From assembly GCA_903927505.1 (NCBI GenBank), contig CAIYNF010000128.1:39636-103635 (forward strand): a stretch of DNA of 64,000 nucleotides, read 5' to 3'. The position numbers were made by a program, and so were the translations under genes. Positions 1-64,000 of this stretch are shown here, piece by piece (positions within the stretch are counted from its first letter, which is position 1; each line of letters starts with the position of its first letter). The notes beneath the pieces were generated by a model that saw only the letters and a list, made by a program, of their open reading frames with translations, searched no databases and was not told the origin of the DNA. Origin of the DNA: an uncultured Bacteroidota bacterium. GTDB taxonomy: Bacteria > Bacteroidota > Bacteroidia > UKL13-3.

Positions 1-557
1 GCCGAAACCAATCTTAATGCATCTATATCCAAACCAGAATCGGTTTCGTCCATTATGCATAATTTAGGTTCTAACATGGCCATTTGAAATACTTCATTAC
101 GTTTCTTTTCTCCACCACTAAAGCCTTCATTCAATGAACGAGAAGTTAATGATTTATCCATTTCCATCTCTTCCATTTTTAATTTCATGAATTTCAAGAA
201 ATCCGTTGCTTCCATTGGGTCGAGCCCAAGGTATTTACGTTTTTCGTTGATGGCAGTTTTTAGAAAATTGGTGCTACTCACACCAGGTATTTCAACAGGG
301 TATTGAAATGCTAAGAACAATCCTTCTCTTGCACGGTCTTCGGGCGACAATGCCAATAGGTCTTTGCCCATGAAAAGGGCAGAACCATCATTTACTTCAT
401 AATCGGAACGACCAGCCAATACAGAGGATAGGGTGCTTTTGCCGGCACCATTTGGCCCCATGATGGCATGTACTTCACCTGGTTTAATGTCTAAATTAAT
501 TCCGTTTAAGATAGCTTTTCCTTCAATGGAAGCTTTTAAATTATTTATAGAAAGCAT
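1..557 (-). CDS. sufC: Fe-S cluster assembly ATPase SufC (N-terminal 185 aa; the C-terminus runs off the window edge)
   Basis: The reverse-strand translation begins MLSINNLKASIEGKAILNGINLDIKPGEVHAIMGPNGAGKSTL, an ABC ATPase Walker A motif typical of SufC. The start codon (CAT on the plus strand) is at 555-557. It lies immediately downstream of sufB on the same strand. Confidence 0.88.
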   Translation of the reverse strand, partial: MLSINNLKASIEGKAILNGINLDIKPGEVHAIMGPNGAGKSTLSSVLAGRSDYEVNDGSALFMGKDLLALSPEDRAREGLFLAFQYPVEIPGVSSTNFLKTAINEKRKYLGLDPMEATDFLKFMKLKMEEMEMDKSLTSRSLNEGFSGGEKKRNEVFQMAMLEPKLCIMDETDSGLDIDALRLVS

Positions 558-603
558 ATTTATTTTATTATTTTTATTGGTGCTTTTTTTGAGCTACCTT
601 ATA

Positions 604-2079
604 TTATCCTACCGAACCTTCAAGAGAAACTGCCAATAGTTTTTGTGCTTCTACTGCAAATTCCATTGGCAATTGGTTCAACACTTCTTTACAAAAACCA
701 TTTACAATAAGTGAAATAGCTTCTTCCAGCGCTATGCCTCTTTGGTTGCAATAAAATATTTGGTCTTCACCAATTTTACTTGTACTTGCTTCGTGTTCTA
801 AAGTGGCTGTATTGTTATTTACTTCAATATATGGGAAGGTGTGTGCGCCGCATTTATCACCAATAAGCATACTGTCGCATTGGGTGTAATTCCTTGCCAT
901 GCTTGCATTCTTGTTGATTTTTACCAAGCCTCTATAACTGTTTTGTGAGAAGCCGGCAGAGATGCCTTTTGATACAATTCTACTTTTAGTATTCTTACCA
1001 ATATGAATCATTTTTGTACCAGTGTCGGCTACTTGTCTGTTGTTTGTAACGGCAACTGAAAAGAATTCAGCAGCGCTATTATCACCTTTTAAAATGCAAC
1101 TAGGATACTTCCACGTAATGGCCGAACCGGTTTCTACTTGTGTCCAAGAAATTTTTGAAAAGGCACCTTCACAACTTCCTCGTTTGGTCACAAAATTATA
1201 AATACCTCCTTTACCATCTTTGTCGCCTGGATACCAATTTTGAACCGTAGAATATTTTATTTCTGCTTTCTCCATTGCTACCAACTCAACCACTGCTGCA
1301 TGCAATTGATTTTCATCACGCATAGGAGCGGTGCAACCTTCTAGGTAACTCACATAACTTTCGTCGTCTGCAATTATTAAAGTACGTTCAAACTGACCTG
1401 TATTCTCAGCATTGATGCGGAAATAGGTAGACAATTCCATTGGGCAACGCACCCCTTTTGGAATATATACAAATGAACCATCAGAGAATACAGCGCTGTT
1501 TAAGGCTGCATAATAATTATCAGTTGCGGGTACTACCGATCCTAAATATTTTTTTATTAATTCAGGGTGCTCATGCACAGCTTCTGAAATTGCACAAAAG
1601 ATGACTCCTTTTTCTTTGAGCTGTTCTTTAAAAGTTGTAGCAATTGAAACCGAATCAAATACAGCATCTACCGCAACACCTGTCAATCTTTTTTGTTCCA
1701 ATAAACTAATGCCTAATTTCTCAAATGTTTTTAGCAATTCTGGATCAACTTGATCCAAACTATCTAAGGTAATTTTTTGCTTAGGTGCAGCATAAAAAAT
1801 TACTTTTTGGTAATCTACTTTTGGGTAGGAGAAATTTTGCCAAGTAGGCGCTTCCATTTTCAACCAATTGCGATAGGCTTTTAATCGCCATTCTAACAAC
1901 CATTCGGGTTCATTCTTTTTTGCTGAAATAAAGCGAACAGTATCCTCGCTCAACCCAATAGGGGCTGTTTCCATTTCAATATCTGTAGAGAAACCGTATT
2001 TGTATTCTTGGCTAACAACCTGGTCTATAATGCCTATTTCTGGTTCCGACATGGGTAATGCTTCATTATTTGATGGCAA
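604..2079 (-). CDS. sufB: Fe-S cluster assembly protein SufB
   Basis: 491-aa ORF with SufB-like sequence throughout and typical SufB length, upstream of sufC in the usual sufBC order. Confidence 0.9.
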
Positions 2080-2257
2080 ATTTAAATAAAAATTAGATTT
2101 ATTTATACTAAATCTAAATAATATACAAAGCTATTGATAGAAAGTTTTAAACCCAATAAAAATAACAGGTTTAAGAGGAAAAATTAGCACTAAAATTGAC
2201 CCTAATCCGAATAATTTATTTGTTTAGTGGTGACAAACATGGGTACTTTGCGGCGGA

Positions 2258-3031
2258 ATGGAAAAAACATCTCTTCACTTCAAAGAATATGGGCAGGGCG
2301 AACCTTTATTGATTTTACATGGTTTTATGGGCTCCTTAGACAATTGGCATAGTTTTGCAACACAATTTGGCGCCAAATACCATGTTTATAACCTCGATCA
2401 AAGAAACCACGGAAAATCTCCCCACAGGGAATTTCATTCAATACCTTTAATGGTAGCAGACTTGAAGCAATTTATTGGGGAGAACAAGCTATCTAAAGTA
2501 TCTTTAATTGGGCATTCAATGGGAGGTAAGGTGGCAATGGAATTTGCCCTTCGCTACCCAGAATTAGTGAATAAACTCATAATAGTTGATATAGCTCCCA
2601 AACAATACATACGTGGCCATGACGATGTTTTTAAAGCGATTTTTGCAGTGGAGCTTAATAAAGTAATTAGCAGAAAAGATGCGGAGAATAGGATGGAACC
2701 TTTTGTGCAAGATTTTGGTACAAGGCAGTTCTTAATGAAAAACCTAGATAGGGCTGAAGATGGCAGTTACAAATGGAAAATGAATTTAAATGTATTGCAC
2801 CGCGATTACGAAGAAATCATACGATCTATAAATAGTGATACTCCTTTTTTAGGAAGTACACTGGTTATAAAAGGTGGGAATAGCAGGTATATCAATACAG
2901 AAGATGAAACAGATTTTGAACAACTTTTCCCTGCTTACCAGCTAAAAAGTATCGCAAATGTTGGGCATTGGGTGCATGCAGAAGCACCAAAAGAGTTTTA
3001 TGAAATGGTGAACAAATTTTTGGCTTCTTAA
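2258..3031 (+). CDS. alpha/beta-fold hydrolase
   Basis: 257 aa. Has the HGFMGS oxyanion region and a GHSMGG nucleophile-elbow motif. Confidence 0.7.
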   Translation: MEKTSLHFKEYGQGEPLLILHGFMGSLDNWHSFATQFGAKYHVYNLDQRNHGKSPHREFHSIPLMVADLKQFIGENKLSKVSLIGHSMGGKVAMEFALRYPELVNKLIIVDIAPKQYIRGHDDVFKAIFAVELNKVISRKDAENRMEPFVQDFGTRQFLMKNLDRAEDGSYKWKMNLNVLHRDYEEIIRSINSDTPFLGSTLVIKGGNSRYINTEDETDFEQLFPAYQLKSIANVGHWVHAEAPKEFYEMVNKFLAS

Positions 3032-3034
3032 CCT

Positions 3035-3661
3035 TTAGGGTTTGAACCCAAATTCCGTTTTTAATTGTTCTTCGGTTTTATTTAAAATATTGACATCCAT
3101 TTTTATATCAGAATAAGGCCTGTCACTGGCATTCTTTGGCATTTTAGCAATGCTATCTGCTACATGCATTCCCGCAATTATTTTACCAAAAACGGTATAG
3201 TTTTTATCTAAAAAATGGGTGCCAGCTTTGTTGGTTACAATATAAAACTGACTACCATCTGATGATTTAGCAGGGTTATTGTCGCGCGCCGCACCTACTG
3301 AACCATAATCGTGTTTAAGGCTGTCAATAAATTCTGCTGGAATCATATAGCCAGGACCACCATCGCCATCATTGGTGGTGTCTAAATCTTTAGAATTGGG
3401 ATCGCCTCCTTGTATAACAAAATTTTGAATCACTCTATGAAAGGTGGTATTGTCAAAATAATTGGTATCTGCCAAGCCTAAGAAATTAGCACGATGTAGG
3501 GGCGTTTGTTTGTATAGCCACATATACATATTCCCAAATTTGGTTTTAATCTCAATGATTTTTTCTGTGGGAACCTCAGGCGTAACTATTGGACTAGCTG
3601 CTTTTTTACATGTTAAATTGAGTAATCCTATAATGGCAAAAAACAAAAATATTTTTTTCAT
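3035..3661 (-). CDS. cyclophilin-type peptidyl-prolyl cis-trans isomerase, lipoprotein
   Basis: Cyclophilin motifs FHRVIQNFVIQGGDP and GSQFYIVT are present. The ORF track extends to 3919, but the start is placed at the internal Met of MKKIFLFFAIIGLLNLTC because that gives a lipoprotein signal peptide with a lipobox. The longer ORF would overlap the divergent fbp gene. Confidence 0.75.
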   Translation of the reverse strand: MKKIFLFFAIIGLLNLTCKKAASPIVTPEVPTEKIIEIKTKFGNMYMWLYKQTPLHRANFLGLADTNYFDNTTFHRVIQNFVIQGGDPNSKDLDTTNDGDGGPGYMIPAEFIDSLKHDYGSVGAARDNNPAKSSDGSQFYIVTNKAGTHFLDKNYTVFGKIIAGMHVADSIAKMPKNASDRPYSDIKMDVNILNKTEEQLKTEFGFKP

Positions 3662-3788
3662 ATATAGCAATATAATAAAAAGTGCGCTATTGGCCAAAAA
3701 CCAATAAAACGCTAAACCAACTTTACAAAACATTTTCTTTTGAAAATACTGCATTAATATTAGGTTTGCACCACTAATCATTCCCCGT

Positions 3789-4784
3789 ATGTCAATTACA
3801 ACCCTTGGACAATTTATTATTGAGAAGCAACAAGATTTTCCTTTTGCTAAAGGTGAATTATCGCGTTTATTAAGAGATATTGGTATCGCTGCAAAAATCA
3901 TTAGCAGAGAAGTTAACAAAGCTGGTCTAACCCAAATTTTGGGCGAATACGGTTCTGTAAATGTGCAAGGAGAAGATGTGAAGAAGCTTGATATTATTGG
4001 TAATGAGACTTTTATTTGGGCCTTAGAAAAAGGTGGTGAAGTTTGTGCAATGGCCAGTGAAGAAAACGATGATATGATTCCATTGCGCGGAGCCTATTCT
4101 AAAAATGGCAAATATGTAATTTGTATTGATCCCTTAGATGGTTCGAGCAATATTGATGTAAATGTTTCTATAGGTACTATTTTCTCTGTTTACCGCAGAA
4201 TTTCTGAGCCTGGTTCCGAACCAACTTTAAACGATGTATTGCAAGCAGGAAACAAATTAGTAGCCGCAGGTTATATTGTTTATGGTACTTCAACCATGTT
4301 GGTTTACTCAACAGGTAAAGGTGTTTCAGGCTTTACCCTCGATCCAAGTATTGGGGAGTTTTGCTTAAGTCATCCAGATATTGTTACCCCTACAGATGGA
4401 AAAGTATATTCAATAAATGAAGGTAATGCAGGAGAATTTCCACAAGGAATTACTGATTACTTAAAGTGGGTAAAAGAATCAGATAAAGCTTCGAACCGAC
4501 CTTATACAGCGCGTTATATTGGTTCAATGGTTGCCGATTTCCACAGAAACTTATTAAAAGGGGGTGTGTTTATTTACCCACCCACAGCAAAAGCGCCCAA
4601 TGGCAAATTGCGATTAATGTTTGAATGTATTCCAATGGCATTTATTGCAGAGCAAGCAGGTGGCAAAGCCACTACAGGAACAGAAAGAATATTGGATGTT
4701 GATCCATCAGAAATACATCAAAGAGTGCCAGCTATCATGGGCTCCAAAAACATGGTTGATATGGTTCTTGAGTTTATGAAATAA
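3789..4784 (+). CDS. fbp: fructose-1,6-bisphosphatase class I
   Basis: 331 aa. N-terminus [14 protein letters not shown] and length are typical of class I FBPase. Confidence 0.88.
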
Positions 4785-4819
4785 TAAAAAAGGCTGGACA
4801 ATTTGTCCAGCCTTTTTTA
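4785..4819. terminator. bidirectional rho-independent terminator between convergent fbp and hppD
   Basis: Hairpin AGGCTGGACA-att-TGTCCAGCCT (4791-4813) with an A-run on the 5' side and a T-run on the 3' side. Confidence 0.65.
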
Positions 4820-4836
4820 TTTGATATTAGTTTAAT

Positions 4837-5991
4837 TTATAAGGTGCCTCTTCTTGCTTGTTCTGCTTCTATAGATTCAAACAATGCTTGGAAATTTCCT
4901 TTGCCAAATGATTTCGCACCCTTTCTTTGAATAATTTCAAAGAACAAGGTAGGCCTGTCTTCAACAGGTTTGGTAAAGATTTGAAGCAAGTATCCTTCTT
5001 CATCTCTGTCAACCATAATTCCCCATTTTTTCAATTCATTTAAATCTTCTTCAATAATTCCAACACGCTCTTTCACTGTATCGTAATAAGAACCCGGCAC
5101 GTATAAAAATTCTACACCACGCTTACGCATTTCACTAATGGTGAAAACTATATCATTGGTAGCAACGGCAATATGTTGACAACCCGCACCTTTATAAAAA
5201 TCCAAATATTCCTCTACTTGAGATTTTTTCTTACCAATAGCTGGTTCATTAATAGGGAATTTGATATAACCATTTCCATTGGTCATAACCTTACTCATTA
5301 AGGCTGTATATTCGGTTGAGATGTCCTTATCATCAAAGGTAACCAAATTGGCAAACCCCATCACATTGGCGTAAAACTCCGACCATACATCCATGCTTCC
5401 CATTTCTACATTTCCAACCATATGATCTATATAACGCAGGCCTGTATCACCGGGATGATAAGCAGTTTCCAATTTTTCATAGCCAGGTAAAAACAAACCA
5501 GTATAGTTTTTACGCTCCACAAAAACATGTACGGTTTCGCCGTAGGTATGAATTCCACTCATGCGCACTTCGCCATTTGAATCATTTAAGGTTGTTGGTT
5601 TCATATATGATTTTGCACCGCGAGAAGTAGTTTGTTGATAGGCATCAAAAGCATCATCAACCCATAGGGCAATTACCTTTACGCCATCGCCATGCTCCCG
5701 CAAATGCCTGGCCATATCACTATCAGGAATAAAAGGAGTAGTTAAAACCAACCTAATTTTTCCTTGTTGCAAAACATAAGAAGTGCGGTCTCTTAATCCA
5801 GTTTCTAATCCCGCATATGCAAGGTCTTGAAAACCAAAAGCTGTCTTATAAAAGTGTGCTGCTTGTTTGGCATTGCCCACATATAATTCAACATAATCTG
5901 TTCCATTAATAGGTAAAAAATCCTGCGCCTTATCAAAAATTTTAGCGCCGCTGTAAGTGAAGTTTTCAACTTCAGTTAAATCGTTTTGCAT
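4837..5991 (-). CDS. hppD: 4-hydroxyphenylpyruvate dioxygenase
   Basis: 384 aa with two VOC-fold halves and an HPPD-like C-terminal FGKGNF motif. It is adjacent to homogentisate dioxygenase. Confidence 0.88.
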   Translation of the reverse strand: MQNDLTEVENFTYSGAKIFDKAQDFLPINGTDYVELYVGNAKQAAHFYKTAFGFQDLAYAGLETGLRDRTSYVLQQGKIRLVLTTPFIPDSDMARHLREHGDGVKVIALWVDDAFDAYQQTTSRGAKSYMKPTTLNDSNGEVRMSGIHTYGETVHVFVERKNYTGLFLPGYEKLETAYHPGDTGLRYIDHMVGNVEMGSMDVWSEFYANVMGFANLVTFDDKDISTEYTALMSKVMTNGNGYIKFPINEPAIGKKKSQVEEYLDFYKGAGCQHIAVATNDIVFTISEMRKRGVEFLYVPGSYYDTVKERVGIIEEDLNELKKWGIMVDRDEEGYLLQIFTKPVEDRPTLFFEIIQRKGAKSFGKGNFQALFESIEAEQARRGTL

Positions 5992-6074
5992 GGTTTAAAT
6001 TTTAGTTTTTTTGTTTGTCGCAATTTTAAAAAGCTTTATGAAATAAGCCATCCACATTGATTCGTATTTGCGTG

Positions 6075-7250
6075 TTAAACTGTTTCAGGTTTCTTGCTAA
6101 TCCAACTTTGGTAATAATCTTTCAACTCATAATCCATGGCATCTTTCGTTATTTTTACCGGATTAAATGGATCAATCATTACAGCCAATTCATTGGTTGC
6201 AGGTTTACCAATACTTCGTTCAATTGCTCCTGGGTGGGGTCCATGTGGAATGCCTCCCGGATGCAATGTGATTTGTCCTTTTTGTATATTATTCCTGCTC
6301 ATAAAATCTCCATCTACGTAATACAACAATTCATCACTGTCTATATTACTATGGTGATAGGGGGCTGGAATGGCATCTGGGTGGTAATCATATAACCTTG
6401 GCACGAATGAACAAATCACAAAATTCTTTCCTTGGAAAGTTTGGTGAATAGGAGGCGGCAGATGAATTCTACCAGTTATTGGTTCGAAATTAAAGATTGA
6501 AAATGCATATGGATAGCAATAGCCATCCCAACCAACAAGGTCAAATGGATGGTTCCCATAAATGTAAGGGTAAATCAACCCGCGTTTTTTAATTTGTATC
6601 AAAAAATCTCCCTGTTCATCAATGGTTTCAAGTCCTTGCGGCAATTTGAAATCACGTTCGCAGAAAGGTGAATGTTCTAAAAACTGGCCGTAATTATTTC
6701 TGTAGCGTGTAGGTGTTTCAATTGGACCATGAGATTCAACTATTAATAATTTATTATCCTGTGTGGTAAAATGTAATTGGTAAACTGTACCTCTTGGAAT
6801 GATAATATAATCACCATATTCAAAATTAATATGGCCATACATGGTTTTCAATGTGCCACTTCCTTTGTGAATAAATATCATTTCATCTGCATCTGCATTT
6901 TTGAAAAAATATTCTGTCAAACTCTTGCTAGGAGCGGCCAAGCCAATGGTCATATCGTCGTTTACAAAAAGGGTTTTTCTACTTTTTATATAATCAGCAT
7001 TGGGCTCAATATCATAACCCAAATAACTTCTAGCTTGCAAATTGTCTTCAATGGCTACTTCGGGTCGAACCGAATAAGCCTTGCCATGTTCTTTTACCAA
7101 GGTAGGTGGATACAAATGATATACCAAGGACGACATGCCTGCAAACCCTTCTGTTCCAAATAATTCTTCATGGTATAGATTTCCATTTGCTTGGCGGAAT
7201 ACCACATGGCGCTTGCTTGGAATTTTTCCTGCTTGTTGATAAATCGACAT
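6075..7250 (-). CDS. hmgA: homogentisate 1,2-dioxygenase
   Basis: 391 aa cupin-fold protein with HGD-like sequence. It lies upstream of hppD on the same strand, forming a tyrosine catabolism pair. Confidence 0.88.
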   Translation of the reverse strand: MSIYQQAGKIPSKRHVVFRQANGNLYHEELFGTEGFAGMSSLVYHLYPPTLVKEHGKAYSVRPEVAIEDNLQARSYLGYDIEPNADYIKSRKTLFVNDDMTIGLAAPSKSLTEYFFKNADADEMIFIHKGSGTLKTMYGHINFEYGDYIIIPRGTVYQLHFTTQDNKLLIVESHGPIETPTRYRNNYGQFLEHSPFCERDFKLPQGLETIDEQGDFLIQIKKRGLIYPYIYGNHPFDLVGWDGYCYPYAFSIFNFEPITGRIHLPPPIHQTFQGKNFVICSFVPRLYDYHPDAIPAPYHHSNIDSDELLYYVDGDFMSRNNIQKGQITLHPGGIPHGPHPGAIERSIGKPATNELAVMIDPFNPVKITKDAMDYELKDYYQSWISKKPETV

Positions 7251-7343
7251 AGGGATAATAATTAGTTCTCACAAAATTATCCGCAGACACCTCCTATGAA
7301 TATGACCTAGGTCAGTTTTTAATATGATTTAATAAAGCCGAAA

Positions 7344-8684
7344 TTAAAATGAAATCAACCCTGTTAGGTTCAAGAAGAATACTGCTAGCGTAAGTAAAGA
7401 ATAAAAAACATATTCAGTTACAGAGGTGTATTTACTTAATTGAACTCCCTCCATTTTACAATAAATTACCAATAGTATTTTTTCTACCATAAAGGAAATA
7501 ACCGTGGCATAAGCAATACCTTCAATGCCCATAAAACCTATTAACCAAAAAGATAGGATGCAGTTAATAATTAAATAATTGGTGCTTACCAAATAGAAAA
7601 TTCTATTTTTCATTAAGCCCATTATTACAGTTTGCGGAAACAACATTCTGCTAATGATGAGCAAAAGATAAATGTTAAAAATCTTATAACCCTGCACCAA
7701 ATCTTGGTTATAGGCTAATTCGAAAAAGTATTTACTTACTAAAATCAATAGGATGGTAGAAGGAAACAACCACCGCATGAGCTTGGTGGAACTCGTTTTG
7801 AGCTTTGCTAAACCTTCTTGCAATTGCCCATTTTTATTAAAATTAGCAATTTCGCCACTGTAAATATTGCTTAAAGAATTGGCTAAAATTAAAAATATGG
7901 GAAGTTCTTTGGCGCCATATCTAAATACAGCAAAGTCAATAGGAGAGAAGTAATATTCAACAATAAAACTATTGATATAATCCATGCTTCCTGCCAATAG
8001 TATTGAAAATAAAAAAGGTAAAACCTTTTTCATGAATTCTTGAATAAGCCTGGTATGAAAGGAAATAAGAGAATATTTCATCAGCAAAACAAGCGTATAA
8101 TTAAACTTAATCATACTTAAAATAACCAATAAATTAATGGCTAGGTTTAAGGTCTGACGCATGAAAATTGGCAAGCACAATAAAATAATATGTGCACCAA
8201 ATGTTACAATACCCCAAATCATTAATGATTTGTATTTGCCCTTTAAATAGAAAATATAATCTGCTATATAAGTTGGCGTATTTAGAAACACCACCAAGCC
8301 AAACATTTGAAACAAATCGGCATCTTTTGGGTATTTGTAATGTCCAACAACAGCGGTTATGATACCTGCAACAAGACTAAAAATAGTGAGGATAGCAAAA
8401 GCATTAAATAAGATGCGCTTTTGCTTTTCTTCATCCGAAGCGTGGTAAAATGGAATGAGTGTATTGGTAATACTCGATACCCAAAAGAAAGTTAAGCTGG
8501 AGCTTAATAACATCAGCATTTCATACTTGCTAATTATTAAGGTGCCAAAGCCAGAAGTAAACCTACCGTAAGTTATTTTTGCCAGTAAAATAGAAATAAG
8601 AAAAAACGTACCGAACCTCAGAAATTGAAAAAGCTGTAGGCTGTTAAACTTATTGAGTTCGAATTTTGTATTTAATTTTAACAA
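7344..8684 (-). CDS. polytopic membrane protein, polysaccharide-biosynthesis/oligosaccharide-flippase (Wzx/MOP)-like
   Basis: 446 aa with about 12 hydrophobic segments. Composition and length fit Wzx-type flippases. Confidence 0.5.
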   Translation of the reverse strand: MLKLNTKFELNKFNSLQLFQFLRFGTFFLISILLAKITYGRFTSGFGTLIISKYEMLMLLSSSLTFFWVSSITNTLIPFYHASDEEKQKRILFNAFAILTIFSLVAGIITAVVGHYKYPKDADLFQMFGLVVFLNTPTYIADYIFYLKGKYKSLMIWGIVTFGAHIILLCLPIFMRQTLNLAINLLVILSMIKFNYTLVLLMKYSLISFHTRLIQEFMKKVLPFLFSILLAGSMDYINSFIVEYYFSPIDFAVFRYGAKELPIFLILANSLSNIYSGEIANFNKNGQLQEGLAKLKTSSTKLMRWLFPSTILLILVSKYFFELAYNQDLVQGYKIFNIYLLLIISRMLFPQTVIMGLMKNRIFYLVSTNYLIINCILSFWLIGFMGIEGIAYATVISFMVEKILLVIYCKMEGVQLSKYTSVTEYVFYSLLTLAVFFLNLTGLISF

Positions 8685-8862
8685 TTCTATTTGGGCTTAT
8701 TGGGCAAATATGCGAAAAATAATCTTTTATTAGCTCTTTCTGAGCTGTAAATACCAATTTATTTGTATCCAGCTCCAATAACGTTAAGCGCTATTATTTG
8801 TTATCTATCCAAATAAATTAAGGCGTTTTTTACTTCCATAAAATCTTCATAGCTTTGAACCC

Positions 8863-10224
8863 ATGTGGAAAAAGAATATTTTAGAAACCATTGGGCAAAC
8901 TCCCTTGGTTCAAATCAATAAAATTACAAAAGACCTTCCTTGTACCGTTTTAGCTAAAATAGAAACAACCAATCCTGGTAATTCTATCAAAGACCGTATG
9001 GCGCTAAAAATGATTGAGGATGCCGAAAAAGCTGGAACCATTAAACCAGGCTATACCATTATTGAAGGTACAAGTGGCAATACAGGTATGGGCCTTGCCA
9101 TTGCAGCAGTTATAAAAGGATATAAATGTATTTTCACCACAACAGATAAACAAAGCAAAGAAAAATTTGATGCCCTCAAAGCTTTTGGTGCAGAAGTAAT
9201 TGTTTGTCCTACCGATGTGGAACCAGAAGATCCACGCTCTTATTACAGCGTTTCTAGTAGGTTAATTAAGGAAATACCAAACTCTTGGAAACCTAACCAA
9301 TACGATAACCTTTCAAATTCTGCAGCGCATTACGAAGGCACTGGCCCGGAAATTTGGGAACAAACAGAAGGTAAAATAACCCATCTGGTTGTGGGTGTTG
9401 GCACAGGTGGTACCATTTGTGGCACTGGAAAATATTTAAAAGAAAAGAATCCAAACATCAAAGTTTTGGGAATAGATACCTATGGTTCTGTGTTTAAAAA
9501 ATACAAGGAAACGGGCATCTTTGATAAGAATGAAATTTATCCATACATCACCGAAGGCATAGGAGAGGACTTCCTTCCAGCCAACGTTGATTTCTCAATT
9601 ATTGATCATTTTGAGAAGGTGACCGACCGTGATGCAGCTATGATGACCAGAAGAATTCCGCGTGAAGAGGGTATTTTTGCGGGTAACTCAGCAGGTTCGG
9701 CAATGGCGGGCTTATTGCAAATGCGTCACATGTTTAAACCAGAAGATGTGGTAGTGGTAATTTTTCACGACCATGGCACACGTTACTTGGGTAAAATGTT
9801 TAATGAAGATTGGATGCGCGACCGTGGCTTTTTATTGAACGACCAAACACGTGCCATCAATTTAATTGAAAGTCATAAACACCTTAAACTGGTAACAGCA
9901 AATGAAGACCAAACCGTTGAGTCTGCGCTGAAATTAATGCGTAAATATTTCATTTCTCAGCTGCCTGTATCCAATAGCAAAGGTGAATTTACAGGCTCAT
10001 TGAATGATACTGCCTTGTTTAGTTTGTTGTTGGAAGACCAACATGTAAAAGCCAAATTGGTAAAAGACGTAATGTTGGCGCCATTCCCTTTTGTGGCAAC
10101 AGATACAGCTATGGAAGAGGTAAGTAAAATGATTACCAAAGACAATGCAGCTGTAATGCTCAAAGATTTAATGGGCGATTACCATATTATCACCCGCCAA
10201 GATATCATAGAAGCAATTTCATAA
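8863..10224 (+). CDS. cystathionine beta-synthase-like PLP enzyme (CysK-fold domain plus C-terminal CBS pair)
   Basis: N-terminal PLP fold-type II motifs (KDRMALKMI, GTSGNTGMGLA) followed by a C-terminal region of about 120 aa consistent with tandem CBS domains. Confidence 0.78.
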   Translation: MWKKNILETIGQTPLVQINKITKDLPCTVLAKIETTNPGNSIKDRMALKMIEDAEKAGTIKPGYTIIEGTSGNTGMGLAIAAVIKGYKCIFTTTDKQSKEKFDALKAFGAEVIVCPTDVEPEDPRSYYSVSSRLIKEIPNSWKPNQYDNLSNSAAHYEGTGPEIWEQTEGKITHLVVGVGTGGTICGTGKYLKEKNPNIKVLGIDTYGSVFKKYKETGIFDKNEIYPYITEGIGEDFLPANVDFSIIDHFEKVTDRDAAMMTRRIPREEGIFAGNSAGSAMAGLLQMRHMFKPEDVVVVIFHDHGTRYLGKMFNEDWMRDRGFLLNDQTRAINLIESHKHLKLVTANEDQTVESALKLMRKYFISQLPVSNSKGEFTGSLNDTALFSLLLEDQHVKAKLVKDVMLAPFPFVATDTAMEEVSKMITKDNAAVMLKDLMGDYHIITRQDIIEAIS

Positions 10225-10247
10225 TCGCTTCTATGATAAATTAACTA

Positions 10248-11489
10248 CTATTTTTCCATACAAACCTGTAGGATATTGTAACAAACTTCCACAGCTTTTT
10301 CCATATCCTGCACACTTACATATTCTTGCTTGCTGTGAATCCCCATTTCTCCTGTAAATATATTTGGGCATGGCAATCCCATAAACGAAAGGCGCGATCC
10401 ATCTGTTCCTCCTCTGATGTTTTGAATAGAAGCCTTTAAGCCACTTAATTGGTAAGCTTCCTCTGCAAATTTCATTACATGTAGTTGCTGGTCTAATATC
10501 TCGCGCATGTTTCTATATTGCTCCTGAACGCTAATAGAATAAGTAGCTCCAGGGAATTTGGCAATAGCTGTTTTTGCAATTTCTTCCAAACGATTTTCGT
10601 ACTCGCTTAATTTTTTTGTATCAAAATCACGTACAATAAATTGCACTTTTGCTTCTTCCAATCCACCTTCCATGTGCACGGGATGCACAAAACCTTCATA
10701 GCCTGAAGTTTGCTCTGGACACCAAGAATCACTTGGTAATAAGCTAATAAAATATGCTGCTACTTTCTGTGCATTAACCATCTTATTTTTTGCATAACCT
10801 GGATGTGCGCTAATACCATTAAAAACCAAGGTACAGCCATCTGCAGAAAACGATTCACCTTCTAAGTGTCCGCGCTCTCCGCCATCTAACGTATAACCAA
10901 AATCTGCACCTAATTTCTCCATATTCACCTTGTTTACACCTCTGCCAATTTCCTCATCAGGTGTAAATAAAATGCGCACCTTACCATGCGGAATGCTAGA
11001 ATTAGCCATTAAATAATTAGCCAAATCCATAATTATGGCAACACCCGCTTTGTCATCGGCACCAAGCAATGTATGGCCAGATGCAGTGATAATATCATCA
11101 CCTATGCGCTCTTTTAAATAGCTGTGTTTTTCTTTACTAATTACAACATTTGGTTCGTTGGGTAATACAATATCCGAACCATCATAATTTTTATGAAGAA
11201 TAGGAATAACGTTTGTGCCGCTGCAATCTGGCGCTGTATCTACGTGCGCGCAAAAGCATACTACAGGCGCTTTTGAATTTCCAGTTGCTGGAATAGTTGC
11301 ATACACATATCCATATTCATCCAATTCCGCATCTGCAATTCCCATTGCTTTAAGTTCTGAAACTAAAACGGCACTTAAGTCTTTTTGCTTCATAGAGCTT
11401 GGCTGTGTCTCCGAATTTGGATCAGCAGTAGTATCAATTTGAACATAGCGCATAAAGCGTTCTGCAAGGGTGCTTTGGTAGTTATTCAT
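10248..11489 (-). CDS. pepT: peptidase T (tripeptide aminopeptidase), M20 family
   Basis: 413 aa with a PepT-like N-terminus (LAERFMRYVQIDT) and M20 metal-binding regions (HVDTAPD, GADDKAG). Confidence 0.82.
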   Translation of the reverse strand: MNNYQSTLAERFMRYVQIDTTADPNSETQPSSMKQKDLSAVLVSELKAMGIADAELDEYGYVYATIPATGNSKAPVVCFCAHVDTAPDCSGTNVIPILHKNYDGSDIVLPNEPNVVISKEKHSYLKERIGDDIITASGHTLLGADDKAGVAIIMDLANYLMANSSIPHGKVRILFTPDEEIGRGVNKVNMEKLGADFGYTLDGGERGHLEGESFSADGCTLVFNGISAHPGYAKNKMVNAQKVAAYFISLLPSDSWCPEQTSGYEGFVHPVHMEGGLEEAKVQFIVRDFDTKKLSEYENRLEEIAKTAIAKFPGATYSISVQEQYRNMREILDQQLHVMKFAEEAYQLSGLKASIQNIRGGTDGSRLSFMGLPCPNIFTGEMGIHSKQEYVSVQDMEKAVEVCYNILQVCMEK

Positions 11490-11571
11490 GTTTTGCTTTT
11501 GAAAATAAAATCAAATTAAAGCAAATTTCTAGCAAATAATTAAACGAAATTTCCGCTCAATGTTTGTAAAT

Positions 11572-11605
11572 TTTGATTGTTCTAATAATTAAATATTTAA
11601 CTTTG
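11572..11605 (+). promoter_or_regulatory. candidate Bacteroidetes sigma-A promoter (-33 TTTG / -7 TAACTTTG) for the FN3-repeat cargo gene
   Basis: TTTG at 11572-11575 and an exact TAnnTTTG -7 box (TAACTTTG) at 11598-11605. The ATG follows at 11613. Confidence 0.35.
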
Positions 11606-11612
11606 AAATTCT

Positions 11613-14234
11613 ATGAAATTTCTACTTTCTTATATACTATTGGCTTTTGTGTTTTTCGGTTCGAACCAAAGCTATGCCATCAATGCACCAGTTAATAATA
11701 GCCCTGTAAATGGATCGTCTTTCAGTAAATTTGATATTTTTATATATGTAAATGCCGTAACAGGGGCAAAGGGTTACCAATTTCAAATTGATACCCTTAG
11801 TAGTTTCAATAGTTTAGGTTTAATTAAGGATACAACCCAAAACCAGTATGTTTATTCGCCTTTATTAAAAATTGGAAAAACCTATTTTTGGCGTGCCCGT
11901 GCTTACTCCGGAGCAGATACTTCGGTATGGTCTTCCACATGGTCTTTTACTACCACAAATGCTACGCAAACTTTAAACTCTCCAGCAAACAATACCACAG
12001 GTCCAATTGTACTTTTACGGCCTATGGGCGCTAGCAGTGTGGCAAGTATAAATTATATCATAGAAGTTGATACTAACATCAATTTAAATTCACCCATCAA
12101 GGTAGTTAGAACCCAAAACAATACCAATTTTACAGATTCTGTTCTGTTTGGATATGGTAGAAATTTATACTGGCGCGCCAAATCTTACAGCAGTTTTGGC
12201 GATACCTTCCAATGGTCGGGTATATATAAATATACCATCCATACACAACCTACATTAAATGGAAACCCAAGCACCCTATTAATGGTTGACCCAAAAATAA
12301 CTCCCAATTGGACCAATGTTGGTTTGTCTAGCATTCACCTGCAGTTAGATACTACTATGAGTTACAATACTTCGCGATTAATAGACCATATTATTCCTCC
12401 AGGTTACAATGCCGATACCATTTATAATTTATTTTTTGGCAAGGATTACTTCTATCGCATTCGTTGCGAATACCAAGGAAAAGTATCAACCTGGTCGTTT
12501 AATCAACCAATTAGGGTAAAGACAAATGGGTATTTAAGTTCGCCTTCAAATGGCTCAACAGTATACGGACTAAGCACAAACTTCGGATGGAGTGCCTTAA
12601 ATGGAACAAAATACCATTTCATACTATTTGGTGATTCTGCCGAAACAATTGTGCTAAAAGATACCATTACCAATATTGGAAATTACAGCTATAAAAATGA
12701 ATTAAAGTTAAATAAATGGTACCACTATAAGGTAACGTATTTTCACGATTTAGATGCAGCAAGCACGCTCACAGCTTACTTTAAAACCTATACTGGCATG
12801 GTAAATATTGGCGCACCCTATGCCAATGCTACCAATGTTTCTGTTCGCCCTCGTTTAAATTTTAGGAAGCAAACTTGGGGCACAGGTTATATTATGGAAA
12901 TAGATACTGGTGCTGCTTTTACAAGTACTCACAGTCCTTTTTATATTCGTATTATAGATAGTTTTAATTACGACGGATCTTATTACCATTACAAGGATAC
13001 TTCTTTGTTATACGGACAAAAATATGTTTGGCGTGTAGCTGCTTTAAAAGGAACAGATACGGCCGAAGCAACAACCAATAATTTTACAACAGCGGCTTTT
13101 CCTTTTAATTATTATCCTCCTAACAATTATATTGGAACAGGAACTTCTACCAATGGTTTGGTAACTGGAATTACTGGCTCTACTTGGATTCAATGGGAAT
13201 TAGATTCATCCCTTAATTTTAATTCTCCACTTAGAATTAGTGGCACAGATCCGCATATTCCAGATGATTTTACCCCAGCCTATGTTGGGCTTAATTTTAG
13301 TCCCGACTTAAATTTTGAAACCAAATATTATTGGCATGCGCGCTGCATCAATGCTGTGGATACAGGGAATTGGGGCAATGCATTTAACTTTTTAACAACC
13401 CAACCTGTTTGGGCTATAAATCCAATAAATGGTGCAAGCAATATTGCTACCAGTGTGAATTTACAATGGGGCGTTCAAGGAAGTACATCTGAATTAGTTT
13501 TCCAATACCAAGCAAGCAAAGATTCAAATTTTGTTGGTACACCTATTATGTCGCTTGCCGCCAATGCCTCTCCAAACGCCACTATTAGCTGTCAATATGC
13601 AACTAAATACTTTTGGCGTGCCCGTGCAATTAATGAAAAGGATACCAGCAATTGGTCGCCCAATTTTAATTTCACCACACAAAATCCTCCCACCATTGCA
13701 AGGCCTCAATTGTTATTACCTGCAAATGGTGCCAGCAATGTAAAGCTAGGAAATATTACGCTGGTTTGGTCGGCAGTAAGCAATGCATTTAGTTATGATG
13801 TACAAGTTTCAGACACATCAGACTTTTCAACAATTATTGCTTCAGGAACAACGGCAGGTACCTCAAGTATTTTTACAGGAGCTACCAAACAAAAAACATA
13901 TTATTGGCGTGTGAGAGGAAAAATAGTAGATTATGCAGGGCAATGGGCATTTCCTTATTTGTTCGAAACAGGCGTTCCTATAGGAATTTCAGAAGTTAAT
14001 AAACCAATGAATGACCTAATTTTTCCAAATCCAACAAATCATCAATTTACTATTCAAAGTGCTGGAAACTTTTCGTTTCAAGTGTTTTCAAATGAGGGTA
14101 AATTGGTTTTCGGTTCGAGCCAAAACCGCGATGAAGCCATTGTTGATACTGATAATTGGGCAGCAGGACTCTATATAATTTGCATTGAAAAGGAGGGTGT
14201 AAAAAGCAAGCAAAAAATGCAAGTAATAAAATAA
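11613..14234 (+). CDS. secreted multi-repeat (fibronectin-III-like) protein with a T9SS C-terminal sorting domain
   Basis: Signal peptide MKFLLSYILLAFVFFGSNQSYA. Roughly eight ~100-aa repeats share Y(F/Y)WR(A/V)R...W..F(T)T. The C-terminal ~80 aa (FPNPTNHQFTIQ...LYIICIEKEGVKSKQKMQVIK) matches the Por/T9SS CTD pattern. Confidence 0.7.
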   Translation: MKFLLSYILLAFVFFGSNQSYAINAPVNNSPVNGSSFSKFDIFIYVNAVTGAKGYQFQIDTLSSFNSLGLIKDTTQNQYVYSPLLKIGKTYFWRARAYSGADTSVWSSTWSFTTTNATQTLNSPANNTTGPIVLLRPMGASSVASINYIIEVDTNINLNSPIKVVRTQNNTNFTDSVLFGYGRNLYWRAKSYSSFGDTFQWSGIYKYTIHTQPTLNGNPSTLLMVDPKITPNWTNVGLSSIHLQLDTTMSYNTSRLIDHIIPPGYNADTIYNLFFGKDYFYRIRCEYQGKVSTWSFNQPIRVKTNGYLSSPSNGSTVYGLSTNFGWSALNGTKYHFILFGDSAETIVLKDTITNIGNYSYKNELKLNKWYHYKVTYFHDLDAASTLTAYFKTYTGMVNIGAPYANATNVSVRPRLNFRKQTWGTGYIMEIDTGAAFTSTHSPFYIRIIDSFNYDGSYYHYKDTSLLYGQKYVWRVAALKGTDTAEATTNNFTTAAFPFNYYPPNNYIGTGTSTNGLVTGITGSTWIQWELDSSLNFNSPLRISGTDPHIPDDFTPAYVGLNFSPDLNFETKYYWHARCINAVDTGNWGNAFNFLTTQPVWAINPINGASNIATSVNLQWGVQGSTSELVFQYQASKDSNFVGTPIMSLAANASPNATISCQYATKYFWRARAINEKDTSNWSPNFNFTTQNPPTIARPQLLLPANGASNVKLGNITLVWSAVSNAFSYDVQVSDTSDFSTIIASGTTAGTSSIFTGATKQKTYYWRVRGKIVDYAGQWAFPYLFETGVPIGISEVNKPMNDLIFPNPTNHQFTIQSAGNFSFQVFSNEGKLVFGSSQNRDEAIVDTDNWAAGLYIICIEKEGVKSKQKMQVIK
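11658..11667. repeat. GGTTCGAACC palindromic decamer (exact)
   Basis: Coding, frame 1: it encodes FGSNQ in the signal peptide of the FN3-repeat cargo gene. Confidence 0.9.
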
Positions 14235-14306
14235 ACAAACACTTGTTAATACTTTCTTTTGGTGGGTAGTATTTGTTTTCCTAGATTTGCCCAAATCTAA
14301 ACTACT

Positions 14307-15407
14307 TTGAACCGATCAGTCAATAAGTTTCCGGCCACCTTGCTTCTTGCAGATGGTACGGTATTCACAGGAACCTCCATTGGGAAAATAGGTTCCACCA
14401 CAGGAGAAATTTGTTTCAATACCGGCATGACAGGCTACCAAGAGATCTTTACAGATCCCAGTTATACTGGTCAGGTTTTGGTTCAAACCAATGTGCATAT
14501 TGGTAATTATGGCATAAACCATATGGAGCAAGAATCTGATACCATTAAAATTGCAGGCCTGGTTTGTAAAAATTTCAATGTGCCTTATTCACGCAAACAA
14601 GCAGATCAATCTGTACAAGAATATTTTGCACTAAACAATGTTGTTGGTATTGCAGATATCGATACCCGCGAATTGGTTCGTCACGTGAGAAGCAAAGGAG
14701 CTATGAACGCCATTATTTCTTCTGAAAACAAAACAATAGAAGAATTAAAAGCAGAATTAGCAGCAGTTCCTTCAATGGAAGGTTTAGAATTATCAAGTAC
14801 TGTTTCTACGCAAGAAACCTATTATTTGGGCGATCCAAGCTCAGAAAAGCGGGTAGCTGTGCTAGATTTAGGTGTTAAACAAAATATTTTAAGATGTTTA
14901 ACTGAGCGTGGCGCTTACCTCGCTGTATATAATTGCAAATCTACATTCGAAGACATGATGGCATTTAAACCAAATGGTTTTATGATCAGCAATGGTCCTG
15001 GCGACCCTGCTGTGATGCCTTATGCGGTAGATACCGTTAAGAAAATTGTAGATGCAAATATTCCTTTGTTTGGAATTTGCTTAGGTCACCAAATGTTAGC
15101 AGAATCGCAAGGACTAAAAACATTTAAAATGTTTAATGGACACAGAGGTTTAAACCACCCTGTAAAAAATATAATTACGGGTAAATGTGAAGTTACTTCT
15201 CAAAACCACGGATTTGGCGTAAGCATGGACGAAACACTTAATCACCCCACCGTTGAATTAACCCATGTGAATTTAAACGACAATTCAGTGGAAGGAATTC
15301 GTATAAAAAACAAAAAAGCATTTTCTGTCCAATACCATCCTGAAGCTGCACCTGGGCCTGAAGACAGTCGCTATTTATTCGATGATTTCATTGCAATGAT
15401 GGCTTAA
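14307..15407 (+). CDS. carA: carbamoyl-phosphate synthase small (glutaminase) subunit
   Basis: CarA N-terminal domain (LLLADGTVFTG...) plus a class-I glutamine amidotransferase domain (GICLGHQ). It uses a TTG start, as the ORF track shows. Confidence 0.88.
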   Translation: MNRSVNKFPATLLLADGTVFTGTSIGKIGSTTGEICFNTGMTGYQEIFTDPSYTGQVLVQTNVHIGNYGINHMEQESDTIKIAGLVCKNFNVPYSRKQADQSVQEYFALNNVVGIADIDTRELVRHVRSKGAMNAIISSENKTIEELKAELAAVPSMEGLELSSTVSTQETYYLGDPSSEKRVAVLDLGVKQNILRCLTERGAYLAVYNCKSTFEDMMAFKPNGFMISNGPGDPAVMPYAVDTVKKIVDANIPLFGICLGHQMLAESQGLKTFKMFNGHRGLNHPVKNIITGKCEVTSQNHGFGVSMDETLNHPTVELTHVNLNDNSVEGIRIKNKKAFSVQYHPEAAPGPEDSRYLFDDFIAMMA

Positions 15408-15433
15408 TTAAATTTACCAAATTGATTCAATAA

Positions 15434-16753
<1,320 letters not shown>

Positions 16754-16758
16754 TCAAA

Positions 16759-17073
16759 ATGGCAATAAGGCTAAATCCCAAGTATATCAAAGCTGTTAGG
16801 AATAAATATTTTCTAACAGCTATGGCATTTTTGTTCTTGCTATTAGTGAATGAACGCAACAGCATTTTCGATCAAATTCAATACAGCAAAGATTTAAAAG
16901 AGGTTCAGCAGAAATACAATTACTACCAAACTGAAATTAAAAAAGTGAAGAAGGAAAAAGAGGAATTGTTTGGTAACCGAAAAAACATTGAAAAATTTGC
17001 CCGCGAAAAATACCTCATGAAAGCAGATAACGAAGATGTTTTTGTAATGATTGAAGAGGATACAGAGCAGTAA
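16759..17073 (+). CDS. septum formation initiator (FtsB/DivIC-like) protein
   Basis: 104 aa with a single TM segment followed by a coiled-coil. A gene of this kind typically sits right after eno in Bacteroidota. Confidence 0.55.
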   Translation: MAIRLNPKYIKAVRNKYFLTAMAFLFLLLVNERNSIFDQIQYSKDLKEVQQKYNYYQTEIKKVKKEKEELFGNRKNIEKFAREKYLMKADNEDVFVMIEEDTEQ

Positions 17074-17127
17074 ACTTTTTCTTATTTATTAGTTTTAATC
17101 ACTATTCAGTTTCAAATTATTGAAATA

Positions 17128-17160
17128 AAAAAAGCCCTCACTTTCGTAAGGGCTTTTTTG
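17128..17160. terminator. rho-independent terminator
   Basis: Hairpin AAGCCCT-cactttcgta-AGGGCTT followed by TTTTTT. It lies between the ftsB-like gene and the 3' end of the antisense tRNA. Confidence 0.7.
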
Positions 17161-17235
17161 GGTGGAATACCGGGCTCGAACCGGCGACCTCCTGAACCAC
17201 AATCAGGCGCTCTAACCAACTGAGCTAAAACCACC
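17161..17235 (-). tRNA. tRNA-His (anticodon GTG)
   Basis: Minus-strand cloverleaf with D-arm GCTCAGTTGGTTAGAGC, anticodon stem-loop CCTGA-TTGTGGT-TCAGG (anticodon GTG) and T-arm GCCGG-TTCGAGC-CCGGT. There is an extra 5' G(-1) opposite C73, which is the hallmark of tRNA-His. The CCA end is not fully encoded. Confidence 0.8.
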
Positions 17236-17290
17236 ATTTAAGGAGGGCAAATTTAGCAATTGGCGCGCAAAATTCAAATTAAATTTTATT

Positions 17291-18040
17291 TTACTTCAGA
17301 AGTAGCTCAATTTCATCCCAATTCACTACGTTCCAAAAGTTAGTTACGTAAGCCCCACGCTTATTTTGGTGCTTTAAATAGTAAGCATGCTCCCATAAAT
17401 CAATTCCTAAAATCACTTTTGGTATCATTTCTGGCGTTTTTCCGGCATCCATTAATGGATTGTCTTGGTTGCTAGTAGCACTAATTTTTAACTGATTATT
17501 TTGAAGGATTAACCATGCCCAACCCGAACCAAAAACACCCAATGATACCTTTTCAAATGTGCTCTTAAAAGTTTCAATGCTGCCAAATGAAGCAATAGCT
17601 AACTTAGTAAAATTTGGGCCCATTTGTGTTCCTGTTTTCATCGATTTCCAAAAGAAACTATGGTTCCAATGTCCACCACCATGGTTTCTAATAGCGGTTT
17701 TTACAGCACTTGGCAAACCAGATAGGTTCAATAATAATTCATCTAAACTCTTGCCTCTCAAGCTTGGTTCTTTATCAATTGCTTCATTTAATTTATTCAC
17801 ATAGGTTTGGTGATGCTTTGAATAATGTATCTCCATTGTTTGTGCATCAATAAAAGGTTCCAATGCATAATAATCATAGCCCAATGGAGCTAATTCAAAC
17901 CTTCCGTTGTTTGGCATAAGGCTTCCATCCAACTTTGTAAAGGTGCTAACAAATATATCTTTTGCATTTGCGCCCAAACCAAGCACTCCTAAACCTAAAA
18001 GTGTAGAGTTGCGTATAAATTCTTTTCTATTGCTTTTCAT
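17291..18040 (-). CDS. Fe/Mn superoxide dismutase with a Tat-type signal peptide
   Basis: SOD motifs HHQTYV and DLWEHAYY. N-terminus MKSNRKEFIRNSTLLGLGVLGLGANA with an RxFxR-like twin-arginine region. Confidence 0.85.
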   Translation of the reverse strand: MKSNRKEFIRNSTLLGLGVLGLGANAKDIFVSTFTKLDGSLMPNNGRFELAPLGYDYYALEPFIDAQTMEIHYSKHHQTYVNKLNEAIDKEPSLRGKSLDELLLNLSGLPSAVKTAIRNHGGGHWNHSFFWKSMKTGTQMGPNFTKLAIASFGSIETFKSTFEKVSLGVFGSGWAWLILQNNQLKISATSNQDNPLMDAGKTPEMIPKVILGIDLWEHAYYLKHQNKRGAYVTNFWNVVNWDEIELLLK

Positions 18041-18044
18041 CAGC

Positions 18045-19928
18045 TTAATTATTTTGTATGATTAATTTCTTACTCATCAAAGGTACCTCATCTAAGAGCA
18101 ATTGGTATAAATATAATCCTGTAGTAAATTGGCTTGTATTTAACTCATATTGGTGCAAGCCTTCCGCACTTTGTGGCATATCTTGTGTGTGCACCACCTT
18201 GCCATTTATGTCCCTTATTACAACTTTTACATTTTCGGTTCGAACCAATTTAAAAGCTATGGTAACACTTTCTGCTGCCGGATTTGGCCAAGCTGTGAAC
18301 AAATGATTTTTACTTTCAATGGTGTTTGTTTCAATACCAGTTGCGTATTTTAATTTCATTTGATAATAACCGCCTTTCATAGCATTTAAAGGCTTGTAAG
18401 AGGTTTTGTTATTATTGCTTTTTGCTTCCAAGTAATAATATAAGCTATCACTTCCTTGTAAATTTGCATTGGCAATATCACCAATCCAATAACCACTGCT
18501 ATCTGTTAAGTTACTTTTATTCCAAGCGCTTGCATTGTTTTTTACCCAATAACAACTGGCTTCCTTAATGCCACTTTTATTATCAATCTTTGCTATTATA
18601 TGGTAATTATTCAATGCTGGAACTATTCCATCAACACTTGGATGCCAAAAACGGATTGGATTTTCAACCGGAATTTGCATGGTAATACAATGAATGGCAC
18701 CACCCAATGGCGATAAATCTCTGCTATCAATTGGAACAATTTTATACCCAGGGAAAGTTTGCTTATAAAATGCCATTATTCTTCTGTGTTGTGCTGCATT
18801 CCCGGTAAATCCATCGTAATAGGAGGGAAAAATAAAACTACCATTTACCGTTAAGCCATTGATAAAATTACGCGCGTCATTGTTCAACTGCGCGCAACTT
18901 TTAGTGGTATGTAAGCCATTGTCGTCTGTTGGATGTTCTACTCGTATAATCCTAAAAGGCCTGTTGTACGTGCTTTTAAGGGTACTTAAATACTGGTAAT
19001 TGTCTTCAATAATCTTTTTGTCGTTAGCAGTAATTTCAGATGGATATTGCGCCACAATTAAAGATTGCTCATCTATTAATTTCACATATAAATCTATATG
19101 CCCAGTGCCGCCATCACATTTTAATGAAACTAAATTTGTAAGGTTTGGTGTATTAAATAGTTTTAACAAAGTATCATTGGTTTGTTGGGTGCTCCAAGGA
19201 CTGGTATGAACGCCAACTTCGGCGTTTATTGATGGAATTACATCACTGTAAAATAAACGTCCAAATCCATCTGCCATTAAATTTCCTCCTTCGGCATTCA
19301 AGGAAGTTTCATAGTTTTCATAACCCATAGCGGCTGCCAATTGAGAAGGGAATAAATTATCAAAATCCCTTCCAGCATAATATTTCATATCCACAAAGCC
19401 AATACTATCTAAGTTTTTCGAGTAAAATGCCATAGGGCCGTAATCCCTCGTCCACCAATCATCTCCGTTGTTTACAATGAACTTGTAATTTGTTAATGGC
19501 ATGCCACGCGTTACCATATTGTTTTTCACAAGCGTAGTATCACTGTTTTTTAAAACTTTAATCCAAACAGTACACTCTTGTTGTATGGCATTTGCCAACT
19601 GCGCAGAAACATCTGCATAAACAGATGTAAGATCCATACCAGAAGGGTTTCCGTTAATGTCGTAATCAAACGACCAGCTAATTGCCACCGCTTGAGATTC
19701 TTCAAACTCGCCAGGAGAAATAATACCTAATGGCATCATTTTATTGAGGTTTCTTTTAAATAAATTCTCGTTTTCAGCTGGGTTGCGCATGGCTTTTTCT
19801 TGCGCTGTTTGGTAAGCAGGTTTCTTTGCTGGCCTTTGGGTTTGGGCATCGCTGGAAGAACGCATTCCAAATGCCAAAAGGGAAAGGCATATACCTTTTA
19901 AAACTAATTTACTATTCATATGATACAT
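18045..19928 (-). CDS. agmatine deiminase / Porphyromonas-type peptidylarginine deiminase family enzyme with a T9SS C-terminal sorting domain
   Basis: Family signatures WWTRDYGP and C-terminal catalytic GGAIHCITMQIP. Signal peptide present. The last ~80 aa (FTAWPNPAAESVTIAFKL...LYLYQLLLDE...) match the T9SS CTD pattern. Confidence 0.72.
   Translation of the reverse strand: MYHMNSKLVLKGICLSLLAFGMRSSSDAQTQRPAKKPAYQTAQEKAMRNPAENENLFKRNLNKMMPLGIISPGEFEESQAVAISWSFDYDINGNPSGMDLTSVYADVSAQLANAIQQECTVWIKVLKNSDTTLVKNNMVTRGMPLTNYKFIVNNGDDWWTRDYGPMAFYSKNLDSIGFVDMKYYAGRDFDNLFPSQLAAAMGYENYETSLNAEGGNLMADGFGRLFYSDVIPSINAEVGVHTSPWSTQQTNDTLLKLFNTPNLTNLVSLKCDGGTGHIDLYVKLIDEQSLIVAQYPSEITANDKKIIEDNYQYLSTLKSTYNRPFRIIRVEHPTDDNGLHTTKSCAQLNNDARNFINGLTVNGSFIFPSYYDGFTGNAAQHRRIMAFYKQTFPGYKIVPIDSRDLSPLGGAIHCITMQIPVENPIRFWHPSVDGIVPALNNYHIIAKIDNKSGIKEASCYWVKNNASAWNKSNLTDSSGYWIGDIANANLQGSDSLYYYLEAKSNNNKTSYKPLNAMKGGYYQMKLKYATGIETNTIESKNHLFTAWPNPAAESVTIAFKLVRTENVKVVIRDINGKVVHTQDMPQSAEGLHQYELNTSQFTTGLYLYQLLLDEVPLMSKKLIIQNN
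18237..18246. repeat. GGTTCGAACC palindromic decamer (exact)
   Basis: Coding, minus strand: it encodes LVRTE in the T9SS CTD of the PAD-family gene. Confidence 0.9.
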
Positions 19929-19984
19929 TGATGTTAATTACTCTGTTTGAATTGCTATTTTCGCAATAAATAATATTCGAACTT

Positions 19985-20917
19985 ATGACAAGTCGGGAAA
20001 CTTTCAAAGTATACCAAAGTGGAAAATTGCCATTTATTATAAATGACCTAAAAAGGAGGGAAGAACCGCTGAAAGTATTGATGTGTAACCCCGAACATTT
20101 TGACATTATAGATGTAAAAAATATCCACATGGAAGGAATGGCTTCCTCATTGAATAAGAATAAAGCCATTCAACAATGGGATGATTTAAAATCAATATAC
20201 CAAAAACTTGTCGTTGAAGGATTGCTAAAAGAATTGAAAGTTATTGATGGGGCAAAAGGCTGTGAGGACATGGTTTTTTGTGCCAACCAGAGCTTTCCTT
20301 ATTTGACTAATAGCAACGAAAAAACAGTTTGGATGAGCAAAATGCGTCATGCATCTCGCCAGAATGAAGTGCCGTTTTTTGAGGATTTTTTTAAAAACTT
20401 GGGCTATACCCCTAAGCATTTTAAGCAAACAGATTTATTTGAAGGTATGGGCGATACCATTCCACATCCCGGAAAACAATTGCTTTATGGTGGTTATGGG
20501 CATCGCAGTAAAACAGATGCATACGAGGAATTAAGCAAAGAATTAAACGTTCCAATTATTGCCTTAGAATTAATCAACGAAAACTTTTACCACCTCGATA
20601 CTTGTTTTGTGCCACTCTCTGAAACCCAAGTAATGCTATGCAGAGAAGCATTTACTGCAGAAGGATTTGCTTTAATTCAACAATGCTTTGATGATATTTT
20701 TGAAATCCCAATGGATGAAGCCATTCAAACATTTTGTTTAAATGCCCATGTGGTAACAAATAATTATACAAATCAAAAAGCTGCAATTATCCAAGTCGGA
20801 AGCACCGCTGCCAAAGATGCTTTGGAGAAATGCGGATATAAAATTTACGAAGTGGAAACAAGTGAATTTATGAAATCTGGCGGCAGCGTATTCTGTATGA
20901 AAATGATGTATTATTAA
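19985..20917 (+). CDS. amidinotransferase-superfamily hydrolase (DDAH / CtlX-like)
   Basis: 310 aa. The C-terminal KSGGSVFCM resembles the DDAH catalytic-Cys motif (xxGG(V/S)xCM). No signal peptide. Confidence 0.55.
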   Translation: MTSRETFKVYQSGKLPFIINDLKRREEPLKVLMCNPEHFDIIDVKNIHMEGMASSLNKNKAIQQWDDLKSIYQKLVVEGLLKELKVIDGAKGCEDMVFCANQSFPYLTNSNEKTVWMSKMRHASRQNEVPFFEDFFKNLGYTPKHFKQTDLFEGMGDTIPHPGKQLLYGGYGHRSKTDAYEELSKELNVPIIALELINENFYHLDTCFVPLSETQVMLCREAFTAEGFALIQQCFDDIFEIPMDEAIQTFCLNAHVVTNNYTNQKAAIIQVGSTAAKDALEKCGYKIYEVETSEFMKSGGSVFCMKMMYY

Positions 20918-20919
20918 TT

Positions 20920-20929
20920 GGTTCGAACC
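20920..20929. repeat. GGTTCGAACC palindromic decamer (exact; TTGGTTCGAACCAA 14-mer palindrome)
   Basis: Intergenic, 3 nt after the stop of the DDAH-like gene and between convergent genes. Confidence 0.9.
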
Positions 20930-20931
20930 AA

Positions 20932-22851
20932 CTAATTATACAAACGCAAGCGCAAGCCAAAGCGCAAAGCCTTTACCGGCAGGGGATAAGAAGGGGTATA
21001 ATAATAGCCTGAATTAATCCAATCCATATTCATGTGTTCATATTTAACAAAAATAGTGGCTGTCATTACCTGCCCGGTAAAAAACACATCAAACATTGGG
21101 TAATTGCCAATGCGGGTTTGGTCTTGCAAATAAAATGCCCGCGCACTTGGGTTATAGGCATTTCCAAAATAGCTGGTATTGTAAAATAACTCAGCACCCA
21201 ATTGAAAATTCAAGGCCTTTCTAAATAAATTTCCATTGATATAATACCTCAAATTAGCACTCATTTCTGGCAAGCGCATAATAGCCAAATTGCTTTTTTG
21301 AAAGATCAATTTGTTTTCAAAATAAAACCATCCAAATTGAAATGTTTTAGCAGCCTCTAAAGTATTTATCAATAAAATATCACTGCTTTGAATAGGCTTC
21401 ACTTCTTTGCCATAATAAACCCAATTAGCTATTACATATTGGTTAAACTGCAAAGTGAAATTATGCCTAAAAGCTTTGGTACCCATACCCACACGCCATT
21501 GTGTGACATTTATTTTTGAAAACTTATTTGTCCAACTAAAGGGTGCCGATCTATAATAAGTAAAAGTATAATCTGGCTCAAAAAGTTGGTTATAAAAACC
21601 ACCAACCAAATCTAATTTCTTAAATAATATTTTGGCATCACCACCTAGTTTAAAATCATTTTGGTTATAACCACTCATGCAATAAGAACCTGCCAATTTT
21701 AAACCCAAATTATTTTCAGTTTTAGGAATGCGCTCCATTTTTGCTTCACCCCAAACATTGTTATAGGAATTGCTTAAACCCATTTGTTGCACCTGAATGT
21801 TTTTATGGGAAATAGCAAACTCAATAAAGCTTTGCTGAAACGCATTGCTCTTGGTCCAATAGGCATAGGCAAACCTATTTAAGAGTGTTTTACTTGCTAT
21901 AGAATCATAGAAAATGCCTGTGGTATCAATGTTTGCTGTTGGAAATAATATGCTATCCTTGTTGCCTTTTGGATTGTCAAAAAAGAATGCGTCTTGGTCG
22001 TAGCGAATTGTATGAGACAAGAATCCCAACCTACTCAAAACATAACTGGTGTCTTCATTTTTTACCACCGTTTCCATTTTGCCTAAATAATAATATTGCT
22101 TGGCATAAAGGGTTTGATTTTTGAACCTGCTCTGGCAATTATATAATCTTACGGGTGCTGCTTTATTAGATCCACGCAAGGTTTCAAATAAAGAATCTCC
22201 TTTTAATCCGCCACTCTCATCTAAAACGCCTCTGTTCCAAATAATATTGGCCAATATTCCATAGCGTTTGTTTTTAGATTGGTAATTGGAATTGATATTG
22301 GTAAAATAACCACTGGTGTATTGCCTAGAATAAAAGCCACCAGATGTTACCCTGTCGTAATCTACACCAATATTAAATCGCGGCGAAAAGTTCATTGCGT
22401 ATTTTGCAGAGAACAAAAGCAATTCCTTTTGTCCTTGGGTATAAGAGAAATCAGCATAGGGTTTTTTAGTTTGGTAATAGCGTGTTTCTTGTGGTGTTTT
22501 ATAATAAATCTGATAAGGATTAAAAACCAATACAAAGTCGGTATTTTTATTCCATTCAAATAACAAACTTCTTCCCGGTGTGCCAATATTTCCTAAGTCT
22601 TGAAAGACGCTATTTTTTTTATAATAAGGGTGGTATATTTCATTGCGCCTAATAACGGTATCCTCATAAACCATAGGTAAATTGCGGTCTTGCGCATATT
22701 CCGTAATATACAAACTTGGGTATTCTTTCGTTTTTATGCTATCGGTTTGCGCCAGTATTGGGTTCGAACCAAAACCGACTAATAGTAAAAGGAAATAAGA
22801 ATACTGTTTCAAATATATTTTGTTTATTGTTTCAATATTTTCTGAACCCAT
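20932..22851 (-). CDS. outer-membrane beta-barrel-like hypothetical protein
   Basis: 639 aa with a signal peptide (…YFLLLLVGFGSNPILAQ) and Tyr/Gly-rich amphipathic segments. An alternative TTG start at 22812 would give MKQYSYFLLLLVGFGSNPILAQ and remove the overlap with the upstream gene. Confidence 0.45.
   Translation of the reverse strand: MGSENIETINKIYLKQYSYFLLLLVGFGSNPILAQTDSIKTKEYPSLYITEYAQDRNLPMVYEDTVIRRNEIYHPYYKKNSVFQDLGNIGTPGRSLLFEWNKNTDFVLVFNPYQIYYKTPQETRYYQTKKPYADFSYTQGQKELLLFSAKYAMNFSPRFNIGVDYDRVTSGGFYSRQYTSGYFTNINSNYQSKNKRYGILANIIWNRGVLDESGGLKGDSLFETLRGSNKAAPVRLYNCQSRFKNQTLYAKQYYYLGKMETVVKNEDTSYVLSRLGFLSHTIRYDQDAFFFDNPKGNKDSILFPTANIDTTGIFYDSIASKTLLNRFAYAYWTKSNAFQQSFIEFAISHKNIQVQQMGLSNSYNNVWGEAKMERIPKTENNLGLKLAGSYCMSGYNQNDFKLGGDAKILFKKLDLVGGFYNQLFEPDYTFTYYRSAPFSWTNKFSKINVTQWRVGMGTKAFRHNFTLQFNQYVIANWVYYGKEVKPIQSSDILLINTLEAAKTFQFGWFYFENKLIFQKSNLAIMRLPEMSANLRYYINGNLFRKALNFQLGAELFYNTSYFGNAYNPSARAFYLQDQTRIGNYPMFDVFFTGQVMTATIFVKYEHMNMDWINSGYYYTPSYPLPVKALRFGLRLRLYN
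22761..22770. repeat. GGTTCGAACC palindromic decamer (exact)
   Basis: Coding, minus strand: it encodes GFGSNP in the signal peptide of the OM protein. Confidence 0.9.
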
Positions 22852-24236
22852 TGGAATTCGCCAGCCTGAATCAAAGCAAAATACATGCCTCCTTTCAAAA
22901 TTGCCGTTTCGGCCTCAAAGGTAGCGCCATATAAAATTTTATGCAATACCAATTCTCCATTGCTAGTATATAGTTTAAGTTCAGCTTGTTCAATTGTTTT
23001 AGGAATGTTGTTGAGGTGAATTTTGTCGTTAAATGGGTTCGGCCAAATTTCAATTTCAGGTTTTACTTCGTATCTGTGAATGCCTGTTAAGCTAGAATCT
23101 ACCTTTAACATAAATATGCCTTCACCCATGTCACTCACTGCTATATTTCCAGATGGCAAATAAGGATAAACTCCCCAACAACCTTTATAACCATCATAAG
23201 AACTAGGTGGCCAAGCAGATGTATGGTAGTACCCAGCAATACTTGGCTTACTTTTATCGCTCAAATCAAAAATATAAAAGCCATCGTGGTAATAAGACAC
23301 ATAAGCAAAATTGCCAATCCAATAAGCATTGTGCGCAGTTGCCTTTGGGTTCGACCTAAATAAACTCACCAATTTAGGTGCATTGAAATCTGAAATGTCA
23401 AATAGCTTGATGGCTAATCCTCCAGGTATTTCATCAGTGAAAATAATGTTCTTGCCTGTTGCATCTAGCATGCTGCTATGGTTGTAACCGTTTTCCGGGT
23501 ATTCTTTAATAAAATTAATAAGCCTTTGCTTTTTTAAATCTCTTAAATCAAAAATCCATAAACCTTGGTATTCTACAGAACAATAGGCCGTATCGTTTCT
23601 TACATAAGCCTCATGTACATTTCTAAAAAGCGGACCACCATCTGCATAAGTAGGAACCTCCAAACGGCCAATCCAAATGGGATGTTCCGGGTTTTCCAAT
23701 CCCATTATATCCAATGCAACTACACCGCCTAATTTCAAACGATTAATTGCCAAATACAAACGTTTACTCTTTGCATCTATAAAAATACTATGGGTATTAA
23801 CCGACATTGAATCACTGTCGTAAACCTTGTAAACAGAATCGGGGAGGTATTGCAAATCAAAAACCTGTAAGCTGCCTTTATTGCCATTATCGCTCACACA
23901 ATAGGCGTAATGGGAATAACATTCATAATCTCTATTTACAACGTTCTTGGCCTTTCCATCTGCCACATCGCAAACTTTTATTTGTGTTGGATTGCTTACA
24001 TCTAAAAAATAAATACTGTCTGTACTACCAGCAATAATATATTCCTTCTTGCTTATTGAATCATAGTAACCAGTAAGATCGTTCCAAATTTGATAGCCGT
24101 TTAATCTTGGCAACTCAGGTTTATTCCAATGTCCTAAAAGTGAAATTTTTTCAGAAATATTTTGGGTAGAACCAAGCTTGCTGAAAAATAAGAATGCAAG
24201 TAAGAGATAAAACGATATGTGTTTTTTTTGCTGCAT
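22824..24236 (-). CDS. secreted beta-propeller-like protein (LVIVD / 'choice-of-anchor B'-like) with a T9SS CTD; paralog 2
   Basis: Start taken at the internal Met (MQQKKHISFYLLLAFLFFSKLGSTQ), which makes a TAATG stop/start overlap with the upstream paralog. It shares many blocks with the neighbouring gene (IWNDLTGYYD, YxHYAYCVSD, LQ(V/I)FDLQYLPDS). C-terminal WPNPF...ILKQ matches a T9SS CTD. Confidence 0.62.
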   Translation of the reverse strand: MQQKKHISFYLLLAFLFFSKLGSTQNISEKISLLGHWNKPELPRLNGYQIWNDLTGYYDSISKKEYIIAGSTDSIYFLDVSNPTQIKVCDVADGKAKNVVNRDYECYSHYAYCVSDNGNKGSLQVFDLQYLPDSVYKVYDSDSMSVNTHSIFIDAKSKRLYLAINRLKLGGVVALDIMGLENPEHPIWIGRLEVPTYADGGPLFRNVHEAYVRNDTAYCSVEYQGLWIFDLRDLKKQRLINFIKEYPENGYNHSSMLDATGKNIIFTDEIPGGLAIKLFDISDFNAPKLVSLFRSNPKATAHNAYWIGNFAYVSYYHDGFYIFDLSDKSKPSIAGYYHTSAWPPSSYDGYKGCWGVYPYLPSGNIAVSDMGEGIFMLKVDSSLTGIHRYEVKPEIEIWPNPFNDKIHLNNIPKTIEQAELKLYTSNGELVLHKILYGATFEAETAILKGGMYFALIQAGEFQWVQKILKQ

Positions 24237-25627
24237 TAATATTTGAAAATCCTTTTTCTTAAAATCTGCCCGTCGGCGCCACACTCAATAATATAAAGGC
24301 CTTGCGGCAAATGCGACAAGTCTATTTCACTTGTATTTGCATCAACTGGCACATTTATTTGAATATCTCCCATGGTGTTCAAAAGGGTAATTGCATCTAA
24401 ATGAATTCCATCATAATTCACTTTTATTTTTCCTGAACATGGGTTTGGGTAAACAGTAATTTCTGCTTGTGGTTTTGTAATTTCTGTTGATCCAAGCAAT
24501 GCACTATCAATTTCAAAAACGAAAATTCCTGCCGTTAAATCACTTGCAATAATATGTTTGCTGGGTAGGTAGGGATAAATTCCCCAACAACCTTTAAACC
24601 CTCCATAAACCTCAGGCGAAACAGGATGTGTATCAAACCAAGCTGCCTTAATTGGATTGCTAGGATCTGTAATATCATAAACTACTACTCCGTCATGGTA
24701 TGCAGAAACGTATGCAAAATTACCATACCAATACGCATTGTGAGATGTTGTGTAGGTATTGCTGTTAAACTGACTAATAAACTTTGGATTACTAAGACTA
24801 TTGATGTCAAAAATCTTAATATCTAATCCTGCGTTCTCATCGGTAAACATAATTTTCTTACCAGTTTTGTCTAGCCAACTGCTGTGGTTGTAACCTTGAT
24901 CTGGATAGGAGTTAATACTACCAATTAATCGTTGATCTGCAAGATTTCTCAAATCAAAAATATACAAACCTGCTTCCCCACAACTTAAATAAGCCGTATC
25001 GTTTTTTGCAAACATTTCATGCACCAAGTTAAAAAGTGGAAATCCTCCCGACTTAGTAGGAACAGTTAATTCAGCCAAAAATGTAGGATGAACTGGGTCA
25101 CTGATAGAAAGAATATCCATGGCAGAAAATCCTCCTGGTTTTGAATTGCTGCTCATGTACAAGCGCGAACTAACAGAATCAATAAAAATGGTATGCGTAT
25201 AAGTTCCAAGGGCATTGCTATGGTATACTTCAGGAAATGAATCGGGGAGGTATTGCAAATCAAAAATCTGTAACGCACCTATGCCACTTCCTTGATCAGA
25301 AACACAATAAGCATAATGTTGGTAGGTTTCATAATCGCGATTTTTTGCAAAAATAGAAGCACCTGCAACCGCTGCTATTCTTTTCATGTTCACCGCATCC
25401 GTAATATCAAAAACATAAATACTATCCGTGCCTCCACAAATAATATACTCTCTGTTCTTAATAGGATCGTAATAACCCGTCAGGTCGTTCCAAATATCTG
25501 TACCGTCTACTTTGGGCAAAGAAGGATTGTTATAAGAGGCCAATTTGCGCATGCGGTATGCATCTTGCGCGTTTACGCTTAGATGCAAAAGCATAAAAAA
25601 CAAGAAGGTATAGAGAAACTTTTTCAA
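24236..25627 (-). CDS. secreted beta-propeller-like protein with a T9SS CTD; paralog 1
   Basis: The ORF track extends to 25729 and overlaps the upstream gene by 98 nt. An in-frame TTG at 25627 gives the textbook signal peptide MKKFLYTFLFFMLLHLSVNAQ. C-terminal VYPNPCSGKIKV...ILRKRIFKY matches a T9SS CTD. Confidence 0.62.
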   Translation of the reverse strand: MKKFLYTFLFFMLLHLSVNAQDAYRMRKLASYNNPSLPKVDGTDIWNDLTGYYDPIKNREYIICGGTDSIYVFDITDAVNMKRIAAVAGASIFAKNRDYETYQHYAYCVSDQGSGIGALQIFDLQYLPDSFPEVYHSNALGTYTHTIFIDSVSSRLYMSSNSKPGGFSAMDILSISDPVHPTFLAELTVPTKSGGFPLFNLVHEMFAKNDTAYLSCGEAGLYIFDLRNLADQRLIGSINSYPDQGYNHSSWLDKTGKKIMFTDENAGLDIKIFDINSLSNPKFISQFNSNTYTTSHNAYWYGNFAYVSAYHDGVVVYDITDPSNPIKAAWFDTHPVSPEVYGGFKGCWGIYPYLPSKHIIASDLTAGIFVFEIDSALLGSTEITKPQAEITVYPNPCSGKIKVNYDGIHLDAITLLNTMGDIQINVPVDANTSEIDLSHLPQGLYIIECGADGQILRKRIFKY

Positions 25628-25631
25628 TGTA

Positions 25632-26747
25632 TTAGCCTTTAAAATTGTACCGGTAAGTATAATGTATTTTTGTAGTCTTTGCGCCCAAAGCTTCAAACAA
25701 GCTGTGCATTTTGGGGTTAAAATCGCCAATCCACGACAATTCTGCTTGGGTATATTGCGGATGATTCTTTTTCATTTCTTCATAAAACTTAATAATCATT
25801 CCTGTTTCCAAACCCAAATTTTGATAGGCAGGAATAACACCAAAAACAATTCCTCGAACCCTGTTAACACCACCAAAATGGAGTAAGTACAAGAATTTTA
25901 ATTTCGACCAAATATTCATTTTTCCATTCAAATGTTTGAAAATTTGGTTTACATCCAATACATTTACTATAAAACCTGCGGGCTCATTATTTGCATAGGC
26001 AAACCAAATAGCTTCTTCAATCATAATTGGTTTTAGTGAAATTAATGTGCTCTCTATTTTATCTTTTGTAATGGCTATAAAATCTGCTCGGCTCGCCCAA
26101 GCCTTATTATAAATATGTATAAAATCTGATGCGTATTTGTCCAATTCTTTCATCTTAAAATGCTCGAACCTGTAGGCAGGATTGGCCAATACACGGGAAG
26201 AGAGTTTAAAAAAACGTTCCGACTTAAACTCATCAATGCCAATTTCTGAGGTGGTTTGTTCAAAGTTTTTTACAAAGCCATATGACTCAAACAAATGCTG
26301 GTAATAGGAGAAATTGAAATTTTCTTGGTAGGAAGGATTTTTAAATCCGGAAACCAATAAGCCCCAATATTTATCTTTTTCTCCAAAATTGATTGGGCCA
26401 TCCATATAGCTGCAATGATTGGTTCGAAGCCAATCTTCAGCTGTATTAAATAATAGATGGGCGGCATTGACCTTGTCTACGCACTCAAAAAAACCCATTC
26501 CACCTGATAGTTTGCCGGATTCATTTTTATAAAATGCAGCAATTCTGCCAATAGTTTTTTCTTCTGAAATTAATAACCAACGCTTGGCATCGCCCAAATC
26601 ATAAAATTTATTTTGATTTGGATCAAAAACAGTTTCAATATCTTTATCCAATGGGCAAATCCAATCTGGATGATTGGCATACAATCGCTTTGGAAAATCA
26701 ATGAATTCCTTTTGCTCTTTTTTACTAAATACTTCTTTGACTTGCAT
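25632..26747 (-). CDS. hypothetical protein, possibly a GNAT/FemAB-fold acyltransferase-like protein
   Basis: 371-aa cytoplasmic ORF. The family assignment rests on overall pattern only. Confidence 0.3.
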   Translation of the reverse strand: MQVKEVFSKKEQKEFIDFPKRLYANHPDWICPLDKDIETVFDPNQNKFYDLGDAKRWLLISEEKTIGRIAAFYKNESGKLSGGMGFFECVDKVNAAHLLFNTAEDWLRTNHCSYMDGPINFGEKDKYWGLLVSGFKNPSYQENFNFSYYQHLFESYGFVKNFEQTTSEIGIDEFKSERFFKLSSRVLANPAYRFEHFKMKELDKYASDFIHIYNKAWASRADFIAITKDKIESTLISLKPIMIEEAIWFAYANNEPAGFIVNVLDVNQIFKHLNGKMNIWSKLKFLYLLHFGGVNRVRGIVFGVIPAYQNLGLETGMIIKFYEEMKKNHPQYTQAELSWIGDFNPKMHSLFEALGAKTTKIHYTYRYNFKG

Positions 26748-26845
26748 TTGCAGCGAATTTCAGCAATGATTATGGATTACGCAAGTAAGTATTTTGTTGT
26801 ATTCAATGCAATTTGCTAATTTGCAACACAAATACAATACAATAT

Positions 26846-27385
26846 ATGTTACAGATAGGCGATAAATTACCAGATTTTAAATTAATAGGTTACGATGGCA
26901 AAACATATACACACTTCGATTTTGCTGATAAATACGCCTTAGTTGTAATATTTACTTGCAATGATTCCCCAATTACAAAATCATATAGCAATAGGTTAAT
27001 TAAATTGTTTGAACGCTACGAGGAAGACAATTTGGCAATTATTGCAATCAATTCAAACGACTCCATTCAATCTCCATTAGATGATTTTAAGCACCTGCAA
27101 TTAATTGCAGATCGCTTTAAATTAGAAGAATTACATTTCTTATATTTAAAAGACGAATCTCAAGATGTTGCCAAGAAATTTGGTGCAGAACAGAATCCTG
27201 AAGTATTCTTATTTAACCGCAAACGTGAACTATCCTATAAAGGCGCTATCGACGATTGTTGGGAAAATGAAGCAATGGTTACCACCGTTTATTTAGAGGA
27301 TGCCATTGAAGAAACTTTAGATGGAATGGATATAGATTTTCCTGAAACAGAAGTGGTGGGCACGCCTATTATTTGGAAAGCATAA
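26846..27385 (+). CDS. thioredoxin-fold redoxin (AhpC/TSA-like) protein
   Basis: Start set at the internal Met MLQIGDKLPDFKL, the typical peroxiredoxin N-terminus. The ORF track begins at 26813. Confidence 0.5.
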   Translation: MLQIGDKLPDFKLIGYDGKTYTHFDFADKYALVVIFTCNDSPITKSYSNRLIKLFERYEEDNLAIIAINSNDSIQSPLDDFKHLQLIADRFKLEELHFLYLKDESQDVAKKFGAEQNPEVFLFNRKRELSYKGAIDDCWENEAMVTTVYLEDAIEETLDGMDIDFPETEVVGTPIIWKA

Positions 27386-27417
27386 AAATGTTTAAGCCTT
27401 TTATTAGTCTTTAATAC

Positions 27418-28230
27418 ATGCCATTAAAAGGAAAAACTATAATAATTACAGGTGCTTCATCTGGCATTGGTGAAGCCTGTGCCTTTGCATTTGCTGAGCT
27501 TCATGCCAATATTGTTATTGCTGCAAGAAATATTGAAAAACTAAAAGCTATAGAAGCTTGCCTTACACAAAAAGGAATACAAGTTTTAAGTGTTCAATGT
27601 GATGTGAGCAAAGAAGACAATTGCAAGATTTTAATTCAACAATCCATAGAAAAATTTAATAGGGTAGATGTGCTCATAAATAATGCAGGTATTAGTATGC
27701 GTGCTTTATTTCAAGACATGGATTTAAAAGTAATGGAAGCCCTAATGCAAACTAATTTTTGGGGCGCAGTTTATTGCACCAAACATGCTTTACCTTATTT
27801 GTTAAAAGAAAAAGGAAGTGTTGTCGCAGTAAACTCATGGGCTGGTTTTACAGGACTTCCAGCCCGAACTGCTTATTCGGCGTCAAAATTCGCCTTGCTT
27901 GGTTTTATGGAATCTCTTAGGGTAGAAAATTTAAAAACAGGCCTTCATGTAGGTAGTATTTTTCCAGGTTACACAGAAAGTAATATTCGTCGTGCCGCAT
28001 TAAATAAAGATGGAATTTCTCAGGAAGAAAGTCCGCTCAATGAAGCCTCTTTAATGAAAGCAGATGAGGTGGCCAATTACATCGTTCAAATGGTATTGAA
28101 AAGAAAAAAATACCAAGTAATTACCCTTACAGGAAAGTTAATGTATTGGATCAATAAAATATTTCCCAACTACATCGATCAGCAAGTTTATAAAGTAATA
28201 GCTGCCGAAAAGAATTCTCCTTTCAAATAA
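27418..28230 (+). CDS. short-chain dehydrogenase/reductase (SDR) family oxidoreductase
   Basis: TGASSGIG NAD(P)-binding motif, NNAG motif and the catalytic YxxxK (YSASK). Confidence 0.85.
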   Translation: MPLKGKTIIITGASSGIGEACAFAFAELHANIVIAARNIEKLKAIEACLTQKGIQVLSVQCDVSKEDNCKILIQQSIEKFNRVDVLINNAGISMRALFQDMDLKVMEALMQTNFWGAVYCTKHALPYLLKEKGSVVAVNSWAGFTGLPARTAYSASKFALLGFMESLRVENLKTGLHVGSIFPGYTESNIRRAALNKDGISQEESPLNEASLMKADEVANYIVQMVLKRKKYQVITLTGKLMYWINKIFPNYIDQQVYKVIAAEKNSPFK

Positions 28231-28237
28231 TTAATGC

Positions 28238-28320
28238 AAAAAGTCCCACACCTTGCGGTGCAGGACTTTCTAATATAAACAACCTTTCGGTTATTTCCTT
28301 CCCCCATCGTTTGTGGGGGT
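28238..28320. terminator. convergent terminator region (two hairpins) between the SDR gene and gyrB
   Basis: Hairpin AAGTCCCACACC-ttgc-GGTGCAGGACTT (28241-28269) and hairpin CCCCCA-tcgtttg-TGGGGG (28301-28319). Both U-tracts are weak. Confidence 0.45.
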
Positions 28321-28331
28321 ACACAGGAAAT

Positions 28332-30302
<1,971 letters not shown>

Positions 30303-30329
30303 TTAAAGCGTAAAAATACGTTAAAAGGC

Positions 30330-30339
30330 GGTTCGAACC
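30330..30339. repeat. GGTTCGAACC palindromic decamer (exact)
   Basis: Intergenic, about 40 nt upstream of the gyrB start. Confidence 0.9.
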
Positions 30340-30395
30340 AAATAATTCAAGGCTTTATCTCACTTGTTTTTCCACAAGTTTTCCCGATTAATTTA

Positions 30396-31424
30396 TTACT
30401 TGAAATTCAAGCCGAAAGGAGCAAACAATTCAGCCTTCACAGAAATTTCTCCCGTATATAGTTTGTTGAAGTTCTTTAATTCCTCTGTGGCATAATGATG
30501 TAGCGTAATCAAATGTTCTTTGCTAAACAAGCCAGAAGCCTCTACCATGGCTTGTGCCACATTGTATTGGGGTAACATTTTGCCATCGTCTATTTTAATA
30601 CAAACACCCAATTTTTGTTCAGGAAAGCCCATGCAAAAAACGCCTTCAGCACCTGTCTTTCCAATTATTTGTGGTGCGCATAGCTCCATTAAATCAGTAC
30701 AATAGCGCTTTGAACCGGCCACCATAAATGGATATTTACCTAAAGCAGCCATTAAGGTTTTACAAGCCACTTGTTCATTTTCGCCAAAATTTACCGGATT
30801 TACCAAGTTCATAAAACACAAAGCTTGGTTATAAACAGGAATGGAATAAACTGGAGCAGAACAACCATCTAAGGCACAAACCATTTTTTCAATGGGATAA
30901 GCATAAAACTTAGAAACGTATTCTAAAATCAACAATTGTATGGGGTGTTTGGGGGCTAAATAATCAGTGGTAGAATGTCCCAATAATTTGCACAAAGCCA
31001 ACATTCCTGCATGCTTGCCGCTACAATTGTTATGTACGGCACTTGGCTTGGTATCGGTTCGAACCAACTGATCTGCGTCTTTTTTATGAGTGGGATACTG
31101 TGCGCCACAATTCAAATCTTGTTCTGTTGAACCTATTTTATGTAATATGCTGCGCACTACCTCTAAATGACGAGATTCGCCATTGTGGGAGCCACAAAAA
31201 ATAGCAATTTCTTCTTCTGTAAATCCAAACTTTTCAACGCCACCCATAGCAATTAATGGAATAGCCTGCACAAATTTCATGGCAGAGCGTGGGTAGCATA
31301 TTTGCTGGGGATTACCCAATTGAAAAACAATTTCTCCTTCCTCATTCACCACGCATATACTTCCACGGTGAAAACTTTCTAATACACCACCTCTAAATAC
31401 TTCAACCAATATAGGATTTTCCAT
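30396..31424 (-). CDS. L-asparaginase II family (PF06089-like) protein
   Basis: VEVFRGGVLESFHRG matches the VWRGxFLESxHRG signature of that family. Start taken at the internal Met MENPILVEV; the ORF track extends to a TTG at 31547. Confidence 0.55.
   Translation of the reverse strand: MENPILVEVFRGGVLESFHRGSICVVNEEGEIVFQLGNPQQICYPRSAMKFVQAIPLIAMGGVEKFGFTEEEIAIFCGSHNGESRHLEVVRSILHKIGSTEQDLNCGAQYPTHKKDADQLVRTDTKPSAVHNNCSGKHAGMLALCKLLGHSTTDYLAPKHPIQLLILEYVSKFYAYPIEKMVCALDGCSAPVYSIPVYNQALCFMNLVNPVNFGENEQVACKTLMAALGKYPFMVAGSKRYCTDLMELCAPQIIGKTGAEGVFCMGFPEQKLGVCIKIDDGKMLPQYNVAQAMVEASGLFSKEHLITLHHYATEELKNFNKLYTGEISVKAELFAPFGLNFK
31056..31065. repeat. GGTTCGAACC palindromic decamer (exact)
   Basis: Coding, minus strand: it encodes LVRTD inside the asparaginase-II-family gene. 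Confidence 0.9.
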
Positions 31425-31639
31425 GCCCACAAAGATGCATTTTCTTGTGGGATTTGAAAAACAACGCACTATTTTGAATAGCATTTTTGCCGTATAAAAA
31501 CATTTGCAAAATTTGCAAAAGAAAATGAAGGCGCTTGCATCAATCAATTATTACAGGCAATTCAAATGGCCTATTTTTGCCTCATTACTTGCATATTAGC
31601 AAATTTTAATACTATCTTTATACCCGTAACAATACAATC

Positions 31640-32614
31640 ATGAAAAAATTAATTCTTCTACCATTGGTTATTTTCTGTTTAATACCTTTCATAGGTAAAG
31701 CACAAGACGTAATGATCTTAAGATTTAAGGCCGATTCACTCAAAGTGAAAATCATTGAAATTGGTACTGATGAAATTAAATACAAGCTTTGGCCAGTTGA
31801 AGAAAGTATGCCAATAATGGTTGAAAGCAAAGACCGCGTAAAACGTATTATTCTTGCCAATGGAACTGTAATGCGTTTCTCTGAAAATGAATTTATGAAC
31901 GCCAATAATTACAGCAGCCAACGCAAAATGGCTGTTAAAATAGATATGTTCTCATTTTTATATGGAAGTACTTCTGTTGCCTTTGAGCAATCAATTGAAC
32001 CAGGCAGAAGTTGGGAAGTGGGTGTTGGCTTTATTGGCATGGGGTCAAACCTAAATAATGGTGGCGATTACAATTCTCGTTCTGGCGCATTCTTTAAAGG
32101 TGGATACAAGTTTATTAACCAACCAGATTATTATTTAAAAGGCATGCGTTACGCGCATGTAATGAAGGGCGCTTATATAAGACCTGAATTGGCTGTTAAT
32201 TTTTACAATACCATTGTAACAGGTACTTCTTATTCTTCAAGTCTCAATACAACTACAAATATGTATGATATTGTTAAAGAAAATAGAGAAACCAAGTATA
32301 GAAATTCAGCATTTGCCTTTTTATTGAATTTTGGCAAGCAATGGGTGTTTTCAGATATTTTCTTAGTAGATGCTTTTGCAGGAATTGGTCTAGGAATTGG
32401 AGATGAGAAAAAAGTTTCTTCAACTGTTACATCTATAACTAAAAGCTCCTCTCAATACAATCCATATTATTATGGTAGTGGCTCTTCTTACGATTATAAC
32501 CATTACAACCCAACTGGAACAGGATTTGCAACCAGCACGGATGGCACAGTTTATTTGGCCGGTTCTTGTGGATTAAAATTAGGCATCCTTATTGGTGCTA
32601 AAAAAATGGATTAG
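31640..32614 (+). CDS. secreted hypothetical protein, paralog A1 (N-terminal ~70-aa domain plus a putative OM beta-barrel)
   Basis: Signal peptide MKKLILLPLVIFCLIPFIGKAQD. Shares conserved blocks with the next two genes (QRKMA(V/I)K(I/M)DM, YYLKGMRYAH, FGKQWVFS). Confidence 0.5.
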   Translation: MKKLILLPLVIFCLIPFIGKAQDVMILRFKADSLKVKIIEIGTDEIKYKLWPVEESMPIMVESKDRVKRIILANGTVMRFSENEFMNANNYSSQRKMAVKIDMFSFLYGSTSVAFEQSIEPGRSWEVGVGFIGMGSNLNNGGDYNSRSGAFFKGGYKFINQPDYYLKGMRYAHVMKGAYIRPELAVNFYNTIVTGTSYSSSLNTTTNMYDIVKENRETKYRNSAFAFLLNFGKQWVFSDIFLVDAFAGIGLGIGDEKKVSSTVTSITKSSSQYNPYYYGSGSSYDYNHYNPTGTGFATSTDGTVYLAGSCGLKLGILIGAKKMD

Positions 32615-32627
32615 TTTCTTGTAAAGC

Positions 32628-33545
32628 ATGAAAAAACAATATATTCTTTTCTTCTTTTTTATTGCTCTTTTTGCTGCAAATAGTCAAGCGCAAGATAAAA
32701 TGGTATTGCGTGGAAGTGTTGATACACTTCAGGTTAAAGTAATTGAATTAGGGGTAAATGATATTCGATACAAAACTTGGCCTGTAGACGATAACATGCC
32801 CATGATGGTGGAGAAAAAGGAGAGAATTAAAAAGATTATTTTTGAAAATGGCACCATCATGAAATTTGCTGAGGACGAATTTTCTAACCAAGAAAATTAT
32901 GTAAACCAGCGCAAAATGGCCATTAAAATGGATATGTTAAGTCCTGTGCGTAAAGTGTTTTCAGGTTCATTTGAATATTCGCTTAAACCTGGTATGAGCG
33001 CAGAAATAGGAGTAGGAGTGATTGGTATTTCTTCTTATGATAATTTCTTTTACTCCTTCTCAGAATCAGATGGTGGATTTATACGTTTGGGACTAAAATT
33101 AATACGTACACCAGATTATTACCTCAAAGGAATGCGCTATGCGCATATATTAAAAGGTGGTTACCTACGACCAGAATTAATCTTTTTACGCCACGATAAT
33201 TTTGGATATAGCAGAGATTATTGGGGCAATGGCAGTGCACCTGATAAACAAGTGATAAAAGTTACCGGCTACGCCTTTATGCTCAACTTTGGCAAGCAAT
33301 GGGTTTTCTCCAATATCTTTTGCGTAGACCTTTTTACAGGTATTGGTATTGGCAAAAAGAAATGGGACTATTACTACAACGGTAATTTGGTTCCTAGCTC
33401 AGGTAACAATTATTTGGGATCATTAACTGGATTCGACGTAGGTGGCTTTGGCTTTGCAAATTTCTCCCCAGAAAGCAATAGCGTTGCGCTTTCTTATCAA
33501 GCAGGTTTAAAAATTGGTTTGTTAATTGGCGGACAAGCCAAATAA
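32628..33545 (+). CDS. secreted hypothetical protein, paralog A2
   Basis: Signal peptide MKKQYILFFFFIALFAANSQAQD and the same conserved blocks as A1. Confidence 0.5.
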   Translation: MKKQYILFFFFIALFAANSQAQDKMVLRGSVDTLQVKVIELGVNDIRYKTWPVDDNMPMMVEKKERIKKIIFENGTIMKFAEDEFSNQENYVNQRKMAIKMDMLSPVRKVFSGSFEYSLKPGMSAEIGVGVIGISSYDNFFYSFSESDGGFIRLGLKLIRTPDYYLKGMRYAHILKGGYLRPELIFLRHDNFGYSRDYWGNGSAPDKQVIKVTGYAFMLNFGKQWVFSNIFCVDLFTGIGIGKKKWDYYYNGNLVPSSGNNYLGSLTGFDVGGFGFANFSPESNSVALSYQAGLKIGLLIGGQAK

Positions 33546-33589
33546 TTTAATTCAATTTCATTTTTCAAATATTTCTTTATCTTTCCATA

Positions 33590-34534
33590 GTGAAACAGGT
33601 AAAGATTGGTTTCTTATTTTTCTTTCTATTGCTTACCCAATCCTCTTGGGCGCAAGACCTCATTATCCTTCATCCAAACAGAGATACCCTGCACGTTAAA
33701 GTACTACAAATTGCTGCACGTGAGGTTTATTACACCACTACAGATAGCCAAAGTCGGTTCGACCCAAAACAGATTAAAACAGATTTAGTAGCCAGAATTG
33801 TATATGCAAACGGTACTGTAATTAGGTTAATGGAAGGACAAACAATTGAAGCTAACTTTTTAGGAAACAGAAATTTTGCCATAAAAATAGATCCTTTCAT
33901 CCCTTTATATGGCAGTACCTATTTAGCCATTGAAAGTAGTTTAGCTGCCAGGAGAAGCATGGAAATTGGCATTGGTGTTATTGGTGCTGGTTTGGCGCAA
34001 GATGCATACCTAAATAGGAAAGGGGCGTTTGCGCGTTTTGCCTATACCTTTTATTTAACCACTTTTAGACCCAAGCTTATATTAAAGCAACATCTTTTAA
34101 GTGGTTGGTATTTGCGACCATCAATTATTGCCAATTATTTTGAACTCAATGAAGTTTTTTTTAATACCAGCGCTTATCAATACATCAACGGGCAATCAAA
34201 ATACACCATTAGAAATATGGATAAACGTTTTGCTCGGGGAAGTGCCGGAGTGCTTTTGAGTTTAGGAAAACAATGGGTATTTAAGAACAGAATTTCTCTG
34301 GATTTGAGCTACGGATTAGGCCTGGGATATGGCTATCAAAAAGTAATCAATGAAACCATTTCTTATACAGAATATTTAGGCTATGGTTGGCAGGATAAAA
34401 TAGTGGAAGTTTATGACGTGGGCGCGGGAACCGGCATTCATATTAACCACAATAATAAATTTGCTTTTGCCATGGAAGGTGGCGTAAGAATGGGGTTTTT
34501 AATTCACCGCAATAAAAAAGCAAAGGCCTTCTAA
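33590..34534 (+). CDS. secreted hypothetical protein, paralog A3 (more divergent)
   Basis: Signal peptide plus ANGTVIRL and LGKQWVFKN blocks that line up with A1 and A2. Confidence 0.45.
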   Translation: MKQVKIGFLFFFLLLTQSSWAQDLIILHPNRDTLHVKVLQIAAREVYYTTTDSQSRFDPKQIKTDLVARIVYANGTVIRLMEGQTIEANFLGNRNFAIKIDPFIPLYGSTYLAIESSLAARRSMEIGIGVIGAGLAQDAYLNRKGAFARFAYTFYLTTFRPKLILKQHLLSGWYLRPSIIANYFELNEVFFNTSAYQYINGQSKYTIRNMDKRFARGSAGVLLSLGKQWVFKNRISLDLSYGLGLGYGYQKVINETISYTEYLGYGWQDKIVEVYDVGAGTGIHINHNNKFAFAMEGGVRMGFLIHRNKKAKAF

Positions 34535-34573
34535 AATGTATAAATAATTGGTGTACCTTGCTGTAACAAAACA

Positions 34574-35035
34574 ATGAATAAAATACTGCTCCTACTTTTT
34601 TCTCTTGTATTACTCTCCTCCTGTGGTGGAGGCGGTGATGGCTGTTATACCTATTATATTTATTCTACCGATATAAAATTTGCCGATACCAATGAAGTAA
34701 TTCATGTAATCACCTATCCAGATGTAAATATTACAGATACCATTGAAGCCAAAATTGCTAAGTTGAGAATCTCGGGAACCTTGCCAAGCAGAGCCATTGT
34801 TAGGAGCAGTAACCATGAATATGCCTTTACTTTTATGATGCAATTTTCTGTGAAGGCCGCAAGCAATGAAGACCCAACAGAGAACAATTATATCAAAACG
34901 TATAATGGGATTGAAATTAGAGAGAGCAACGCCATTTCTGCTAAAGTAAATACAACAACAGAATATGATTATTCTACTGGTTCTAGTTGCTGGGGTAGTA
35001 AGTATTTAGTTAAAGACCATGTGGTAGTGGAATGA
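34574..35035 (+). CDS. small lipoprotein, hypothetical
   Basis: MNKILLLLFSLVLLSSCGGGG, a lipobox followed by a Gly-rich linker. Confidence 0.45.
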   Translation: MNKILLLLFSLVLLSSCGGGGDGCYTYYIYSTDIKFADTNEVIHVITYPDVNITDTIEAKIAKLRISGTLPSRAIVRSSNHEYAFTFMMQFSVKAASNEDPTENNYIKTYNGIEIRESNAISAKVNTTTEYDYSTGSSCWGSKYLVKDHVVVE

Positions 35036-35691
35036 AAAAACTATTCCTACATATCTTAATTTTACAACTTGCTTGTTTTTCTGGCAGCGCACAATCCTTG
35101 CTATTGGAAGAGCCGGGTAATTTTATTGGCATACATGTCATTAGCAATTGGAACGCCCCGCTATTTGGCTCCTATTACCATATAAAAAAAGATGCTATTG
35201 GCTTTGGCATAAAAGCTGGACTTGGCGCTAAAAATGATGAGGGTTACGTGTATGAAGAGCCCTATAACAATACTTTAGGCTGGTCTGTGCTAAAATTTAA
35301 TTCAAGCTATTATTACCTTACGCCTGTTTTTATTCCAAGGGTTTTTAACAGAGAAAGTAAATTGTTTTTCTTAAGCATTGGTCTTCCAACAGGTTATTCA
35401 AAAGATCAGTTAATTATGAAAACCTCCAGCGATCCATTGTATGGTTCCATAACAAATACTTACCAGGAAACACATTTTTACCAAGGTGTGGAAGTAGAGT
35501 TACAATATTGGTTCGACATTGGACCCAGGCTTACATGGACAACGGGCATCAATACTGGAAAGTGCTTAATTGGTAAAGCGCCCTTTCAAGCGCAATTGTA
35601 TAATGGCAATGCATCAAACGTTTATTTTCCTGGTATGTCAAAGGGAATATATATCAACTTGCACCTTGGCTTAAGCTTTAAAATTAATTAA
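35032..35691 (+). CDS. secreted hypothetical protein (OM beta-barrel-like)
   Basis: Signal peptide MKKLFLHILILQLACFSGSAQS. The ATGA junction gives a 4-nt overlap with the upstream gene. Confidence 0.45.
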   Translation: MKKLFLHILILQLACFSGSAQSLLLEEPGNFIGIHVISNWNAPLFGSYYHIKKDAIGFGIKAGLGAKNDEGYVYEEPYNNTLGWSVLKFNSSYYYLTPVFIPRVFNRESKLFFLSIGLPTGYSKDQLIMKTSSDPLYGSITNTYQETHFYQGVEVELQYWFDIGPRLTWTTGINTGKCLIGKAPFQAQLYNGNASNVYFPGMSKGIYINLHLGLSFKIN

Positions 35692-35692
35692 G

Positions 35693-36184
35693 ATGACTAG
35701 GAAAAGCATATTCTTTCTGGTCTTTTTATTTTGGTCAATTGGACACCTAGCAGCGCAGGTGCTTATTATGGAAAATAAGAATATCAATAAAGTTTATTCC
35801 CTAAAACCGGGCAGGGCATTTTTTGTTCAAACCCTTGATGATCCTGCAGGGTATAGTACCAAAGTTATTTTCCTTTCCTATAAAAATGATACCATAAATG
35901 TAAAAGCACCAGGTAGAAAAGGAAAGGTAATACACTTGCCCTTATCGCATATTGCGGCCTTTTACGTGCAAAAACCTATTGCCTATAAATTACTTCGATT
36001 GGGAGTGATTGCCTATGGCATTATTTTTACCATTACCGCTGTGGTAGATGCCATAGATGATGAATATTATGCCTTACCGGGTGTTTTTGTTTCATTGCCG
36101 CTTATAAAAATTGGTATTGATATGAAAACAAAAGACCGCATTAATATTTCCAATTACGATTTTTTTAATGTGCCGCTAAATTGA
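35693..36184 (+). CDS. hypothetical protein D1 (signal peptide plus C-terminal hydrophobic helices)
   Basis: Starts 2 nt after the previous stop. Similar architecture to D2. Confidence 0.4.
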   Translation: MTRKSIFFLVFLFWSIGHLAAQVLIMENKNINKVYSLKPGRAFFVQTLDDPAGYSTKVIFLSYKNDTINVKAPGRKGKVIHLPLSHIAAFYVQKPIAYKLLRLGVIAYGIIFTITAVVDAIDDEYYALPGVFVSLPLIKIGIDMKTKDRINISNYDFFNVPLN

Positions 36185-36744
36185 GAGCTTTATTTTTCAT
36201 ATTGATTATGTATAGTTTGCCGCTCATGGCGCAGAATATGGAGAAACCCCAAGTGTTTTTTACCAATAAAAACTTTGGCACCACCAGAGGCTATGCCATG
36301 CACAGAACTTGTGTGGTGAAATTAAAATCTAAGCCCAATCAAACAAATGTATTTCCAAAGGCAATAGACAAATCAGGATTACTATTTAACCTGCGCCTCA
36401 CACAACAAAATGGATTGGAATTGGTGTTTAACGACAGCATTCACCTACAATACAATGAAATAGAATACTTGGTTTTTCAGGACAGAAAAAACAGCAATAA
36501 ATCCTTGTTGGCAGCAAGTATGATAGTTGCATTGGGTTATGGCATGGCCTATTCTAAAGGAACAGCCTTAATTGTTGGATTGGTTGTTGGTGTGGTTCCC
36601 ATCATCTTCTTAGCACAAATAAAAAGAGAGCGTATTTATACCCAAGATTGGAATTTAGACTTACAACATACACCGCAGTTGTATTACCCCAATAACCAAC
36701 ATTTATATTATAAATATTGGCCAGATTTGTTTGAACGGTATTAA
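36181..36744 (+). CDS. hypothetical protein D2 (signal peptide plus C-terminal hydrophobic helices)
   Basis: 4-nt overlap with D1. It is the last gene of the co-directional cluster. Confidence 0.4.
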   Translation: MRALFFILIMYSLPLMAQNMEKPQVFFTNKNFGTTRGYAMHRTCVVKLKSKPNQTNVFPKAIDKSGLLFNLRLTQQNGLELVFNDSIHLQYNEIEYLVFQDRKNSNKSLLAASMIVALGYGMAYSKGTALIVGLVVGVVPIIFLAQIKRERIYTQDWNLDLQHTPQLYYPNNQHLYYKYWPDLFERY

Positions 36745-36745
36745 A

Positions 36746-37360
36746 TTAATCGTTTAAATTTCCTTTTCCTTCGCGCACAATGATAGGTTCATCGTTGCTA
36801 CAATCAATAATGGTTGAAGGAGTTGTATCGCCCGCACCACCATCAATAACAAGGTCTACCAGGTGTTCAAATTTCTCATGAATTTCTTCTGGATCGGTCA
36901 TGTATTCTATAATAACATCCTCATGGTGAATACTGCTTACCACCAATGGCGAATCCAATTCTTTGATAATGGTTTGCGCAATGGCATTGTCTGGCACCCT
37001 AATACCAATTGTTTTTCTATTGCCAGCAAAGAGTTTGCTTACATGGTTATTGGCCTTTAAAATAAAAGTAAAAGCACCTGGTAAATTGTTTTTAAGCAAG
37101 CGGAAAATATGCTTGTCAATAGGAGCGGTGAGGTCGGAGATATGCGTTAAATCTGCACACAAGAGCGAATAGTTTACTTTCTCGGCCTTCTTTCCCATAA
37201 TTTTACTCATGCGTTCAATTCCTTTTTTCGAATCCATTTTGCAGGCCATGGCATAAATGGTATCGGTAGGAATAATAATTACCCCATCACGGTTTAATAC
37301 GTCAAGCACCTTTTTCAGCTCACGCGGATTGGGATTTTTAGGATGCAGTTCAAGTAGCAT
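36746..37360 (-). CDS. tsaC: L-threonylcarbamoyladenylate synthase (YrdC/Sua5 family)
   Basis: 204 aa with YrdC-domain features (IIIPTDTIYAM..., GIRVPD...). Confidence 0.72.
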   Translation of the reverse strand: MLLELHPKNPNPRELKKVLDVLNRDGVIIIPTDTIYAMACKMDSKKGIERMSKIMGKKAEKVNYSLLCADLTHISDLTAPIDKHIFRLLKNNLPGAFTFILKANNHVSKLFAGNRKTIGIRVPDNAIAQTIIKELDSPLVVSSIHHEDVIIEYMTDPEEIHEKFEHLVDLVIDGGAGDTTPSTIIDCSNDEPIIVREGKGNLND

Positions 37361-37482
37361 TTTTAATTATTTAGGGTCGAACCAAAAAAGAAACAGGTTT
37401 CAAATTTAAGGTAATATAACTTGTATTACCGAAAACTTGAAACCTGCATATAAAACAAGCCTTTGAGGCTTTTAGTTTAGAA

Positions 37483-38703
37483 CTATAAAGTACCAGCTAC
37501 TGCTTTTTGAACCAGATCTGCAGCTTCTTTCAATACAATTGCAGAGTATACTTGTAAGCCCGACTCATCAATTAATAATTTAGCTGCTTCTGCATTGGTT
37601 CCTTGTAAACGAACAATAATTGGAACAGGAATATTACCAATGCTTTTGTATGCATCAACAACACCTTGCGCCACACGGTCGCAACGAACAATACCACCAA
37701 AAATATTAATCAAGATCGCTTTCACATTTGGATCTTTTAAAATAATACGGAAACCTGCTTCTACTGTTTTAGCATTTGCAGAACCGCCTACATCTAAGAA
37801 GTTAGCAGGATCGCCACCAGACAATTTAATAATATCCATGGTTGCCATTGCTAATCCAGCACCGTTTACCATACAACCAACGTTACCATCTAATTTAACA
37901 AAATTCAAGTTGTATTCTGCTGCTTCTACTTCTGTAGCATCTTCTTCTGAAGTATCGCGCATGGCTTCGTAATCTGGGTGACGGTACAATGCGTTATCAT
38001 CAATATTTACTTTGCCATCTACAGCAATAATTTTATTGTCTGAGGTGCGCAAAACGGGGTTAATTTCAAACATGGCTGAATCAGATTTGTCGTATGCTTT
38101 ATATAAAGCAGTAGCAAATTTCACCATTTGTTTGAAAGCTTCACCTTCGCAACCTAGGGTAAAAGCAATTTTTCTAGCTTGAAAACCTTGTAAACCCACA
38201 TTAGGATCAACGGTTTCTTTGTGAATTAAATGAGGGGTATGTTCAGCAACATGTTCAATATCCATACCACCTTCAGTAGAATAAACAATAATGTTTTTGC
38301 TTTGACCTCTGTCAAGCATAACACTCATGTAATATTCTTTAGGTTCGTTAGCACCTGGATAGTATACGTCTTGGGCAACCAAAACTTTGCTTACCAATTT
38401 ACCTTTAGGACCAGTTTGAATGGTTACAAGTGTGCCACCAATAATATTACCTGCTATTTCTTTTGCTTTGTCAGCATTTTTAGCAACGGCAACACCACGT
38501 TGTTCTTTTCCAATAATATTACCTTTTCCACGGCCACCCGCATGAATTTGGGCTTTAACCACCACAAAATCACTTCCAAATTGTTCTTTCAATTTCAATG
38601 CAGCAGCATGGGCTTCATCGGCAGTCTCGGCAACTATGCCTTCCTGAACGGCAACGCCAAATGATTTTAAAATCTGCTTGGCTTGGTATTCATGAATATT
38701 CAT
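37483..38703 (-). CDS. sucC: succinate--CoA ligase [ADP-forming] beta subunit
   Basis: N-terminus MNIHEYQAKQILKSFGV on an ATP-grasp fold. Confidence 0.92.
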   Translation of the reverse strand: MNIHEYQAKQILKSFGVAVQEGIVAETADEAHAAALKLKEQFGSDFVVVKAQIHAGGRGKGNIIGKEQRGVAVAKNADKAKEIAGNIIGGTLVTIQTGPKGKLVSKVLVAQDVYYPGANEPKEYYMSVMLDRGQSKNIIVYSTEGGMDIEHVAEHTPHLIHKETVDPNVGLQGFQARKIAFTLGCEGEAFKQMVKFATALYKAYDKSDSAMFEINPVLRTSDNKIIAVDGKVNIDDNALYRHPDYEAMRDTSEEDATEVEAAEYNLNFVKLDGNVGCMVNGAGLAMATMDIIKLSGGDPANFLDVGGSANAKTVEAGFRIILKDPNVKAILINIFGGIVRCDRVAQGVVDAYKSIGNIPVPIIVRLQGTNAEAAKLLIDESGLQVYSAIVLKEAADLVQKAVAGTL

Positions 38704-38809
38704 TATTTATAAAATTTGTTGCGAAAATACGCTTTCAAACAACATTTGAAAGTATTTCTCTGCTATTGTGCAAAACACTTTTGTCTTTCTTACCTTCGGA
38801 TTTACAAAA

Positions 38810-40225
38810 ATGAAAACAGCTTTTCTTTTAACTCCCACAAAATCATGGATTTTACTCTTAATCCTTGGCTTTTTTGCCTTTTTCTTTCAATTGCAAAATC
38901 CTGTGGTAAGAGAATGGGATGAGGCCACTTATGGTATAAATGCCTACGAAATGAGTCAGAGCCACCATCCAATTGTGGTTACTTTTATGGGTAATTCCGA
39001 TGTTTATAATTCAAAACCACCCATGGGGTTGTGGTTTATGGCAATTTCAACAAAAGTTTTTGGCGTAAATACTTTTGCATTAAGGTTTCCATCTGCCTTG
39101 TTTAGTTTTCTGTTATGCCTATTTTTATTTTATTTTATACAAAAACGCTTTCAAAATATTTATTGGGCTTTTTATGCTGCCTTAATTCTTATGGCCAGTA
39201 TTGGCTTCACCGGTTGGCACGAGGCGCGCAGTGGCGATTTTGATGCCATGGTTGCCGTTGCCATTTGTGTCTATGTTTTGTTTTTTACCAGGGCTTTGCA
39301 CGATAAAATAGCAAGCGACATTAATTGGGCGTTTTTATTTGTAAGCATGGCCTGCTTGATAAAAGGCATATATGGCATTGTTGCCTTACCAGGTCTATTT
39401 ATATTTATGTTTTTCCAAGAAGATTGGAGATGGGCATTTAAACAAAGACAATTATACCTGGGTTTATTGTCGTTTTTATCTGTATTTATTGGCTATTACG
39501 CCTTACGTGAATATTTAAGTCCTGGTTATTTGCAAGCCGTTTTACAAAATGAAATAGGGGAGCGCGTGTTTTTAGAAACCAATATTCACAAAGAAGAAAT
39601 TCCTTTCTACTACCATAGCTACAAATTATTAGCTTATAGGTTTCAGCCATTCATATTGTTCATTCCTTTTGCTTTGGCTATGTTTTGGTTCGAACCGAAA
39701 GGAAAGCAAAAGCATTTCATAAGCGGCATTTTAGCAGCGGCTTTAAGTATTTGGTGCATCATCTCCTTTTCTAAAACAAAACTGGTTTGGTATGATGGAA
39801 GTCTTTATCCTTTGTTTGCAATTTTTATTGCATGGTGGCTTGCAAGAAAATCAATTCAATGGCAAAAATATATCAGCGCAGCAATCATCAGTATGGTAAT
39901 TTTTGTGGTTTATTTAAATGTACAGGAGAAAGATAGTTTTCAATTTCCACAGTTTTTAAAATCGGTTCGAACCGAAAAAAACACAGACAAAACCATTTTT
40001 GTGATGAGTAAAAATTTTGAACATCCTATACGCTATTGTTTGCTGCAGGATAGTTTAGCGGGCTGTAAAAATTATTTCAACAAACCTATAGATGCACTGC
40101 AAATAGGCAGTTTGGTGCTTGTGCGACAAGAAGAATTTGAAAAAGAATTGTCGGAGAAATTTGAATTGGAAGTAATAGCTTCTTTGGGTTCGGAAAAGCT
40201 AATTGAGTTGCTGGATAGAAAATAA
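38810..40225 (+). CDS. GT-C-fold glycosyltransferase, family 39 (ArnT/PMT-like) membrane protein
   Basis: Polytopic membrane protein with motifs resembling the ArnT/PMT family (DEATYG, PMGLWFMAIS...RFPSAL). Start at the internal ATG MKTAFLL. Confidence 0.6.
   Translation: MKTAFLLTPTKSWILLLILGFFAFFFQLQNPVVREWDEATYGINAYEMSQSHHPIVVTFMGNSDVYNSKPPMGLWFMAISTKVFGVNTFALRFPSALFSFLLCLFLFYFIQKRFQNIYWAFYAALILMASIGFTGWHEARSGDFDAMVAVAICVYVLFFTRALHDKIASDINWAFLFVSMACLIKGIYGIVALPGLFIFMFFQEDWRWAFKQRQLYLGLLSFLSVFIGYYALREYLSPGYLQAVLQNEIGERVFLETNIHKEEIPFYYHSYKLLAYRFQPFILFIPFALAMFWFEPKGKQKHFISGILAAALSIWCIISFSKTKLVWYDGSLYPLFAIFIAWWLARKSIQWQKYISAAIISMVIFVVYLNVQEKDSFQFPQFLKSVRTEKNTDKTIFVMSKNFEHPIRYCLLQDSLAGCKNYFNKPIDALQIGSLVLVRQEEFEKELSEKFELEVIASLGSEKLIELLDRK
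39687..39696. repeat. GGTTCGAACC palindromic decamer (exact)
   Basis: Coding: it encodes WFEP in the GT39-like gene. Confidence 0.9.
39964..39973. repeat. GGTTCGAACC palindromic decamer (exact; TCGGTTCGAACCGA 14-mer palindrome)
   Basis: Coding: it encodes SVRTE in the same GT39-like gene, 277 nt from the previous copy. Confidence 0.9.
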
Positions 40226-40235
40226 AAGCAAAAAA

Positions 40236-40733
40236 TTATTCGCTCGCATTTTCTGCTGAAGAACTTCTGTGAGTTTTACGGTGCCTTCTTTTCGATTTTG
40301 ATTCGCTGCTTGCAACTTCAGATCCAAGCGCCGTATCATCAGGTAAAAAACCTTTGAAGAAAAGCAATAACCAACCGCTAATAAAACAAACACCACCAAG
40401 TGGGGTAATAGCTCCAAGAATTCTGTATGAATCGTCGCCCCAAATGTTTCTAGTGGCCAATAAATATAAACTGCCAGAAAAAATCATAATGCCGGCAATA
40501 AATAAACCTAGCGACACGTCTAATTTAGTTTCTTCAAATTTTCTATGGCTCAATGACAAAATAATAATAGCCAAGGCATGGTACATTTGATAGCGAACCC
40601 CAATATCAAAGGTATTGAGCTCTGCTTCTCCAATCATTTCCTTCAAAATATGTGAGCCAAATGCGCCTAAAACAACAGCAAATGCTGCCAATAAAAAGCC
40701 TAATCGTGTATATATTCTATGTGTATGTTTCAT
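40236..40733 (-). CDS. DUF423 (YgdD/TMEM256-like) membrane protein
   Basis: LGAFGSH...YQMYHALA...FSGSLYLLA...PLGGVCFISGW aligns with E. coli YgdD. Start at the internal Met MKHTHRIY. Confidence 0.6.
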   Translation of the reverse strand: MKHTHRIYTRLGFLLAAFAVVLGAFGSHILKEMIGEAELNTFDIGVRYQMYHALAIIILSLSHRKFEETKLDVSLGLFIAGIMIFSGSLYLLATRNIWGDDSYRILGAITPLGGVCFISGWLLLFFKGFLPDDTALGSEVASSESKSKRRHRKTHRSSSAENASE

Positions 40734-40807
40734 GAACAAAGGGTGTGAACTTGTGAACAAGTTAAATGTAACAAGTGATTTTGTCAAATTAATTTTGACC
40801 ATTCATT

Positions 40808-43546
40808 ATGAACAAGCAGTTATTGAGCATTTTAAGCGTGGTTTTCTCAATTGTCCTAGCACTAGGTATATACCTATATTTCGCCCAAATTGAAGATAAA
40901 AACATTAAGCCAATATATATTGTTCCAGACAATGCGGCTATCATTTTAGAATCAAAAAATAGCAGCGAGGATTTAAGGAGTTTATGCGATGCAGCTTTTA
41001 TTCAAAACCTTTTAGCTAATGAAAAAATTGCGTCATTCTATCAACAATTGGCATTTTACGACAGCCTAATTAAAACCAATGAAACCATGTCGGATTGGTT
41101 CAGCAATGGGCAAGCCACATATTCATTTCATACTTTTAACAATAAAACGCTTGCCTTTTTAATGGCTGTTCAAACGCAAAAGGATGTTGATCCGGCCAAT
41201 GTATTGGCTTTTTTTCAAATGCATTTTCCCAATAGGTTCAAAATAACCAAAAGGAAATTCATGAGCCAAGAATTATTTGATTTTACCGACTTTAAAGAAG
41301 GAGATCATTTTACCTTAGCATTTAAAAGTAAGCTAATGCTCTTTTCTCCAGATGGCAGTTTAGTGGAGATGGCACTATTAAAGATAGCCAAGCACAGCAA
41401 TGAAATTATAAAAGAAGACAAACTCTCTTTTGTTAAAAATAGTGGCGCTGGATTGAATGTATATTGTAATTATAAAAATTTAAGTAATCTCATTCAAAGC
41501 ACTTGTGCAGAACCCTACCAAAATGCATTTTCAATTTTACAGAATTTTGCTGAAAGGGCTGTATATACAATTAGCTACAACGATGAAGAAGTTCTTTTAA
41601 AAGGTGCAGCCCAAACACATGAAACAAATTTCCAATACCTCGATTTGTTAAATAGCCAAGCGCCAATAGAAAATAATTTACGACCAATTTTGCCCGATGG
41701 AATTCATTTTGCCTACACAATTGGATATAATGGATATAGCTCTTTTTATAAAAATGTAAATGAATATCTTTTAAATGAAAAATTATATTCACCCTATAAA
41801 GCTTATATAGACAGCTTGGAAAAGGCTGTTCAAATGCCATTTGCCGAAAAGTTGGCAAGCAAATTTGGTAACCATGCAGCTTTATTAGCTATTGATGAGC
41901 CTGGTTTATGGAAAGACAGTTGTTATGTAACGGCTATTGAATGCGCTGATGAAACTGGGTTTAGACAACTTTTGCAAGAAATGGAACGCGCCATACAAAG
42001 AAAAAAGGATTCGGATACTACTGCGCAAATAGTGGATAGCACCTCAATAAACACAGGAATAGAAAAAGCCTATTTAGGAGATGCATTTAAATTTTATTTC
42101 ACAGACTTGTTTGAAGGAATGGAAGCACGTTATTATATCAACTACCAAGGCTATTATTTCTTTGCCAATAATCCACAAATATTAAGCGTATTAAAAAATC
42201 GTTGGGCTGCACAAAAGTTATTGAGTAAGCAAGCCAATTACAATGAATTTGAGAATAAACTTTCTCCTAATTCCAATTTGGAAATTTTGGTTATGAACGA
42301 CCATGCACCCAAATTTGCTTTGAATTTTTTAAATAACAATTGGTTTAGTTTGATCAACCAAAATATCGGTTCGTATAAGCGTGCGCAGCGCATGGCTATT
42401 CAATTTGCTGGCAGCAACGATAAAATATTTGCCACACAAATTCTAATTAAATTTAATATCTCTAAACCAGAAAAAACAGAACAAGTTTGGGCAATTCCTC
42501 TAGATACTTGCCTTATGGCAACACCACAAGTGATGTATAACTATGGATTAGGTACACATGTTATTTTGGCCCAAGATGCAAAATCACAATTATATATGAT
42601 TGATAGGGAAGGCAAAGTGCTTTGGAAAAACAAATTGGATGGAAAAATCATTTCTAGCATTGAAGAACTGGATTTGTTTAACAATGGAAAACGCCAATGG
42701 CTATTCAATACCAATCACCAAATTTACCTCATAGATGAAAATGGTAAAAACATAGCAGGATGGCCCGTTTGGATACCTACAGGCACCAATTACACGGTTC
42801 CTGTTTTTGATCCAAATAAGGATAGAAATTACCAGATTTTCGCAACTGGCATTTACTATAAAGTTTCAGCCTATACTAGTCAGGGCCGCTTATTGCCATC
42901 ATGGAATCCAAAAGAAGTATTTCCAAACTTTAAATCATCAGTTGGAACATTTAATTACAATGGCGCACAAGTTTATTGGGCACTGAATGAAAAGGGTAAA
43001 ATTAACTTCCTAAACACCCAAGCCAAAGTCTTTGATAAAATAAAAATTGATAGCACATTGTCGTTTATTGATGTAAAAATTACATCAATAGATACGGGCG
43101 CTTTCCTTGTAACAGCAATAGATTCGAACCAATTATACCAAATATATTATTCAAGTTCAAAACCTATACAAACCAAAACATTTGCGGCACCATACTTCAA
43201 CCATGTGCAAAGCATTTCAAATGGAATAAACAAAAATGCAACTTTACTTTATAGCAATTCGCATGTGGAAATTCGTGATGAAAATGGCAAACAATTGCTC
43301 AATAGAAATATCCAATTGGCAGTTGATACTAAACCACAATGGCTTTTAGTTGGCAATACCTATGAGCTGGTTTATACCGACCCGAGTAATAATTTAAAAA
43401 TTGAAAATGAAAAGAGTGAGGCCTACAAACCTTTCCCAATGCAGGTTTACGGCCCATACGCATTTGGAAATCTATTTAATGAAGCAGACAATTGGCTGCT
43501 ATTTTCGGATGGTACCTATAAATTAAACTTGTACCGCATTAAGTAA
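40808..43546 (+). CDS. large N-terminally membrane-anchored hypothetical protein (912 aa)
   Basis: A single N-terminal TM helix, then a long Asn/Tyr-rich region likely to be beta-rich. No recognisable catalytic motif. Confidence 0.4.
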   Translation: MNKQLLSILSVVFSIVLALGIYLYFAQIEDKNIKPIYIVPDNAAIILESKNSSEDLRSLCDAAFIQNLLANEKIASFYQQLAFYDSLIKTNETMSDWFSNGQATYSFHTFNNKTLAFLMAVQTQKDVDPANVLAFFQMHFPNRFKITKRKFMSQELFDFTDFKEGDHFTLAFKSKLMLFSPDGSLVEMALLKIAKHSNEIIKEDKLSFVKNSGAGLNVYCNYKNLSNLIQSTCAEPYQNAFSILQNFAERAVYTISYNDEEVLLKGAAQTHETNFQYLDLLNSQAPIENNLRPILPDGIHFAYTIGYNGYSSFYKNVNEYLLNEKLYSPYKAYIDSLEKAVQMPFAEKLASKFGNHAALLAIDEPGLWKDSCYVTAIECADETGFRQLLQEMERAIQRKKDSDTTAQIVDSTSINTGIEKAYLGDAFKFYFTDLFEGMEARYYINYQGYYFFANNPQILSVLKNRWAAQKLLSKQANYNEFENKLSPNSNLEILVMNDHAPKFALNFLNNNWFSLINQNIGSYKRAQRMAIQFAGSNDKIFATQILIKFNISKPEKTEQVWAIPLDTCLMATPQVMYNYGLGTHVILAQDAKSQLYMIDREGKVLWKNKLDGKIISSIEELDLFNNGKRQWLFNTNHQIYLIDENGKNIAGWPVWIPTGTNYTVPVFDPNKDRNYQIFATGIYYKVSAYTSQGRLLPSWNPKEVFPNFKSSVGTFNYNGAQVYWALNEKGKINFLNTQAKVFDKIKIDSTLSFIDVKITSIDTGAFLVTAIDSNQLYQIYYSSSKPIQTKTFAAPYFNHVQSISNGINKNATLLYSNSHVEIRDENGKQLLNRNIQLAVDTKPQWLLVGNTYELVYTDPSNNLKIENEKSEAYKPFPMQVYGPYAFGNLFNEADNWLLFSDGTYKLNLYRIK

Positions 43547-43547
43547 A

Positions 43548-44528
43548 ATGGTTTCCAAACGTCTTGTTATTTGGCAGTCCATATTGTTTGCCCTTCTGGG
43601 TATTGTACTCTTGTATTTTAGTTTTAGAAAAACAGATTTTAATGCACTATGGCAAGTTATTCAACAAGGAAACCATTGGGTAATTTTACCCGTATTTTTT
43701 GTTTCAGTTTGGGTAATGGTGGCAAGAAGTTTGCGTTGGAAAATTCTCTATAAAGGGGCAAATGTACATGTTCCTTTTAATGTCTTATTTGCATCACTTG
43801 CAAGTGGCTATTTGGTTAATTTTGTAGTACCCCGCTTAGGTGAAATTACGCGTGCATTAATTGTAAAGCGCGCGCTTAATGTACCAGTAAATACAAGCCT
43901 AAGCACAATTTTGTTTGAGCGCATTACCGACCTTATTTGCTTGGCTATGCTCCTTGCACTTGCCTTTGGTTTTGAATTTATAAACCATGGTACTTTATTG
44001 GCTCATTTTACCCATGGCGTAAATCTACTCAGTGCTAACAAAATATTGCTATTCTTTGTGTTTGTTCTGTGTTTTGCTGCCTTCTATTTCTGGTTAAAAA
44101 AACGCAATGATAAAATAAGTACCTGGATCAAATCATTAATTGAAACAAGCATTCAACTCACGCAAATGAAAAATAAATGGCAATTTGTTTTTCATACCAG
44201 CAGCATTTGGATTGGCTTTTACTTAATGACCTACTTGTGGTTTTTTATGTTTGAAGATGCCGCCCAATTAAGTGCCTACGATGCCTTTCTGATTATGGCA
44301 TTAGGAGTGGTGGCGCGTACTTTGCCCATACAAGCGGGTTCTGCAGGGGCCTATCATTTTGTGGTAAGTCAAGCCTTAGCGCTACTTGGAATAAACCTAC
44401 TTACCGGCAATGCCTTGGCCATTGTTATCCATGGTTTTCAGACAATTTTAACGCTGCTATTTGGATTTTGCGCTTATCTTTGGCTACTTTATTATAACAA
44501 ACAAAATGCAGAAAAGATCCTTGTTTAG
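43548..44528 (+). CDS. lysylphosphatidylglycerol-synthase-TM-region-like (flippase-like, UPF0104) membrane protein
   Basis: 326-aa polytopic protein whose N-terminal pattern (…SLRWKILY…) resembles PF03706 proteins. Starts 2 nt after the previous stop. Confidence 0.5.
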   Translation: MVSKRLVIWQSILFALLGIVLLYFSFRKTDFNALWQVIQQGNHWVILPVFFVSVWVMVARSLRWKILYKGANVHVPFNVLFASLASGYLVNFVVPRLGEITRALIVKRALNVPVNTSLSTILFERITDLICLAMLLALAFGFEFINHGTLLAHFTHGVNLLSANKILLFFVFVLCFAAFYFWLKKRNDKISTWIKSLIETSIQLTQMKNKWQFVFHTSSIWIGFYLMTYLWFFMFEDAAQLSAYDAFLIMALGVVARTLPIQAGSAGAYHFVVSQALALLGINLLTGNALAIVIHGFQTILTLLFGFCAYLWLLYYNKQNAEKILV

Positions 44529-45699
44529 TGCCCATAAATGCTTCTTATTGTTTTTTTTAATTTTCGGTTCGAACCAATTATTTGCCCAAAATTTCCCGAA
44601 ATTAGGTAACGATACTTTACTGGATATTGCCAATTGGAATATTGAATGGTTTGGCGATGTAACCAATGGCCCAAGTGATGAAGCCACGCAATTTGCTAAT
44701 GTAAAAGCCTTGTTAGACAAAACAGAAATGGATGTTTTTGCATTGGAGGAAATTAGTGAAGCAAGTGCTTACGCAAATTTGAGCACGCAATTAGCCGCTA
44801 AATACGATGCCTATATTTCTTCTTTTTCGCAAACGCAAAAAACAGGCATCTATTGGCGTAAAAGCATGTTCTCTGTAATACCAAATTTATCATACAACCT
44901 AAACGTAACTTCTGGCGACAATTATTTTTATGCCTCTCGTCCGCCTTTACAAGTTTGCTTACAAACCATTGGGGGAACCAAAATAGATACATTGTATTTC
45001 TTGGTAATTCACCTCAAAGCATACGCAGATGTAGATTCTTACAATAGAAGGATAGGCGCCTCCGCAGCTTTAAAAACTTATATAGAAGGCACCCTCACAG
45101 GCAAGAAAGTAATTGTGTTAGGTGATTGGAACGATCAATTAAGCGCCTCTATTTATAATTCAGCGGAGAGTCCTTTTAAAAATTTACTCACAGCCAATTA
45201 TACTTTCCCAAGTAAAGAATTAGAAGATGCTGGCAAATCATCTTATGCTTTTAAAAATAGCATGATAGACCACCAATTAATTAGCCACGCACTCGATTCA
45301 TTTTACTACAAAGGTTCGGCAAAAGTATTCAGTGATGCGCCAACTTATTGCAGCGGTTTTAGCAACAATACCTCCGATCATTTTCCAATTTACTCTTGCT
45401 TTAACTGGAAAAAATTAACAACAAGAATTATTCCTGAAGGAGTAGAGGAGGAGTTGAATAAAATAAACATAACAATTGCGCCAAACCCAACAAATACAAG
45501 CATTACAGTTCAATGCGACAAGCAAATAGATGTAGTAAAAATTATAGACTTACAAGGCAGAATAGTAATTGAAAAAGCAAATAATTTAAGCAAAGAATGG
45601 CAAGCGCAAATAGACTTAAGCAATTTAGAAGCGGGTATTTATTTTGTGCAAATTGAGAGCCAAGGAAAACAATTGTGCAGGCAAATTGTGAAGCAATAA
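44506..45699 (+). CDS. endonuclease/exonuclease/phosphatase (EEP) family protein with a T9SS C-terminal sorting domain
   Basis: Signal peptide MQKRSLFSAHKCFLLFFLIFGSNQLFAQ. EEP motifs NWNIEWFG...FALEE...SDHFPIY. The C-terminal ~80 aa match the T9SS CTD pattern. Confidence 0.68.
   Translation: MQKRSLFSAHKCFLLFFLIFGSNQLFAQNFPKLGNDTLLDIANWNIEWFGDVTNGPSDEATQFANVKALLDKTEMDVFALEEISEASAYANLSTQLAAKYDAYISSFSQTQKTGIYWRKSMFSVIPNLSYNLNVTSGDNYFYASRPPLQVCLQTIGGTKIDTLYFLVIHLKAYADVDSYNRRIGASAALKTYIEGTLTGKKVIVLGDWNDQLSASIYNSAESPFKNLLTANYTFPSKELEDAGKSSYAFKNSMIDHQLISHALDSFYYKGSAKVFSDAPTYCSGFSNNTSDHFPIYSCFNWKKLTTRIIPEGVEEELNKINITIAPNPTNTSITVQCDKQIDVVKIIDLQGRIVIEKANNLSKEWQAQIDLSNLEAGIYFVQIESQGKQLCRQIVKQ
44566..44575. 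repeat. GGTTCGAACC palindromic decamer (exact)
   Basis: Coding: it encodes FGSNQ in the signal peptide of the EEP T9SS cargo gene. Confidence 0.9.
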
Positions 45700-45720
45700 T
45701 TTACAGAAAGTATTCAAAAC

Positions 45721-45747
45721 AAAAAGCAGCCCTAGAGCTGCTTTTTT
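45721..45747. terminator. bidirectional rho-independent terminator
   Basis: AAAAAGCAGC-cctaga-GCTGCTTTTTT, between the convergent EEP gene and the repressor gene. Confidence 0.7.
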
Positions 45748-45772
45748 GCTGTAATCAATCAGATTGAAATCA

Positions 45773-46486
45773 TCAATCTAATGTCCTGCTATGATCCATC
45801 ACATATTTCCAGATCTCTAATACATCTTCAATATTTATATCATAGGGTTTATAAATAGGGTTGTTTGAAACCAAAGCAATTTTTCTGCTTTTGGCTATAT
45901 CGTTGTAAACGCGTTTAAACACAATGCCATCTTCTTTGGTAAGAATAACATAGCAAAGGCCATCTTTTAAGCTACTCCAATCTTCTACATACTCGCAGGT
46001 AACATAGGTTTTATCTTGAATAGGAAGCATAGAATCTCCGCTAATTTGAAAGCTGCGGTACTTCTTGCGCTTGTCTAAGAAAGGCAAACTAAATTGCGGT
46101 AATTCAGAAATAAATTGAATATCTGTATAGCCAGCAGTATAACCGGCACGCGCCTTTTCAGAAACCAATTCTATATTATCTATATTGTCTGAATTGGTAG
46201 TTGTAGCAATAATACGCAGGTATTTCCCTTTGATATAATCTTCTAAACCGCGCTCTAGCTCGCCCACTTTTGATTCTGGCAAACGTGTTAAATCAATGCG
46301 CAATAAGGTGTCTAAACTAATTCTAAAATAATCAGAAATACGCACCGCCATATCAATTGGTGGCGAGGCAATATTGTTCTCATAGCTGTTCAAAACAGAG
46401 CGCTTCGACTCTAAAGCCATAGCCATTTCTTCCTGACTAAAGTTTTTTCGTTTCCTTAGAAACTTAATGTTGGTTGAGAGGTACAT
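45773..46486 (-). CDS. LexA-like SOS-type repressor (XRE-family HTH plus S24 self-cleaving peptidase domain)
   Basis: N-terminal HTH (LRKRKNFSQEEMAMAL). C-terminal S24 region with SGDSM, which contains the catalytic Ser and has a Lys downstream. Confidence 0.72.
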   Translation of the reverse strand: MYLSTNIKFLRKRKNFSQEEMAMALESKRSVLNSYENNIASPPIDMAVRISDYFRISLDTLLRIDLTRLPESKVGELERGLEDYIKGKYLRIIATTTNSDNIDNIELVSEKARAGYTAGYTDIQFISELPQFSLPFLDKRKKYRSFQISGDSMLPIQDKTYVTCEYVEDWSSLKDGLCYVILTKEDGIVFKRVYNDIAKSRKIALVSNNPIYKPYDINIEDVLEIWKYVMDHSRTLD

Positions 46487-46587
46487 ATTGTTTATTGTTA
46501 GCTACATAAAGAAACAAACGCAATTGAATTGGCTGTTTCTAAATGCCTCCGCAAGATAAACAATGTTAGTTAGATTGTCAAGTATGT

Positions 46588-46602
46588 GTTAATCATATTA
46601 AC
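46588..46602. promoter_or_regulatory. candidate operator GTTAATcatATTAAC (GTTAAT-N3-ATTAAC) upstream of the repressor gene
   Basis: Perfect 6+3+6 inverted repeat about 100 nt upstream of the repressor ATG. It has the same arms as the sites in front of the dinB-like and dnaE2-like genes. Confidence 0.5.
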
Positions 46603-46670
46603 AATAAAAACACCCTTATTCCAACAACAAATCAGTATTGGTGGGCATTTAAAGGCGTAAAAAATATTTT

Positions 46671-47681
46671 CTAGAATTCTAAAATAGCACGTTCCATTAT
46701 ATTATCTATTCCATTTACGGCTTGGCTCGTGCTAAATTGTACTGGAATTTCTGGTGGCACACCATCTTCCCAATTATTGCCATTGATATCTAAGGTGCGG
46801 GTAATAGAAAACCTATAAGTCCAACCATTGGGCAATTGTCCGCCGTTAGGCATACCCATGCCACCTCCAGTTGTATCTCCTAATAAAACCATTGAGTCTA
46901 TTGCTTTGGTAGCAGTACTGGTAAAACTTCCTGCGCTATAGGTGCCTCTATCTGTTAGCACAATTACCTTTTTTAAATACAAGGTTCCTTTACTGGGTTC
47001 TATAAAACAATCTTCAGCAGTGGTAAAATCATCAAGCCCAGCACCACTTTTAATAGAGGTATGGTAGAGCAATGTTTTGGTGCTAACAAAATGACTTAAT
47101 ATTTTAAAGATATCGCTGGCAGCCCCGCCACCATTGGCACGCAAATCCAAAATAATGCCTTTGGTATCTTTGTACCTATCCAACATAAAATTCATTTGGT
47201 TATCGGTAACAGTACCTGTAAACGCTTTTAAACGAATGTAACCAATAGCGGCATGGTCCTTTACAAAATCATGCATAAACGGACCTGTGGTATAATAATT
47301 TGAGCTCAAATAATGCTCTTTCACAACGCGTTCATCAATGCCTTTTGGACCTAATAAACTCACATCAAAATGTGAAATATTAAATGAAGAAATGAGATTA
47401 ACATGTCCATCCCTGAGCTCATTGAGCATTTGCGCCAATACTGTAAACAACTGATCATTGCTCATAGAATTAGAAACTTGTGCCGCGTATTTGGCTTTCA
47501 CACTGGTCCAATCAATATGCTTGTAGCTCATAAATGCATATTTTTTATCACATTCATTCCAGAGGTATTCAAAGTTTTTTTGCGGCGTTTTATCTACAGA
47601 AGATTCTTCCATAAATGCCTTTTCACAAGAGCTCAAGAAAAAGGGAAAAGACAAGAAAAGGGTATAAAATATTTTTCTCAT
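46671..47681 (-). CDS. S41-family (C-terminal processing/tricorn-core-like) peptidase, lipoprotein
   Basis: Lipoprotein signal FFLSSC. DLRANGGG and Ser-rich GTYSAGSF motifs. Confidence 0.65.
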   Translation of the reverse strand: MRKIFYTLFLSFPFFLSSCEKAFMEESSVDKTPQKNFEYLWNECDKKYAFMSYKHIDWTSVKAKYAAQVSNSMSNDQLFTVLAQMLNELRDGHVNLISSFNISHFDVSLLGPKGIDERVVKEHYLSSNYYTTGPFMHDFVKDHAAIGYIRLKAFTGTVTDNQMNFMLDRYKDTKGIILDLRANGGGAASDIFKILSHFVSTKTLLYHTSIKSGAGLDDFTTAEDCFIEPSKGTLYLKKVIVLTDRGTYSAGSFTSTATKAIDSMVLLGDTTGGGMGMPNGGQLPNGWTYRFSITRTLDINGNNWEDGVPPEIPVQFSTSQAVNGIDNIMERAILEF

Positions 47682-47689
47682 GTGAGGTT

Positions 47690-48547
47690 CTAATTTGTTT
47701 TAAACAATAAAGCCAATTGAAAATAATGATGTGCCATTTGAAAGCGATCAAAATCGCCAGCAGTGCGGTAAGCTTCCCAATTATAACCCAAGCGCAGGAT
47801 ATTGCCATTGGGGTAATACAAATCGTAATGAAGCGCAGAACTCATCCTAAAACCAGAAAAAGCATGGTATTGATACCCATCGGTGAGCCGTGTTTGGTTG
47901 CTAATGGTACTGGCATTGGTGTAGGCATACCCATTTCTATAAGTATTGTTCATGAGCGGCAAATTCAATTGGTATGAAAGAATGCGCGTTTTAGGCTTTA
48001 AGTGGTAAGAAATAAGTAAAAAGCGCCCTTGCTTCTCTTTTTTTCTGCTTATATCGTAGCTCATTTTGGCCGAACCAAACAAGGTATTGAACATCTCTAA
48101 ACCAAAGGCATTGTTTTGTAAACCGGGGTTCATACGCATATTGCCTGTGATATCTAGACTACCACCCAATTTAAAATTCCATTTTTCTCCCAGCTTGAGC
48201 GGAACTTGGTACAAGCGGGTATAAGCCAAATAAGGCGTGTTTACGGTGCTGCCAAATGTTTGTTGATCGGCAACAAGTTTAAAGGTAGCAGATGAAAAGC
48301 CAAAATACATTTTTGTTTCTCTGCGTGCCGAGCTCCTTAAGAAAGCAAGGTCAAAACGCATAGCCGATGTTGAATAGGGCAGTGCCGAGGTGGCAAAATC
48401 TGTAAAGTATGCATTGTCGAACCCAGCGCCAACTTGAATAAATTTGGTTTTGGAAGTGCTGGCAACATTGGTTTGCGTAGCTATTGGCGCCTGGCTATAA
48501 AGCAGGCAGGGCAACAAAGTACACAGGGTAAAAAAGATGTTTCTCAT
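47690..48547 (-). CDS. hypothetical outer-membrane beta-barrel-like protein
   Basis: Signal peptide MRNIFFTLCTLLPCLLYSQA. Alternating aromatic/hydrophilic strands, C-terminal ...LLFKTN. Confidence 0.4.
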   Translation of the reverse strand: MRNIFFTLCTLLPCLLYSQAPIATQTNVASTSKTKFIQVGAGFDNAYFTDFATSALPYSTSAMRFDLAFLRSSARRETKMYFGFSSATFKLVADQQTFGSTVNTPYLAYTRLYQVPLKLGEKWNFKLGGSLDITGNMRMNPGLQNNAFGLEMFNTLFGSAKMSYDISRKKEKQGRFLLISYHLKPKTRILSYQLNLPLMNNTYRNGYAYTNASTISNQTRLTDGYQYHAFSGFRMSSALHYDLYYPNGNILRLGYNWEAYRTAGDFDRFQMAHHYFQLALLFKTN

Positions 48548-48714
48548 CTACTTATAAATTATTGGTTCAATAATATACAAAAAAGAAAAACTTCCCCCTT
48601 TACAAGAACAGATTTTGCAAAAAATGCAAAAATTACATCGCCTTCATTGTCTGCATGCTGCAAAAAAAACTTGCCATTCTATTTTTATTTGGTTAATATA
48701 AATGACCAATAAAA

Positions 48715-48729
48715 GTTAATTAAATTAAC
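48715..48729. promoter_or_regulatory. candidate operator GTTAATtaaATTAAC immediately upstream of the dinB-like ATG
   Basis: 15-bp palindrome inside a 24-nt block (AATAAAAGTTAATTAAATTAACAA) that is identical to the block upstream of the dnaE2-like gene. Confidence 0.55.
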
Positions 48730-48731
48730 AA

Positions 48732-49877
48732 ATGCAATCACTTATCGCACATATGGATCTCGATAGCTTTTTTGTTTCGGTGGAGCGCCTAGAAAATTCA
48801 GCCCTCAAGGGGAAGCCTGTCATTATTGGCGGTTTCTCCGACCGGGGTGTTGTGGCCAGTTGCAGTTACGAGGCGCGCTCCTTTGGGGTACATGCGGCCA
48901 TGCCCACCAAACTAGCGCGGCGCTTATGTCCGCAAGCAATTTGGATACGTGGCGATATGGACAAATACAGCAAACTCTCACATACCGTAACAGAAATTAT
49001 TGAAGAAGCGGCGCCCTTGGTAGAAAAGGCGTCTATAGATGAACATTACTTAGATGTAACGGGCTTAGACCGCTTTTTTGGCACCTACAAATGGATGCAT
49101 GAATTGCGGCAACGCATTATCAACGAATCTGGTTTGCCCATTTCATTTGGTTTATCTGTAAACAAAACCGTTTCTAAAATTGCCACCGGAGAAGCCAAGC
49201 CCAATGGCGAAAAAGAAGTGCAGGAAGCTTTTGTAAAACCTTTTCTGTTTCCGCTTTCCATTAAAAAAATACCCGGGATTGGAGATAAATCATACCATAC
49301 CCTGCGCGATATGGGCATTGTATACATTGAAACCTTGGCCAATATGCCCATTGAATTGCTGGGAAAAGTAATGGGCGAAAACGGCAAAGTAATTTGGGAG
49401 AAAGCCAATGGGATCGACAATAGACCTGTGGAGCCTTACCACGAACAAAAGTCAATTGGTTCGGAACGAACCTTTGAAACAGATACCACAGACATGAAAT
49501 TACTCCAACATACCTTGGCAAAAATGGTACAAGATATTTGCTTTGATATGCGCAAACAAAACAAGCTCTGCGCCACAGTAACCGTTAAAATTCGCTACTC
49601 AGATTTTCAAACGCATACCATGCAAAAAAGCATTCCGTATACGGCTTACGACCATGTAATCTTACAAGCCGCAAAAGAATTGCTGGCTAAAGTGTACGAC
49701 CGCCGCTTGCTCATTCGGCTCATTGGTGTAAAGCTAAGCAAGCTGGTGTATGGCGCCCAACAAATAGATCTTTTTGAAGACAGCGAAGAATTAGTAAAAC
49801 TCTACCAAGCCTTAGACCAAATTAAATTTTGGTACGGGAAAAAAGCGGTAGGAAAGGGGATAGATCACCGTAAATAA
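48732..49877 (+). CDS. dinB: Y-family DNA polymerase IV (DinB-like; catalytic residues present)
   Basis: MDLDSFFVSVE and SIDEHYLD motifs, which contain the catalytic D/DE residues. Length of 381 aa is typical. Confidence 0.85.
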   Translation: MQSLIAHMDLDSFFVSVERLENSALKGKPVIIGGFSDRGVVASCSYEARSFGVHAAMPTKLARRLCPQAIWIRGDMDKYSKLSHTVTEIIEEAAPLVEKASIDEHYLDVTGLDRFFGTYKWMHELRQRIINESGLPISFGLSVNKTVSKIATGEAKPNGEKEVQEAFVKPFLFPLSIKKIPGIGDKSYHTLRDMGIVYIETLANMPIELLGKVMGENGKVIWEKANGIDNRPVEPYHEQKSIGSERTFETDTTDMKLLQHTLAKMVQDICFDMRKQNKLCATVTVKIRYSDFQTHTMQKSIPYTAYDHVILQAAKELLAKVYDRRLLIRLIGVKLSKLVYGAQQIDLFEDSEELVKLYQALDQIKFWYGKKAVGKGIDHRK

Positions 49878-49945
49878 ATGCATGATAATGTCTAAAGTTT
49901 ATCTTGCTTGCATTTAAAGCCCCTGCAGCAAATGGCATAACTATT

Positions 49946-51070
49946 TTACTCTAAATCCTTATTCAATTTGGTGAGTCGTATTTTCATAATATTATTCTCG
50001 TCATGAAAACTACTTGCAAAAATCCAGGTATCTGGGCCGGCAGGTCCAAAACTTTGATTAACTCCATTTTCATATGGAATTGGATATTTTTTTAGCACTT
50101 TATAATCCTTGCTCAAATTACAAACATATCCTCTATTTAGATTATTTTGAGAAGAACTAAAAACAGTATAACCATTCAGCTGGTTAATGAAAATTTGGTT
50201 AGCATAAATACCTAAATATTTGGTGGTATTATCTTCCAAAACAAGACTCATTCCGGGTAGTGCGTATAAGTTAGAATCCAATAATTTGAAATAAAAACCA
50301 CCTGCATATTGTGATTCGAGAAGTTCTTCATATAGAGTGGATCCTCCCCATTGATATATTTTCCGGTAGCTCTTTGAAACACTTACATTAATTACATTAA
50401 ATCCCCAAACAAAAAGTTTTTTATTACAATAACCAATAGCAGTTACACAATCTGGTCCTCCACCCATTTGTAAAGTATCAACCACCCATAAAGGATTAGT
50501 TATATCTTGCCCGTAGGCAGCAAGAACAAATTTAGTGATACCACCTATTTTACCATTTGCAGCAAATAAAATTGTTTGATCCGGCCCAAGACATGTTTCG
50601 GAATTAACATAGTATGAATTATCAAAACCTATGTTTTTTTCAATGTTCACATTAATTTTTACCAATTCCAATGATGAATTTATTTCATATAGTGCTTCTC
50701 CCATTGTAAAATAAAACTTTTCTCCTCTTACAAAGGCACCAGGATTAAAATATGAATCACTTTCAAAAATTGCTGAATCCAACAGGTTTAAATCTTGGTC
50801 GTATTTTAGTAAATAAAGTTTTTTTGAATTGTCATATCTTCCAAAAATGACAAAACTTTGGTCAGGAAGAGTTATAAATTCATTTGGATATAAAATTAAA
50901 CCAACATAAGGTAAAACGATTGATTTAATTGGGTCTGGAGGGTTGTTAAATAAAGTTGGCCTTTTGCAGGAAATATTGATAATGATTGTAAGGCAAATTA
51001 TTAGTGCCAATTTTTTAAAATAAAAAAATTGCATAATAATGGATTTTGATTTGTCTAAATAATATTTCAT
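49946..51070 (-). CDS. hypothetical lipoprotein
   Basis: A hydrophobic leader ends in ...IINISC (a lipobox-like Cys). Tyr/Asn-rich, beta-propeller-like composition. Confidence 0.4.
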   Translation of the reverse strand: MKYYLDKSKSIIMQFFYFKKLALIICLTIIINISCKRPTLFNNPPDPIKSIVLPYVGLILYPNEFITLPDQSFVIFGRYDNSKKLYLLKYDQDLNLLDSAIFESDSYFNPGAFVRGEKFYFTMGEALYEINSSLELVKINVNIEKNIGFDNSYYVNSETCLGPDQTILFAANGKIGGITKFVLAAYGQDITNPLWVVDTLQMGGGPDCVTAIGYCNKKLFVWGFNVINVSVSKSYRKIYQWGGSTLYEELLESQYAGGFYFKLLDSNLYALPGMSLVLEDNTTKYLGIYANQIFINQLNGYTVFSSSQNNLNRGYVCNLSKDYKVLKKYPIPYENGVNQSFGPAGPDTWIFASSFHDENNIMKIRLTKLNKDLE

Positions 51071-51110
51071 TCTTGTTTTTTTTAGTAAAATATTTCAAAC
51101 ATATTTTTAT

Positions 51111-52673
51111 TTATAATTTATTTATTTTAAAACTAATTTGATTGATTGGATTAATATCAAGACCAAATAAATCAGATCCAATAATATTCGCTTCTGCGCA
51201 TTTAATTACAAAAGTATTATTAAACACCCCGTTTACATTAATTCTATCAATTTTACTAACGCAACCAATAACATTTACTGTTTTTGAATTAGATGGTAAG
51301 TTTGGACTTAAGTCTATTTTAACACCAAAATGTAATTTATTAATTTTGGTATATTTATTATTAGCAGCTATAAAAGTATTTCCAATTAGATTTATTAATA
51401 ATTGATCATTGGTTTCATAATGGCAATAAATAGAATACCCCAAATTGGCTTCAAACCATGACTTTGAAATGTTTATTACATCTGTAATTGGCAGATCTGG
51501 ATTTTCGGGTGGTGGTGGTGGTGCAGAATTTCTCGGATAAATTCTCAACGCTCCAGTATTTGGGTCGCCATCTACCGGAACATATTTAGTAGTTTCAGAA
51601 TTAGTTAAATACCATCCATTTACTTCAAAAGTGCAATTCTCAATATGTAACATGGAGCCCTTGGAATATTGCAATCCCCAATTCCTACACCAAACAATTC
51701 TAGATTCAAATATAGAAATTTGGTTTGCAGAATAAGACGCAGAGCTATCTAATATTATTCCGTTGAAACACGCTTGACTTGGGTTGTAAAACGTGTGTTC
51801 CTGAGGATCTGGATCAGAAGTATCAGTCCATTCATTTTCTCCGCCAATAACGCAATTGTTTATATTGGATGTAAGTACTCCTTTAAAATTTATTGCAGTT
51901 TGGCATGACCTAACAAAAACTCGTTCAATGTTTAGGAAAGCACAATTTTCGGCATAAATTCCTATAAATTCATATCCTGGTCCATAATAAAATGGTGGCG
52001 CTATTTCTAAGTTATTATGATAATACGAACCCTCGATTAAAGGACTTCCGGCAATTCCGAAATCTTTTAAATTTGTGTATGGGTTAAATACTTCAATTAA
52101 ATTTCTTGTTGTAATAATTGATGAAGCAATTGGTTCTTCCTCGGAGGGGAAATAAGATGTGTTTCCCACAAATATAGTTGATAGCATTCCACTTCCTACC
52201 AGGTTTACTCTTAATGTTTCTCCCCTCCATTTTATTTGAGCTGAAGAGTTATCTGCTTTTATAGAAATAGTATCAATAAGGTAAAATCCTGCTGGGAAAA
52301 ATAAGCCACCAGAACTTTCAGAAATAGTTTGATTGGCAGCATTTGGATATGCATTAGAATAATATTTCTGCATAGAATCTATTGCATTTTGGATATTTGT
52401 TGTATCATTTGTGGGCGTTAAATTGTCTGGAAAAGCATCGCCTTTCACTCCAAACCACTTTACGTTAATCAATCCATCAAATATTCGTTTTAATCTTGAG
52501 CCATTAAAAGTAACTATTACAATTCCAGTATTATCAGCACTTACTGTATCGTGCAAATCATATCGCCAAAATCCTTCTTGCCCAATATCTGTAGTATAAT
52601 ATAAATCAGATAATAAAGGTAAAAAAGTGGGGTCGTTTCTTAAGTATGAAATTGAATAATTAAATGTTGCCAT
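51111..52673 (-). CDS. right-handed parallel beta-helix (pectate-lyase superfamily, PF12708-like) protein
   Basis: INVKWFGVKGDA...NIQNAIDS resembles the N-terminal signature of Pectate_lyase_3 / tailspike-like proteins. Asn/Gly/Ile-rich repeats. Confidence 0.45.
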   Translation of the reverse strand: MATFNYSISYLRNDPTFLPLLSDLYYTTDIGQEGFWRYDLHDTVSADNTGIVIVTFNGSRLKRIFDGLINVKWFGVKGDAFPDNLTPTNDTTNIQNAIDSMQKYYSNAYPNAANQTISESSGGLFFPAGFYLIDTISIKADNSSAQIKWRGETLRVNLVGSGMLSTIFVGNTSYFPSEEEPIASSIITTRNLIEVFNPYTNLKDFGIAGSPLIEGSYYHNNLEIAPPFYYGPGYEFIGIYAENCAFLNIERVFVRSCQTAINFKGVLTSNINNCVIGGENEWTDTSDPDPQEHTFYNPSQACFNGIILDSSASYSANQISIFESRIVWCRNWGLQYSKGSMLHIENCTFEVNGWYLTNSETTKYVPVDGDPNTGALRIYPRNSAPPPPPENPDLPITDVINISKSWFEANLGYSIYCHYETNDQLLINLIGNTFIAANNKYTKINKLHFGVKIDLSPNLPSNSKTVNVIGCVSKIDRINVNGVFNNTFVIKCAEANIIGSDLFGLDINPINQISFKINKL

Positions 52674-52842
52674 GAAGCAGTATTGTTTAATATTAACACA
52701 ATCAAATATAGTGCATTATGTTCATTTTTTGACGTACAATCATAAAACATATTTCTGATTCATTATGAGGACAAAAGTGCATCAAAAACAAAAAAATATT
52801 GGATGTTAAATTTATTTTTGTTATTTTAATTAGCTAATAAAA

Positions 52843-52857
52843 GTTAATTAAATTAAC
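52843..52857. promoter_or_regulatory. candidate operator GTTAATtaaATTAAC upstream of the dnaE2-like gene
   Basis: Identical to the dinB site, including 9 nt of 5' flank. It sits 9 nt before the TTG start. Confidence 0.55.
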
Positions 52858-52865
52858 AATATGCT

Positions 52866-55800
52866 TTGGAACACACACACACCTATTATAGCCTGCGTTA
52901 TGGCACTTTTTCTGTAGAAGAATTGGTTTTGCAAGCCAAGCAACTTGGATTACAATCACTGGGTATTACAGATATCAATTGCTCCACGGGTATTTTTGAA
53001 TTTGTAAAATGCTGCGAAAAACATGGGATCAAACCAATTGCTGGCATTGAATTTAGAGAAGAAAACAGGGTGCTTTTTACTGCTGTAGCTAAGAATACCG
53101 CTGGTATTGCAGAAATAAATAAACTCTTATCTGATTATAATTTATACGGAAAACCCTACGCCCCGCAACTCAAACAACTGCAAAATAGCTATGTGGTTTA
53201 CCCTTTAGCCAATTACCCAAGCGTTTTGCTCGACCACGAATTGATTGGGGTTCGCTTTTCTGAATTTGCTAAACTGGCACGAAAAGACATGAGTAATACC
53301 AAACATAAACTCATTCTACAACAACCCGTAACTTTTCTCAATGCCGCTAGTTACGCGCTACACATGCACCTGCGTGCCATAGACAATAATATATTGCTAA
53401 GTAGGCTCGATACCAACAACAATGCTGCCGCGCCAGATGAATACCTCTTGTCTGAACCCGATATTATTCATACCTGCCGCTACCACCATTATATCTTAAG
53501 CAATACCATTGCCTTCATGGACCGTTGTAGTGTGCACTTCGATTTTAAAACACATAAAAATAAAAAAGTATATTCTTCTTCGGCCTACGACGATAAGCAA
53601 CTCCTCGAAACCCTTGCTTATGATGGCCTGGCATACCGTTATGGCGCCAACAATACCGTGGCCAAACAAAGGGTGCAAAAAGAATTAGACATCATAGACA
53701 AACTTGGCTTCTCTGCCTATTTTCTTATTACCTGGGACATTATCAGGTATTCTATGTCGAGAGGATTTTACCATGTAGGCAGAGGAAGCGGTGCCAATAG
53801 TGTGGTGGCTTATTGCTTGCGCATCACAGATGTTGACCCCATTGAATTGAACCTGTATTTTGAACGTTTTTTAAACCCTAAAAGAACCTCTCCACCCGAT
53901 TTTGATATTGACTACAGCTGGAAAGAACGGCCGCAAGTACATGCCTATATCTTTAAGCGCTATGGGCGTGATCATACGGCATTGTTGGGCACCATCTCTA
54001 CTTTTAGAAGCAGCTCTATCTACCGTGAATTAGGCAAAGTATATGGCTTGCCCAAAAGAGAAATAGATATGCTCGCCGATTATCCAGAAAAAGCAGACCG
54101 CAATTCGCCCTTAATATCACAGATAATGAGCATAGGGGAGCAGTTGCAAGATTTTCCCAATCACCGTTCTATTCATGCAGGTGGTGTGCTTATTTCTGAA
54201 GAACCCATTTACCAATATTCTGCCCTTGATTTACCTCCCGTGGGTTTACCTACCGTGCAATGGGATATGCATATTTCGGAAGATATTGGCTTTGAAAAAT
54301 TTGACATTTTGTCGCAACGCGGAATAGGCCATATCAAAGATGCGGCTGAACTGGTTTGGCAAAACAAACGCATTAAAGTAGATGTGCATGAAGTGCAAAA
54401 ATTTAAAACAGACCCGCGCATCAAACAAGAACTCAAAAACGCAAACAGCATCGGTTGTTTTTATATTGAAAGTCCTGCCATGCGCGGCCTATTGAAAAAA
54501 CTCAAGTGCGACACCTACATTCATCTAGTTGCAGCCAGCTCTATTATTCGTCCGGGCGTGGCAAAATCTGGTATGATGAAAGCATATATCCATAATTTTC
54601 ACCACCAAAAAGAAGTAAAATATTTACACCCTGTAATGAAAGAACAGCTGGAAGAAACTTTTGGCGTAATGGTCTTTCAAGAAGATGTACTGAAAGTTTG
54701 TCATCACTTTGCTGGCTTAGACCTTGCCGATGCAGATGTATTGCGCAGGGCCATGAGCGGCAAATACCGTTCTAAAGCAGAGTTTCAAAGAATCATGGAT
54801 AAGTTCTTTCTCAATTGCAAAGAAAAAGGTCATTCAGATGAATTGAGCAAAGAGGTGTGGCGACAAATGGAAAGCTTTGCGGGTTACTCTTTTAACAAAG
54901 CACACTCTGCTTCTTTTGCAGTAGAGAGCTTCCAAAGTTTGTTTCTCAAAACCTATTATCCAATGGAGTTTATGGTGGCCGTTATCAATAATTTTGGAGG
55001 CTTTTACCGCACTTGGGTATATGTAAATGAGCTAATAAAAACAGGGGCAAAGGTGCTGTTACCCTGCGTTAACGAATCAGAACTGCTTACCAATATCAAA
55101 GGCGAAAATGTATACCTTGGCTTTACCCATATTGAAAGCATTGAACACAAAACAATTGAAGCTATTTTAGAAGAACGCGCACTAAATGGCCCCTTTTCAA
55201 GCTTTGTAGATTTTACCAACAGGGTACCCATTAGTGTTACGCAAATCAAAATTCTCATTAAAGTTGGGGCCTTTAGGTTTTGTGGTGTAGGAAAGAAAAA
55301 CTTAATGTGGCAAGCCTATACCAACCTGGGAGAACGCGCCCAACACGCAGAAATGGCCTATGTAAATAAAAGCAGTAAAAATAGCATCGAACCAAAGGCA
55401 ATGCAACACTTGGTACAAGAAACCATGCAGTCTATTTTGTTTACAAAAGCCCCTAAAGAATTTAACTTGCCCGCACTGGTACACAACAGCATAGAAGATG
55501 CCTACGATGAAATTGAACTGCTGGGATTTCCTATAAGCATCAATGATTTTGACTTGCTACAAACAAACTATAGGGGAGATGTAATGGCCCAAGATATCAG
55601 CAAATATTTGGGTCGAACCGTTAAAATGCTTGGAAATTATGTAACAACTAAATCTATTAAAACAATACGTGGCGACTATATGGCTTTTGGTACTTTTTAC
55701 GATGTGCATACCCAATTCTTTGACACCACACACTTTGCGCAAAGCCTCGCTAAATACCCATTTGCAGGCAGAGGCGTATACCTAATTGAAGGAAAAGTAG

Positions 55801-55877
55801 TAGAAGAATTTGGCTTTTATACCTTAGAAGTGAGCAAAATGGCCAAGTTAGCTACCAAACCCGATCCGCGCTATTGA
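52866..55877 (+). CDS. dnaE2: error-prone DNA polymerase III alpha-like subunit (DnaE2/ImuC-like)
   Basis: 1003 aa. Has an N-terminal PHP domain (EHTHTYYSLRYG), the Pol IIIalpha core, and a length and context (with dinB and a LexA-like repressor) typical of DnaE2. TTG start. Confidence 0.78.
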   Translation: MEHTHTYYSLRYGTFSVEELVLQAKQLGLQSLGITDINCSTGIFEFVKCCEKHGIKPIAGIEFREENRVLFTAVAKNTAGIAEINKLLSDYNLYGKPYAPQLKQLQNSYVVYPLANYPSVLLDHELIGVRFSEFAKLARKDMSNTKHKLILQQPVTFLNAASYALHMHLRAIDNNILLSRLDTNNNAAAPDEYLLSEPDIIHTCRYHHYILSNTIAFMDRCSVHFDFKTHKNKKVYSSSAYDDKQLLETLAYDGLAYRYGANNTVAKQRVQKELDIIDKLGFSAYFLITWDIIRYSMSRGFYHVGRGSGANSVVAYCLRITDVDPIELNLYFERFLNPKRTSPPDFDIDYSWKERPQVHAYIFKRYGRDHTALLGTISTFRSSSIYRELGKVYGLPKREIDMLADYPEKADRNSPLISQIMSIGEQLQDFPNHRSIHAGGVLISEEPIYQYSALDLPPVGLPTVQWDMHISEDIGFEKFDILSQRGIGHIKDAAELVWQNKRIKVDVHEVQKFKTDPRIKQELKNANSIGCFYIESPAMRGLLKKLKCDTYIHLVAASSIIRPGVAKSGMMKAYIHNFHHQKEVKYLHPVMKEQLEETFGVMVFQEDVLKVCHHFAGLDLADADVLRRAMSGKYRSKAEFQRIMDKFFLNCKEKGHSDELSKEVWRQMESFAGYSFNKAHSASFAVESFQSLFLKTYYPMEFMVAVINNFGGFYRTWVYVNELIKTGAKVLLPCVNESELLTNIKGENVYLGFTHIESIEHKTIEAILEERALNGPFSSFVDFTNRVPISVTQIKILIKVGAFRFCGVGKKNLMWQAYTNLGERAQHAEMAYVNKSSKNSIEPKAMQHLVQETMQSILFTKAPKEFNLPALVHNSIEDAYDEIELLGFPISINDFDLLQTNYRGDVMAQDISKYLGRTVKMLGNYVTTKSIKTIRGDYMAFGTFYDVHTQFFDTTHFAQSLAKYPFAGRGVYLIEGKVVEEFGFYTLEVSKMAKLATKPDPRY

Positions 55878-55946
55878 TACCCCTTTCAAGAAATTGAAAA
55901 TTGCTATAGTAATTTTAGAATAAATTTCGGTTCTTGCTCCTAAATA

Positions 55947-58481
55947 TTGTTAACTATGAAAAAAATCTTGCTACTTGCACTCAGTGCTTCTTTTGTATTT
56001 GGTGCCTGTATGAGCGCCAAAGCAAAGAAAAAACCTAGCACAAGCGCTGCCCCAACAAACAAAACGGCAAGCATTGCCGATAAAACAAAAGCCAGCAAAA
56101 AACTAGATGGCCTGTTTCCATTGTTTCAAGATAGCACCAGCGGCAATGTGATGATGCTCATTAAAAAAGACCAACTTGAAAAGGAATATATTTATTTCTC
56201 GTATACCGTTGATGGCGTAGTAGCTGCAGGGCATTTTAGAGGTAGTTTCCGCGACAATAAACTCTTTACCATTAAACGCTATTTTGATAGAATTGAGTTT
56301 ACGGTAATTAATACAGGGTTTTATTTCGACCCAAGCAATCCCGTTAGCAAAGCAGCCACAGCAAATATTAGCAATGCCATCCTAAGCAGCCAAAAAATTA
56401 TTGCAGAAGACAATAAAAAAGGCGAAATACTTATTGATGCAAGTGCCTTGTTTTTAAGTGAGAATTTGCAACAAATAAAACCTTCGGCAATGCCTGGTTC
56501 TATGGGCTTTCAGCTTGGTTCGTTGAGCAAAGACAAAACCAAATTCATTAGCTTAAGAAACTACGAAAAGAATACAGATTTAATAGTAGAATATGTATAT
56601 GATAACCCTTCTCCAGTATATGGTGGTGGCAAAGAAATTGCCGACGATAGAGCAGTGAGTATTACCGTTCAGCATACCCTCATTGAAGCACCTAAAAACA
56701 ATTTTAAACCGCGTTTTGACGATCCACGTATTGGTTATTTTTCTGAGCAAGAAGAAGACATGACCAGCACCAATCCTGTTGCTTACCACGATTTTATTCA
56801 CCGTTGGAACCTAGAGAAAAAAGATACCAATGCCGATTTGTCTGAACCCATTGAACCAATTGTATGGTGGATTGAAAATACAACCCCATTGGAATTTAGA
56901 GCAACCATTAAAGAAGCGGGAGAAAAATGGAATTTGGCATTTGAAAAAGCAGGATTTAAAAACGCTGTAATTATCAAAGAACAACCTGATACCGCAACCT
57001 GGGATGCTGGAGATATTAGGTACAATGTATTAAGATGGACAAGCTCGCCGCAACCGCCATTTGGTGGCTATGGCCCTAGTTTTGTTGATCCTAGAACTGG
57101 TCAGATTTTAGGTGCAGATATTATGTTTGAATACATTTTTGTTACCAACCGTTTGCGTCAAGAGAAATTATTTGTAACAGAAAATAGCACCGAATTGCCT
57201 AGCAATGGAAAATTGAAAAATTTCTGTAATGCCCAAGATTATTTGCATCAAACCACCTTGTTTGGCGGACAGGTTTTAGACATCCAAGGAATTGGCGAAA
57301 TAGAAAAACGCGATTACATGAAGCAATCGCTATACTATTTGGTATTGCACGAAATGGGGCATACCATGGGACTAAACCATAACATGAAAGCCAGTCAGAT
57401 GTTAAAGCCAAACCAAATTAATGATAAAAGCATTACACGTACTTATGGTTTAACAGCTTCTGTTATGGACTATCCGGCTGCAAACGTAGCTTTAGATAAA
57501 AGTAAACAAGGTGATTATTTCACTACGCGTCCGGGGCCTTACGACCTTTGGGCAATTGAGTTTGGTTATGCACCTTCACTTAATAACAGCAAATCTGAAG
57601 AAGAGAGAATGTTGGCATTGCTCTCAAAAGCAAATGATACACTCTTAATTTTTGGTAATGATGCAGATGACATGCGTGGGGTAGGAAGTGGTATTGATCC
57701 TAGAGTAAACGTAAATGATTTATCTGGTGATGCCATTGGATATGGCATTGAACGCATGCAATTGAGCCTTCAATTAATGGGTAAATTAAAAGAGAAATAC
57801 AGCAAGCCAAACCAAAGCTATCAAGAATTAAGACAAGCTTATAATGTAGTTCAAAATGAATATTTCCAAGCCAGCAATGTAATTGTAAAATACATTGGTG
57901 GTGTTTATGTAAACAGGGCATTTATTGCGCAGCCAGGTGCTGGAAAAGCTTATACACCGGTTCCTCTGGCAGAACAAAAACGTGCCATGAAAGCATTGTC
58001 GCAATATGCATTTGCGGCCAATTCATTTGGGGTTCAAACAAATTTGTTCCCATACTTACAAATGCAAAGACGTGGATTTAATTTCTTTGGAAGCAATGAA
58101 GATCCTAAAATCAATGAGCGTGTTTTAGGTTACCAAAAAACATTATTGGCACACCTCACCAATGTAACTGTATTGAAACGTTTATCTGATAGTCGTAATT
58201 ATGGCAACAGCTATTCTGTAGTAAATATGATGAATGATTTAACGGAGGCAATTTTTAAAGGCGATAATGGCGCCATTCCAACTTTTAGGTATAATTTACA
58301 AGTTGCCTATTTAGATAGGTTGATTTCTATTGTTAATAGCAATAACTACGATGGCATTTCGCAAGCAGCAGCATTGGCACAAATTAAAGCCATTGAAAAA
58401 ATAGCATTTGGCGCAAGCGAAGAAGCCAAAGCGCATGCTGTTTTGATTGCCTTGAAAATTAAGCAAGGACTAGAGAAATAA
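55947..58481 (+). CDS. zinc-dependent metalloprotease (Bacteroidetes DUF5117/DUF5118-type), lipoprotein
   Basis: Lipoprotein signal ...SFVFGAC and HEMGHTMGLNHN zinc-binding motif, 844 aa. Confidence 0.68.
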   Translation: MLTMKKILLLALSASFVFGACMSAKAKKKPSTSAAPTNKTASIADKTKASKKLDGLFPLFQDSTSGNVMMLIKKDQLEKEYIYFSYTVDGVVAAGHFRGSFRDNKLFTIKRYFDRIEFTVINTGFYFDPSNPVSKAATANISNAILSSQKIIAEDNKKGEILIDASALFLSENLQQIKPSAMPGSMGFQLGSLSKDKTKFISLRNYEKNTDLIVEYVYDNPSPVYGGGKEIADDRAVSITVQHTLIEAPKNNFKPRFDDPRIGYFSEQEEDMTSTNPVAYHDFIHRWNLEKKDTNADLSEPIEPIVWWIENTTPLEFRATIKEAGEKWNLAFEKAGFKNAVIIKEQPDTATWDAGDIRYNVLRWTSSPQPPFGGYGPSFVDPRTGQILGADIMFEYIFVTNRLRQEKLFVTENSTELPSNGKLKNFCNAQDYLHQTTLFGGQVLDIQGIGEIEKRDYMKQSLYYLVLHEMGHTMGLNHNMKASQMLKPNQINDKSITRTYGLTASVMDYPAANVALDKSKQGDYFTTRPGPYDLWAIEFGYAPSLNNSKSEEERMLALLSKANDTLLIFGNDADDMRGVGSGIDPRVNVNDLSGDAIGYGIERMQLSLQLMGKLKEKYSKPNQSYQELRQAYNVVQNEYFQASNVIVKYIGGVYVNRAFIAQPGAGKAYTPVPLAEQKRAMKALSQYAFAANSFGVQTNLFPYLQMQRRGFNFFGSNEDPKINERVLGYQKTLLAHLTNVTVLKRLSDSRNYGNSYSVVNMMNDLTEAIFKGDNGAIPTFRYNLQVAYLDRLISIVNSNNYDGISQAAALAQIKAIEKIAFGASEEAKAHAVLIALKIKQGLEK

Positions 58482-58490
58482 GCAAATTAG

Positions 58491-58552
58491 GGCGTCAAGG
58501 CTTCCAATCGGGCGATTTATTCGTTAGATTTGAAGCCTTGGCGCCTTTCTAT
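58491..58552 (+). terminator. long hairpin (14-bp stem, 27-nt loop) plus a U-rich tail downstream of the metalloprotease
   Basis: GGCGTCAAGGCTTC ... GAAGCCTTGGCGCC (one G-U pair) followed by CTTTCTATTT. Confidence 0.5.
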
Positions 58553-58717
58553 TTAACACTAAATGAGTTAATTAGCTAAAATATTAGGTTTTGGGTTGAA
58601 TTTCCTTCAATCCACCTTACATTTGCATTCCGATTTTTTTGCTTAAATAGGATGAATTGCGTCCCTACAGCAAAATTGATCTGGAAACTTTGCTTCAAAC
58701 CATATAATATTTAATAA

Positions 58718-59764
58718 ATGAAATTATCTCAGTTCAAATTTGCCTTTAACGAAAGCTTGATAGCTAAGCATCCAACCGATGCGCGTGACGAATCAAAATT
58801 AATGGTTATTAACCGCGAAAAAGGCAAAATAGAGCACAAGAAATTCTCAGATATTTTAGGCATGTTCAACGACAGAGACGTGATGGTGCTTAACAATACT
58901 AAGGTTTTTCCTGCGCGTTTATATGGTAGCAAAGAAAAAACAGGTGCTAAAATTGAAGTTTTCTTGTTGCGTGAATTAAACAAGGAAATGAAATTATGGG
59001 ACGTGTTGGTTGATCCAGCCCGTAAAATTCGTGTAGGTAATAAATTGTATTTTGGAAACGATGATTTAGTTGCTGAAGTAGTTGATAATACTACCAGTCG
59101 TGGAAGAACCATCCGTTTCTTATTTGATGGTACCGACGAAGAATTGCGCAAGTTAATTGACAAGTTAGGTGAAATGCCTATCCCAAAATACATGGGCAGA
59201 GATGTAGATAAAAACGACAAAGAGCGTTTCAATACTATTTTTGCTAAAAACGTAGGTGCTGTAATTCCTCCAACTGCTGGTTTACATTTTAGTCGTGAAC
59301 TAATGATGCGCCTAGAAATTAAAGGTATTCGTTTCCCCGAACTTACCTTGCACAATGGTTTAGGATCTTTTAGAACAGTAGAAGTAGAAGACCTTACCAA
59401 ACATAAAATGGATTCTGAGTTCTATGAAATTCCTAGAGAAACAACAGAAATAGTTAATACCGCTATTGTAGAAAAAAGAAAGATTGTAGCGGTTGGTAAT
59501 TCAGTTATGCGTGCTTTGGAATCGTCAGTATCATCTGCAGATAGGTTAAATCCATTGAGTGGCTGGACAGACAAATTCCTTTTTCCGCCGCATGAATTTA
59601 AAATTGCCAATGTTTTGATTTCTAATTTTCATCCGCCAGAGTCTACTTTATTAATGGCAAGTGCAGCGTTTGCTGGATTTGAATTATTAGAAGAAGCATA
59701 CAACGAAGCCATTAAAAAGAAATACCGTTTCTTGGCCTACGGTGATGCAATGATTATTATCTAA
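58718..59764 (+). CDS. queA: S-adenosylmethionine:tRNA ribosyltransferase-isomerase
   Basis: 348 aa with a QueA-like N-terminus ([18 protein letters not shown]...KLMV). Confidence 0.9.
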
Positions 59765-59808
59765 GGCTTTCCAAAGCCCATTTTCTCAATTTCAATTACT
59801 CTATTCTT

Positions 59809-60471
59809 ATGAAGAAATATGCTTTAATTGTTGCAGGTGGAAAGGGCTTACGAATGGGAGCAGATTTACCCAAACAATTTATTGAGCTTTCTGGATTGCC
59901 TGTATTAATGCATACATTAAAGGCATTTCGGCAGGTAGATGATATTCATATTACACTGGTATTACCGGAAGATCATATGGAGTATTGGTCCTCATTATGC
60001 AAATCGCATCAATTCAGTATACCACATCAATTGGCTGTAGGGGGGGATTCTAGATTTCAATCTGTAAAAAATGGTTTGGCAAGTATTCCAGAAGATGCCT
60101 TGGTTGCCATTCATGATGGGGTAAGACCATTGGTTTCGACCCAAGTAATCAATGAAGCATTTTTAATTGCAGAAGAAAAAGGAAATGCCATTGCTGTTGT
60201 TCCTCTGAAAGACTCTCTCCGGAAACAAGAATTAGAAAAGAATTTTGCCGTAAACAGAGCCAATTACTTCTTGGTTCAAACACCCCAGGCATTTCAAAGT
60301 AAAATCATTCAAGATGCATACACTGCTGCGTTAGACGATAATTTCACGGATGATGCAAGTGTGTTAGAAGCACAGAATATTGAGATTAATCTCATTGCAG
60401 GAGATTATAGAAATATTAAAATTACCACACCAGAAGATTTATTGATTGCAGAAGCTTTTCTACGCAATTAA
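59809..60471 (+). CDS. ispD: 2-C-methyl-D-erythritol 4-phosphate cytidylyltransferase
   Basis: ALIVAGGKGLRMG...PKQF N-terminal motif, 220 aa. Confidence 0.88.
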   Translation: MKKYALIVAGGKGLRMGADLPKQFIELSGLPVLMHTLKAFRQVDDIHITLVLPEDHMEYWSSLCKSHQFSIPHQLAVGGDSRFQSVKNGLASIPEDALVAIHDGVRPLVSTQVINEAFLIAEEKGNAIAVVPLKDSLRKQELEKNFAVNRANYFLVQTPQAFQSKIIQDAYTAALDDNFTDDASVLEAQNIEINLIAGDYRNIKITTPEDLLIAEAFLRN

Positions 60472-60644
60472 AATATCCCTTTGGCAATAAGGTAGGGCAC
60501 AATTAGCCAAAGTATTCCTTTGATAAGGAAGAATACAAATCCCATCAAACCTAGGCGTTTAACAACGGCTTTAAACTTGCTGCGCCCAGTTGGACTAACA
60601 GGGCATTCTAATGGTTTATCTTGAGCTTTATCTAGGATTTTCAT
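60468..60644 (-). CDS. small (58 aa) putative membrane protein, absent from the ORF track
   Basis: ATG..TAA ORF that translates to MKILDKAQDKPLECPVSPTGRSKFKAVVKRLGLMGFVFFLIKGILWLIVPYLIAKGIF. It has a clear C-terminal TM helix, starts 49 nt downstream of the preceding minus-strand gene, and its stop overlaps the ispD stop. Confidence 0.3.
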   Translation of the reverse strand: MKILDKAQDKPLECPVSPTGRSKFKAVVKRLGLMGFVFFLIKGILWLIVPYLIAKGIF

Positions 60645-60693
60645 ATAAGAAGGCGCAAAAGTAGTATTGTTTTTTGGAACTGCAAGTGTAAAC

Positions 60694-62046
60694 TTATTTC
60701 TTGGTAAACCTGTATATGGCTACTTGATTTACATTAATATTACCATCGCGCACAATAGCCAATTCATTTCCGCTTGGATCAATGTCAATGTCTAATACCT
60801 CACAGGTGCTTTTATCGCAATAGGGTTTAAGTATAGTAGCTATTTGAAGTTTCTTAATTCTGCTATACAATTCATCATTGTCTACGCAAAATCCATCCAA
60901 ATTTAAGCCCTCAAAATTGCCCATTTGAATGGCGTTCATAGCTAAATTACCATTGGCATCAAATAAACACAACTGGTTAATGGCTTCCTCCTGTAAATTG
61001 GTTCGCCCTTTTACAATGCTTACCTGAATTTGCTGACCATTCTGTATAATAACTGGTGGATTTGGAACAGATATTCCATCATTCTCAATGAGGTGATACT
61101 TCTCGTTTTGAAGTATATTTAACTCCTTATACCAAAACAAGCGCATCACATTAGAATTGAGTTCCATACCATAATTGGCAACCATAAAACCAGGTTTGTC
61201 ATCTCTATTAATTAGTCCACTAACCACAAAGGATTGCAAACTTGTATTTAGACTTAGGGTAGCTTCTTTTCCTATTAAATTTGTATTTGGTAATAAAAAA
61301 TTATCCAAAAGCAATTCCCTAAATAGCCCAAAATTCTCGTCATAAAAGGCAATATGATAGGCAATTGCACTTGGATCATATTCCGAATTAGAACCTTTTC
61401 TGGCAAGGATAAAGTACCCCATACTCTCACCCAAAAATGTCCAATTACCTGTAAAAGCCATTTTTTCCAATGGATTGGCACTTGGCAAGGCAATGTCAAT
61501 CTCTGTTAAAATATCCTCTTTTTGCTCAATTAAATGAATTTGATAAATGTGCAACTGTTGGCGACCATCATAAACTTCAAAAATCATTTGACCCATAGAG
61601 GTGAAATAAATTTTGCTTATTAAGTCTTGGTTCAAACCAATTTGTTCTAAATCAAATTTCTTATTGGCAATTTCTTTTCCAGCATAATCCAAAACCCTTA
61701 CATGGTATTTTGTGCTTAATCTGTCTACCACAAAAATATTATTTTTTGAAGCATGCAAACTAAAATTACCTGTACTGGTTACTTTAAAATTAGCACGTTT
61801 AACTAGGTCTTTACTGTAGTAATAGACATTGTTAAGGATGCTTGCGCTGCTACCAGCACCAGCATCTGCATCCTTATCTTTATTAAAAACTAGGGCAAAT
61901 CCATTTTCATCTAAATCAAAATATTGATTGCAATAACCACCTGCAGAATGTTTATCTAAAATTATTTTTGATTGTGCAAATACATTTGAAAAAATTGACA
62001 AAAATGCCAATAGTAAAAGAGCTTGGGGTAGAAATTTGTTTTTCAT
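60694..62046 (-). CDS. secreted hypothetical protein
   Basis: Signal peptide MKNKFLPQALLLLAFLSIFSNVFAQ. The ORF track starts at a TTG at 62061; the ATG at 62046 is preferred. Confidence 0.45.
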   Translation of the reverse strand: MKNKFLPQALLLLAFLSIFSNVFAQSKIILDKHSAGGYCNQYFDLDENGFALVFNKDKDADAGAGSSASILNNVYYYSKDLVKRANFKVTSTGNFSLHASKNNIFVVDRLSTKYHVRVLDYAGKEIANKKFDLEQIGLNQDLISKIYFTSMGQMIFEVYDGRQQLHIYQIHLIEQKEDILTEIDIALPSANPLEKMAFTGNWTFLGESMGYFILARKGSNSEYDPSAIAYHIAFYDENFGLFRELLLDNFLLPNTNLIGKEATLSLNTSLQSFVVSGLINRDDKPGFMVANYGMELNSNVMRLFWYKELNILQNEKYHLIENDGISVPNPPVIIQNGQQIQVSIVKGRTNLQEEAINQLCLFDANGNLAMNAIQMGNFEGLNLDGFCVDNDELYSRIKKLQIATILKPYCDKSTCEVLDIDIDPSGNELAIVRDGNINVNQVAIYRFTKK

Positions 62047-62061
62047 AAGGTCTACATACAA

Positions 62062-63540
62062 TTAGTTTTTACGTTTCAACTGCCAATTACTGCCAGCGTT
62101 TTCAATTGGCTTGGCTATATTGGCTTCTTGTTGAAAGAAGATTCCTCCTGCGCTATAAGCTGCTGCAGCACTAATTTCAGGCAAATGTTTTTTAAGAAGT
62201 TCAGGACTAAAATAGTTTTCAATAAATTTGGTGTCAAATTTACCTTTTACAAAAGCTTCATGGTGCATGGCAAAATTTCCAAAGCTCAATGTTGTTTCAA
62301 TACCGCTAATTTGATAATCGGCAATAGCTCTAATCATACGCTGAATAGCTTCTTCACGTGTTGCTCCAAAAACAATTAACTTAGCAATCATAGGGTCGTA
62401 TTGAATTGGAATTTCCATTCCTGCTTCAAAACTATCATCAACCCGCACACCATAACCTTGAGGTGTTTTATAGCTAATTAATTTACCAATATCTGGTAAA
62501 AAATTATTCATTGGATCCTCTGCACATACGCGCAATTCAATAGCATGGCCTTTTATACTTAAATCTTCTTGCGCATATCCCAATGTTTCACCACGCGCAA
62601 TGCGAATTTGCTCTTTCACCAAGTCTAAGCCAACAATTTGTTCTGTAACTGGATGTTCCACTTGCAAACGGGTATTCATTTCTAGGAAATAAAAGTTCAA
62701 GCTTTCATCCACTAAAAACTCCACAGTTCCAGCTCCGTAATAATTTGAAGCTTTTGCAACATTAACTGCTGCCTCGCCCATTTGTTTTCTTACTTCAGGC
62801 GTTAAGCAACTAGATGGTGCTTCCTCAATTAGTTTTTGATGTCTTCGTTGAATACTGCACTCACGCTCAAAAAGGTAAACAATATTACCATGTTGATCGC
62901 CCAAAATTTGTATTTCAATATGCTTAGGCGAACCAACATATTTCTCAATAAATACGCTATCGTCACCAAAAGAAGTGAGGGCCTCAGATTGAGCCAAACG
63001 AATGGCTTCTTCAAATTCACTTTCAGCATTTACCACACGCATTCCTTTACCACCGCCGCCTGCAGAGGCTTTCACCAAAACAGGATAACCAATGTTATTG
63101 GCAATTTTCTTTGCTTCGGTAACATCTCTTAAAGCCTCCTGCGTGCCAGGAACCAATGGAACATTGAATTTTGAGACCGCTTGTTTGGCCCCAATTTTAC
63201 TGCCCATCACCTCCATGCTTTCGGCAGAAGGCCCAATAAAAATCAATCCTGCCTCTTTTACTTTGCGGGCAAAATTTGCGTTCTCACTTAAAAAACCATA
63301 TCCCGGATGAATGGCGTCTGCGCCTGTTTCTAAGGCAACAGAAATAATTTTATCACCTAATAAATAACTTTGAGCGCTAGGAGGTGGGCCTATACAAACA
63401 GCTTCATCAGCATAGCGCACATGCAAAGCTTTACGATCGGCTTCACTAAAAACAGCTACGGTTTTAATACCCATTTCTTTGGCAGTGCGCATAACACGCA
63501 AAGCAATTTCACCTCTATTGGCTATTAATATTTTCTTCAT
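62062..63540 (-). CDS. accC: acetyl-CoA carboxylase biotin carboxylase subunit
   Basis: MKKILIANRGEIALRV and the ATP-grasp biotin carboxylase motifs. Confidence 0.9.
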   Translation of the reverse strand: MKKILIANRGEIALRVMRTAKEMGIKTVAVFSEADRKALHVRYADEAVCIGPPPSAQSYLLGDKIISVALETGADAIHPGYGFLSENANFARKVKEAGLIFIGPSAESMEVMGSKIGAKQAVSKFNVPLVPGTQEALRDVTEAKKIANNIGYPVLVKASAGGGGKGMRVVNAESEFEEAIRLAQSEALTSFGDDSVFIEKYVGSPKHIEIQILGDQHGNIVYLFERECSIQRRHQKLIEEAPSSCLTPEVRKQMGEAAVNVAKASNYYGAGTVEFLVDESLNFYFLEMNTRLQVEHPVTEQIVGLDLVKEQIRIARGETLGYAQEDLSIKGHAIELRVCAEDPMNNFLPDIGKLISYKTPQGYGVRVDDSFEAGMEIPIQYDPMIAKLIVFGATREEAIQRMIRAIADYQISGIETTLSFGNFAMHHEAFVKGKFDTKFIENYFSPELLKKHLPEISAAAAYSAGGIFFQQEANIAKPIENAGSNWQLKRKN

Positions 63541-63742
63541 GGTATTTCAATCTAAAAAACAAAATTAGTATAATTTATTTAGAGGCATGTATATTCCAAT
63601 AACTAGTAGTTAACATTTAGACCGCCATATGTAAAGAAAAAACTATTTATCATGATGTTTATTATTTGTTAATGCGAATAAACTACATTCCCAACTAATT
63701 TAATATAAGCCTTAGTAAGCTTATGCATATAATTAAACAACT

Positions 63743-64000
63743 ATGAAACTAATCAAATTTCACAGCGAGGAAATTCATCAAAAAGATTTTGCCAAAGAGC
63801 TTCGCGCCAATGTAAATGCATATTTTAAAGATAATAACCTTTCACCAAAAGGTAATTATATGATGGTAATAAAAACTATTTCAGTTTATGCTTTATATGT
63901 TTTGCCTATTTTAGCTATTTACTACTTTCAGTTATCTTTTCTTTGGACCTTATTAATGTTTATACTAGCTGGGATAGGAACTGCAGGGGTGGGCATGAGT
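63743..64000 (+). CDS. putative fatty-acid desaturase family membrane protein (5' fragment; runs off the window)
   Basis: An N-terminal cytoplasmic region followed by hydrophobic helices (YALYVLPILAIYYF...). The annotation is tentative. Confidence 0.35.
   Translation, partial: MKLIKFHSEEIHQKDFAKELRANVNAYFKDNNLSPKGNYMMVIKTISVYALYVLPILAIYYFQLSFLWTLLMFILAGIGTAGVGMS

Follow-up and report, generated by a model that had tools for sequence, protein, structure and literature searches.

Genes of the Cassette

The window, the whole 64-kb stretch of DNA that was analysed, comes from an uncultured freshwater group of Bacteroidota. It contains a gene for a non-canonical LexA-type repressor of 237 residues (45773..46486, minus strand), a gene for a Y-family translesion polymerase of 381 residues (48732..49877, plus strand), and a gene for a second Pol III-alpha-type polymerase of 1003 residues (52866..55877, plus strand). 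An earlier note on this DNA had placed the three open reading frames correctly, and Pfam agrees with the domains it gave to all three proteins.

The repressor was assigned from its Pfam domains, invariant residues, homology, and predicted AF2 fold. It consists of an N-terminal all-alpha HTH_3/XRE domain (HTH_3, E=3.7e-12), a linker, and a C-terminal S24 autopeptidase domain (Peptidase_S24, E=3.4e-9). The predicted cleavage site is A113-G114 (…KARAGYT…), and the catalytic residues are the serine S151 (GDSM) and the lysine K190 (VFKR). None of these four positions varies across 19 homologues. The description of the protein as a CI-like HTH and S24 repressor is thus borne out, with the Ala-Gly cleavage site and the Ser/Lys dyad intact. 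Sequence comparison with E. coli LexA and lambda CI gave no match. The N-terminal domain of the AF2 model can be superposed on the HTH domains of SinR, CylR2, and ImmR, and its C-terminal domain on the C-terminal domains of LexA and lambda CI. Against WP_025606010.1, the experimentally validated protein of Pontibacter actiniarum, the C-terminal domain shows 49% identity (E=3e-49); against a GGA-type protein of S. agarivorans, it shows 36%. The terminal alpha-helix found in 275-residue relatives, and reported for the non-canonical LexA family, is missing.

The Y-family enzyme (DinB, or putative Bacteroidetes PolY2 type) was identified by Pfam (IMS, E=2.9e-45; IMS_C, E=1.2e-29), by NCBIfam (a score of 300.7 for DNA polymerase IV, NF002677, exceeding the cutoff of 256), and by alignment. 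When it is aligned with PDB 7yll and E. coli Pol IV, the D-x-D and SIDE residues are conserved. With HMDLDSFF and SIDE present, the enzyme is catalytically intact, as the earlier note had held. Its C-terminal tail carries a clamp-binding-like QQIDLF and ALDQIKFWYGKK, which resembles the RecA N-terminus in a weak match (shuffle p about 0.04).

The 1003-residue polymerase has the Pfam domains PHP, DNA_pol3_alpha, finger, and HHH_6, and an alignment with PDB sequences places its palm aspartates in PDFDIDYS and KFDIL. It lies under all curated NCBIfam cutoffs, scoring 544 against 1002 for the DnaE1-type NF004226 and 484 against 939 for the error-prone NF004225, that is, below the DnaE2 threshold. 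It is called DnaE2-like by context: dnaE2 adjoins or sits near dinB in nearly all related loci examined. An imuA-like gene is absent from the window, as claimed, while the Pol III-alpha homologue is present.

In nine relatives, dnaE2 begins with ATG CTT TGG AAy … (MLWN[IT]HTYYSLRYG). The window carries an (AC)6 tract (52871..52882, plus strand) with two extra nucleotides compared with all nine. The frame of its ATG at 52861 meets a stop after 19 codons, and the long open reading frame runs from a TTG at 52866. Because the relatives' conserved ATG is out of frame, the gene is limited to this TTG start. It may therefore be poorly expressed, or not expressed, in the source genome.

Layout and Insertions

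In nearly all of the related loci examined (80 species-representative loci), the repressor gene is divergent from dinB-dnaE2 within one cassette. By this comparison, the three genes are an ancestral divergent cassette that was broken up in the window by insertions. One insertion, between the repressor gene and dinB (46671..48547, minus strand), encodes an S41 peptidase (46671-47681) and a 285-residue signal-peptide protein (47690-48547); it is absent from the corresponding place in every relative examined. Another, between dinB and dnaE2 (49946..52673, minus strand), has a low GC content of 0.31 and is shared with only one of the relatives, L008. It encodes a lipoprotein-like protein of 374 residues, for which the signal …IINISC is plausible, and a 520-residue protein of unassigned family. 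The latter had been called a secreted beta-helix protein, a label that finds no Pfam match and no visible signal peptide behind it. Both insertions are outside the system. The cassette junctions are insertion hot spots.

Operator Sites

The palindrome GTTAATNNNATTAAC, GTTAAT-N3-ATTAAC, has three exact matches in the 64 kb, at 46588-46602, 48715-48729, and 52843-52857, and nowhere else. None is expected by chance, as 100 dinucleotide-preserving shuffles gave no match. The first site reads GTTAATCATATTAAC and the other two both read GTTAATTAAATTAAC; they precede the genes for the HTH_3 and S24 repressor, the active Y-family polymerase, and the DnaE2-like Pol III-alpha polymerase, respectively. 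Relaxed versions of the motif occur in the window at chance level, with 11 matches against 10 expected when up to two mismatches are allowed, and 11 against 9.5 for TTAA-N5-TTAA. The signal therefore lies in the three perfect sites and their placement. Two of the two-mismatch matches are non-random, at 48692-48706 and 52820-52834, each with a perfect site exactly 23 bp downstream. Thus, the sites of the earlier note are where it had put them, but those it saw as single at the polymerase promoters are tandem.

At dinB, the proximal operator (48715..48729) ends 2 nt before the ATG. The distal operator (48692..48706), GTTAATATAAATGAC, was recognized by the relaxed scan and in relatives; it is weaker, with two mismatches, and lies 23 bp from the proximal one, centre to centre. 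Tandem dinB sites also occur in L001, L002, L003, L007, L008, and L070. In 9/9 close relatives a site abuts the dinB start codon or ends 2-5 nt before it.

At dnaE2, 3 nt separate the proximal operator (52843..52857) from the conserved ATG downstream (52861), and 8 nt separate it from the usable start, TTG (52866). The distal operator (52820..52834), GTTATTTTAATTAGC, also with two mismatches, was recognized in the same way. A perfect TAnnTTTG box, TATTTTTG (52813-52820), ends on the first G of this operator. The tandem pair is orthologous in L005, L006, L007, L008, and L070.

The 24-nt block that had been reported as identical at the two polymerase genes is indeed so, and forms the core of a direct repeat that extends over 71 nt (48661-48731 and 52789-52859; 75% identity, final 24 nt identical). 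The copy before dnaE2 (52789..52859, plus strand) is a duplicated promoter-plus-operator module, paralogous to that before dinB. This duplication is predicted to keep dnaE2 under control despite the split cassette.

The repressor gene has a single site (46588..46602; GTTAATATGATTAAC on the gene strand), located 5-6 nt upstream of a conserved TTGACA element. Conservation points to a promoter-like block, TTG(ACA)-N20-TATCTTGC (46551..46581, minus strand), which resembles the Bacteroidota promoter type with a -33 TTG and a -7 TAnnTTTG. In an alignment of the upstream regions of 10 orthologous repressor genes, the operator and this block are the sole conserved segments. Across the 10 genomes, the TTG, an internal CA, and TAnnTTGC show little or no variation, and the leader ranges from about 8 to about 65 nt. 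A strict TTG/TAnnTTTG consensus scan did not score the block and did not find the presumed promoter elements. The site is not at the start codon of this gene, which is ~100 nt downstream. The site is centred near -49 of the presumed promoter, which would be unusual for a repressor and closer to the positions of activators or UP elements. Being outside the usual repressor position, it does not assure negative autoregulation.

Comparative Evidence

The earlier note had staked its proposal on conservation of the motif upstream of orthologous genes, and the motif is conserved there. In nine close relatives (147 kb in total, with 3.4 sites expected overall), 26/28 sites with at most one mismatch fall within 200 bp upstream of the three cassette genes. 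The tandem sites have fixed positions upstream of dinB, at about -18 and -41, and occur upstream of dnaE2 wherever it stands apart from dinB.

Other clades with the same repressor family have a different palindrome in the same place, together with different residues in the recognition helix. This helix reads KRStLSGYEN in the GATTA type, GRSaLNGYEH in the TTGACA type, and KRSxxNSYEN in the GTTAA type, which takes in distant repressors of 47% and 56% identity. The sites of the “Bacteroidales” clade overlap the -7 box in front of the repressor gene. The comparative analysis supports the view that the shared palindrome behaves as an operator.

Relation to Known Systems

The locus is a member of a known Bacteroidetes system, described in 2019-2021, with a slightly different binding site. 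The Bacteroidetes “non-canonical LexA” family was published by Sanchez-Osuna et al. (NAR 2021, PMC8565304), and the combination of DnaE2 with an active Y-family polymerase, without ImuA, by Timinskas & Venclovas (NAR 2019, PMC6511836).

The P. actiniarum protein WP_025606010.1 binds CTAA-N5-TTAG by EMSA, dyad substitutions abolished this binding, and its targets are induced by mitomycin C (PMC8565304). Like the window repressor, it combines HTH_3 and S24 domains with the Ala-Gly and Ser/Lys residues. The two operators share a 4-N5-4 dyad geometry and G…C flanks, and in both systems operators occur in the promoter of the regulator itself and ahead of genes for translesion polymerases, with multiple sites per promoter. 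The half-site is GTTAA in the window and GCTAA (GCTAA-N5-TTAGC) in P. actiniarum; the recA operator of the latter, GCTAAAATAATTAGC, an oligo of Table S1 (PMC8565304), differs from GTTAAtnnnaTTAAC at one position per half-site. In its exact form, the motif CTAA-N5-TTAG of that publication does not occur. The window repressor also lacks the terminal helix of about 38 residues, and its lineage is outside the sampling of PMC8565304. In Hymenobacteraceae, Sphingobacteriaceae, and Chitinophagaceae, the regulon of CTAA-type regulators comprises about 9 operons, and lineages with diverged regulators have small regulons (PMC8565304). The regulon visible in the window is the cassette only.

Another example is Elizabethkingia anophelis WP_078407279.1, whose dyad TTAC-N5-GTAA is a diverged variant of the CTAA type, bound by the cognate paralogue (PMC8565304, Figure 8). 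By the published description, its gene is divergent from an error-prone polymerase gene, as in the cassette. Both genes are induced by mitomycin C, in a small local regulon (PMC8565304). The dyad sequence differs from that of the window, and the site is 15 bp from the regulator start codon rather than about 100 nt.

In the putative PolY2-DnaE2 mutasome of Cellulophaga algicola (PMC6511836), the Y-family polymerase tail has a RecA-N-terminus-like motif, as it does, in a weak match, in the window. In the window, however, 3 kb of antisense inserted genes split the operon, and dnaE2 is served by a duplicated promoter and operators of its own.

The ImuA-ImuB-DnaE2 (ImuC) cassette of Proteobacteria and Actinobacteria likewise joins a Y-family protein and a second Pol III-alpha under a LexA-type repressor. 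That cassette serves damage-induced mutagenesis. There, ImuB is catalytically dead and has ImuB-C, and the cassette needs ImuA, whereas the window enzyme keeps its catalytic residues; the window has neither ImuA nor ImuB-C, and its repressor is not a winged-helix LexA. Lambda CI and other S24 damage regulators that are not LexA, namely HdiR and UmuDAb, share the all-alpha HTH and S24 layout. Tandem operators about 23-24 bp apart, centre to centre, are found at lambda OR1-OR2 and in the window, and for lambda CI-type regulators and the window repressor alike, induction is presumed to come from RecA-stimulated self-cleavage. Lambda CI is a prophage switch, whereas the window repressor is a chromosomal regulator of host polymerase genes.

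Proposed Mechanism and Alternatives

The locus is very probably a Bacteroidota-type mutagenesis cassette that is induced by DNA damage and controlled by a non-canonical LexA. The grounds are the domains and catalytic residues, homology to validated members, the positions of the sites, conservation of sites and cassette, and the joint change of operator and recognition helix. From the family we infer binding, RecA-dependent cleavage, damage induction, cooperativity, promoter positions, and cooperation of the polymerases.

In the undamaged cell, the phage-CI-like HTH, a dimer-forming DNA-binding domain joined to the self-cleaving S24 domain, would place repressor dimers on the 15-bp palindrome GTTAAy-N3-ATTAAC, with its core TTAA-N5-TTAA. 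At dinB and dnaE2, two dimers would bind operators 23 bp apart, or about two helical turns, probably cooperatively, as lambda CI does at OR1-OR2. These operators span the region from the -7 box and transcription start to the start codon, and it is proposed that initiation or promoter escape of both genes would therefore be blocked. The single operator of the repressor gene, abutting the upstream edge of the -33 element, would give weaker autoregulation. When DNA is damaged, the Ser151/Lys190 dyad, stimulated by RecA-ssDNA filaments, would cut the repressor between Ala113 and Gly114. The cleaved repressor would release the DNA, allowing active Y-family and DnaE2-like polymerases to be made. Both may then act together in translesion synthesis, with RecA in place of ImuA.

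Rather than a switch for the cassette alone, the same repressor and operators might govern a full SOS regulon, including recA, uvr, ruv, ssb, and so on, of which the three sites in the window would be just the visible fraction. This is possible but doubtful. The published CTAA-type regulators govern about 9 operons (PMC8565304), and the window holds no other classical SOS gene at which sites could appear. Yet sites in the window and in 147 kb of relatives are nearly confined to the three cassette genes, none lies at the gyrB of the window, and the small regulons were reported with diverged regulators (PMC8565304). That the repressor is so very tightly linked to dinB-dnaE2, in almost all of the 80 loci examined, also suggests a dedicated module. 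A different question is whether the repressor's own site acts positively or neutrally, like lambda CI at PRM, so that the repressor would sustain its own production while the polymerases are shut off. The CI-like protein and the location of the site, outside the core promoter and fixed in the same geometry in 10 genomes, agree with this. Nevertheless it is unlikely: the regulator gene itself is mitomycin C-induced in all three species tested (PMC8565304), which indicates negative autoregulation, and the “Bacteroidales” sites overlap the repressor -7 box. Moreover, a centre at -49 fits neither class I nor class II activator positions, on a promoter assignment that is itself predicted.

That another regulator, for example of the TetR family, binds the palindromes, or that they are AT-rich promoter or structural elements or insertion targets, is very improbable. 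Tandem GTTAAy-N3-rTTAAC pairs do occur upstream of TetR-family genes on unrelated metagenomic contigs, and insertions do concentrate at the cassette junctions. However, the locus has no TetR gene, and the palindrome changes with the repressor's recognition helix across clades at a constant position, strongly conserved amid variable flanks. It is also one base per half-site from the EMSA-validated operator of a 49% identical homologue. Least credible of all is a CI-type immunity repressor of a prophage or mobile element that lies near the polymerases incidentally. Phage repressors classically combine HTH_3 with S24, NCBIfam matches the N-terminus best to phage RstR, though below cutoff, and low-GC inserted DNA is nearby. 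Against this, the surroundings in the window are housekeeping and T9SS-cargo genes rather than phage genes, the flanking EEP nuclease and M10-like peptidase genes recur in relatives, and almost all of the 80 related loci examined keep the three genes linked.

The repressor

The repressor gene (45773-46486, minus strand) encodes a protein with an HTH_3 domain at its N-terminus (PF01381, residues 7-61, E=3.7e-12) and a Peptidase_S24 domain at its C-terminus (PF00717, E=3.4e-9). The determinants of self-cleavage can be recognized as an Ala-Gly bond (KAR-A113-G114-YT) and a Ser-Lys dyad (G-D-S151-M and F-K190-R). A113-G114, S151, and K190 are invariant across 19 aligned homologues with 54-97% identity.

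An AlphaFold (AF2) model of the repressor has a mean pLDDT of 73.6 and a disordered linker. Its five-helix N-terminal domain superposes on the HTH domains of SinR, CylR2, and ImmR at 0.9-1.5 Å, and its beta-rich C-terminal domain superposes on the C-terminal domains of LexA and lambda CI at 2.3-3.0 Å. The best full-length structural match is a lambda-186 hybrid repressor. Signs of a canonical LexA are absent from the protein. It has no LexA_DNA_bind domain (PF01726) and no NCBIfam LexA match, and a BLASTP comparison with the C-terminal domain of E. coli LexA returned nothing at E<10. Similarity to lambda CI was also undetectable by BLASTP. Judged from the model, the repressor would share with LexA only the fold of the C-terminal domain. 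The earlier note, made from the sequence alone, had called the protein CI-like and not winged-helix, a reading that agrees with the penta-helical HTH_3 domain and the missing LexA_DNA_bind domain.

Structurally CI-like repressors that combine HTH_3 and S24 domains have been described in Bacteroidetes as “non-canonical LexA” (Sanchez-Osuna et al., NAR 2021, PMC8565304). They fall into two clusters, which bind either GGA-N5-TCC or CTAA-N5-TTAG. EMSA with mutants of the dyad and the spacer, together with mitomycin C induction, has validated the binding. Induction is strongest for error-prone polymerase genes, and DinB is often encoded in an operon with a Pol III-alpha gene (PMC8565304). When the C-terminal domains of that study (Data S5) were compared by BLASTP, the repressor domain was 49% identical (E=3e-49) to that of the validated P. 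actiniarum protein and 52% identical to that of a Solitalea protein, both from the CTAA cluster. Identity to the S. agarivorans protein from the GGA cluster was 36% (E=1e-22). By sequence similarity, the repressor is a member of the CTAA-type cluster of non-canonical LexA. Its clade lacks a terminal helix of ~38 residues that is seen in 275-aa relatives; such a helix has also been noted in the family (PMC8565304).

Probable operator sites

All three genes of the cassette have the palindrome GTTAAy-N3-ATTAAC, with its TTAA-N5-TTAA core. The pattern GTTAATNNNATTAAC has three exact matches in the 64-kb window, at 46588 (46588-46602, repressor gene), 48715 (48715-48729, dinB), and 52843 (52843-52857, dnaE2), as compared with none in 100 dinucleotide-preserving shuffles. 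Both these sites and the three open reading frames that they flank, which carry the expected Pfam domains, are thus present as the earlier note had described them. Looser motifs (up to two mismatches, or TTAA-N5-TTAA) occur in the window only at chance level, and so are of no use for tracing other regulon members within it.

In the oligonucleotide table of the 2021 study, the operator of P. actiniarum recA reads GCTAAAATAATTAGC (PMC8565304). The window operator, GTTAA-N5-TTAAC, matches it in length, in the flanking G…C, and in the T-A-A, but differs by one C-to-T change per half-site. At the outer dyad position every window site has a T in place of C, and none follows the published consensus CTAA-N5-TTAG or GGA-N5-TCC. 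The form TTAA-N5-TTAA is absent both from the two published motifs and from the diverged dyads of Table S10 in the same paper. Diverged variants of the dyad can be functional, for instance TTAC-N5-GTAA in Elizabethkingia (PMC8565304).

Two further sites (48692-48706 and 52820-52834), each with two mismatches, precede a perfect site by exactly 23 bp, so that the dinB and dnaE2 promoters have tandem sites. Upstream of dnaE2 there is also a perfect TATTTTTG box at 52813-52820, the last base of which is the first G of the distal site. Bacteroidota promoters differ from the sigma-70 type. When TTG-N16-23-TAnnTTTG was strictly required, no convincing core promoter appeared where one was expected, and promoter positions are therefore assigned solely by conservation.

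Conservation of the cassette

Relatives of the repressor were sought in one genome per species, giving at least 593 candidate stretches (593 of the 600 listed matches encode a relative). The best 80 of these were fetched with 10-kb flanks, or 20 kb per locus. Among these 80, the repressor gene is divergent from a dinB-dnaE2 pair in nearly all loci with enough flank. dinB and dnaE2 adjoin in most of the 80, whereas in the window they are split by an insertion. Since the same three genes occur together in nearly all of these loci, the cassette is tightly linked and ancient.

The nine closest relatives (L001-L008 and L070; 147 kb in total) are freshwater MAGs in which the repressor has 85-97% identity. 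The NCBI labels of the nearest species representatives are inconsistent, and include Bacteroidetes bacterium, Bacteroidia bacterium, “Chitinophaga pinensis” MAGs, and Sphingobacteriales bacterium. With up to one mismatch, GTTAAYNNNATTAAC occurs 28 times in the nine loci, against 3.4 sites expected. All but two of these (26/28) lie at most 200 bp upstream of one of the three cassette genes. Conservation of the motif at orthologous promoters, which the earlier note had proposed to check, is thus present in the nine relatives.

The placement of the sites is equally regular. In all nine relatives, a proximal site precedes the dinB ATG and ends 0-5 nt from it, and most of them have a second site another 8 bp upstream, with 23 bp between the two centres. 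In the loci in which dnaE2 comes directly after dinB (L001-L003 and the more distant L009), no separate sites precede it. A tandem operator pair does so in those in which the two genes are apart or dnaE2 has a promoter to itself (L005-L008, L070, and the window).

Upstream of the repressor gene, an alignment of 10 orthologues shows two conserved blocks, set in sequence that otherwise diverges and varies in length. The first is the operator. The second, TTGACA-N17-TAnnTTGC, begins 5-6 nt downstream of it and resembles the -33/-7 promoter type of Bacteroidota in its sequence. The idea that the P. actiniarum recA promoter shares the operator-to-(-33) geometry of the repressor promoter was rejected, with the operator there ~14 nt closer to the TAnnTTGC box.

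Probable operator variants and the predicted recognition helix

More distant members have the same cassette with a different operator. In a large clade labelled Bacteroidales/Rikenellaceae (L010-L080; repressor identity 52-59%), two very well conserved TGATTA-N5-TAATCA sites lie 23 bp apart and overlap a TAnnTTTG box. Sites of this type are found ~60 nt upstream of the repressor gene (e.g. L012:9930-10000). Bacteroidales have been reported to be without these regulators, and the TGATTA-N5-TAATCA motif is unlisted in that report (PMC8565304). In L009 (repressor identity 62%), TTGACA-N7-TGTCAA is found at 9880-10000, where relatives have GTTAAy-N3-ATTAAC. This locus keeps the downstream promoter-like block TTGACA…TCA.

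The predicted recognition helix changes with the operator. KRSxxNSYEN pairs with GTTAA-type sites, including those of two distant metagenomic members (47% and 56% identity), KRStLSGYEN with GATTA-type sites, and GRSaLNGYEH with TTGACA-type sites. Such a joint change of operator and helix at a constant position is as expected of a cognate repressor-operator pair.

The palindromes might instead serve another regulator, or have a purely structural role. Some precedent for this comes from a metagenome scan for GTTA-N6-TTAAC-N8-GTTA-N6-TTAAC, which was meant to find other regulated genes. The scan returned mostly noise, with only three of the 80 matches listed being cassette loci (L096, L118, and L150). 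Among the others, tandem GTTAAy-N3-rTTAAC palindromes with the same 23-bp spacing lie directly upstream of TetR-family genes in unrelated metagenomic contigs (L084:181-218, L115:3618-3655, L123:9543-9580, L133:1505-1542, L110:951-988, and L125:639-676), so an unrelated repressor family uses a look-alike operator. Against such a role in the cassette, the operator co-varies with the recognition helix and is one base per half-site from a validated one. Another regulator, or a structural role, is thus unlikely, and the sites are best read as operators of the cassette's repressor.

The polymerases

The dinB gene (48732-49877, plus strand) encodes a Y-family polymerase of 381 aa with IMS and IMS_C domains and without a long C-terminal domain. 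It exceeds the cutoff of the NCBIfam DNA polymerase IV model NF002677. Residues D8/D10 (HMDLDSFF) and D103/E104 (SIDE) align with those of E. coli Pol IV and of PDB 7yll. This alignment, in which the acidic residues are kept, is consistent with the polymerase being catalytically intact, as had been suggested. The tail of the protein carries a clamp-binding-like QxxLF (…QQIDLFEDSEELVKLYQALDQIKFWYGKKAV…).

The dnaE2 gene (52866-55877, plus strand) encodes a Pol III-alpha homologue with PHP, DNA_pol3_alpha, finger, and HHH_6 domains, and with the palm aspartates in a PDB alignment. It scores 484 bits against the NCBIfam error-prone model NF004225 (cutoff 939), and higher, 544 bits, against the DnaE1-type model NF004226 (cutoff 1002). 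Since the protein lies below all curated NCBIfam cutoffs, “DnaE2-like” is a label from context and length, and not from a curated model.

A putative mutasome of Bacteroidetes pairs an apparently active “PolY2” with DnaE2, without ImuA or ImuB-C (Timinskas and Venclovas, NAR 2019, PMC6511836). The window is like it in having a Y-family polymerase with intact catalytic residues, a second Pol III-alpha gene, and no imuA or imuB-C. It is unlike the ImuA-ImuB-DnaE2 cassette, in which a catalytically dead ImuB with ImuB-C is accompanied by ImuA, in that the Y-family protein keeps its catalytic residues. None of the 48 window ORFs of at least 180 aa has a RecA/ImuA-type domain, which bears out, within the window, the claim that an imuA-like gene is lacking. 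RecA is presumed to bind a motif in the PolY2 tail that resembles the RecA N-terminus (PMC6511836). The DinB tail DSEELVKLYQALDQIKFWYGKKAV has a weak similarity to residues 4-27 of E. coli RecA (score 31, shuffle mean 21.7, p ~0.04).

The system belongs to an already described family of repressors and would control an already described pairing of polymerases. It has an operator variant with one base changed per half-site and a locally rearranged architecture. The damage-inducible regulon proposed in the earlier note is supported, although both the repressor family and the polymerase pairing had already been described.

Insertions and duplication

In the window, two groups of unrelated opposite-strand genes interrupt the cassette. 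The first, an S41 peptidase gene and a gene for a 285-aa exported protein (46671-48547), separates the repressor gene from dinB; no relative has these genes at the same place. The second (49946-52673), in a low-GC stretch common to L008 only, separates dinB from dnaE2 and encodes a lipoprotein-like protein of 374 aa and a 520-aa protein without a known family. One of the inserted genes had been called a beta-helix protein, and permissive Pfam searches gave no support for this name.

The cassette junctions of relatives carry other cargo, such as an AbiEii toxin, Fib_succ_major, DUF6044, OmdA/DUF1801, DUF6922, Bro-N, and a T9SS propeller protein (L003:4460-9990, L005:2930-4541, L006:5500-8570, L007:4500-8595, and L008:4796-8639). 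The variety of unrelated cargo at the same junctions suggests that the AT-rich intergenic and operator regions are hot spots for insertion. With a promoter-operator module on each fragment, regulation would outlast the split.

This module appears to have been copied. The regulatory regions of dinB (48661-48731) and dnaE2 (52789-52859) form a 71-nt direct repeat with 75% identity, which indicates that the entire promoter-plus-operators module was duplicated. An identical block of 24 nt pointed out in the earlier note is the end of this repeat. The dnaE2 module of the window is orthologous to that of L008. The proximal dinB sites differ among relatives, while that of the window is identical to the dnaE2 site over the 24 nt. 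On sequence comparison, this pattern suggests copying or gene conversion between the two modules, and further suggests that the copying was recent and ran from the dnaE2 module to the dinB module.

The start of dnaE2 is also altered. In all nine relatives the gene begins ATG CTT TGG AAy (MLWN[IT]HTYYSLRYG). The window has 2 extra nt relative to all nine in an (AC)6 tract at 52871-52882 (region 52861-52884), and the frame of the conserved ATG (52861) meets a stop after 19 codons. The 1003-aa ORF can therefore start only at the TTG at 52866. Possible readings of the frameshift are an error of assembly, an N-terminal change that is tolerated, and a slip-strand switch on the error-prone polymerase.

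Model for regulation

The scheme best supported is that of the family, from which we infer operator binding, cleavage, damage induction, cooperativity, and promoter positions alike. In the undamaged state, the palindromes would be bound by repressor dimers. Upstream of each polymerase gene, a pair of dimers would sit two helical turns apart, as lambda CI does at OR1-OR2. Such a pair would cover the region from the -7 box and start site through the start codon, and so block expression. Single-stranded DNA arising from damage would lead to RecA filaments, which would bring about self-cleavage at A113-G114, and the polymerases would then be expressed.

The single site of the repressor gene lies upstream of the presumed -33 element, centred near -49. 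It may act by weak repression. Conceivably it has a positive effect like that of CI at PRM, but repression is favoured, since the regulator genes are themselves damage-induced in the published species (PMC8565304).

Significance and genomic context

The system reveals no new mechanism. With it, the known range of a recently discovered class of SOS regulators comes to include an uncultured freshwater lineage of Bacteroidota. It also provides a clean natural example of circuit evolution, in which changes of one base per half-site and of residues in the recognition helix give a private operator. Foreign genes have split the operon, and duplication of a 71-nt promoter-operator segment would keep the error-prone polymerase under damage control. 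The locus also supplies a well-defined candidate pair of operator and repressor in a group where inducible mutagenesis, adaptation, and the evolution of resistance have barely been studied.

A broader reading is tentative, and taken as a whole rather doubtful. The repressor of this lineage and of many other uncultured Bacteroidia might be the dedicated switch of a portable “inducible mutasome”, and maybe not a global SOS regulator. Such a unit would comprise the repressor, an active PolY, and a DnaE2-like polymerase, with private pairs of operator and recognition helix (GTTAA, GATTA, or TTGACA) and lambda-like tandem operators. It would tolerate splitting by cargo, since each fragment receives a copy of the promoter-operator unit, and the (AC)n tract could add slip-strand on/off control of dnaE2. 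From at least 593 relatives, of which the best 80 were viewed, the module appears far more widespread than reported, with Bacteroidales-labelled MAGs included.

An origin of the cassette from a prophage or mobile element was rejected from gene content and synteny. No phage genes or other classical SOS genes were found in the window, which is otherwise ordinary chromosome (sufB, fbp, eno, carA, sodA, gyrB, sucC, queA, ispD, accC, and several T9SS-cargo genes). T9SS-cargo proteins are typical of Bacteroidota. Genes for such cargo, marked by Por_Secre_tail, lie at 11613-14234, 18045-19928, 22824-25729, and 44461-45699, and include a Porphyromonas-type peptidyl-arginine deiminase and an Exo_endo_phos nuclease/phosphatase. 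In L002, an operator-like site with one mismatch is found 56 bp upstream of the Exo_endo_phos gene; the window has no such site. The Exo_endo_phos gene is the convergent neighbour of the repressor gene and is conserved in all close relatives.
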